A stretch of DNA of 24,000 nucleotides, from positions 47,159 through 71,158 of the forward strand of contig JBKQTE010000092.1 in NCBI GenBank assembly GCA_052143315.1. The letters run 5' to 3'. A program made the translations under genes and the position numbers. This document shows positions 1 to 24,000 of the stretch, one piece after another. This DNA is from Acidimicrobiales bacterium. GTDB taxonomy: Bacteria; Actinomycetota; Acidimicrobiia; Acidimicrobiales; RAAP-2. The first letter of the stretch is position 1. Each line of letters begins with the position of its first letter. Under the pieces are notes generated by a model. It made no database searches and was not told where the DNA came from. It was given only the letters and a program-made list of their open reading frames with translations.

Positions 1-1176
1 TGCCACGCCGCCATCGTCACCCGCGAGCTGGGCGTGCCCTGCGTGGTCGGAACCCGCACGGCGACCACGGTGCTGCGGGACGGCGAGGTGGTCACCGTCG
101 ACGGCGCCCACGGGCAGGTGCTCGAGGGGGCTCAGGCGCGACCTCCGGCCCAGGCGGCGTCGGCCTCGGACACCGGCGCACCGGCCACCCGCCTCGAGGC
201 GACGGGAGAGCTCGCCACCCGCCTGTACGTGAACCTGGCCGTGGCCGAGCACGCCGAGGAAGTGGCTGCGCAGGACGTCGACGGGGTCGGCCTGCTGCGG
301 GCCGAGTTCATGGTGGCCGACGCCCTCGGCGGGGTCCATCCCCGGCTCCTCCTCCAACGGGACGAGCAGCAGACGTTCGTCGACAAGATGGCCGAGTCCC
401 TGCTGCAGATCACCCGGGCCTTCGAACCCCGCCCCGTGGTGTACCGGAGCATCGACTTCCGCAGCAACGAGTTCCGGGGCCTCGAGGGGGGCGACCAGTT
501 CGAGCCTCATGAGGACAACCCGATGATCGGCTACCGGGGATGCTACCGGTACGTCGATCAGCCCGACCTGTTCCGCCTCGAGCTGGACGTCCTCGCCCAG
601 GTGGCGGCGCAGACCCCCAACCTGCGCCTGATGATCCCCTTCGTGCGTACCGCCTGGGAGCTGGAGCGCTGCCTCGACATCGTCGAGGACCATCCCGGGG
701 CGCGCCGGCTTCCGGTGTGGGTGATGGCTGAGGTTCCCTCCGTGGCCTACTGGATCCCCACCTACGCCCGCATGGGCATCGAGGGGGTGTCCATCGGCAG
801 CAACGATCTCACCCAGCTCACCCTCGGCGTGGACCGGGACTCCGTGGTGCTGGCCGAGCTGTTCGACGAGGCGGACCCCGCCGTCCTCGACTCCATCTCG
901 CGGATCGTCCGGGCGTGCCAGGACTCGGGGATCACCTCGTCGTTGTGTGGCCAGGCTCCTTCGAACCGGCCCGAGTTCGCCGAGTTCCTGATACGGCTGG
1001 GCATCACCTCGGTGTCGGTGAACCCCGACGTGGCCCCGGCGGTGCGCCACACCATGGCCGCCGCCGAGCGGCGCCTCCTGCTCGAGGCGGCCGACCCCCG
1101 TCGCACCCCCCGGGAGACGGCACCGACCCCGATCCATCCCCTCTCCCGTCGGTACAGCGCCCGCCCCGCCGACTGA
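1..1176 (+). CDS. ppsA: Phosphoenolpyruvate synthase (pyruvate, water dikinase), 3' portion; 5' end lies upstream of the window
   Basis: Frame 1 is open from nt 1 and reads [18 protein letters not shown] (phospho-His swivel motif; His codon nt 4-6). PEP/pyruvate TIM-barrel motifs follow: [25 protein letters not shown] and SSLCGQAPS. Stop at 1174-1176. The track ORF starts at 34 only because that is the first Met. Confidence 0.85.
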
Positions 1177-1222
1177 TCGGCCGCAAGTGGGACGTTCGGC
1201 CCTACCACCGCCGGCCCGGACC

Positions 1223-1251
1223 GGAGCACCATGGTTCCGGTGGGGTGCTCC
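1223..1251 (+). other. GC-rich hairpin in the ppsA-gap spacer (possible terminator/attenuator)
   Basis: GGAGCACC (1223-1230) is the reverse complement of GGTGCTCC (1244-1251), with a 13-nt loop. It lies 47 nt after the ppsA stop and 28 nt before the gap ATG. No U-tract. Confidence 0.25.
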
Positions 1252-1278
1252 CATCGCACCGCACGAGAGGAGCAGGCG

Positions 1279-2292
1279 ATGACGGTACGGTTGGCGATCA
1301 ACGGGTTCGGGCGCACCGGACGGGCGCTGCTCCGCTCGGTGCTGGCCTCCCATCCCGAGATCGCGGTGGTGGCCATCAACGACCTCGGGGCGCCAGCTGC
1401 CCTGGCCCGACTGTTCGCCCGGGACTCGGTGCACGGCCGCTACCCCGAACCGGTGACGGTGGAAGGCACCACCATGGTGGTGGGCGAACGCCGGATCCCC
1501 CTCCTCGCCGAGCCCGACCCCAAGGCGCTCCCCTGGGGCGAGCTGGGGGTCGATGTCGTCGTCGAGTCCACCGGCAAGGGCACCAGCCGCGACAAGGCGG
1601 CGGCGCACCTCGATGCCGGCGCCACCCGGGTGGTGATCTCAGCGCCGGCCAAGGATCCCGATGCCACCTTCGTCATCGGGGTCAACGAGGAGCAGTTCGA
1701 CCCGGACCACGACTACATCATCTCCAACGCGTCGTGCACGACCAACTGCCTGGCCGTCCTGGCCAAGGTACTGGATGACGCCTTCGGCATCGAGGACGGC
1801 TTCATGACCACCGTGCACGCCTACACCGGGGACCAACAGCTGACCGACGCCCTGCACAAGGATCCCCGGAGGTCACGGGCGGCGGCCATCAACATCGTGC
1901 CGACCACCACCGGGGCGGCACGGGCCACCGGCCTGGTGCTCCCGTCCGTCAACGGCGTCCTCGACGGACTGGCGCTCCGGGTGCCGGTGCCGGACGCCTC
2001 GATCGTCGACCTGGTCGCCAACGTGCGCACCGAGACCACCGTCGACGATGTCAAGGCCGCCTACCGGGGCGCGGCGGACTCCGGTCGTCTGGCCGGCCTG
2101 CTCGAGTACTCCGAGGAGGCCCTCGTCTCCACGGACATCATCGGGTCCTCGGCGTCGTGCGTCTTCGACTCCGACCTGACCATGGTCCACGGGCGCCTGG
2201 TCAAGGTGCTCGGCTGGTACGACAACGAGTCGGGCTACTCGAGCCGGCTCGCCGATCTGGCCGCCATCGTCGGCGCCGCCACCCCCCGCTGA
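1279..2292 (+). CDS. gap: Glyceraldehyde-3-phosphate dehydrogenase (type I)
   Basis: MTVRLAINGFGRTGR NAD-binding N-terminus, catalytic SNASCTTNC motif, and WYDNESGYS near the C-terminus. ATG at 1279 is preceded by GAGAGGAG (1265-1272). The track ORF from 1231 adds 16 residues that do not look conserved. Confidence 0.93.
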   Translation: MTVRLAINGFGRTGRALLRSVLASHPEIAVVAINDLGAPAALARLFARDSVHGRYPEPVTVEGTTMVVGERRIPLLAEPDPKALPWGELGVDVVVESTGKGTSRDKAAAHLDAGATRVVISAPAKDPDATFVIGVNEEQFDPDHDYIISNASCTTNCLAVLAKVLDDAFGIEDGFMTTVHAYTGDQQLTDALHKDPRRSRAAAINIVPTTTGAARATGLVLPSVNGVLDGLALRVPVPDASIVDLVANVRTETTVDDVKAAYRGAADSGRLAGLLEYSEEALVSTDIIGSSASCVFDSDLTMVHGRLVKVLGWYDNESGYSSRLADLAAIVGAATPR

Positions 2293-2320
2293 CCGGTCGA
2301 CGAGGATCCGAGCCGCCACC

Positions 2321-2911
2321 ATGTTCCAGATACGCATCCACGGGCGAGGGGGCCAGGGTGTGGTCACCGCGGCCGAGGTGCTGTCGATGGCCGCCTTCGA
2401 CGAGGGGCGCCACGCCCAGGCGTTCCCGAGCTTCGGGTCCGAGCGCATGGGTGCCCCGGTCGTCGCCTTCTGCCGGATCGACGAGCGGCCCATCCGCAGT
2501 CGCGAGCCGGTGATGGAGCCCGACGCCCTGATCATCCAGGACGTCACCCTCGTCCACCAGGTCGACCTCTTCGCCGGCGTGTCGCCCGAGGCCTACGTCC
2601 TGGTGAACACCACCCGGAGCCTCGACGCCCTCGGGCTCGGCGAGGTCGCCCGCCACCTCCACCCCGAGCGCCTGCGCAACTGCCCGGCGACCGAGATCGC
2701 CCTCGCCGAGATCGGCCGGCCGGTACCCAACGCCGCGCTGATCGCCGGGTTCGCCGCCCTGACCGGCCAGATCTCCCTGGCCTCAGTCGAGCAGGCGCTC
2801 CGTCAGCGGTTCCCCGGCCCGATGGGCGAGCGCAACGTCGCCGCCGCCGATGCCGCCTATCACTACGTGATGCAACCGCAAGTCGAGCAGGCACATGCTG
2901 CGACAGATTGA
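2321..2911 (+). CDS. porG: Pyruvate/2-oxoacid:ferredoxin oxidoreductase, gamma subunit
   Basis: The N-terminus MFQIRIHGRGGQGVVTAAEVLSMAAF...SFGSERMGAPV matches the GRGGQG / ERxG signature of POR/KOR gamma subunits. The 196-aa size is typical. Starts 29 nt after gap. Confidence 0.85.
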   Translation: MFQIRIHGRGGQGVVTAAEVLSMAAFDEGRHAQAFPSFGSERMGAPVVAFCRIDERPIRSREPVMEPDALIIQDVTLVHQVDLFAGVSPEAYVLVNTTRSLDALGLGEVARHLHPERLRNCPATEIALAEIGRPVPNAALIAGFAALTGQISLASVEQALRQRFPGPMGERNVAAADAAYHYVMQPQVEQAHAATD

Positions 2912-4154
2912 GGGCTCACGGGCGGTGGCCGAGACGGTGGCCCACTGCCGGCCCGAGGTGGTCTGCGCCTATCCCATCTCCCCCCAGACCCACATCATCG
3001 AGGCGGTCGGCGCCATGGTCAAGGCCGGCGCCCTGTCTCCGTGCGAGTTCATCAACGTCGAGTCGGAGTTCGCGGCGATGTCGGTGTCCATCGGTGCCTC
3101 GGCGGCCGGGGCACGCGCCTACACCGCCACCGCCAGCCAGGGCCTGCTGTTCATGATGGAGGCCGTCTACAGCGCCTCCGGCCTGGGGCTTCCCATCGTG
3201 ATGACCCTGGCCAACCGGGCCATCGGAGCTCCCATCAACATCTGGAACGACCACAGCGACGCCATGGCGGTGCGCGACTCCGGGTGGGTCCAGCTGTTCG
3301 CCGAGACCAATCAGGAAGCCGCCGATCTCCATGTCCAGGCGTTCGTGATCGCCGAGCGGCTCTCCCTGCCGGTGATGGTCTGCATGGACGGCTTCATCCT
3401 CACCCATGCGGTCGAAGGCATCGACGTCCCCGAGCAGGCCGACGTCGACGCCTTCCTCCCGCCCTTCCGGCCACGCCAGGTGCTCGACCCCGACGATCCG
3501 GTCTCGATCGGGGCCATGGTCGGGCCCGAGGCGTTCGAGGAGGTGCGCTACCTGGCCCATCTCCGCCAGCTGGAGGCCCTCGACCTGATCCCCACGGTGT
3601 CGTCCGACTTCGCCGAACGTTTCGGCCGCCAGAGCGGGGGGCTGGTGCGGACCTACCGCACCGAGGACGCCGACACGGTGGTGGTGGCGCTCGGATCGGT
3701 GCTGGGCACCATCAAGGACGCGGTGGACGCCCGCCGCGATGCCGGCGACCGCCTGGGGGTGGTGGGGATCACCGCCTTCCGGCCGTTCCCCCGGGACGCG
3801 GTCCACCAGGCGCTGTCCGGGGCCCGACGCATCGTGGTGGTGGAGAAGGCGTTCAGTGTCGGGTTCGGGGGCGTGCTCTCCACCGACGTGGCCATGGCTA
3901 CCCACGAGACGGGGGGCTCGCTGCGGACCGTGGTGGCCGGGCTCGGCGGCCGCCCGATCACCCGCCTGTCCCTCGAGACGATGCTGGCCGATGCCTGCGG
4001 GGACCGACTCGGGCCCCTCACCTTCCTCGACCTCGACACCGGGATCGTCGAGCGTGAACAGGCGCGCATGGCCGCCGCCGAGCGGCCGGGCCCCTCCGCC
4101 GAGTACGTCCTCCGCGACCTCGCCTCCCGCCCGGCCGGGTCGGTGCAGCCATGA
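2895..4154 (+). CDS. porA: Pyruvate/2-oxoacid:ferredoxin oxidoreductase, alpha subunit
   Basis: The N-terminus IEGSRAVAETVAHCRPEVVCAYPISPQTHIIE matches the GNEAVA...YPITPQT-type alpha-subunit signature. 419 aa. Overlaps the porG end by 17 nt. Confidence 0.85.
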   Translation: MLRQIEGSRAVAETVAHCRPEVVCAYPISPQTHIIEAVGAMVKAGALSPCEFINVESEFAAMSVSIGASAAGARAYTATASQGLLFMMEAVYSASGLGLPIVMTLANRAIGAPINIWNDHSDAMAVRDSGWVQLFAETNQEAADLHVQAFVIAERLSLPVMVCMDGFILTHAVEGIDVPEQADVDAFLPPFRPRQVLDPDDPVSIGAMVGPEAFEEVRYLAHLRQLEALDLIPTVSSDFAERFGRQSGGLVRTYRTEDADTVVVALGSVLGTIKDAVDARRDAGDRLGVVGITAFRPFPRDAVHQALSGARRIVVVEKAFSVGFGGVLSTDVAMATHETGGSLRTVVAGLGGRPITRLSLETMLADACGDRLGPLTFLDLDTGIVEREQARMAAAERPGPSAEYVLRDLASRPAGSVQP

Positions 4155-5179
4155 CCGGGGTGCCGGTGCGCTTCTACCAGGTCGGGAGCTTCGCCGTCGG
4201 CAACCGGCTGCTCCACCCGGAGGATCGGACCGTCCAGTCGGATCCCGACCGCACCAACTCCCTGGACTCCGGACACCGCGCCTGCCAGGGGTGTGGCGAG
4301 GCCCTGGGTGCCCGCTACGCCCTCGATGCCGCCATGCGGGCCACCGGGGGCCGGCTGATGGCCGTGAACGCCACCGGGTGCCTGGAGGTGTTCTCCACCC
4401 CCTACCCGCAGACGTCGTGGCGGATCGCCTGGCTCCACTCGCTCTTCGGCAACGCCCCGGCGGTCGCCACCGGGGTGGCGGCGGCCATGAAGGTGAAGGG
4501 GCGCGCCGACGTCCGGGTGATCGGTCAGGCCGGCGACGGCGGGACGGTCGACATCGGCTTCGGCTGCCTGTCGGGAATGTTCGAGCGCAACGACGACGTG
4601 CTCTTCATCTGCTACGACAACGAGGCCTACATGAACACCGGCGTGCAGCGCTCCGGGGCAACACCTCCGGCGGCCCGGACGGCCACCACCGAGGCGGTGG
4701 GCAGCCAACCGGGGAACGTCTTCGGACAGGGGAAGGACCTTCCCCGCCTGGCCATGGCCCACGACATCCCCTATGTCGCCACCGCCACCGTCGCCGACCT
4801 CCACGACCTCGAGGGCAAGGTCGAGCGGGCCATGGACATCCACGGTGCCCGCTACCTGCACATCCTCGTCCCCTGCCCGCTCGGATGGGGCACCGCCTCG
4901 TGCGACACCATACGGGTGGCGCGACTCGCCCAGGAGACCGGGCTCTTCCCGGTGCTCGAAGCCGAGCACGGTCGGGTGACCTCGGTGTCCCCGATCCGCC
5001 ACCGGGTGCCGGTGGAGGAGTACCTGTCGATCCAACGCCGCTACGCCCACCTCTTCGGTGAACATCCGAGCGTGGAGGTGATCGCCCGGATCCAGGCGAT
5101 GGCCGACCACAACATCGCCAGGTACGGGCTCGACCCCCACCAGGTCGGCGATGCCGAACCGGAGGCGGGACGTCCGTGA
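4151..5179 (+). CDS. porB: Pyruvate/2-oxoacid:ferredoxin oxidoreductase, beta (ThDP-binding) subunit
   Basis: HRACQGCGE cluster-ligand motif and ThDP motif GDGGTVDIGFGCLSGMFERNDDVLFICYDNEAYMNTG. ATGA overlap with the porA stop (ATG 4151, TGA 4152-4154). Confidence 0.88.
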   Translation: MTGVPVRFYQVGSFAVGNRLLHPEDRTVQSDPDRTNSLDSGHRACQGCGEALGARYALDAAMRATGGRLMAVNATGCLEVFSTPYPQTSWRIAWLHSLFGNAPAVATGVAAAMKVKGRADVRVIGQAGDGGTVDIGFGCLSGMFERNDDVLFICYDNEAYMNTGVQRSGATPPAARTATTEAVGSQPGNVFGQGKDLPRLAMAHDIPYVATATVADLHDLEGKVERAMDIHGARYLHILVPCPLGWGTASCDTIRVARLAQETGLFPVLEAEHGRVTSVSPIRHRVPVEEYLSIQRRYAHLFGEHPSVEVIARIQAMADHNIARYGLDPHQVGDAEPEAGRP

Positions 5180-6804
5180 TCGAGCGCCCGTTCGCCATCA
5201 CCCTCGACGTCGGGTCGAGCCATGCCAACCACACCGGCTCGTGGCGCGTGGAGCGACCCGTGTACGTCGACCGCCTGCCGCCGTGCAGCAACGCCTGCCC
5301 GGCGGGCGAGAGCGTCCAGCAGTGGCTGTACCAGGCCGAGCCCGGCGACTACCAGGCGGCATGGCGGGCGCTGGTCGAGGACAACCCGTTCCCCGCGGTG
5401 ATGGGTCGAATCTGCTACCACCCGTGCGAGACGGCCTGCAACCGCGCCCAACTCGACGATGCCGTCGGGATCAACGCCGTCGAGCGGTTCCTGGGCGACC
5501 TGGCCATCCAGCGTGGCTGGAAACTGCCCCCCGCCGGTACGGAGACCGGCAGGCGCGTCCTCGTGATCGGTGCCGGACCCGCGGGGCTCAGCTGCGCCTA
5601 CCATCTGCGCCGGCTCGGTCACGGCGTCCGTCTGGTCGACTCGGCGAACGCGCTCGGAGGCATGATGCGCTACGGCATCCCCGCCTACCGGCTCCCCCGG
5701 GCGATCCTCGATGCCGAGATCGACCGGATCGTCGCCCTCGGCGTCGATGTCGGCCTCGGGCACACCGTCGAGGACGTCGAGTCCGAACGGGTAGAAGGCG
5801 GCTTCGATGCCGTCTTCCTGGCAGTGGGAGCGCAGTTGGCACGGCGCGTCGACATCCCCTCGGGCGACTCCACCCAGGTGCTCGACGCCCTGTCGCTGCT
5901 CCGCCAGGTGGCAGACGACGATCCCCCCCTGCTCGGGCGTCGCGTGGCCGTCTACGGCGGCGGTGACACCGCCCTCGACGCCGCCCGCACGGCACGACGG
6001 CTCGGGGCCACCGAGGCCGTCGTCGTCTACCGTCGCAACCGCGAACGCATGCCCGCCCACGGCGACGAGCTGGCGGAGGCCCTCGCCGAAGGGGTCACGG
6101 TTCGTTGGCTCTCCATCGTGAACCGGGTCGACCAGGGTCACCTGGTCCTCGAGAAGGTGCGGCTCGACGACGACGGGTTTCCCGTGCCCACCGGCGAGCT
6201 CGAGGAGCTCGATGCCGACTCGCTGGTGCTGGCGTTGGGCCAGGACACCGATCTGTCGCTCCTCGATCGGGCCGGGGACGTAACCGTCGAGGACGGCGTC
6301 GTCCAGGTCCACCCGACGATGATGACCGACGAGGATGGCGTCTTCGCCGGAGGCGATTCGGTCCCGTCGCCGCGCACGGCCACCGTGGCCATCGGCCACG
6401 GGAGGCGGGCGGCGGGCGGCATCGACGCCTTCCTGTCCGGCCGGCCGGACGTCGATTCCCCGCCCTCCGAGCTCGCCACCTTCGAACGCCTCAACACCTG
6501 GTACTTCGCCGATGCACCACCCACCCGGCGCCCGGAGCTGGAGCAGGCGCGGCGGGTGAGCACCTTCGACGAGGTCGTCGGCGGTCTCACCGAGGAGAAC
6601 GCGCTGTTCGAGGCCCGACGCTGCCTCTCGTGCGGGAACTGCTTCGAGTGTGACAACTGCTTCGGCGTCTGCCCGGACAACGCGGTGATCAAGCTGGGAC
6701 CGGGACAGCGCTACCGGTTCGACCTCGACTTCTGCAAAGGGTGCGGCATCTGCGCCCAGGAGTGCCCGTGCGGTGCCATCGACATGGTCCCCGAGGACAC
6801 CTGA
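5176..6804 (+). CDS. GltD-like (glutamate synthase small-subunit family) NAD(P)H-dependent flavin oxidoreductase fused to a C-terminal 2x[4Fe-4S] ferredoxin domain; probable electron-transfer partner of the POR
   Basis: N-terminal HTGSWRVERPVYVD resembles the TGxWRxxRP leader of POR delta subunits. This is followed by the GltD-type PPCSNACPAGE...NPFPAVMGRICYHPCETACNR. Dinucleotide folds VLVIGAGPAGLSCAYHL and VAVYGGGDTALDAARTA are present. The C-terminus has CFECDNCFGVCP and CKGCGICAQECP (two CxxCxxCxxxCP motifs). GTG 5176 overlaps the porB TGA (GTGA), with GGAGG at 5161-5165. Confidence 0.8.
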   Translation: MIERPFAITLDVGSSHANHTGSWRVERPVYVDRLPPCSNACPAGESVQQWLYQAEPGDYQAAWRALVEDNPFPAVMGRICYHPCETACNRAQLDDAVGINAVERFLGDLAIQRGWKLPPAGTETGRRVLVIGAGPAGLSCAYHLRRLGHGVRLVDSANALGGMMRYGIPAYRLPRAILDAEIDRIVALGVDVGLGHTVEDVESERVEGGFDAVFLAVGAQLARRVDIPSGDSTQVLDALSLLRQVADDDPPLLGRRVAVYGGGDTALDAARTARRLGATEAVVVYRRNRERMPAHGDELAEALAEGVTVRWLSIVNRVDQGHLVLEKVRLDDDGFPVPTGELEELDADSLVLALGQDTDLSLLDRAGDVTVEDGVVQVHPTMMTDEDGVFAGGDSVPSPRTATVAIGHGRRAAGGIDAFLSGRPDVDSPPSELATFERLNTWYFADAPPTRRPELEQARRVSTFDEVVGGLTEENALFEARRCLSCGNCFECDNCFGVCPDNAVIKLGPGQRYRFDLDFCKGCGICAQECPCGAIDMVPEDT

Positions 6805-6849
6805 GCCTGCACCGAACGACCACCCTTGTCCAGTGACCTTCGGCCCTGT

Positions 6850-6866
6850 CCGCCCGAACGGGGCGG
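6850..6866 (+). terminator. Weak candidate hairpin downstream of the por block
   Basis: CCGCCC (6850-6855) pairs with GGGCGG (6861-6866), with a 5-nt loop, about 46 nt after the stop at 6804. The stem is only 6 bp and there is no U-tract. Confidence 0.2.
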
Positions 6867-6973
6867 GAGCATGATGATCTGATGGTCACCAAGCACCTGC
6901 CGAGCGTGCCCGCCCCAGGGGCTGTCAGCGGGCGCTCACCGCACCGCCCACCGGTCTCGACGGGATCCGCCCG

Positions 6974-8092
6974 ATGACCTTCTTCGATCTCATCATCCGG
7001 AACCTGTGGTCGAGGAAGGCCCGATCGATCGGGCTGGCATGTGCCGTCGCCATCGCCGTGATGGCGGTGGTCACACTGGCCGTCACCAGCAGCGGCCTCG
7101 AGCAGTCGGCGGCGGCGGTCATATCGGTGGGGAAGGCCGACTTCACGGTGGTGCAGAAGGGGGTGTCGGACACCTTGTCCAGCACCATCGACCGACAGGA
7201 GCTGGACCGTCTGAGCCAGACCCCGGGCGTAGCCAGCGCCGTGGGGGTGCTGGTCGAGACCGAGCACATCAACGCCGACAACCCCGTCTTCATCGAGATC
7301 GGGATCAATCCGGCCGACCTGGCGCCGTTCGGCGTGACCGTGGTGAAGGGAACCTCGTACTCGCCCACCGCCACCAACCAGGTCATGCTGGGGTGGCGGG
7401 CGGCGGCCAACTTCGGCCTGCAGGTCGGGGACCAATTCCACGCCAACGGGACCTGGAACACGGTGGTCGGCATCTACTCGACGGGGAACTCGTTCGGCGA
7501 CGCGGGAGCCATGTTCCCCCTCCCCGCCATCCAGGGGTACAACCGGGTGCCGGGGATCGTCACCCTGGCCTTCGTCAAGGTCGAGCCCGGCGTCTCGGCC
7601 CAGGCGGTGGCGACCCGCGTCGATGAAGATCAGCCGGAGCTCACCACCATCCGCACCGCCGCCCAGTTCGGGAGGGCCGATCGCGACCTGGTCTACCTGC
7701 AGGCGGCAGTCAACGGGAGCACGGTGCTGGCCATCGTCATCGGAGCCGTCATCGTGGGCGACACCATGCTTCTGTCGCTGTACGAACGGACCCGTGAGTT
7801 CGGGCTGCTCCGGTCGATCGGCTGGACCCGTCGTCGAACCGTCGGCCTGTTGCTGGGGGAGAGCCTGTTGCTGGCGGTGGTGGGTGCGGCCATCGGCGTC
7901 GGGCTGTCGTTCGCGGTGGCCACCGGACTGGCCCACCTTCCGGCCCTGAACGGGATCCTCCACCCCGACTTCACCGCCGGGGCGTTCTGGAGAGCGCTGT
8001 TCACCGCCCTCGTGATGACCTTCATCGGAGCGCTCTACCCGACGACGCGAGCTGCCATTCTCTCGCCGCTCAAGGCCCTCAGCTATGAGTGA
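6974..8092 (+). CDS. ABC transporter permease, FtsX/MacB-like
   Basis: N-terminal TM helix (SIGLACAVAIAVMAVVTLAV), a ~220-aa extracytoplasmic segment, then three C-terminal TM helices with the FtsX-type ERTREFGLLRSIGWTRR loop. Overlaps the downstream ATPase gene by 8 nt. Confidence 0.8.
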   Translation: MTFFDLIIRNLWSRKARSIGLACAVAIAVMAVVTLAVTSSGLEQSAAAVISVGKADFTVVQKGVSDTLSSTIDRQELDRLSQTPGVASAVGVLVETEHINADNPVFIEIGINPADLAPFGVTVVKGTSYSPTATNQVMLGWRAAANFGLQVGDQFHANGTWNTVVGIYSTGNSFGDAGAMFPLPAIQGYNRVPGIVTLAFVKVEPGVSAQAVATRVDEDQPELTTIRTAAQFGRADRDLVYLQAAVNGSTVLAIVIGAVIVGDTMLLSLYERTREFGLLRSIGWTRRRTVGLLLGESLLLAVVGAAIGVGLSFAVATGLAHLPALNGILHPDFTAGAFWRALFTALVMTFIGALYPTTRAAILSPLKALSYE

Positions 8093-8795
8093 CGCCGTCG
8101 ACGTCCCGCTTGCCGTCGACGCCAGGAAGCTGACCCGCGAGTTCCCGGGCCCGGTCATCGCGCTGTCCGGTGTCGACCTGACGGTGCAGTACGGGGAGAC
8201 GGTCGCCATCACCGGTCCGTCCGGCTGTGGCAAGTCGACGCTGCTCCACCTACTGGCGGCCATCGACTTCCCCACCTCGGGCACCGTGGCCGTCGGCGGG
8301 CACGACCTGAGCCAGGTCGAGGACGTGAGCGCCTTCCGCCGCTACGAGGTCGGTCTGGTGTTCCAGTTCCACAATCTGTTGCCCCAGATCCCCGCCCTCG
8401 CCAACGTCGAACTGCCGATGTTCGGCACCAACCGGTCCGCCCGCCAGCGGGATGACCGTGCCCGCGCGCTGCTGGCCGAGGTCGGCCTCGAGGGACGCGA
8501 GCAACGGCTGCCGACGGAGCTCTCCGGAGGGGAGCGGCAGCGAGTGGCGATCGCCCGCGCCCTGGCCAACCAGCCCAAGGTGCTGCTGGCCGACGAGCCC
8601 ACCGGAAGCCTCGACTCGGCGTCGACCGAGCACTTCCTGGCCCTGCTCGAACGGCTCGGCGCCGCCGGCATGACCATCGTGATGGTGACCCACGACGACG
8701 ACGTGGCGGCCCACGCCCACCGCATCATCGAGATGATCGACGGAGCGGTCGTCGGCGAGCACCTGCCCGGCCCGGCCACCGCCGGCACCGCCTGA
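8085..8795 (+). CDS. ABC transporter ATP-binding protein (LolD/MacB-type)
   Basis: Walker A GPSGCGKST, Q-loop, ABC signature LSGGERQRVAIARAL, Walker B VLLADEPT, H-loop VTHD. Confidence 0.92.
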   Translation: MSDAVDVPLAVDARKLTREFPGPVIALSGVDLTVQYGETVAITGPSGCGKSTLLHLLAAIDFPTSGTVAVGGHDLSQVEDVSAFRRYEVGLVFQFHNLLPQIPALANVELPMFGTNRSARQRDDRARALLAEVGLEGREQRLPTELSGGERQRVAIARALANQPKVLLADEPTGSLDSASTEHFLALLERLGAAGMTIVMVTHDDDVAAHAHRIIEMIDGAVVGEHLPGPATAGTA

Positions 8796-8852
8796 CGTCC
8801 ACCGTCCCCGCCATCCGGCAAGGCCCGGAGCCCAGGAGCGCCGGCGTGCCCC

Positions 8853-9011
8853 CTACCCCTCGGTGAGCTCCTTCACCTCGCTCAACCGATGCTCGAGGCT
8901 GGAGAGCTCCAGGTCGAGCGCCTCCCGGGTGACGGCTGCGTGCTCGAGCTCCTCCAGGCGTCGTTCCAGCTCGTCGATCCGGCTGGACAGCGCCTCGATG
9001 TCGGTGGTCAT
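8853..9011 (-). CDS. 52-aa predicted coiled-coil micro-protein (below the 60-aa cut-off of the ORF track)
   Basis: My translation of the minus strand gives MTTDIEALSSRIDELERRLEELEHAAVTREALDLELSSLEHRLSEVKELTEG, ending in TAG (8853-8855). The ATG (9011-9009) overlaps the upstream gene's TGA as ATGA. GAGGAGGA lies 6-7 nt upstream. Third codon positions are almost all G/C, as in neighbouring genes. Confidence 0.5.
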   Translation of the reverse strand: MTTDIEALSSRIDELERRLEELEHAAVTREALDLELSSLEHRLSEVKELTEG

Positions 9012-10645
9012 CCGCTTCCTCCTCTGTTCGTCGGATGGTGGAGCTGCGCCCCGGTGTCGCCGGGATCCACCAGCTCGTGCCTCCGACCGTAGGGCGGGTC
9101 GGGGTCGGCGAAAAGGGCCGAAGGTCCCGATCGGGCCGGAAGGGCGTCGACGGCCAGGCCCACGGCCTCGGCCGGCGCCGTCCCGGAGGTGTCGATGACG
9201 GCGCTAGGCGTCCACGGGTCCATCGATCGCTGCATCGCCGCTCTCACCTCCGGGGTCGCCTCGGAGCTGTCGGCGCGTTCCGACAGGCGTCGCCGGATCC
9301 GTTGATCCGCCACCTCGGCGGCCGCGTCACACCTCAGCTCGACGAGATCGGCGGCGGCGCCATCGGCCACCGAACGCACCTCGGCCCGCCGAGCGGCACT
9401 GGTCCACGACGCGTCGAGGACGACGGACTCACCGAGTCCGAGCAGTCGCTCGGCTGTCTGCATCAGTTCGGCGTACACAGACTCGGTGGCGGCAGGGACG
9501 TACCGGCCGGAGAGGTACCCGGGCACCTCGGGACCGCCCGGGGCGGCCAGGCTCCTCCGCACCTCATCGGAGCGGAGCACGGTCCATCCCCGGGCTGCGC
9601 CGAGGCCGGCGGCGACGGTGGACTTCCCCGTGCCCGGTAGCCCTCCCACCAGCACGAGCGTGACGGCCGCCCGTCGGAGGTGGGTCAGGGCCAGCTGGTG
9701 GAAGGTTCCGGCCTCGATCCGGGCCGCATCGGCTCCCTGGGCAGCCCGGAGACAGCAGACCTTGGCCCGGACATAGGCCCGGGAGGCGCAGTAGTAGTGG
9801 ACCAGACCGTCGGGCACGGGATCGGCCGCCAGCTCCCGGTAGCGAGCAAGGAGGTGCTCGGCGGCGTCGCCCCGGCCCAGATGCTCGAGGTCCATGGCCA
9901 GGAAGGCCACGTCGGCAGCCACGTCGGCGAAGCGCAGCCGGTCGGAGAATTCGAGGCAGTCGAGGATCCGAACACCGTCGTCGAGGCAGAAGATGTCCTC
10001 GGCCTGGAGATCCCCATGGCCGTCGCACACCCGCCCCGCACGGATCCGGGTCTCGAACAGCGGCTCCCGGCCCCTGGTCCAGCGGTCGGCCAGCCACCGG
10101 ATCTCCAGATCGACCGTCTCGTCCAGGACGGTCCCCAGGTAGGGGCGGGTCTCCACGAAGTTGTCGGACCAGGCCGCCCACAGCGACGCACCGGTCGCCG
10201 CCTCGGCGATGGCGGGCGAACGCGCCGCCCGGGCGTGGAACGCCACCAGGGTCTGGGCCACCGGCTCGAGCCACCTGTCGAGATCCGGTCCCCGGCGGGC
10301 CAGCTCCGCCAGCCGGCGTTCCTCGGGCATACGTCTCATGACCACCACGGAGTCGACGGTCCGACCTTCGAACCGGATGTCGGCCACACCCAGATAGACG
10401 TCCGGGGCCAGACGCCGATTGAGCTCGACCTCGCGTTCGCAGTCGATCCGTCGGGCTTCGGGCTGCGTGAAGTCGACGAACTCGAAGCGAACCGGCTTCC
10501 GCACCTTGTAGACCCGGTCACCGACGAAGAACAGCCTCGAGACATGGGTCTCCACGATGCGGTCCGGCTGCTCTTCGCCTGCCGAGTCGCATCCCACCTC
10601 CGGCCTCCTCCATGCGCCAGGCCCCGCCCGGCCGGGCATGACCAC
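9008..10645 (-). CDS. Fusion of an aminoglycoside-phosphotransferase-like (protein-kinase-fold) domain and a C-terminal P-loop kinase/ATPase domain
   Basis: N-terminal half: ETHVSRLFFVGDRVYKVRKP, catalytic-loop-like CDGHGDLQAEDIF, and ILDCLEF. C-terminal half: Walker A LVGGLPGTGKST. The start is uncertain: ATG at 10645, or GTG at 10597 preceded by GGAGGAGG. The last ~40 residues are low-complexity. Confidence 0.75.
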   Translation of the reverse strand: MVMPGRAGPGAWRRPEVGCDSAGEEQPDRIVETHVSRLFFVGDRVYKVRKPVRFEFVDFTQPEARRIDCEREVELNRRLAPDVYLGVADIRFEGRTVDSVVVMRRMPEERRLAELARRGPDLDRWLEPVAQTLVAFHARAARSPAIAEAATGASLWAAWSDNFVETRPYLGTVLDETVDLEIRWLADRWTRGREPLFETRIRAGRVCDGHGDLQAEDIFCLDDGVRILDCLEFSDRLRFADVAADVAFLAMDLEHLGRGDAAEHLLARYRELAADPVPDGLVHYYCASRAYVRAKVCCLRAAQGADAARIEAGTFHQLALTHLRRAAVTLVLVGGLPGTGKSTVAAGLGAARGWTVLRSDEVRRSLAAPGGPEVPGYLSGRYVPAATESVYAELMQTAERLLGLGESVVLDASWTSAARRAEVRSVADGAAADLVELRCDAAAEVADQRIRRRLSERADSSEATPEVRAAMQRSMDPWTPSAVIDTSGTAPAEAVGLAVDALPARSGPSALFADPDPPYGRRHELVDPGDTGAQLHHPTNRGGSG

Positions 10646-10815
10646 CCGTGCGACCCTGCTCTCCAGAGTGGTCCGAACCGGGGCGCCGGCACAGAGCCGA
10701 AGGTCACAAGGTGGACCGGCGACGACCGGCCGGGACGGGGACCTTTGGCCCTTGCGGGAACCGGCCCGTCCGCCCGATCATGGAGGTGACCAGGCATCCT
10801 TCGAAGGGGACGACC

Positions 10816-13179
10816 ATGCAAGCACGGACGGCGACTCTCCCCGGGGAGGCCGGAGCGGCCCCCCTCGCCGCTCGCGTCCGCTGCCGCTACCGGGTCGGTG
10901 GCGTCGTCCAGGGAGTCGGCTTCCGACCCTTCGTGTACGTCACCGCCACCGGGCTCTCGCTCACCGGGTGGGTGCGGAACGGCTCCTCGGGCGTCACCGT
11001 CGAGGTCGAGGGCCAACCGCACCAGGTGGCGGCGTTCGAGCGACGGCTGCACGACCAGCCTCCCCGATCGGCCATCGTCGAGAGCATCGTCAAAGAGGAG
11101 CTGGCGCCCCGCGGAGGCACCGGCTTCGTCATCGAGGGCTCCGGTGCCGCTGGGGACGTCCGGACGCTGGCCTCCCCCGACATCGCCACCTGCGAGGCCT
11201 GCTTGGAGGAGATGGCCGATCCCACCGACCGTCGATACCGGCACCCGTTCATCACCTGCACCGACTGCGGGCCCCGCTTCACCATCATCACCCGCCTGCC
11301 CTACGACCGACCGGCCACCACCATGGCCGACTTTCCCCTGTGCGCCGAGTGCGCCACCGAGTACGCCGATCCTGGCGACCGTCGGTTCCATGCCCAGCCC
11401 ATCGCCTGTCCCGACTGCGGTCCGGAGCTCGAGCTGGTGGTGCCCGGCCAGCCGGTGCCGGTCGGGGAGGCGGCCCTCGTCCGGGCCCGCTCGCTCCTCG
11501 CCGGCGGCGCCATCCTGGCGGTGAAGGGACTCGGCGGCTACCACCTGGTCTGCGACGCCACCGACCAGGCAGCCGTCGCCGAGCTGCGCCGGCGCAAGCG
11601 GCGCGGGGACAAGCCCCTCGCCGTGATGGTGGCCGATCTCGGAGCGGCCCGAGTCCTAGCCGAGATCGGCCAGGCCGAGGCGGACCTGCTCACCTCCCCC
11701 CGGCGCCCGATCGTCCTCCTGGCCCGCCAGGCGGGCCCGGAACGGGTCGCTCCGGCGGTGGCGCCCGGCAGTCCCGACCTCGGGCTGATGCTGGCCTACA
11801 CCCCCCTGCACCGGCTGCTGTTCGGGCTGCCCGGCGATGCGGCCGGTACCCGGGCCCTGGTCATGACGTCGGGGAACCTGGGCGGCGAGCCGATCGTCTA
11901 CCGGGACCATGAGGCGATGACCCGGCTGGCGCCACTGGTCGACGGCTGGCTGCGCCACGACCGCCCGATCGCCGTCCCGTGCGACGACTCGGTGTCCCGT
12001 GTGGTCGACGGCGAGGAGCTGCCCATCCGCCGGTCCCGCGGCTACGCCCCGCTGCCGGTGACGCTTCCTTTCGAGGTGCCGGCCATCCTGGCCGTGGGGG
12101 GGGACGTGAAGAACGCCTTCTGCGTGGCCGAGGGCCACCACGCCTGGATGAGCCAGCACATCGGCGACATGGACGACCTGGCCACCCTGGACGCCCTCGG
12201 TGCCACCGAGCAGAGGCTGGAATGCCTCACCGGCGTGGTGCCCGAGCTGGTGGTCGCCGACCGCCACCCCGCCTACCGCTCCGGCGGATGGGCGTTCCGC
12301 CATGCCGCCGGGCGCCCTCACGTCAGGGTCCAGCACCACCACGCCCATATCGCCTCGGTGATGGGCGAGCACGGACTCGACGGCCGGGAGCGGGTCATCG
12401 GTGTCGCCTTCGACGGCACCGGCTACGGGTCGGACGGGGCGGTGTGGGGCGGCGAGGTCCTCGTTGCCGACTACGAGGGATTCGAGCGGTTCGCCCATCT
12501 GGCCTACGTCCCCCTGCCGGGCGGCGACGCCAGCGTGGAGCGCCCCTACCGCATGGCACTGGCCCACCTGGCCGCCGCCGGCGTGGACTGGGATCCCGAC
12601 CTCCCGCCGGTGGCCGGCTGCCCGGGTGCGGAACGTGCGGTGCTGGCCCACCAGCTGGCCACCGGGTTCAACTGTGTCCCGACCTCCAGCATGGGCCGAC
12701 TGTTCGACGCGGTGGCCTCCCTGGCCGGCGTCCGGCAGATCGCCGACTTCGAGGCCCAGGCGGCCATCGAGCTCGAGGGGGTCTCCCGTGATGTCCCCCC
12801 CGACGAGGGCTACGGGTTCGCCCTCGACCCGGCGGGCGGCGCCGGCCAGCCACTGGTGGCCGACGCCACACCGGTGATCGCCGCCGTGGTCGCCGACCGG
12901 CGTGGCGGTGTCCCGACCGCCCTGATCGGTGCCCGCTTCCACGCCGCAGTGGCCGACCTGGTGGTGGCGGTGGCCGGGTCGGCCCGCCGGCGGAGCGGCC
13001 TTGGCACGGTGGTGCTGTCGGGTGGCGTCTTCCAGAACGCTCTGCTGCTCGGGGCGGTGCGGACCCGGTTGCGGGCCGGCGGGTTCATCGTGCTCTGTCC
13101 GCGCCTCCTTCCCCCGAACGACGGGGGCCTCGCCCTCGGCCAGGTGCTGGTGGGCGCGCGAGCCAGAAGGGTCGGCTGA
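10816..13179 (+). CDS. hypF: [NiFe]-hydrogenase maturation carbamoyltransferase HypF
   Basis: Acylphosphatase motif VQGVGFRPFVY. Two zinc-finger pairs: CEAC-x18-CTDC (from nt 11191) and CAEC-x18-CPDC. YrdC-like KGLGGYHLVCDA and a Kae1-like C-terminal half are present. I prefer ATG 10816 (GAAGGGGA 6 nt upstream) over the track start at 10648. Confidence 0.93.
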   Translation: MQARTATLPGEAGAAPLAARVRCRYRVGGVVQGVGFRPFVYVTATGLSLTGWVRNGSSGVTVEVEGQPHQVAAFERRLHDQPPRSAIVESIVKEELAPRGGTGFVIEGSGAAGDVRTLASPDIATCEACLEEMADPTDRRYRHPFITCTDCGPRFTIITRLPYDRPATTMADFPLCAECATEYADPGDRRFHAQPIACPDCGPELELVVPGQPVPVGEAALVRARSLLAGGAILAVKGLGGYHLVCDATDQAAVAELRRRKRRGDKPLAVMVADLGAARVLAEIGQAEADLLTSPRRPIVLLARQAGPERVAPAVAPGSPDLGLMLAYTPLHRLLFGLPGDAAGTRALVMTSGNLGGEPIVYRDHEAMTRLAPLVDGWLRHDRPIAVPCDDSVSRVVDGEELPIRRSRGYAPLPVTLPFEVPAILAVGGDVKNAFCVAEGHHAWMSQHIGDMDDLATLDALGATEQRLECLTGVVPELVVADRHPAYRSGGWAFRHAAGRPHVRVQHHHAHIASVMGEHGLDGRERVIGVAFDGTGYGSDGAVWGGEVLVADYEGFERFAHLAYVPLPGGDASVERPYRMALAHLAAAGVDWDPDLPPVAGCPGAERAVLAHQLATGFNCVPTSSMGRLFDAVASLAGVRQIADFEAQAAIELEGVSRDVPPDEGYGFALDPAGGAGQPLVADATPVIAAVVADRRGGVPTALIGARFHAAVADLVVAVAGSARRRSGLGTVVLSGGVFQNALLLGAVRTRLRAGGFIVLCPRLLPPNDGGLALGQVLVGARARRVG

Positions 13180-13439
13180 TGTGCCTGGCCGTTCCCGGAC
13201 GGGTGGTCCGGACGTGGTCGATCGACGGCACCCTCATGGCCCAGGTGGACTTCGGTGGCGTGCGCAAGGATGTCTGCCTGCAGTACCTGCCTGAGGCGGT
13301 GATCGACGACTACGTGATCGTCCATGTCGGCTTCGCCATCCAGCAGCTCGACGAGCGTTCCGCCCTCGAGACGTTGGAGGCCTTCGAGCGGATGGGCGTC
13401 CTGGCCGAGGAGCTCGGCGACGGGGGAACCCGGGGATGA
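13179..13439 (+). CDS. hypC: Hydrogenase maturation chaperone HypC/HupF family
   Basis: The N-terminal [10 protein letters not shown] carries the essential Cys2, and [12 protein letters not shown] is present. 86 aa. The ATG shares one nt with the hypF TGA (TGATG). Confidence 0.9.
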
Positions 13440-14548
13440 AGTACCTCGACGAGTTCGCCGACCCGGACCTGGCCCGTCACCTGCTCGACCGGATCCGAGC
13501 CATCACCACCCGCCGGTGGGCGATCATGGAGGTGTGCGGGGGCCAGACCCACTCGATCATCCGCCACGGCATCGACCAGCTGTTGCCCGGGGAGATCGAG
13601 CTGATCCACGGTCCCGGGTGCCCGGTCTGCGTCACCCCGGTGGAGATCGTCGACAGGGCCCTGGCCATCGCCGCCCGGCCCGACGTCATCTTCTGCTCGT
13701 TCGGGGACATGCTGCGGGTGCCGGGAAGCCGCGGGGACCTCTTCGGGGTGAAGAGCGCCGGCGCTGACGTGCGGGTGGTCTACTCGCCCCTCGACGCCCT
13801 CGAGGTGGCCCGGGCCAATCCCGAGCGGGAGGTGGTCTTCTTCGGCATCGGCTTCGAGACCACGGCGCCGGCCAACGCCATGACCGTCCACCAGGCGGAG
13901 CGGCTGGGTATCGCCAACTTCTCGCTGCTGGTCTCCCACGTGCTGGTGCCGCCGGCCATCGCCGCCATCATGGAGTCGCCCAACTGCAGGGTGCAGGGGT
14001 TCCTGGCCGCCGGGCACGTGTGCAGCGTCATGGGCACCCACCAGTACCCCGAGCTGGCCGCCACCTACCGGGTCCCCATCGTGGTCACCGGGTTCGAGCC
14101 ACTGGACATCCTCGAGGGTATCCGACGGACCGTCGCCCAGCTCGAGTCGGGTCGGTACCAGGTGGAGAATGCCTACCGGCGGGCGGTGACCGATGAGGGC
14201 AACGTGGCCGCCCAGCAGATGTTGGAGGAGGTCTTCGAGGTCACCGACCGCTCCTGGCGGGGCATCGGGACGATCCCGCAGAGCGGCTGGAGGCTGTCCG
14301 ACCGCTACCGTGCCTACGACGCCGAGGACCGCTTCGGCATCGGCTCGGTCCGCACCGACGAGTCGGCGGCGTGCCGGGCCGGTGAGGTGCTCCAGGGCCT
14401 GATCAAGCCCAACGAGTGCGAGGCGTTCGGTCGGGAGTGCACGCCACGCAGCCCGCTCGGCGCCACCATGGTGTCCTCGGAAGGGGCCTGTGCCGCCTAC
14501 TACCTCTACCGCCGGCTCGAGCTGACCGTGGCGGGCCCCAATGGTTGA
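13436..14548 (+). CDS. hypD: Hydrogenase maturation protein HypD
   Basis: MKYLDEF N-terminus, with motifs [21 protein letters not shown] and [12 protein letters not shown] overlap with the hypC stop. Confidence 0.93.
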
Positions 14549-15623
14549 CCGGGGGCGGGCGGAGCGGCCCCTCCCCGACTTCGAGGGCTGGACGTGCCCG
14601 GTGCCGCTGCGAGACTCGCCGGTCATCGTGATGGGCCACGGGGGGGGCGGCGCCATGTCGGCCGAGCTCGTCGAGCACCTGTTCCTCCCCGCCTACGGTG
14701 AGGCCGCCTCCGCCGAGCTCGGCGACGCCGCCGTCCTGTCCCTGGGTGGCGGCCACCGGCTGGCCTTCTCCACCGACTCGTTCGTCGTCAAGCCGGTGTT
14801 CTTCCCCGGTGGCTCCATCGGCGACCTCGCCGTCAATGGGACGGTCAACGACCTGGCCATGTCCGGGGCCCGTCCGATGGTGCTGTCGACCGCCTTCATC
14901 CTCGAGGAGGGGACGACCCTCTCCGACCTCGGCCGTATCGCCATGTCGCTGGGGTCGGCGGCCCTGGCCGCCGGGGTCCGGCTGGTCACCGGCGATACCA
15001 AGGTGGTCGACCGCGGGTCGGGGGACGGCGTCTACATCAACACGGCGGGCATCGGGGTGCTCGATGACGGCGTCGACATCCGTCCCGAGCGGGCCCGGGC
15101 CGGTGACGTGGTCATCGTCAGCGGCGACATCGGCGTGCACGGCGTGGCCGTGATGAGCTGCCGGGAGGGAGTCGGCTTCACCACCGACCTGGAGAGCGAC
15201 ACGGCACCGCTGCACGGGCTGGTGGCCGCCATGCTGGGCACCGGAGCCGACGTCCACGCGCTGCGGGACCCGACCCGCGGCGGCGTGGCCGCCTCGCTCA
15301 ACGAGATCGGCCGGGCCGCCAAGGTCGGGATCGCACTGGTCGAGCGTGACCTTCCCGTCCCCGATGGGGTCAGGGACGCCTGCGGCCTGCTGGGGCTCGA
15401 CCCCTTGCACGTGGCCAACGAGGGGAAGCTGCTGGCCTTCGTGCCGCCGGACGACGCAGACCGGGTGCTCGAGGCCATGCACCGGCACCCCCTGGGTGGC
15501 GACGCCCGGGCGGTCGGGGTCTGCGTCGAGGACCATCCCGGGATGGTGGTGGCCCGCACGGCTCTCGGCGGTACCCGCGTCGTCGACCTGCCGGTGGGCG
15601 AGCAGCTGCCGCGGATCTGTTGA
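14541..15623 (+). CDS. hypE: Hydrogenase maturation protein HypE (carbamoyl dehydratase)
   Basis: WTCPVPL...[14 protein letters not shown]-terminus, a PurM/AIR-synthase-like body, and a C-terminal PRIC motif ending on the essential Cys. 8-nt overlap with hypD. Confidence 0.93.
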
Positions 15624-16378
15624 GGATGACGGCCTCGGAACCGGGTCAGGCGCTCTTCGCCCGCTACGCCTACCCCCCCAACGAGCTCGGCTACTGCGGC
15701 CCGACGGACGGGTCGCCCCTCCTCCAGCGGGCGTCGGGTGATCAGGCCATGGACATCGCCGCCCATGCCCGTCAGTTCGAGGGGGCGTGGACCTATCTGG
15801 AGCTCATCGCTTCGGCCGTCGGGATCGACGACCCCCTCGACCGCCGGGTGGTCCAGGCCTACTGGGTGGGCAACGACCTGCTCGACCGGGTCGCCCCGTC
15901 CGTCCTGGTGGCCAGGCTGGGCCAGGAGCTCGAGGGACAGGTCGGCGGGTTCTGGAGCCGCATGGGCCCGGCGGCCGAGGAGCTGGCGCTCCCCCACCAC
16001 AGCTTCCACGTGTTCGCCGTCTACCCCTGGGTCGGCCTCCTCGGCTCTGCCGGCGACGTCCCCCTGTCGGTGCTGGACCGGTGCCGGATACGGTGGGGCG
16101 AGGTGGTGGGCATCGACGGGGAGCGGGCCACCGTCCGGTCCCGGCCGCTCCGGTGGGACGGCGACGAGCTGTCGTTGGGGCCCGAGCGGGAGGAGGCGGT
16201 GCGCTGGTCCTCGTCCGGTCGGTCGCTGGTCGGGGGCATCGTCCCCGGCGACCATGTGTCGCTCCACTGGGACTGGGTCTGCGACCGTCTGGGTGCGGCC
16301 GAGCTGGGGGCGCTGGAGCTCACCAGCGCCCGTCAGCTCGAACTGACCAACACCCAGCTTCGGGAAGGAGCCCGCTGA
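15620..16378 (+). CDS. Conserved hypothetical protein coupled to hypE; the C-terminal half resembles a HypC-like OB-fold
   Basis: Begins at TTG 15620 (overlapping the hypE TGA) or at ATG 15626. The N-terminal motif is YAYPPNELGYCGP. G/C third positions match the hyp genes. I recall this type of protein being annotated as a DUF family next to hypE in actinobacteria, but cannot verify that here. Confidence 0.65.
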   Translation: MRMTASEPGQALFARYAYPPNELGYCGPTDGSPLLQRASGDQAMDIAAHARQFEGAWTYLELIASAVGIDDPLDRRVVQAYWVGNDLLDRVAPSVLVARLGQELEGQVGGFWSRMGPAAEELALPHHSFHVFAVYPWVGLLGSAGDVPLSVLDRCRIRWGEVVGIDGERATVRSRPLRWDGDELSLGPEREEAVRWSSSGRSLVGGIVPGDHVSLHWDWVCDRLGAAELGALELTSARQLELTNTQLREGAR

Positions 16379-16475
16379 CGAGCTCCTTCCACGGCGGATG
16401 CCCTTCTCAGCTGCGGGTGACGGGCACCTTGGTCGACGCGTCGAGTGGGACCCACCCCTGGAGGATCACCGGTCG

Positions 16476-18098
16476 TCAGTCGCTCGAGGACTGCCTCCAG
16501 TCCTCCACTCGCCGGATCAGGTCGTCAGGACGTTCGAGACGCATGGCCGGCTCTCCCCGGTAGACCAGGCCGGTCCCGCCGTCGACGGTGACCAGGTCAC
16601 CCTCGCGGAGCTCCGCGTCGCCCATCCGGAGCCTCCCATGATCAGCATCGACCTCCAGGCCGGCACATCCGACCACGCAGGCCAGACCCAGCTGACGGGC
16701 GACCACTGCGGCGTGGGACGTTCGGGCACCGGTCGCCGTCACCAGACCCCGGCAGACGGCAAGGCCCGGGATGTCCTCGGTCGAGGCCTCGTGGCGTACG
16801 AGGACCACCGGATCGCCGTCCAGACAGAACTGCTGGGCAGCGTCGGTGGTCAGCGCCATCCGCCCACTGCCGACCCCATCGCTGGCAGGAGTGCCCCGCC
16901 CGAGGACCTCGACATCGTCCTCGTCCGCCACGCGGAGGCGTGAGATGGTGTCGAGCGCATACGGCTCCAGTCGATCGAGCGCCGTGGCGACATCGACCAG
17001 CCCCTCGTCGACCAGGTCGCAGGCGATCCGGAGGGCCGCCCAGGGCGTGCGCTTGGCCGTACGGGTCTGCAGCATCCACAGTGTCCCCTCTTGTACGGTG
17101 AACTCGAAATCCTGGACGTCGCGAAAGAGGACCTCGAGCGTCCGACGGACGTTCTGCAGTTGGTGCGCCAGACCCGGCACGGCGGCGATGGACCGATCAG
17201 AGTCGCCCACCGTGTGGCGACCCGCCACCACGTCCTCCCCCTGGGCATTGAGGATGAAGTCGATGTACGGGCGGTTCTCCCCCGTCGCCGGGTCGCGGGT
17301 GAAGCCCACCCCCGACCCCGATGCCGCTCCCATGTTGCCGAAGACCATGGCCTGCACGGTCACCGCCGTCCCGATCAGATCGGTCAAGCCCTGTATCGCT
17401 CGATAGGTGACGGCCTTCGGACTGTTCCACGAGCGGAACACCGCGGCGACCGCCCCGAGGAGCTGCTCCTCCGGGTCTTGGGGAAACGCTCGGCCGACGA
17501 TCGACCTGAACACGTCCTGCTGTCGCCGGACCACTGCCCGCAGGGCGGCAACATCGAGCTCGTCGGCGGTCGGCGCCCCGAACTGGACCATCACCTCGGT
17601 CAGCACTCTGGCGAACGGTGCCGCCGGGCACCCCTCGACCACCTCGGCGTAGGCCTGGATCAGGCGGCGGTAGGAGTCCCAGACGAACACCGGGTCACCG
17701 GTGGCGCGAAGCAGTCCGGGCAGCGTCGCATCGGAGAGGCCGACGTTCAGGATCGTCTCGAGCATGCCGGGCATGGAGACGGCCGCTCCCGAGCGAACCG
17801 ACACCAGAAGCGGACGGCGACCTGCGGCGAACCGCTGGCCGGTCAGGCGCTCGAGCGTTCCGATCCCGTTGAGCACGTCGTCGACGACCTCGTCATCGAG
17901 CGTCCCACCTGCTTCGACGAACCTCTGGCACGACTGTGTGCCGAGGACGAAGGCCGGTGGAGTCGGCAGGCCGGCCTCGCTCATCATCATGAGGTTGAAG
18001 GCCTTCCTGCCCACCTCCCGGGGCGTCACCTCACGGGCGCTGGCCGCGCCGATCGTCCAGACCGGCCTCGCTCCCCCTGGGGAGACGGGACTGCTCAC
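16476..18098 (-). CDS. PPDK-like protein with only the nucleotide-binding (ATP-grasp) and phospho-His swivel domains; no PEP/pyruvate-binding TIM barrel
   Basis: PPDK N-terminal motifs RRPLLVSVRSGAAVSMPGMLETILNVGLSD and GFTRDPATGENRPYIDFILNAQGEDVVAGRHT. Swivel domain VVLVRHEASTEDIPG...TGARTSHAAVVARQLGLACVVG (His codon at 16713-16715). The protein ends 78 aa after the His. Preferred start is GTG 18098-18096, which overlaps the upstream gene's TGA (GTGA). The track start at 18182 would overlap the upstream gene by 88 nt. Confidence 0.8.
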   Translation of the reverse strand: MSSPVSPGGARPVWTIGAASAREVTPREVGRKAFNLMMMSEAGLPTPPAFVLGTQSCQRFVEAGGTLDDEVVDDVLNGIGTLERLTGQRFAAGRRPLLVSVRSGAAVSMPGMLETILNVGLSDATLPGLLRATGDPVFVWDSYRRLIQAYAEVVEGCPAAPFARVLTEVMVQFGAPTADELDVAALRAVVRRQQDVFRSIVGRAFPQDPEEQLLGAVAAVFRSWNSPKAVTYRAIQGLTDLIGTAVTVQAMVFGNMGAASGSGVGFTRDPATGENRPYIDFILNAQGEDVVAGRHTVGDSDRSIAAVPGLAHQLQNVRRTLEVLFRDVQDFEFTVQEGTLWMLQTRTAKRTPWAALRIACDLVDEGLVDVATALDRLEPYALDTISRLRVADEDDVEVLGRGTPASDGVGSGRMALTTDAAQQFCLDGDPVVLVRHEASTEDIPGLAVCRGLVTATGARTSHAAVVARQLGLACVVGCAGLEVDADHGRLRMGDAELREGDLVTVDGGTGLVYRGEPAMRLERPDDLIRRVEDWRQSSSD

Positions 18099-20068
18099 CG
18101 CGCCGCCATCTGGGCGAGCATGTGATCGCGCAAGAGGTGGGCGGAGTGCGAGAGCGCGTCGGTGGCGTCCTCCATGGCACACGAGATCAGATCGGCGACG
18201 TGGAGGCTCCGGAATTCAGGGGCCTTCTCGACGAGACCGGATCGGGCCGAGCGGTCCGCGCCATCGGCCTCGTGCTCGAAGGTGACCACCTTGTCGACGG
18301 CAACGAGGAAGTCGTCGAGCTCGTCGTCGCCCCCACCCCCGACCAGCTCGCGGGCGATCTCGAGTGCCTTCAGGTGCTCCCGGGCGGCGAAGACGGTGAT
18401 TCCGGCCAATGGCTCGAGGATCGGGCACACCACCGCGATGGCCCCGGCCGGGAGCAGGGTGAGCAAGAAGAGTGCCTCTTCGAGATCGTCGATAGCGTCG
18501 TCCAGACGGGAGACGGTCGACGCGATGGCACCGGCGCCGTCGACCCGTTCAGCCGCCAGTCGCACGGCGCCGAGTATCTCGTCGGCCCGATGCTCCCATG
18601 TCGCCGCCCGTGCCGAGGCCCGGTTCAGATGGGCGTTGCCGCCGGGCATCCCGAGACGGATGAGGGCAGCACGCAGCGACTGCGCGGTCTCCACCACCAG
18701 GCTCCCGTGCTCGGCGACCAGATCGAACAGCTGCTGATGAGCGGCTTGCACGTGCTTCAGCACTTCGATTCGCACTTCGTCGCGGACCAGCGCGGCGGAC
18801 TTGCCCTCCAGCATCCCCTCGGAAGAGGTGCGGATGGCGAACCGCAGGACAGCCAGGGTGGCGTCGATCCCCAGGACGTCGCCCAGTGGTTCCCCGTATC
18901 GGAGCGGGACCCTGTTCGACAGCTCGATGGCCTCGAAGATGAGGCGTTCGCCGCCCATCTGCAGGAATGCCAGGTGGCCGAGGTCCTCGTCGGCCGCCCA
19001 GCGGAGCAACTCGATCGCCTGCCTCTTCTTCACGATCAATCCGAGCCGCTTGCGGGCACGATTCCAATCGATGAGGAAGACCAACCGCGACCCCAGGTAG
19101 CGAAGGTAGGACTCGAGGGACTCCCGGTCGGGGGCGTCGAAGCGTCCGCTGACCACATGGTGCTCGCCCAGCGCTCCCCGGTCGTGCTGGTGGTAGGTGT
19201 CGGACCACCGGACGGAGAACCGGCCGAGCATCGACTCGAAGAAGTTCAGCCGTTCGAGATGGACGTCGCTATAGGTCACCGTGACAGCGAGGCCCTCGAC
19301 CGCGACGACGATGACGTGGGCGTTGGTCATGCCGATGTCGTTCTCGATCAGTACCTTCGGCCCCGAACGTGTCGCCGTCGTGCCCAGGCCGGGGTGGTCG
19401 AACTTCAGCGGTTCGGTGGCGTGAAGACCGGCCATGAAGGACGAGACCAACGAGCGATCGCCGACGTCGAGCCCGTACACGAAGGCGCCGTCGAGGATCT
19501 CCGTCGCCACCTCGATCTGCAGCTGGTTCAGGGCGCGGTGGGCATCCATGATCAGCAGGTGGAGGGAGTCGCCCGAGCGTCGGTCAGCCGATGCCATGCG
19601 TTCCACATAGGCCCCGGGGATGCAGCCGGCGTTCAGGTCCGGCGCATCGGCGAGCAGCGCCTGCAGGCGGTGGACGTACCCGTCGGGGCCCACGCCAGCA
19701 ACTTCGAGGGGGGCGATCATGTCGGAGATGGCCTCAGCCAAGCCGGCATGGACGGTTCCGATCCCCGGGACCAGATAGCGGTCTTCCCCGGAGAGCCGTG
19801 CCTGCTCGACGAGGCCGTCGAGCCGCTCATTGGCGACACCCGCAGCCAGCCGATCCTCGCGGAGTGACGAGAAGGGCCGGTCCGGCTGATCGGCATGGGC
19901 ACGAGCGGCCTGGATGAGAGCCAGGAGGTACTTGGCGCGATCGTTGGCCTCGAGCCCGCGATTGATCAACAACGGCAGGACCAGGGACGATTCGCCCAGA
20001 TTCTGCACGATCTCCGGCTTGGACAGGTGGGGCTCGTGCCCTCCGACGGTCGGCGGGATCTCTGCCAT
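18095..20068 (-). CDS. 657-aa hypothetical protein; N-terminal ~430 aa unrecognised, C-terminal ~225 aa PhoU_div/DUF47-like helical domain
   Basis: ATG at 20068 is preceded by GGGGAGTAGGA. Amino-acid composition is normal and third positions are mostly G/C, whereas the 581-aa antisense ORF is G/R/D/E/P-rich. The C-terminus has a duplicated pattern: WEHRADEILGAVR...LDDAIDDLEEALF and FEHEADGADRSARS...MEDATDALSHSAHLL. No P-loop or TM segment seen. Confidence 0.7.
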   Translation of the reverse strand: MAEIPPTVGGHEPHLSKPEIVQNLGESSLVLPLLINRGLEANDRAKYLLALIQAARAHADQPDRPFSSLREDRLAAGVANERLDGLVEQARLSGEDRYLVPGIGTVHAGLAEAISDMIAPLEVAGVGPDGYVHRLQALLADAPDLNAGCIPGAYVERMASADRRSGDSLHLLIMDAHRALNQLQIEVATEILDGAFVYGLDVGDRSLVSSFMAGLHATEPLKFDHPGLGTTATRSGPKVLIENDIGMTNAHVIVVAVEGLAVTVTYSDVHLERLNFFESMLGRFSVRWSDTYHQHDRGALGEHHVVSGRFDAPDRESLESYLRYLGSRLVFLIDWNRARKRLGLIVKKRQAIELLRWAADEDLGHLAFLQMGGERLIFEAIELSNRVPLRYGEPLGDVLGIDATLAVLRFAIRTSSEGMLEGKSAALVRDEVRIEVLKHVQAAHQQLFDLVAEHGSLVVETAQSLRAALIRLGMPGGNAHLNRASARAATWEHRADEILGAVRLAAERVDGAGAIASTVSRLDDAIDDLEEALFLLTLLPAGAIAVVCPILEPLAGITVFAAREHLKALEIARELVGGGGDDELDDFLVAVDKVVTFEHEADGADRSARSGLVEKAPEFRSLHVADLISCAMEDATDALSHSAHLLRDHMLAQMAAR

Positions 20069-20200
20069 GGGTAGTTCCTACTCCCCGGCCGTCATCTGAC
20101 GACAGAGGCGAACGTCCCAATGGCATCCGCAGGTCCATGACCAGGACAGCTCCGGCCCGACATGCCGGGTGCGAACCGCTGAGCCTGGCGGCATCTCTGT

Positions 20201-21778
20201 TCAGTCGATGCCGACCACCCGGTTCCGACCGGCGGACTTGGCTTTGTAGAGGTTGGCGTCGGCTCGCAGCAGCACCGAGTCGATCGACTCGGTGCCGTCC
20301 CAGGCGGCGACCCCGCCCGAGAAGGTCACCGTGGTGGCTGTATCTTCGGAGACCGTCTGCTGGCGTATGGCTTCCACCAGCTGGGTCGCCCCTCTACCAT
20401 CAGTCTCGGGAAGCACGAGGCAGAACTCCTCGCCGCCGTACCGGGCCAGGATGTCCTGTGAGCGGATACGTCCGCTGATGCCATCGGAGAACCGGCGCAA
20501 CATCCTGTCGCCGGCAATGTGGCCATTGCGGTCGTTGAAGCTCTTGAAGTCGTCGAGGTCGAGAATGGCGACCGAGAAGGTCTTGTTGTTCTTGCGGCCC
20601 CGGCTGAGCTCGTTGTCGAGCGCGTGAAAGAGGCGCCGGCGATTGGCGATACCGGTCAACTCGTCGATGCTGGCCAGCTCCACCAGCCAGGAGATGAGCC
20701 GGGCCCGGTCGCACATGGCAGCCAGCAAGGCGACGCCTGCGGCGAGAAGGGTGTGATCCACCGGGACATGCAGCACCGACATCGCCGGCACGACGAGCAC
20801 CACATCGACACCGCCGGCAGACGATGGTGTGGCCACGAACGTGCCGGTGGAGGTCCAATGGTTGGAGTCGGCGGCGCGCGCCGGAAGGTCACCGAGCTGA
20901 TCGGGGTCGGGCCAATCGGGATCGGGCCACGAGAGGACCGGCTGGAGCAACCCAGCCTGGCGGGTGAAGATGGCGTAGTGGTCGACGTCGAGCGCCTCGG
21001 CCAAGCGGCTAGCAATGGGGTCGAGATCCTCGGGCCAGGCGCGCAGCGTTCCCGCATAGGAGGCGAGCACCGCCAACGACTGGTTCCTGTGGACCCCGTA
21101 GAGCGACCCTTTGAGGGCCCTGTCCATGGCCAGGGCCACGATTGCCGCCGTACCGGAGAACAGGACGGTGAGCCAGACGGCTTCGACAGCTGGGACCTGC
21201 ACACCCGATTCCACCCCGAGCGTGACGACGAGGACGATCCATGCCGTTGCGATCATCCCGATGTTGCCCAGTAGGACTGCGACGAGGAAGATGGTGCACG
21301 GCATGAGCAGGAGTACGCCGCCACGGATCCCGAATGCCACGCCGAACAGTCCGAACTCGACGATGGTGGCCCATGTCGCCACGATGCTGCGCTTCGGTTG
21401 GAACCACTCGAAACGTCCCTCGTTCTGCGCTTTCAGCTCACAGATGTTCCACACCGTCACGCCGGCAAACAACACGAGGCACGCAACCAGCGCGCCGACG
21501 GACCGAAGGTGCGGCCGGTCGAAGAGCGCGGCCAGCGCGAACAGCGGGATGACGAGACCCAGGATCAGTATCGACTGGGTTGCCCGCTTGAGCGCCAAGC
21601 CCGTAGGCTCATAGCGGAATTGGATCCAACCGCGTCTCCAGAGCGGGACTTCACCGTCCGGCTCTGACCCCGGAGCCGACCCCGGCAGATGTGCCGGGTC
21701 TTCGGGCGCGCTCCAAGGATTATCCACGCTCAATTTGTCGGCTCCCTCGACCCATACCTTGAGACGGTCGGGAGCCAT
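20201..21778 (-). CDS. Membrane-anchored diguanylate cyclase (GGDEF domain)
   Basis: C-terminal ELTGIANRRRLF...DLDDFKSFNDRNGHIAGD...RSQDILARYGGEEFCLVL has an intact GGEEF active site, with an RxxD (RSQD) I-site five residues upstream. There are about 5-6 hydrophobic helices between aa 65 and 225, then a ~150-aa linker domain. The start is uncertain: ATG 21778 lacks an obvious SD, while TTG 21733 follows GAGGGAG. Confidence 0.85.
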   Translation of the reverse strand: MAPDRLKVWVEGADKLSVDNPWSAPEDPAHLPGSAPGSEPDGEVPLWRRGWIQFRYEPTGLALKRATQSILILGLVIPLFALAALFDRPHLRSVGALVACLVLFAGVTVWNICELKAQNEGRFEWFQPKRSIVATWATIVEFGLFGVAFGIRGGVLLLMPCTIFLVAVLLGNIGMIATAWIVLVVTLGVESGVQVPAVEAVWLTVLFSGTAAIVALAMDRALKGSLYGVHRNQSLAVLASYAGTLRAWPEDLDPIASRLAEALDVDHYAIFTRQAGLLQPVLSWPDPDWPDPDQLGDLPARAADSNHWTSTGTFVATPSSAGGVDVVLVVPAMSVLHVPVDHTLLAAGVALLAAMCDRARLISWLVELASIDELTGIANRRRLFHALDNELSRGRKNNKTFSVAILDLDDFKSFNDRNGHIAGDRMLRRFSDGISGRIRSQDILARYGGEEFCLVLPETDGRGATQLVEAIRQQTVSEDTATTVTFSGGVAAWDGTESIDSVLLRADANLYKAKSAGRNRVVGID

Positions 21779-21836
21779 GGCATCAGGGCCGGCCCAGACC
21801 TTCGACCATCTCGCTACGGCCCGCGACCAACCTGCA

Positions 21837-22361
21837 TCAGCCCCGTATGAATCGTGCGCTGACCACCACGCGGTTCTTCAGACCAGCCCCCATCTTGGAC
21901 CACGTGATGCCCCACTCGCTTCGATCGATGTCGACCTCGGTATTGACCGTGGCCGTGCCACTGGTGATGCTGACTTCTGCCGGGACGGTCAGTGGCTGGG
22001 TCCTGCCGTGCACCGTCAGGCTCCCAATGACCTCCACCTTGCCATCGGCCACAGGATGCCCGCCGGTGGCGGTGAAGGTGATGGTTGGGTACTTCATGAC
22101 TTCGAGGAAGTCCGCCGTGCGCAGGTGCTCGTCTCGCTTCTTGTTTCCGGTGTCAATCGAAGCCGCGTCGAGGACGAGCGAGCCGCTGAACGCCCCTTCA
22201 TCGTCGACGGTGCCCGAACCACCTACCGCCTTCACCGTTCCCTTCACGTTGAGCACCCACATGGCTTTGGTGTGGAATTCGACCGACGTCGTGCCCGGGT
22301 CAAGGGTCCAGGAGCCAAACAGGGTGGACAGGTCCGTGACGGACGAGTTGGGAGTCGTCAT
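21837..22361 (-). CDS. YceI-like polyisoprenoid-binding family protein
   Basis: GSWTLDPGTTSVEFHTKAMWVLNVKGTV...KKRDEHLRTADFLEVMKYPTITF...LTVHGRTQPLTV matches the YceI lipocalin-like pattern. ATG 22361 is preceded by GGAGG 7 nt upstream. The upstream 79 codons of the track ORF (to 22598) are P/G/R/A-rich and look non-coding. Confidence 0.85.
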   Translation of the reverse strand: MTTPNSSVTDLSTLFGSWTLDPGTTSVEFHTKAMWVLNVKGTVKAVGGSGTVDDEGAFSGSLVLDAASIDTGNKKRDEHLRTADFLEVMKYPTITFTATGGHPVADGKVEVIGSLTVHGRTQPLTVPAEVSITSGTATVNTEVDIDRSEWGITWSKMGAGLKNRVVVSARFIRG

Positions 22362-22582
22362 TGTGGTGCCTCCATCGGTTCGAACAATCTTGCCGATAGA
22401 CCACAGTAGTTCGGTTGTCCGAGCCGTCGTGCCCCGAGGAGACGCCAGGGCGAACGGGTGAAGATCGACGAACGGACCTGCACGAGTCCACGGTCCACGA
22501 GGGCCTACCCAATCGGGCGCACCTCGTCCCGCCGGCGATGCAGGCCACGCGCCGCCCTTCCGGAGCAGGAGCGGGCGCGAAA

Positions 22583-22609
22583 CGACCCCGGGGGACATCC
22601 CCGGGGTCG
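22583..22609 (-). terminator. Candidate intrinsic terminator downstream of the FN3-repeat gene
   Basis: CGACCCCGGGG (22583-22593) pairs with CCCCGGGGTCG (22599-22609): an 11-bp GC stem with a 5-nt loop. On the minus strand it is followed by GTTTCG. It lies about 57 nt after the stop at 22666-22668. Confidence 0.45.
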
Positions 22610-22665
22610 GTTCGTTTCTGCCTACCTGTCTCTCAGCAGGCGCCTGGCGGGCGTGTCACCAGTGG

Positions 22666-24000
22666 TCAGCAGATGCCGAAGAACAGGTGCAGCAGGAACA
22701 CCAGCCAGGCCGGGAACCCGGTGCAGATGTTGGGAGCCGACGGCGTGATAGCGGCAGATGCTGCGGAGGCCGCGCCGGTGCCGACTGCGTTGATCGCCGC
22801 CACCGTAAAGGTGTAGGCGGTCCCGTTGGTCAGGCCGGTGATGGTGTCACTGGTCACGTTGCCGACCTTCACCGGGCTCAGCTCCTTGCCGGCGGCATAC
22901 GGCGTGATGACGTAGCCGGTGATGGCGCTTCCACCGTTGGAGGCAGGTGCCTTCCAAGTGACGGTGGCCGAGGCATTGCCGGCCGTGGCCGAGACACCGG
23001 TCGGTGCACCAGGCACCGTGGTGGTCGGGGCGGCCGGAGTTACCGAGTTCGACGCAGCCGAGGCCGCACCGGTGCCGACGGCGTTGATCGCCGCCACCGT
23101 GAAGGTGTAGGCGGTCCCGTTGGTCAGGCCGGTGACGGTGTCACTGGTCACGTTGCCGACGGTGACGGCAGACCCGCTGGACGGCGTGATGACGTAGCCG
23201 GTGATCGGCGAGCCACCCGTGTTGGTCGGAGCCGTCCAGGCGACGGTGGCCGAGGCGTTGCCGGCCGTGGCGGTGCCGATGGTCGGAGCACCGGGAACGG
23301 TTGCGATCGGTTGCGGGGTCACTGAGTTCGACGCCGCCGAGGCCGGACCGGTGCCAACCGCGTTGATCGCCGCCACCGTGAAGGTGTAGGCGGTCCCGTT
23401 GGTCAGGCCGGTGACGGTGTCACTGGTCACGTTGCCGACGGTGACGGCAGAGCCGCTCGACGGCGTGATGACGTAGCCGGTGATCGGCGAGCCACCATTG
23501 GAGGCCGGAGCCGTCCAGGTGACGGTGGCCGAGGCGTTGCCGGCCGTGGCGGTGCCGATGGTCGGAGCGCCAGGGACGGTTGCCGGGGCGGCGGGGGTGA
23601 CCGAGTTGGAGGAAGCCGACTGGGCGCCGGTGCCAACCGCGTTGATCGCCGCCACCGTGAAGGTGTAGGCGGTCCCGTTGGTCAGGCCGGTGACGGTGTC
23701 ACTGGTCACGTTGCCGACGGTTAGGGGAGACCCACTAGACGGCGTGATGACGTAGCCGGTGATTGCCGAGCCACCCGTGTTGGTCGGAGCCGTCCAGGTG
23801 ACGGTGGCCGAGGCATTGCCCGCCGTGGCGGTGCCGATGGTCGGAGCACCCGGGGCTGTGACGGGGGTGACCGAGTTGGACGCTGCGGACTGGGCACCGG
23901 TACCGACCGCGTTGATCGCTGCGACCTTGAAGGTGTAGGCGGTCCCGTTGGTCAGGCCGGTGACGGTGTCACTGGTCACGTTGCCGACGGTGACGGCAGA
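22666..24000 (-). CDS. Fibronectin type III tandem-repeat protein with a C-terminal hydrophobic tail; 5' end lies beyond the window
   Basis: The minus frame is open to nt 24000 (1335 nt, in frame). At least five FN3-like units of the type PGAPTIGTATAGNASATVTWTAP..GGSPITGYVITPSSGS.VTVGNVTSDTVTGLTNGTAYTFTVAAINAVGTG are present. The protein ends ...PSAPNICTGFPAWLVFLLHLFFGIC. Confidence 0.85.
   Translation of the reverse strand, partial: SAVTVGNVTSDTVTGLTNGTAYTFKVAAINAVGTGAQSAASNSVTPVTAPGAPTIGTATAGNASATVTWTAPTNTGGSAITGYVITPSSGSPLTVGNVTSDTVTGLTNGTAYTFTVAAINAVGTGAQSASSNSVTPAAPATVPGAPTIGTATAGNASATVTWTAPASNGGSPITGYVITPSSGSAVTVGNVTSDTVTGLTNGTAYTFTVAAINAVGTGPASAASNSVTPQPIATVPGAPTIGTATAGNASATVAWTAPTNTGGSPITGYVITPSSGSAVTVGNVTSDTVTGLTNGTAYTFTVAAINAVGTGAASAASNSVTPAAPTTTVPGAPTGVSATAGNASATVTWKAPASNGGSAITGYVITPYAAGKELSPVKVGNVTSDTITGLTNGTAYTFTVAAINAVGTGAASAASAAITPSAPNICTGFPAWLVFLLHLFFGIC
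22744..24000. repeat. Tandem in-frame coding repeats of 270-294 bp (FN3 modules) with long identical nucleotide stretches
   Basis: The anchor string GTGTAGGCGGTCCCGTTGGTCAGGCCGGTGA recurs at 22811, 23105, 23384, 23663 and 23933, giving spacings of 294, 279, 279 and 270 nt. One 60-nt block is identical at 23113-23172, 23392-23451 and 23941-24000. Confidence 0.9.

Follow-up and report, generated by a model that had tools for sequence, protein, structure and literature searches.

The porGAB genes of this Acidimicrobiales bacterium raise a simple question: where is the delta subunit of an oxidoreductase whose gamma, alpha and beta subunits are all present, and which acceptor does the enzyme serve? 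In the window (the whole stretch of 24,000 nt analysed here, to which all coordinates refer; all features lie on the plus strand), porG (2321..2911) codes for the gamma subunit of a Por/Vor-type 2-oxoacid oxidoreductase (PF01558, 133 bits; TIGR02175, 181.4 bits with a cut-off of 81.1). It is directly followed by porA (2895..4154; alpha subunit; POR_N, 224 bits and PFOR_II, 84.5 bits) with an overlap of 17 nt, leaving no room for a delta gene, and no free delta of 80–105 aa was found between gamma and alpha. porB (4151..5179; beta subunit with the TPP site and the proximal [4Fe-4S] cluster; TPP_enzyme_C) overlaps porA by ATGA. A fourth gene of 542 codons (5176..6804) has its GTG start at 5176, overlapping the porB stop codon (GTGA), with a GGAGG 9 nt 5′ of this start. 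The porG/porA overlap with no delta gene and the GTGA junction had been pointed out in the initial annotation, and both were reproduced at the same coordinates. Upstream lie two context genes, the 3′ part of ppsA (PEP synthase; 1..1176; NF005057, 386.9 bits, profile 418–796/798), which starts upstream of the window and whose N-terminal part is found at L088:8788-9999, and, 54 nt further, gap (type I glyceraldehyde-3-phosphate dehydrogenase; 1231..2292; TIGR01534, 399.2 bits with a cut-off of 367.2), which ends 28 nt before porG.

The three core proteins have the features of Por/Vor-type gamma, alpha and beta subunits. The best solved relative of PorA is the POR alpha chain 9bt4_B (356 bits, compared to 220 for oxalate oxidoreductase) and its substrate/TPP motif, YPISPQTHI, aligned to YPITPQTHI of 9bt4_B. 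PorB aligned to 9bt4_C with 288.6 bits, including the CxxC, TGC and PCP cysteines of the proximal [4Fe-4S] cluster; for both proteins the nearest solved relative is pyruvate:ferredoxin oxidoreductase 9bt4. Both scored below the NCBIfam equivalog cut-offs of the pyruvate models, so that pyruvate specificity is not secured. The recurrent neighbours of the cassette are pyruvate enzymes (ppsA/PPDK, malic enzyme, GAPDH).

The missing delta subunit is located, in two pieces, at both ends of the fourth gene product, which is, as judged from its sequence, a PorD with a complete NADPH-binding flavoprotein spliced in. At the C-terminus, TIGR02179 (PorD_KorD) matched residues 487–540 with 67.8 bits (cut-off 60.05). 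The 2x[4Fe-4S] ferredoxin domain (residues 488–541; 6637..6798) carries the motifs CFECDNCFGVCP and CKGCGICAQECP, and all eight cluster cysteines are invariant in 81 sequences. The N-terminal arm (residues 5–32, PFAITLDVGSSHANHTGSWRVERPVYVD; 5188..5271) is shorter and was examined by an in silico splice. Residues 1–60 alone matched solely their own family and PorD families (NF040684, E 3.5e-4; TIGR02179, E 0.0067). When residues 1–32 were joined to residues 481–542, the spliced construct scored 83.9 bits on TIGR02179, compared to 60.6 when the leader was left out and 60.3 when it was shuffled, and profile coverage was extended from 25–77 to 5–77. On 9bt4_G, a PorD chain of known structure, the construct aligned nearly end to end (residues 3–84 of 85), with 73 bits versus 50 for the intact fusion protein. 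This end-to-end alignment and the 23 bits gained relative to the shuffled leader indicate that the delta-like leader is more than a chance resemblance. Within the arm, all 81 homologues keep N18, T20, G21, W23, R24 and Y30; the TGSWR arm is conserved solely in the POR-linked clade and is absent in sister flavoprotein clades adjoining other partners. Both a delta-like leader and a C-terminal two-cluster ferredoxin domain had been proposed initially, and both are upheld.

Roughly 455 residues separate the arm from the cluster domain, and they form a 2x[4Fe-4S]-FAD-NADPH module of the GltD/NfnB/StnC type. The main part of its Fe-S domain occupies residues 35–114 (5278..5517; PF14691, Fer4_20 profile 30–112) and is followed by the FAD and NAD(P)H dinucleotide domains at residues 127–409 (5554..6402; PF07992, Pyr_redox_2, 118.7 bits), with GAGPAG at 132–137, GGGDTA at 261–266 and a VYRRnrerMPA motif. 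The GxGxxG, GGGxxA and YRR..MPA motifs are invariant in the 81 sequences (Y285, R286, R287), and YRR..MPA is common to the fusion and to the aligned StnC and NfnABC chains. The AF2 model of the fusion protein has a pLDDT of 84.7 and a pTM of 0.83; the best fold matches were 8oh5_C, 9bov_A and 9n5u_A, then NfnB, GltD and DPD (E 1e-45 to 1e-27), and cover StnC and NfnABC as well, as expected from the two dinucleotide folds and the GltD-like core announced for this protein. Over its full length, the protein matches NF009410 (PRK12771, ‘NAD(P)-binding protein’ subfamily) with 747.2 bits (cut-off 516; residues 8–540, profile 21–565/566), and homologues of 541–545 aa align from residue 1–2. This family is broader than the POR-linked clade since proteins with other neighbours also pass. 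Its cut-off was rejected as a marker of the POR-linked form: 55 of 401 Actinomycetota genomes pass, about 7 of them with the full-length fusion pattern, and many of the passing proteins are longer or have other neighbours.

Fer4_20 is not in its canonical N-to-C order in this module. Profile positions 30–112 lie at residues 35–114 while positions 1–29, the canonical N-terminal ‘EARRCLSCG’ piece, are found at about residues 460–488 (displaced piece, about 460–487; 6553..6636). This fragment alone matched Fer4_20 (E 1.1e-4), and rejoining it to residues 34–118 gave 96.4 bits (profile 2–112) compared to 63.8 without it. The inserted module is thus circularly permuted. The displaced piece directly abuts the first PorD cluster motif; as a result of the permutation C483 and C486 stand with C489, C492 and C495 on one uninterrupted stretch, by which the two redox chains are tied covalently. 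The seven GltD-type cluster cysteines (C37, C41, C80, C84, C88, C483 and C486) are all invariant, bringing the number of invariant cysteines in the 81 sequences to 15 with the eight of delta. Of the earlier proposal of a delta split around a GltD/NfnB-type flavoprotein, the split and the fold were thus retained; the permutation had been missed and the wiring is tighter than stated. Matches with StnC (8oh5_C) and 9bov_A run from PPC..ACP (query residue 32) to RCLxCG past the flavin domains (~492), which suggests that these chains may carry the same permuted layout, the permutation test having covered the fusion protein alone.

A delta function embedded in the fusion implies that no other delta subunit should be required, and we looked for one. 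A profile search found no stand-alone PorD in the source genome (93% complete), where the C-terminal domain of the fusion is the sole PorD match above the TIGR02179 cut-off. Nor was a stand-alone PorD found in five other cassette carriers, Accumulibacter UW-1, Streptomyces dysideae, Rhodoblastus acidophilus, Rubrivivax A210 and Aquabacterium humicola. The C31 match was rejected as an alternative delta as it sits in an FrhB/FdhB-family protein, and the remaining candidates of the source genome as generic dicluster domains within longer proteins.

The four genes behave as a unit across genomes. porB lies directly 5′ of the fusion gene in 80/80 related loci, usually with a start/stop overlap, and the order porG-porA-porB-fusion was observed in all 64 related loci with enough upstream DNA. 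Delta-less por operons carrying this fusion occur in at least about 600 species representatives and span Actinomycetota, Pseudomonadota, Acidobacteriota and Planctomycetota. Among the hosts are many soil and wastewater bacteria with an aerobic or facultative lifestyle, such as Streptomyces, Bradyrhizobium relatives, Rubrivivax, Rhodoferax, Acidimicrobiia and Accumulibacter. No fifth gene is conserved, every neighbouring gene family being limited to 7 or fewer of the 81 loci, and no conserved ferredoxin gene adjoins the cassette in these 81 loci. gap is found upstream of porG in no more than 4 of 80 related loci, ppsA and gap together adjoining the cassette in close relatives alone. In the source genome, Ni-CODH and hydrogenase-maturation (hyp) genes are also located near the cassette. 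The cassette tree is mostly phylum-coherent (5 label changes versus a minimum of 3), and horizontal transfer was rejected on this basis as an explanation of the distribution; the cassette is old, with some transfer, and is not a recent mobile element.

Taken together, we consider it reasonably likely (probability of about 0.65) that the four genes code for a self-contained, ferredoxin-independent 2-oxoacid:NADP+ oxidoreductase, whose substrate is most likely pyruvate and which probably delivers its electrons directly to NADP+ and not to free ferredoxin. PorA and PorB would decarboxylate pyruvate on TPP to yield acetyl-CoA, and two electrons would exit via the PorB [4Fe-4S] cluster to the two PorD clusters (residues 488–541), the PorD arm (residues 5–32) holding the ferredoxin domain on the POR core. 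From there they would reach two GltD/NfnB-type clusters, one with C37, C41, C483 and C486 and the other with C80, C84, C88 and one non-Cys ligand as putative ligands, then FAD, and finally NADP+ as a hydride. From these data we infer complex formation, the electron path, the use of NADP(H) over NAD(H), pyruvate as the substrate and the oxidative direction; the predicted preference for NADPH is based on a motif common to NADPH enzymes. Simple two-electron transfer is an assumption, because the module is most closely related, among solved structures, to electron-bifurcating enzymes. The pyridine-nucleotide-linked enzyme of the initial annotation is supported at the sequence level by the split delta, its being the sole delta, the tight cassette and the invariant ligands, NAD(P) activity itself being a prediction. 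As for its double name of oxidoreductase/synthase, the first half holds at the same level, while synthesis with NADPH alone would be thermodynamically unfavourable. The source genome also has an AceE-type pyruvate dehydrogenase, which makes the physiological role of the cassette less certain.

Compared to PorGDAB (PDB 9bt4), gamma, alpha and beta are homologous (9bt4_B, 356 bits; 9bt4_C, 289 bits) and both delta halves are present, aligning when joined with 9bt4_G. In contrast, delta is here the last gene and carries a flavoprotein, no free delta lies between gamma and alpha, and NADP+ is predicted to replace ferredoxin as the acceptor. A direct link to NADP+ has a bacterial precedent: the KGOR (KorABC) of Azoarcus evansii is reportedly an FAD-containing OFOR that reduces NADP+ directly via a flavoprotein subunit of ~63 kDa. 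It is said to have a two-subunit, 2-oxoglutarate-specific KorAB core and a flavoprotein that is a separate third subunit, not delta. The core here is instead of Por-type gamma/alpha/beta. The source genome's own KorAB has no GltD-like neighbour. PadEFGHI, the phenylglyoxylate:NAD+ oxidoreductase of Azoarcus/Aromatoleum, similarly combines a Por-like core of four subunits (PadE gamma, PadG alpha, PadI beta, PadF delta) with a pyridine-nucleotide-linking flavoprotein; unlike here, PadF is a free subunit of 78 residues. The PadE, PadG and PadI models scored 144, 275 and 180 bits on this locus (cut-offs 300, 700 and 700) and the PadF model matched the C-terminal domain of the fusion alone, with 31.5 bits (cut-off 150). 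PadH was rejected as a model for the fusion flavoprotein: NF045765 did not match the fusion gene, and its best match in the source genome is in the CODH cluster.

The eukaryotic pyruvate:NADP+ oxidoreductases (PNO) of Euglena and Cryptosporidium are single-chain nifJ-type PFORs with a C-terminal cytochrome-P450-reductase-type FMN/FAD module. They share with our cassette the predicted net reaction and an NADPH flavoprotein fused to an OFOR, and in this respect the analogy drawn initially is sound. However, the subunits are separate here, the fusion has no flavodoxin, FAD_binding_1 or NAD_binding_1 domains, and besides PNO there are closer functional precedents in bacteria (KGOR KorABC and PadEFGHI). 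The large subunits of NfnB, StnC and NfnABC, GltD and the N-terminal half of DPD share the Fer4_20, FAD and NADPH fold (query-normalised TM-score of about 0.65–0.78); there the module feeds FMN, a [2Fe-2S]/FAD partner or a NuoF-like arm, whereas here it is embedded in an OFOR delta. Unlike in Nfn/Stn bifurcating transhydrogenases, no second high-potential branch (NfnA [2Fe-2S]/FAD or StnAB) is encoded at the cassette.

Several other explanations were weighed against this main reading. The architecture and NADP link could hold with another 2-oxoacid as substrate, such as 2-oxoisovalerate or a branched-chain acid, 2-oxobutyrate or an aryl-glyoxylate. None of PorA, PorB and PorG reaches the equivalog cut-off of its pyruvate model, and the Vor and Pad models are little behind; nevertheless, all subunits find their top matches in pyruvate-type models and in the solved POR 9bt4, and the informative neighbours are pyruvate or PEP enzymes, so that we hold a different substrate possible though doubtful. 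It is rather unlikely that ferredoxin stays the main acceptor, the flavoprotein being a side branch, either a tethered ferredoxin:NADP+ reductase-like valve or a device for NADPH-driven re-reduction and protection of the clusters in oxygen-exposed cells; such an enzyme would serve ferredoxin and NADP(H) by need. The KGOR of Azoarcus evansii is indeed said to use both ferredoxin and NADP+ as acceptors, the delta clusters here belong to the common type that reduces ferredoxin, and the hosts are largely aerobes or facultative and also have pyruvate dehydrogenase. But the covalent link between the flavoprotein and delta clusters and the strict conservation of every FAD/NADPH motif argue for the flavoprotein as the main route and not as an accessory, and the cassette lacks an adjoining conserved ferredoxin gene.

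The kinship of the module with bifurcating StnC and NfnABC subunits, its closest solved relatives, raises the reverse scheme, in which an NfnB/StnC-like FAD would split NADPH electrons, one going uphill to the POR clusters (acetyl-CoA + CO2 -> pyruvate) and the other to an unlinked high-potential acceptor. Such a role would fit the ppsA-gap gluconeogenic block directly upstream and the Ni-CODH and hydrogenase-maturation genes nearby. We judge it improbable: the 81 loci share no partner for a second branch, whether NfnA-like, StnAB-like or other, the fusion protein is without a [2Fe-2S] domain, the ppsA-gap linkage is confined to close relatives, and the module also operates in GltD and DPD, which do not bifurcate. 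Carboxylation with NADPH alone, on established values, is also uphill by roughly 120–180 mV per electron (E0′ about -500 versus -320 mV). A bifurcating or confurcating FAD, and with it a ferredoxin-free conversion of acetyl-CoA and CO2 to pyruvate in aerobic or facultative CO-/H2-oxidising bacteria, would accordingly be a surprise. Finally, the 542-aa protein might serve a different partner and be a mere neighbour of porGAB, since related NF009410 proteins adjoin a sulfite-reductase-like gene (L089, L090) or a nifJ-type PFOR and a DHO_dh-like gene (L092). The invariable adjacency to porB, usually with start/stop overlap, the confinement of the PorD arm to the POR-linked clade and the lack of another delta subunit in the source genome and the five named genomes make this highly improbable.

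The main reading, direct NADP+ reduction by a fused delta, bears on how such loci are read. OFORs in genomes are normally taken for ferredoxin-dependent, ‘anaerobic’ enzymes; if this one is NADP+-linked, it would supply NADPH directly, and reconstructions routing cassette electrons to ferredoxin and hydrogen would be wrong here, for example in Accumulibacter. The design may also represent a reusable principle, with a permuted GltD module as a plug-in NADPH port in Fe-S subunits of different enzymes. The cassette is widespread yet unstudied: a full-text literature search found no paper on this fusion or on an NADP-linked four-subunit POR and no biochemical study of the fusion family. Databases list the family under generic names alone, and annotation practice splits the cassette into a ‘PFOR’ and an unrelated ‘NAD(P)-binding protein’. 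In Accumulibacter, CAP2UW1_2510-2512 was treated as an ordinary PFOR of three genes and described as highly expressed and ferredoxin-linked, with the fourth gene unmentioned (PMC5148189); its alpha subunit is the sole Por-type alpha in that genome.

The por cassette lies on the forward strand of the window (C92:47159-71158); the source is a GC-rich, Acidimicrobiales-like genome bin of 3.5 Mb and 93% completeness. It follows the 3′ part of ppsA (1-1176, +) and gap (1231-2292, +). The porG gene (2321-2911) overlaps porA (2895-4154) by 17 nt and porA overlaps porB (4151-5179) through ATGA. The porB stop contains the GTG start of a 542-aa ORF (5176-6804, junction GTGA), with a GGAGG located 9 nt upstream. 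No delta gene occurs at the porG/porA overlap, between the gamma and alpha genes. Positions, overlaps and the GTGA junction thus agree with the initial annotation, and the junction coordinates bear out both the 17-nt overlap and the missing delta gene that it had pointed out.

Sequence comparison indicates that the delta subunit is split in two within the 542-aa protein. The 54 C-terminal residues matched TIGR02179 (PorD_KorD) with 67.8 bits (curated cut-off 60.05), as expected from the two-cluster ferredoxin domain described initially. Residues 1-60, scanned alone, matched only their own family and PorD families (NF040684, E 3.5e-4; TIGR02179, E 0.0067). We then joined residues 1-32 to residues 481-542 in silico. 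The TIGR02179 score was 83.9 bits for the spliced sequence (profile 5-77) compared to 60.6 for the C-terminus alone (profile 25-77), and NF040684 gained likewise, reaching 83.1 bits from 57.1. Shuffling the leader gave 60.3 and 60.1 bits, respectively. The spliced sequence aligns to residues 3-84 of 85 of the PorD chain of a solved four-subunit POR, 9bt4_G (PFAITLDVGSSHANHTGSWRVERPVYVD vs PIGGTCEPGSTLANKTGGWRNFRPVYIY). The splice and its control, together with this alignment, confirm the delta-like leader proposed for the N-terminus. Within this PorD arm (residues 5-32), N18, T20, G21, W23, R24 and Y30 do not vary among 81 homologues.

The segment inserted between the two delta parts was described initially as a GltD/SudA/NfnB-type core, in agreement with its Fer4_20 match and with its sequence and fold matches to StnC and Nfn-ABC. 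As judged by profile mapping, it is a circularly permuted GltD/NfnB module, a point missed in the first reading. Positions 30-112 of the Pfam Fer4_20 profile map to residues 35-114 of the fusion and positions 1-29 to residues 460-488 (E 1.1e-4 for this fragment alone), which carry the 'eeA..EA.RCL.CG' helix and CxxC motif normally opening GltD, NfnB and DPD. Placing the fragment back in front gave 96.4 bits (profile 2-112), compared to 63.8 bits without it. The best sequence and fold matches of the module, the StnC subunit 8oh5_C and the Caldicellulosiruptor Nfn-ABC large subunit 9bov_A, run from a PPC..ACP segment into the RCLxCG motif that follows the flavin domains. The AF2 model of the fusion had a pLDDT of 84.7 and a pTM of 0.83.

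As a consequence of the permutation, C483 and C486 of a flavoprotein cluster and C489, C492, C495 and C499 of the delta clusters stand on one unbroken Cys-rich stretch. Conservation across 81 sequences is 100% for all 15 cysteines (C37, C41, C80, C84, C88, C483, C486 and eight of the delta domain) and for the GAGPAG, GGGxTA and YRR..MPA motifs. The two clusters of GltD, NfnB and DPD are bound by seven Cys and one non-Cys ligand. Given this pattern and the eight delta cysteines, the fusion subunit should carry four [4Fe-4S] clusters and FAD.

At least 597 loci were recovered by a homologue scan in which each species was represented by one genome; 80 of them were retained for neighbourhood analysis. 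PorB is encoded immediately upstream of the fusion in all 80, and the order porG-porA-porB-fusion is found in 64/64 of the retained loci with enough upstream DNA. The hosts of these delta-less por operons with the fusion belong to the Actinomycetota, Alpha-, Beta- and Gammaproteobacteria, Acidobacteriota and Planctomycetota. The fusion protein tree is largely phylum-coherent, with few switches. No fifth gene is conserved beside the cassette, any one neighbour family being limited to at most 7 of 81 loci; recurrent neighbours (PPDK or PEP synthase, malic enzyme and GAPDH) are all pyruvate- or PEP-linked. The cassette is a conserved, self-contained unit.

A separate delta encoded elsewhere, which would have counted against the initial reading, was looked for and not found in the source genome and in five carriers (Accumulibacter phosphatis UW-1, Streptomyces dysideae, Rhodoblastus acidophilus, Rubrivivax sp. 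A210 and Aquabacterium humicola). In the 93% complete source genome the sole TIGR02179 match above cut-off is the fusion; the next-best match lies in an FrhB/FdhB-family protein and was rejected. None of the five carriers has a free PorD above cut-off, the best PorD-like match being the fusion each time.

In the mechanism that we propose, pyruvate would be oxidised on TPP in PorA/PorB, and electrons would pass from the PorB cluster through the two delta clusters and the two Fer4_20 clusters to FAD and then NADP+. Pyruvate is favoured as substrate, since PorA and PorB are closest to the solved POR 9bt4 (356 and 289 bits, compared to 220 and 209 bits with oxalate oxidoreductase) and since the neighbours are pyruvate- or PEP-linked. 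Another 2-oxoacid may nevertheless be used, as PorG, PorA and PorB all score below their NCBIfam equivalog cut-offs. The YRR..MPA motif, which the aligned chains of StnC and Nfn-ABC share, favours NADPH as the nucleotide. With E0′ values of about -500 mV for acetyl-CoA + CO2/pyruvate and -320 mV for NADP+, the oxidative direction is thermodynamically favoured. The nearest solved relatives of the module are bifurcating enzymes, which would speak for bifurcation; however, the 81 loci provide no second-branch partner and no [2Fe-2S] domain is encoded, making bifurcation or pyruvate synthesis by the complex unlikely.

The predicted enzyme resembles three known systems in its working and, by sequence, belongs to none. 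Eukaryotic PNO catalyses the reaction predicted here through a fusion of PFOR to a CPR-type reductase; no such fusion is found in the cassette, so that the likeness in predicted function and unlikeness in architecture noted initially both hold. The Por-like core of PadEFGHI includes a free delta, PadF, and the flavoprotein PadH is of another family; the PadH model NF045765 did not match the fusion gene. The KGOR of Azoarcus evansii (KorABC) reportedly has a separate FAD subunit of ~63 kDa beside its KorAB core and reduces NADP+, in contrast to the module placed inside delta here. With KGOR taken as so described, the cassette represents, as judged by sequence, a new architecture among pyridine-nucleotide-linked 2-oxoacid oxidoreductases (OFORs).

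We found no biochemical or structural study of the POR-fusion family in the searchable literature. A 'PFOR CAP2UW1_2510-2512' of Accumulibacter has been called highly expressed, laterally acquired and ferredoxin-using, and was tied to hydrogen production (PMC5148189). Since the only Por-type alpha subunit of the Accumulibacter phosphatis genome lies in the cassette (NC_013194, 2891327-2904946), the published genes appear to be this cassette, which provides indirect expression evidence for the family. That study counts three genes without mention of the flavoprotein gene, which shows that the fourth gene went unnoticed.

The fusion matched NF009410/PRK12771 (NCBIfam, 'NAD(P)-binding protein') over its full length with 747 bits, and JGI names its relatives '2-oxoacid:acceptor oxidoreductase delta subunit' or 'glutamate synthase beta subunit-like'. 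This model is broader than the POR-linked clade: 55 of 401 Actinomycetota genomes pass its cut-off and only ~7 have the pattern of the window. In a clade of 38-40% identity from low-GC Actinomycetota, homologues sharing the permuted module and the C-terminal dicluster domain adjoin a NIR_SIR sulfite/nitrite-reductase-like gene (L089, 5581-6657 and 7042-8727; L090, 7027-8745, -). They lack the TGSWR arm, their first dicluster motif lacks CP, and no POR genes occur within ~6 kb; such a homologue may serve some other enzyme as its NAD(P)H port. At locus L092 (G125:C12:57000-72000), a homologue of 54% identity with a degenerate arm (6769-8403, -) is followed by a nifJ-type PFOR in two ORFs (5189-6928, -, POR_N+PFOR_II; 3057-5192, -, POR-EKR-Fer4-TPP_C) and a DHO_dh-like gene (1816-3060, -). 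The PFOR split may be a frameshift or a genuine two-gene form; the same flavoprotein type adjoins a PFOR retaining its own ferredoxin domain. From these NIR_SIR and PFOR neighbours, the permuted module with its dicluster domain appears to be an NAD(P)H port of general use, of which the conserved PorD arm would mark the POR-bound version.

The source genome also has an AceE-type pyruvate dehydrogenase and a second OFOR of KorA/KorB type (L087, G000:C91:70000-86000; 6852-8897 and 5791-7236, -). The latter is two-subunit, with a gamma-alpha fused KorA of 681 aa, and no GltD-like or other flavoprotein gene lies beside it. In the window, the cassette is followed after 169 nt by a MacB/FtsX-type permease and an ABC ATPase of an exporter (6974-8092 and 8085-8795, +), a pair not conserved beside it in related loci. 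Further downstream are hypF (10648-13179, +, 720 bits), hypD (13436-14548, +, 512 bits), a gene for a hypE-like AIRS protein (14541-15623, +) and one for a DUF6390 protein (15620-16378, +); the window shows no structural genes for a hydrogenase. Long + strand ORFs at 9680-10789, 17091-18125 and 18122-19867 had no Pfam match, and those at 9680-10789 (+), 13310-14656 (-) and 18095-20068 (-) no NCBIfam match; some may be shadow frames, the DNA being GC-rich.

Directly upstream of the window (L088, G000:C92:37160-47158) are genes for a cooF-like 4Fe-4S protein (1551-2273), a CooS-like Prismane/Ni-CO-dehydrogenase family protein of 652 aa (2270-4228, 613 bits), a CooC-like P-loop protein (4232-5107) and a 416-aa FAD/NAD(P) oxidoreductase (5107-6357, Pyr_redox_2 + Rubredoxin_C), the best PadH-like match in the source genome. 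A phosphofructokinase gene, pfk (7746-8741), follows this group. By sequence, the group resembles a CODH equipped with an NAD(P)-linked flavoprotein, beside the putative NADP-linked POR, and the block looks like a low-potential enzyme set in which these two enzymes have pyridine-nucleotide flavoproteins of their own.

Follow-up and report, generated by a model that had tools for sequence, protein, structure and literature searches.

The stretch of DNA analysed here (hereafter, the window) spans 24,000 nucleotides of an Acidimicrobiales assembly that is 3.5 Mb in size and 93% complete (contig C92:47159-71158). Within it lies a hydrogenase-maturation operon of five genes, in which hypF, hypC, hypD and hypE are followed by a gene encoding a protein of the Pfam family DUF6390 (Table 1). 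Two start codons come into question for this fifth gene, either TTG at 15620-15622, which overlaps the hypE stop codon TGA (15621-15623), or an in-frame ATG at 15626, from which we count residues throughout. Both starts, and the place of the internal Cys codon TGC, are as they had been given in an earlier reading of the DNA by sequence alone (the sequence-only reading). Downstream, the DUF6390 gene converges on a minus-strand gene for a PPDK-like protein, which ends at 16476; because this next gene lies on the opposite strand, the DUF6390 gene closes the operon. A site scan revealed no consensus promoter-like or terminator-like site in the hyp operon.

Table 1. Genes of the hyp operon in the window, with the domains and conserved residues of the DUF6390 protein
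Feature	Position	Strand	Basis
hypF (carbamoyltransferase), first gene of the operon, exact start uncertain	10648..13179	+	Pfam Acylphosphatase, zf-HYPF, Sua5_yciO_yrdC, HypF_C, HypF_C_2
hypC, canonical chaperone of 86 aa, N-terminus MCLAVPG	13179..13439	+	PF01455 E 9e-26, TIGR00074 E 5.4e-21
hypD	13436..14548	+	PF01924 E 7.7e-154
hypE, C-terminus ...PRIC-stop	14541..15623	+	Pfam AIRS, AIRS_C
DUF6390 gene, fifth and last in the operon	15620..16378	+	PF19927
N-terminal all-helical domain (predicted), residues 1-150 (about)	15626..16075	+	AlphaFold secondary structure; motifs FARYAYPPNELGYCGP, PHHSFHVFAVYPW
Cys24 codon, invariant	15695..15697	+	100% of 198 distinct sequences
His125 codon, invariant	15998..16000	+	conservation in 198 distinct sequences
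HypC-like domain (predicted), residues 153-250, OB barrel then long C-terminal helix	16082..16375	+	AlphaFold, Foldseek, hhalign, reciprocal HMM ranking
Cys153 codon TGC, invariant, aligned with HypC Cys2	16082..16084	+	hhalign, conservation
His214 codon, invariant, aligned with HypC His49	16265..16267	+	hhalign, conservation
Cys219 codon, in 97% of sequences, without HypC counterpart	16280..16282	+	conservation in 198 distinct sequences

The product of the fifth gene matches DUF6390 (PF19927) with 325.5 bits (cut-off 25; E 2.7e-97) from position 3 to 242 of the 244-position model, essentially over its full length, and none of the NCBIfam models matches it. The family is large: clustering at 90% identity leaves >6,200 clusters, and at 50% identity 1,241. 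It has no described function or fold, and the window protein is in no way different from it. In the literature library searched, no paper deals with the family, either under its own names or among hypothetical proteins of group 1h, and the paper on the mycobacterial hydrogenases Hhy and Huc does not discuss it. DUF6390 is thus a family already catalogued; what is new here is its relationship to HypC, its internal cysteine, and a set of two Cys and two His residues that crosses from one domain to the other.

The sequence-only reading had proposed, from two short matches found by eye, that the C-terminal part of the protein resembles HypC. Several lines of analysis now agree that the last 100 residues or so are, by profile comparison and structure prediction, a remote homologue of HypC. 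In the AlphaFold model of the whole protein (mean pLDDT 91), residues 1 to about 153 are helical, strands lie between 155 and 221, and a helix follows at 224-249; the same OB barrel and C-terminal helix result when the C-terminal 100 residues are folded by themselves (pLDDT 93). When this C-domain model was searched against 350,542 PDB chains with Foldseek, the top match was HypC of Thermococcus kodakarensis (3vyr_A, E 6.1e-3, 26% identity), and HypC chains 3vyr_A, 3vyt_A, 2z1c_B, 3vyu_A and 3vys_A took ranks 1, 3, 6, 10 and 25, with 21-26% identity and target-normalised TM-scores of 0.60-0.86. The lead of HypC is small, an E-value of 6e-3 being barely ahead of those of ribosomal S17-type OB folds; the other matches, to ribosomal S17/eS11 and exosome OB folds, share 11-20% identity. 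With the full-length model, Foldseek returned weak generic OB-fold matches only (61-168 columns), HypC fell outside the top 50, and the N-terminal helical domain had no match among solved structures.

Profile comparisons single out HypC more sharply. An hhalign alignment of 66 diverse DUF6390 C-domains with 87 HypC/HupF sequences scored 37.2 (probability 91.5%, E 8.7e-7), compared with control scores of 10.0 for the N-domain, 10.8 for the reversed C-domain and 10.7 +/- 2.7 (maximum 23.8) for 200 column permutations. Diverse alignments are needed for this result, shallow ones (Neff 2.6 and 2.2) giving a probability of only 1.4%. Among 16,888 stop-to-stop ORFs from the DUF6390 loci, the HMMs of the two families each rank the other family first: with the DUF6390 C-domain HMM, at least the first 40 non-self places go to HypC/HupF ORFs, the single apparent exception being an unlabelled HypC, and with the HypC HMM, eight unlabelled HypC ORFs come first and DUF6390 ORFs fill roughly the next 60 places. 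The likeness can be seen only with profiles or structure, because simpler searches are silent: BLAST of the window HypC against the DUF6390 ORF gave no significant alignment, and PF01455 and TIGR00074 matched neither the whole window protein nor, at E <= 10, the C-domain alone. One Streptomyces member of DUF6390 reaches E 0.047 against the Pfam HypC model, and a profile search of PDB sequences gave a single, spurious match to an epoxide hydrolase (E 0.64). Since structure prediction, fold search, profile-profile alignment and reciprocal ranking concur, we regard the matches found by eye as real. The second of them, HypC against GDHVSLHWDWVCDRL, forms the core of the significant profile-profile alignment. 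The first is borne out in its C-x4-G-x-V-V pattern, which is recovered in extended or global hhalign alignments, whereas the 'IDG' that it also appeared to share is out of register and probably due to chance.

In the same extended or global alignments, C153 falls on HypC Cys2, G158 on Gly7, V160 on Val9 and H214 on His49, which we take to be His51 in E. coli HypC numbering. The functional Cys/His pair of HypC is thus retained in DUF6390 as C153 and H214, and the cysteine equivalent to Cys2 is internal, as the sequence-only reading had it. We counted conservation over 198 distinct DUF6390 sequences. Six residues are present in all of them (C24, G25, H125, V129, C153 and H214), G208 is present in 99% and C219 in 97%, and H124 and H128 in 76% each. 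The YAYPPNELGYCGP motif of the N-terminal region, which the sequence-only reading had called conserved-looking, is indeed conserved across the family: F11, A15, P18 and N19 occur in 98-99% of the sequences, next to the invariant C24 and G25. The other two invariant Cys/His residues, C24 and H125, belong to the helical domain. Since C24, H125, C153 and H214 are all invariant, a Cys2His2 set spans both domains of the protein.

Comparison with known maturation proteins brings out what sets this family apart. Like HypC and HybG (PF01455, TIGR00074; 2z1c, 3vyr, 3vys-3vyu), DUF6390 has an OB barrel followed by a C-terminal helix, a Cys at the start of strand 1 within C-x4-G-x-V, and a G-D-x-V-x-x-H motif with a conserved His, and its genes lie in hyp operons near hypD and hypE, or near the gene for the hydrogenase large subunit. 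HypC and HybG, however, are stand-alone proteins of about 75-110 residues with a free N-terminal Cys, whereas DUF6390 is a two-domain protein of 250 residues whose Cys is residue 153, behind a conserved helical domain of 150 residues that has its own invariant Cys and His; the additional conserved Cys219 likewise sets it apart from HypC and HybG. HupF and HoxL, the HypC paralogues of aerobic hydrogen oxidisers, are similar to DUF6390 in joining an added region to a HypC-derived module and in occurring beside an ordinary HypC in organisms that make hydrogenase in air. HupF keeps its N-terminal Cys. The extra region of HupF is C-terminal, according to PMC3534401; that of DUF6390 is instead N-terminal and buries the Cys. 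A further analogy can be proposed with the HypC-HypD complex (3vyr), where iron is held between the Cys of HypC and Cys residues of a partner domain. In DUF6390 the corresponding partner would be a small helical domain in the same chain, one that has no detectable similarity to HypD.

The gene neighbourhoods of the family, annotated with profiles of the window hyp proteins and of a reference cluster, point to hydrogenase maturation. Relatives occur in >593 GTDB species genomes. The best 80 of these loci are mostly from Actinomycetota, with some from Chloroflexota and Dormibacterota, and 73 of the 80 contain recognised hydrogenase or hyp genes. hypE directly precedes 44 of 92 DUF6390 genes, with a projected start -18 to +19 nt from the hypE stop. 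These hypE-coupled copies usually belong to hypF-C-D-E operons at the end of group-1h-type clusters, which also carry genes for NifU-like, DUF5947, DUF6084 and protease proteins. About 20 loci have a different arrangement, in which genes for the small subunit, the large subunit, a protease and a 3b-type HupF-like HypC are followed by DUF6390. An EamA permease gene is directly upstream of DUF6390 in at least 14 copies, and in 3b-type loci it stands between the HupF-like hypC and DUF6390. A maximum-likelihood tree accords with these arrangements: one clade of 48 rows (support 94/99) is linked to hyp operons and includes the window protein, which is an ordinary member of this hypE-coupled subfamily; other groups are EamA-linked, and a third clade lies near large subunits. 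In four loci (L011, L026, L038 and L052), two DUF6390 paralogs are present, one from each of two kinds.

The synteny with hyp genes expected from the single locus extends beyond the GTDB loci to plasmids. A plasmid of Sulfobacillus acidophilus DSM 10332 carries hypF-C-x-D-E-tatA and then DUF6390 (Sulac_3616, 'hypothetical protein'), which lies ahead of a cytochrome-b-linked hydrogenase, and on a Mycobacterium intracellulare plasmid a gene annotated 'DUF6390 family protein' comes after hypE-hypC-hypD. Cupriavidus plasmid records in the plasmid collection held no copy at E <= 1e-3. It had also been suggested that co-occurrence be examined both with hypE and with particular hydrogenase groups. 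Coupling to hypE was found in the 44 copies above, and specificity for a single hydrogenase group was rejected, DUF6390 being found with 1h-type, 3b-type, cytochrome-b-linked and mycobacterial plasmid clusters. The family tracks hydrogenase maturation as a whole and no particular enzyme group.

The window genome has one copy of DUF6390, and HypC, HypD, HypE and HypF are all present. Its single clear hydrogenase, of group 3b type, is encoded 10 kb upstream (best solved relative, sulfhydrogenase I alpha, E 1.8e-60) and is followed by genes for a protease, a second, HupF-like HypC, a CooF-like ferredoxin, a Ni-CO dehydrogenase, CooC and a flavoprotein. That this genome already has two ordinary HypC genes speaks against the reading favored below, which would add a third HypC-type module. 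A search for HypA gave nothing and HypB had no match above the cut-off, in an assembly of which 7% is missing, so that absence is not proven.

To see how the gene is distributed, we used a sample of 251 genomes of the same phylum, in which DUF6390 occurs in 14, HypD in 130 and the large subunit (E <= 1e-8) in 138. All 14 carriers of DUF6390 have a large subunit, as against 138 of 251 genomes overall. Five of the 14 have no HypD, and no HypE or HypF, above the cut-offs. These five represent five families and include one closed genome, and in each of them DUF6390 lies within about 3-8 kb of the large subunit. Seven genomes have a large subunit (E 1e-14 or better) but no HypD, and five of the seven carry DUF6390, compared with 9 of the 126 that have both large subunit and HypD; this is an enrichment and not a rule, given the small sample and the non-independence of related genomes.

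How might DUF6390 act in maturation? In the established pathway, iron is held by the N-terminal Cys of HypC together with a Cys of HypD, HypE and HypF supply cyanide to it, and HypC then delivers the Fe(CN)2CO group to the large subunit. HypC, HypD, HypE and HypF are treated as the universal builders of this half of the [NiFe] site, Fe(CN)2CO. DUF6390 is probably, to judge from its sequence and genomic context, a metal-handling helper in the building of nickel-iron hydrogenases that had gone unrecognised, and its most likely function is that of a predicted metal-binding maturation factor beside HypCDE. The best explanation of its architecture is a hydrogenase accessory factor in which a new helical domain of about 150 residues has been fused directly onto a diverged HypC domain. 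More specifically, we favor the view, with a probability of roughly 0.6, that DUF6390 is an iron-holding module whose helical domain caps a HypC-type site in cis, and that, alongside HypCDE, it donates, accepts or stores the iron unit. Four or five of the conserved Cys/His residues would form one metal site at the domain interface, on the assumption that C24 and H125 come close to C153 and H214. Because these residues would make up a single interface site, the helical domain would lie over the HypC-type cysteine of its own chain, on the side on which HypD contacts the free N-terminus of HypC. The protein may then hold iron, either bare Fe or a partly ligated Fe-CO/CN intermediate, and pass it to or receive it from the HypC-HypD-HypE machinery, or deliver it to the large subunit. 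In the window genome, it would be made together with HypE and serve the group 3b hydrogenase encoded 10 kb upstream.

One caveat concerns the cysteine itself. The HypC cysteine is thought to need a free N-terminus, and for this reason an internal cysteine may not do HypC's chemistry. Alternatively, the internal cysteine could mark a regulator or competitor, in which the HypC-like domain takes the place of HypC on HypD or HypE but cannot complete the cofactor with its blocked cysteine, so that maturation is throttled or gated. Translational coupling to hypE, which fixes the ratio to HypE, would suit such a role. Yet DUF6390 stays near the hydrogenase in those five carriers of the 251-genome sample in which HypD, HypE and HypF are lacking, and the invariance of the His and of three more Cys/His residues would serve no purpose in a pure competitor; we consider this role quite improbable. 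The sequence-only reading had left the choice between a variant scaffold or chaperone and a regulator of HypCD. Both are compatible with the data, which do not tell a metal scaffold and a regulator apart. A further possibility is that DUF6390 is the core of a route to active-site iron independent of HypD, HypE and HypF, with the helical domain as a built-in substitute for HypD; in genomes with HypCDEF, the hypE-coupled paralogue would then be a second scaffold in the pathway. The window protein sits inside a complete hypFCDE operon, so that simple replacement of HypD, HypE and HypF cannot be its role. We judge this route to be unlikely. In a lesser variant of this reading, DUF6390 would be a pro-form that is cut just before Cys153, releasing a HypC with a free N-terminal cysteine.

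It is also possible, if somewhat unlikely, that DUF6390 itself carries no cofactor and is a large-subunit chaperone in the manner of HupF, HoxL or HybG, its HypC-like domain docking on the unprocessed large subunit, which the helical domain would protect or stabilise, against oxygen for instance. Most carriers among the best 80 GTDB loci do come from largely aerobic groups (Streptomyces, Nocardioidaceae, Pseudonocardiales, Acidimicrobiia, Chloroflexota, Dormibacterota), in two of the three subfamilies the neighbours are the large subunit, protease and HupF-like genes and not hypE, and the HypC-type ORFs ranked best by the C-domain HMM are mostly adjoining HupF-like genes. What speaks for a metal-holding role over a chaperone is that four invariant Cys/His residues distributed over both domains resemble a metal site more than a docking surface, and that the subfamily of the window is coupled to hypE, not to the large subunit. 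If a metal is bound, it could in principle be nickel, with the histidines of PHHSFH standing in for HypA and HypB. The N-domain does contain this His-rich motif, and neither HypA nor HypB was found in the 93%-complete window genome. Of the three histidines, though, only H125 is invariant, H124 and H128 standing at 76% each, and the homologous module, HypC, handles iron. Replacement of HypA and HypB was rejected, as both adjoin DUF6390 in other genomes, sharing its cluster in G009 (L091), in L009/L016 and on the Sulfobacillus plasmid. A nickel-handling role is accordingly very improbable. Finally, we give almost no credence to the idea that the C-domain is a generic OB fold unrelated to HypC that rides along in hyp operons. 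The many Foldseek matches to ribosomal S17/eS11 or exosome proteins, with E-values near that of HypC, would allow it, but profile searches pick out HypC specifically and in both directions among the 16,888 ORFs, the Cys and His of HypC align with invariant residues, and the synteny holds across phyla.

DUF6390 is a widespread and unstudied relative of HypC, found among the soil-dwelling consumers of atmospheric hydrogen, such as Streptomyces, Mycobacterium, Acidimicrobiia and Chloroflexota. If its cross-domain Cys2His2 set does bind iron, this would add an extra step, or an alternative scaffold, to the Fe(CN)2CO pathway. It might also explain how hydrogenases are kept in genomes without HypD, HypE and HypF. 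For genetic tests in culturable organisms, the family offers a concrete gene and four residues.

The genome from which the window comes carries hypC, hypD, hypE and hypF together with a protease and a hydrogenase, despite the fact that neither HypA nor a HypB match over its cut-off was found in the whole assembly; as this is 93% complete, both may still lie in the missing part. The hydrogenase is of group 3b type and lies on the same contig as the window (see table). The protease gene comes directly after it, and then, in order, genes for a HupF-like HypC, a CooF-like ferredoxin, a Prismane-family Ni-CO dehydrogenase (E = 3.4e-184), CooC and an FAD oxidoreductase; an iron-sulfur protein gene is found farther upstream. 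This cluster looks like a soluble, hydrogen-linked CO-oxidising module. Within the window itself, a 545-aa ORF is present, and the plus-strand ORFs scanned within its interval gave no Pfam match.

Features located in the window, its genome and the phylum sample
Feature	Location	Strand	Remark
545-aa ORF	window 9008-10645	minus	divergent from hypF
Group 3b-type hydrogenase cluster	G000 contig C92:33000-44000 (L007:5296-15517)		own genome
Fer4_22 iron-sulfur protein gene	L007:5296-6441		in the hydrogenase cluster, upstream
hypD and DUF6390	G175:C24:61231-63047		51-nt gap

DUF6390, the family of the ORF that follows hypE in the window, also occurs in genomes where HypD was not detected. In five genomes of the same-phylum sample (G009, G017, G067, G116 and G125; loci L091-L095), a [NiFe] large subunit and DUF6390 are encoded near each other. 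HypD is absent from these assemblies, which are 94-100% complete (one of the five closed), and neither HypE nor HypF gave a match over its cut-off in any of them. In G009, hypA and hypB are still part of the DUF6390/hydrogenase cluster. As a separate matter, many large-subunit matches of the phylum sample contain a single in-frame TGA (e.g., G020, G050, G060, G211), which fits selenocysteine-containing [NiFeSe] hydrogenases.

The neighbours of DUF6390 vary as well. In six 3b-type hydrogenase clusters (L039, L056, L072, L077, L089, L095), an EamA/DMT permease gene lies immediately 5′ of DUF6390, and the two genes often overlap. In G175, another genome of the sample, hypD is followed by DUF6390 with no intervening hypE, and the same arrangement, DUF6390 directly after hypD, is seen in a plasmid of M. 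intracellulare. Four hydrogenase clusters (L011, L026, L038, L052) each contain two DUF6390 paralogs, one after hypE and the other after a HupF-like hypC, and these fall into separate clades of the DUF6390 tree. In seven loci (L047, L051, L053, L066, L082, L085, L094), the DUF6390 reading frame continues upstream for 490–720 codons without a stop. These open frames may represent fusions to the upstream gene, or may simply arise because GC-rich DNA contains few stop codons. Representative DUF6390 proteins of 340–600 aa are also known.

Follow-up and report, generated by a model that had tools for sequence, protein, structure and literature searches.

The nearest described relative of the short pyruvate, phosphate dikinase (PPDK) analyzed here, termed PPDK-S, is VadK (Rv1127c) of M. 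tuberculosis, a truncated PPDK (NF004531 / PRK05878; EMBO Rep 2026, PMC13400623) and the protein behind the short mycobacterial ppdK that an earlier, sequence-only reading of this DNA had mentioned. VadK autophosphorylates with ATP and Mg on His422, the residue equivalent to His462 of PPDK-S, co-precipitates with metabolic enzymes, and has been described as a regulatory kinase acting on or with other enzymes, with a proposed role as a non-canonical histidine kinase on enzymes of the methylcitrate cycle (PMC13400623). It is bound by a small operonic partner, Rv1126c, and 2 M NaCl is needed for their separation (PMC13400623). The same paper confines the family to pathogenic mycobacteria and a few relatives, and a partner of the 657-aa type described below goes unmentioned in it (PMC13400623).

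The same ATP-grasp and swivel-histidine logic is found in rifampicin phosphotransferase, the PigC/RedH prodigiosin ligases and glucan, water dikinase, each with a family-specific acceptor-binding third domain that is part of the one chain and has no relation to the 657-aa partner; NCBIfam matches of PPDK-S to this group were weak (35-64 bits versus cut-offs of 999-1350). Phenylphosphate synthase of Thauera aromatica is a split PEP-synthase-like enzyme, in which a phospho-histidine passes phosphate to a non-pyruvate acceptor. Its ATP-binding part and its histidine part reside on different subunits, and its third protein is small and carries a CBS domain. It is a precedent for dikinase-family modules on separate polypeptides, although in PPDK-S the ATP-grasp domain and the histidine share one chain and the extra subunit (the partner) is unrelated.

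On the partner side, PhoU and DUF47 proteins are mostly regulators or accessory proteins, not catalysts. The known DUF47/PhoU_div members have about 210 aa, stand alone and are encoded beside Pit or Pst phosphate transporters. The C-terminal 230 aa of the partner have the same six-helix fold (two three-helix bundles) as the DUF47/PhoU_div Pit-accessory proteins and PhoU, and keep the paired acidic E-x3-D motifs of DUF47/PhoU_div. Unlike in the known members, this tail ends a 657-aa protein with an extra 424-aa domain, is coupled to a kinase, and has no conserved transporter gene nearby.

The short PPDK and its upstream partner gene

The window, i.e. the whole analyzed stretch of 24,000 nucleotides, contains the following features.

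18095-20068, minus strand: partner gene, an ORF of 657 aa
18797-20068, minus strand: N-terminal domain of the partner (residues 1-424), alpha/beta, without recognised family
18098-18796, minus strand: C-terminal domain of the partner (residues 425-657), DUF47/PhoU-like with six helices (Pfam PhoU_div and Foldseek)
18095-18098, minus strand: GTGA overlap of PPDK-S start and partner stop, read from the sequence
16476-18098, minus strand: PPDK-S (short PPDK) gene, 540 aa (Pfam, TIGR01828, NCBI product P0271)
16815-18014, minus strand: PPDK_N (ATP-grasp) domain of PPDK-S, residues ~29-428 (Pfam and NCBIfam match)
16569-16814, minus strand: swivel (PEP-utilizers mobile) domain of PPDK-S, residues 429-510 (Pfam PF00391)
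16713-16715, minus strand: CAC codon of the catalytic His462, the predicted phospho-histidine, read from the sequence
16379-16475, no strand: spacer of 97 bp from the PPDK-S stop to the end of the convergent gene (ORF and Pfam survey)
15620-16378, plus strand: convergent DUF6390 gene, directly beyond the 97-bp spacer

Like VadK, PPDK-S combines a PPDK ATP-grasp domain with a swivel histidine and has no PEP/pyruvate domain. The sequence-only reading had recognised a PPDK homolog through the ATP-grasp and swivel domains and had suggested profile searches for both proteins. In these, PPDK-S matched PPDK_N (PF01326, 3e-38) and PEP-utilizers (PF00391, 1.4e-20), and PEP-utilizers_C (PF02896, the PEP/pyruvate TIM barrel) was not found by the Pfam search; the partner matched PhoU_div only, below the gathering score. 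The ATP-grasp and swivel domains of canonical PPDK (EC 2.7.9.1, TIGR01828) align end to end with the N-terminal 510 residues of PPDK-S, and both proteins have an intact T-S-H. The whole-protein score of PPDK-S is nevertheless far under the TIGR01828 cut-off (535 versus 843 bits), and only model positions 18-514 of 865 are covered. Because the TIM barrel is absent, PPDK-S alone cannot make or use PEP. The NCBI label of P0271 is simply pyruvate, phosphate dikinase, and the PPDK label is a mis-annotation for both PPDK-S and VadK.

The swivel motif G-A-R-T-S-H is intact, and its histidine (CAC, 16715-16713) is residue 462 of 540, with 78 aa remaining after it, exactly as first noticed. In an alignment of 66 PPDK-S-type sequences, the motif G457-x-R459-T460-S-H462 was invariant, and the ATP-grasp invariants (in the region defined by homology) include K32, R94, R102-S103-G104, M109-P110-G111, E322, Q329 and E332.

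The longest PPDK-S reading frame extends over 16476-18182 (minus strand, 568 aa from the most upstream GTG). The GTG at 18098-18096, already favored as the start in the sequence-only reading, is in frame and shares the GTGA with the partner TGA at 18097-18095. The 540-aa protein that begins there is the annotated NCBI product P0271 (100 % identity, 540 aa), and the start agrees with where PPDK-S homologues begin. As judged from the nucleotides, the overlap implies translational coupling of the two genes. The PPDK-S stop codon occupies 16476-16478, and since only 97 bp follow before the convergent DUF6390 gene, there is no space for a TIM-barrel remnant behind PPDK-S, a point on which the first reading was also correct.

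PPDK-S scored 457.4 bits on the VadK model NF004531 (cut-off 456), whereas four other members of the paired clade remained below the cut-off (404-445 bits), and for every paired-clade member the N-terminal half of canonical PPDK gave the better score (493-576 bits). By these sequence scores, the paired clade is nearer to canonical PPDK than to VadK. Around the catalytic histidine, PPDK-S has R-T-S-H as in canonical PPDK, whereas VadK has G-A-A-S-H (taken from a primer sequence). The genomic settings differ as well. VadK adjoins prpR/prpDC and has the small Rv1126c as downstream partner, whereas PPDK-S has a 657-aa upstream partner, a convergent DUF6390 gene downstream, and no methylcitrate-cycle genes (PrpD and citrate-synthase families were not found among the main ORFs of the window in the Pfam survey). 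Unlike the range given for the VadK family, the PPDK-S clade covers many bacterial phyla and two archaeal lineages.

Conservation and surroundings of the pair

A survey of gene neighborhoods, as proposed by the sequence-only reading, found the pair conserved in two domains of life. In 76 of the 76 related loci with downstream sequence, the partner was immediately followed by a short PPDK gene in the same orientation; these loci were drawn from at least 559 confirmed ones in the species genomes of GTDB and span Actinomycetota, Planctomycetota, Proteobacteria, Desulfobacterota, Methanomicrobia and Nitrososphaerales. Reverse look-ups from the PPDK side identified the partner upstream in three of three cases. 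According to a crude longest-ORF rule, the gap between the two genes was -26 to +27 nt in 59 of the 76 loci, and the identical 4-nt overlap occurred in 21 of them; it was also seen in loci L082-L084.

Pairwise identities of partner and PPDK-S were correlated (r = 0.90, 2145 pairs), and sequence conservation of the pair was high (~34-78 % identity across domains of life). Both genes had dN/dS values of 0.17-0.28 and are under purifying selection. PPDK-S-type proteins kept to a length of 531-560 aa in 65 bacterial and archaeal loci, a chimaeric ORF being the sole exception. Partner and PPDK are also joined in one chain in at least three protein clusters, with full fusions of about 1200 aa. The fusions P0146 (1205 aa) and P0159 (1200 aa) consist of the N-domain, PhoU_div, a linker of ~30 aa, PPDK_N and PEP-utilizers. 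P0177 (987 aa) has PhoU_div, linker and PPDK_N, and its sequence degenerates ahead of the swivel domain, for which Pfam did not find PF00391. The pairing of the two genes is no local accident. A partnership, functional and probably stoichiometric, in a split or novel phosphotransfer module had been suggested from the single locus; it is supported by the 76/76 pairing, the three reverse look-ups, the fusions, dN/dS, the constant length and the tight gaps. None of the contrary outcomes named in that reading (a pair that is not conserved, a fragment in decay, or full-length orthologues in the same place) was borne out.

In 80 loci, no third gene was conserved beside the pair, either up- or downstream, and no transporter family was among its recurrent neighbors. 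In 12 of 81 loci, some of them close relatives of each other, polyphosphate genes were located within 6 kb (CHAD in 10 loci, Ppx/GppA in 6, PPK2 in 2). These loci belong to Actinomycetota, Alphaproteobacteria, Desulfobacterota, a beta-proteobacterial MAG, Methanomicrobia, one deltaproteobacterial MAG and one unclassified metagenome contig. The restriction of such neighbors to only ~15 % of loci speaks against a phosphate theme.

The 657-aa partner protein

The homology search identified 3408 homologues of the partner at E<=1e-3. The family has ~1279 clusters at 50 % identity, and 402 of the 1279 representatives matched at E<=1e-30. Nearly all members have 640-660 aa. The AF2 model had a pLDDT of 85.7 for the whole protein and of 81 for the N-terminal domain.

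Residues 1-424 had no Pfam match, permissive thresholds included, no PDB sequence match, and nothing matching among PDB structures by Foldseek (best probability 0.30, TM ~0.2). Histidine-kinase DHp/CA proteins and ChpT resembled the domain weakly (Foldseek probability <= 0.1). An alignment of 66 partner sequences contained 72 invariant residues, ~60 of them in the N-terminal domain, including six histidines (H170, H177, H225, H251, H270, H365) as well as D167, D244, D268, D334, R73, R134, R273, R328, R339 and K340.

The likeness of the partner tail to DUF47/PhoU, which the sequence-only reading had pointed out, is weak by sequence and, in the AF2 model, clear by fold. PhoU_div/DUF47 (PF01865) matched residues 445-614 with an E-value of 3.9e-5 and 23.6 bits versus a gathering score of 24.4. 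Among the homologues, P0160 (34.7), P0177 (27.0) and P0146 (26.4) pass this score, the fused P0159 (22.0) fails, and a precomputed PF01865 match was present in many of those listed by the homology search. Foldseek aligned the tail with the DUF47/PhoU structures 2olt and 2iiu (target-normalised TM 0.75-0.76) and 3l39 (0.69). The modeled helices comprise residues 425-471, 477-506, 513-536, 541-576, 581-615 and 619-656. Two acidic motifs of the tail, W-E492-H-R-A-D496 and E598-H-E-A-D602-x3-R606, are accompanied by D523/D527/E530, according to the invariant residues of the 66-sequence alignment. The Kinase-PPPase domain (PF03618) of the PPDK regulatory protein (PDRP, DUF299) was not found in the partner by Pfam, with PhoU_div as the only match.

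Candidate functions of the pair

The pair looks like a previously undescribed two-part phosphate-transfer machine. Partner and PPDK-S probably act as the two obligate parts of one phosphotransfer enzyme of the PEP-utilising/dikinase type, with the partner standing in for the third domain that PPDK-S lacks. The ATP-grasp domain of PPDK-S would load His462 in the swivel domain, and if the reaction resembles that of PPDK, the beta-phosphate of ATP would go to the histidine and the gamma-phosphate to Pi, giving PPi, with release of AMP. The phospho-histidine domain would then swing to a second site, which is the C-terminal TIM barrel in PPDK and would here be supplied by the partner. The N-terminal domain of the partner, with its six invariant histidines and invariant Asp, Arg and Lys residues, is the likely acceptor or catalytic site, and the DUF47/PhoU-like tail with its paired E-x3-D motifs is predicted to bind a metal-phosphate species. 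In some lineages, a single fused polypeptide would carry both parts of the enzyme.

We infer that the partner is a phospho-acceptor module rather than a regulator. As its N-terminal domain matches nothing known, conservation is the sole ground for assuming that it serves as acceptor or catalyst. The acceptor may be an inorganic phosphate species, with Pi being converted to PPi, or polyphosphate being extended or used; we infer such chemistry only from the DUF47 tail and the recurrent CHAD, Ppx/GppA and PPK2 neighbors.

VadK, the sole characterized truncated PPDK, is described as a regulatory kinase and not as half an enzyme, which speaks against an enzymatic reading, as does the mostly regulatory or accessory nature of PhoU and DUF47 proteins. 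A possible, though rather unlikely, explanation is accordingly regulatory: the PhoU-like partner could sense the phosphate or energy state and gate the autophosphorylation or stability of PPDK-S, and PPDK-S, as a non-canonical histidine kinase, would act on other proteins. The autophosphorylation of VadK, its co-precipitation with metabolic enzymes, its salt-resistant binding to Rv1126c, the mainly regulatory or accessory families sharing the fold of the tail, and the weak Foldseek likeness of the N-terminal domain to DHp/CA and ChpT are consistent with this proposal. However, the pair had neither a conserved third gene nor a conserved target or response regulator beside it in the 80 loci, and the 424-aa N-terminal domain, with ~60 invariants and many His, Asp, Arg and Lys residues among them, appears closer to an active site than to a sensor. 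The order of domains in the fusions, as in multidomain dikinases, fits an enzyme no less well than a sensor, and the paired clade is nearer to canonical PPDK than to VadK.

It is improbable that the partner is instead a final or intermediate protein acceptor in a phosphorelay, with phosphorylated His462 modifying an invariant partner histidine and altering the activity of the partner or the way it binds a phosphate-related target. Candidate acceptors would include H225 (in F-D-H-P-G) and, on a helix, H170 or H177. The PTS Enzyme I/HPr system, which is related to the PEP-utilising enzymes, transfers phosphate from histidine to histidine and provides a precedent, and both the six invariant histidines and the histidine-kinase and ChpT-like structural matches fit such a relay. 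Yet these matches are far under significance, Pfam, PDB sequence and Foldseek searches detected no homology of the N-terminal domain to HPr, Hpt or DHp domains, and no downstream effector is conserved at the paired loci.

We regard a mobile anti-phage defence or stress module as very improbable. This reading would explain the patchy distribution and variable flanks of a two-gene cassette with apparent transfer between bacteria and archaea, but neither protein matched the PADLOC-DB 2.0 defence-protein models, the neighbors are metabolic or phosphate-related, with defence and mobile-element families absent from the 25 most frequent neighbor families on either side, and the pair is highly conserved, unlike fast-evolving defence genes.

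That PPDK-S is left over from the decay of a full-length ppdK and adjoins the 657-aa gene by accident, as its plain annotation and a ppsA gene elsewhere in the window might suggest, is refuted by the adjacency in all 76 loci, the constant length, dN/dS of ~0.2, the invariant catalytic residues, the natural fusions and the missing downstream room for a remnant. This ppsA gene, which had been taken for full-length and for an argument against simple housekeeping redundancy, bears on that argument only in part, because it is cut by the left edge of the window; of the 798 positions in the PEP synthase model, the portion present matches 418-796.

Two overlapping genes on the reverse strand

The two genes under study lie in Acidimicrobiales MAG DNA with a GC content of ~70 %, and both products are 100 % identical to NCBI entries from an Acidimicrobiales MAG.

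18095-20068, minus strand: partner protein, 657 aa
16476-18182, minus strand: PPDK-like ORF as called, in its longest reading

An in-frame GTG at 18098 shares a GTGA overlap with the TGA of the upstream gene. Counted from this GTG, the short PPDK (PPDK-S) has 540 aa, the same as the NCBI entry P0271 ('pyruvate, phosphate dikinase'), and homologues begin at the equivalent position. Pfam searches of PPDK-S identified PPDK_N and the PEP-utilizers mobile domain, and found PEP-utilizers_C to be absent. Only positions 18-514 of 865 in the TIGR01828 model are covered, with a score of 535 bits versus a cut-off of 843. The G-A-R-T-S-H motif is unbroken (His codon 16715-16713), 78 residues remain from the histidine to the C-terminus, and only 97 bp separate the stop codon from the convergent DUF6390 gene. 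For the partner, the sole Pfam match is a weak one to PhoU_div/DUF47 (residues 445-614), slightly under the gathering score. The statements of a sequence-only reading about the pair (ORFs, GTGA overlap, intact His, 97-bp spacer and PhoU_div tail) were all borne out. When 16300-20300 was scanned for promoters and terminators, nothing exceeded the shuffled expectation.

Conservation, selection and natural fusions

A profile built from 22 homologues of the partner was searched against a one-genome-per-species collection. It identified at least 559 confirmed partner loci, and the best 80 were retrieved for analysis. Among these 80, the actinomycetotal hosts comprise Acidimicrobiia and others, including cultured Amycolatopsis. 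Other bacterial hosts belong to the Dormibacterota, Planctomycetota, Gemmatimonadales, Alpha-, Beta- and Gammaproteobacteria (Accumulibacter, Azoarcus) and Geobacteraceae, and archaeal hosts to the Methanomicrobiales (Methanoregula, Methanolinea, Methanoculleus) and Nitrososphaerales.

After exclusion of four loci ending at a contig edge, a short PPDK was found immediately downstream of the partner, on the same strand, in all 76 loci, so that the gene pair is conserved across genomes, a point on which the earlier interpretation depended. By a crude longest-ORF rule, the intergenic distance was between -26 and +27 nt in 59 of the 76 loci, and the identical 4-nt overlap was present in 21. The length of the short PPDK was 531-560 aa throughout, with the exception of one chimaeric ORF. 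The pairing also holds in the reverse direction. For three PPDK-S homologues on contigs outside those listed for the top 120 homologues of the partner, the upstream gene was in each case a partner homologue of 655-663 aa with a 4-nt overlap. All-against-all ORF clustering of the 80 loci left partner and PPDK-S as the sole two conserved genes; no conserved third gene was found, the next cluster being an ABC ATPase in 15 loci. Neither protein was matched in a PADLOC search.

The chimaeric ORF (4322-7276 of locus L070, from a Methanoregula MAG) was considered as a full-length PPDK because of its 984 aa, and rejected: a short PPDK runs on into a flavin amine-oxidase-like domain. The ORF could reflect a genuine fusion or an error from assembly or a frameshift. 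Sister loci carry a pyridine-nucleotide-disulphide oxidoreductase gene downstream, on the opposite strand.

Pairwise identities of the partner correlate with those of PPDK-S (r = 0.90, 66 sequence pairs), and comparison with the closest relatives gave dN/dS values of 0.17-0.28 for the two genes alike. At least 97 % conservation was found at 72 positions of the partner and at 78 positions of PPDK-S, the latter including G457, R459, T460 and H462 as well as ATP-grasp residues defined by homology. Low dN/dS, co-varying identities and conserved positions in both proteins together exclude that PPDK-S is a decaying fragment, an outcome that would have spoken against a functional role.

Searched against 1.84 billion cluster representatives, a profile of the N-terminal domain of the partner matched 1279 proteins at E <= 1e-3, of which 402 reached E <= 1e-30; most have 640-660 aa. 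Three of the top 150 matches are far longer: P0146 (1205 aa), P0159 (1200 aa) and P0177 (987 aa). P0146 and P0159 each contain, by Pfam and in a single chain, PhoU_div followed by PPDK_N and PEP-utilizers; P0177 has PhoU_div and PPDK_N only, and its sequence degenerates ahead of the swivel domain. The linker of ~30 residues, rich in Pro and Ala, lies at the place of the usual stop/start overlap. A single sequencing error is an unlikely cause of the fusions, since the three proteins fall into separate 50 % identity clusters and have dissimilar linkers. A fusion that keeps the order of the separate genes is a classic sign of physical cooperation between the two proteins. The functional partnership envisaged in the sequence-only reading is supported as far as sequence analysis reaches.

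The partner protein and the possible role of the pair

An AF2 model of the whole partner had a mean pLDDT of 85.7 and predicted six long helices for residues 425-656. When this model was compared with the PDB by Foldseek, only the tail was matched, to DUF47/PhoU-like structures, with target-normalised TM values of 0.75-0.76 for 2olt and 2iiu and 0.69 for 3l39; PhoU proteins were matched as well. A phmmer search of the tail alone against the PDB found nothing meaningful; the DUF47 link is one of predicted structure plus the weak Pfam match. The tail contains the acidic motif E-H-x-A-D twice (E492/D496; E598/D602-R606), in addition to D523/D527/E530. PhoU-fold proteins bind metal through acidic pairs of this kind.

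The N-terminal 424 residues, modelled separately (pLDDT 81), matched no PDB structure by Foldseek (best probability 0.30, TM about 0.2), no PDB sequence and, with the threshold relaxed to E <= 5, no Pfam family. Six histidines are invariant in this domain (H170, H177, H225, H251, H270 and H365), and further invariant residues include D167, D244, D268, D334, R73, R134, R273, R328, R339 and K340. The invariant residues lie within motifs that include D-S-x-H-L-L-x-M-D-x-H, F-D-H-P-G-L-G-T, N-D-I-G-x-T-x-A-H, D-x-H-x-x-R and D-W-N-R-A-R-K. The composition of the invariant residues suggests a metal-binding or phosphate-handling site.

The closest described protein to PPDK-S is VadK, the truncated PPDK of M. 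tuberculosis (Rv1127c, renamed in 2025-2026), which autophosphorylates on His422 with ATP and Mg, interacts with methylcitrate-cycle enzymes and is required for virulence (PMC13400623). VadK was soluble only on co-expression with the small, downstream operonic Rv1126c, and separation of the two took 2 M NaCl (PMC13400623), which suggests, by analogy, that truncated PPDKs in general act with a bound partner. The VadK family was reported from pathogenic mycobacteria, some other actinomycetes and a Burkholderia species, and the paper makes no mention of DUF47, PhoU or a 650-aa partner (PMC13400623). Against the VadK-family model NF004531, PPDK-S of the window scores barely at the cut-off (457.4 versus 456) and four other members of the paired clade score below it (404-445); all of these scored higher with the canonical PPDK model. 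The His motif is the canonical R-T-S-H in the paired clade versus A-A-S-H in VadK. On these grounds, the paired clade is in our view sister to VadK, or possibly its ancestor, and distinct from VadK itself. Phenylphosphate synthase, rifampicin phosphotransferase, PigC/RedH and glucan, water dikinase provide mechanistic precedents as split or rearranged dikinases, but have no partner domain in common with the pair. Literature searches that paired PPDK with DUF47, PhoU, polyphosphate or CHAD brought up no account of the gene pair. The enzyme family is an established one, and what seems to be new to the literature is the conserved partner, the unclassified domain of this partner and the obligate pairing.

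The genomic context of the pair differs greatly from locus to locus, with polyphosphate as the single recurring theme. At least one related gene was present within 6 kb in 12 of 81 loci: CHAD-domain genes in 10 (including one CYTH-CHAD and one CHAD-metallophosphoesterase), Ppx/GppA in 6 and PPK2 in 2. These loci include Amycolatopsis, Microthrixaceae, Dongiaceae, Geobacteraceae, a beta-proteobacterial MAG, Methanoregulaceae, Methanoculleus, one deltaproteobacterial MAG and one unclassified metagenome contig. The PPK2 genes are located as follows.

Locus L081, 5754-6704: PPK2 gene, a few kb from the pair (here the fused 1205-aa P0146)
Locus L080, 3297-4094: PPK2 gene, a few kb from the pair

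By our estimate, polyphosphate-related genes account for about one per thousand genes in a genome, and their presence in several unrelated lineages is therefore unlikely to be due to chance. The recurrence is a hint, yet one that concerns only ~15 % of the loci.

The best-supported reading of these sequence comparisons is that the pair forms a bipartite swivel-His phosphotransferase, present in some lineages as a single fused chain. His462 of PPDK-S would be loaded from ATP, with Pi as likely co-substrate and PPi as likely co-product, because the ATP-grasp half is nearer to true PPDK than to PEP synthase. The phospho-His domain would then move to a site on the partner that replaces the absent TIM barrel. 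Architecture, coupling, co-variation, selection and fusions are established by the analysis, whereas we infer that the partner is the acceptor module. The nature of the acceptor is a matter of speculation, for which the DUF47 tail and the neighbouring genes serve as guides; it could be Pi, PPi, polyphosphate, a histidine of the partner or another group. As the main rival, the partner may be a PhoU-like sensor governing a regulatory histidine kinase of the kind proposed for VadK, but no conserved target gene accompanies the pair and the N-terminal domain of the partner looks catalytic.

A more specific version of the phosphotransferase reading, which we consider rather improbable, is that the pair is a so far unrecognised inorganic-phosphate dikinase. 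The beta-phosphate of ATP would pass to His462, yielding AMP and PPi (from Pi), and the partner would hand this phosphate on to Pi, to PPi or to an elongating polyphosphate chain; in reverse, AMP, PPi and polyphosphate would yield ATP. If true, this would be a third route linking ATP with polyphosphate or PPi, independent of PPK1 and PPK2 and common to soil Actinomycetota, Accumulibacter, Geobacteraceae, methanogens and Nitrososphaerales, and mycobacterial VadK would be a derived offshoot of the pair system without the partner. Any link to phosphate or polyphosphate, if it holds, would bear on the cellular interconversion of ATP, PPi and polyphosphate.

Thousands of public 'pyruvate, phosphate dikinase' genes encode products unable to bind pyruvate or PEP, and such labels distort reconstructions of metabolism, among them those of gluconeogenesis and PPi-dependent glycolysis in uncultured Actinomycetota, methanogens or ammonia-oxidising archaea. 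The association of one large truncated-PPDK clade with a specific 650-aa partner, at times in one chain, defines a concrete and testable two-protein system and gives a new domain family (~1279 clusters at 50 % identity) a function-linked context. The virulence kinase VadK of M. tuberculosis would then appear as one branch of a far wider and older family of truncated dikinases.

Other genes in the window

Further genes noted in the window are as follows.

1231-2292, plus strand: glyceraldehyde-3-phosphate dehydrogenase
2895-4154 and 4151-5179, plus strand: 2-oxoacid:ferredoxin oxidoreductase alpha and beta, overlapping
5176-6804, plus strand: GltD-like FAD/NAD(P) oxidoreductase with Fe-S domains, after the alpha and beta genes
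9008-10645, minus strand: long ORF whose C-terminal portion has an AAA_33 (P-loop kinase-like) domain
9680-10789, plus strand: long ORF with no Pfam match, overlapping the opposite-strand ORF 9008-10645
10648-13179, 13436-14548 and 14541-15623, plus strand: hydrogenase-maturation genes hypF, hypD and hypE
15620-16378, plus strand: DUF6390 gene, its start overlapping the hypE stop
20201-21778, minus strand: polytopic membrane protein whose C-terminus carries a GGDEF diguanylate cyclase domain; next to the partner on its upstream side, 132 bp away
22666-23979, minus strand: ORF carrying five or more nearly identical fibronectin type III repeats (recurring TGLTNGTAYTF(T/K)VAAINAVGTG)

The DUF6390 gene could be part of the hyp operon. 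As neither the hyp/DUF6390 nor the GGDEF neighbours are conserved beside the pair elsewhere, they were dropped as functional context. At the left edge (1-1176, plus strand), the ppsA (PEP synthase) gene had been read as full-length; it is cut by the window edge, and only its C-terminal half is present (model positions 418-796 of 798). In one related locus (L083), a complete PEP-utilising enzyme of 824 aa is encoded two genes upstream of the pair. One terminator-like hairpin (20176-20191) was called on the plus strand, the strand opposite to that of the GGDEF and partner genes. The fibronectin-repeat ORF probably extends past the right edge of the window, and GC skew climbs sharply near it, to 0.18 in 23001-24000.
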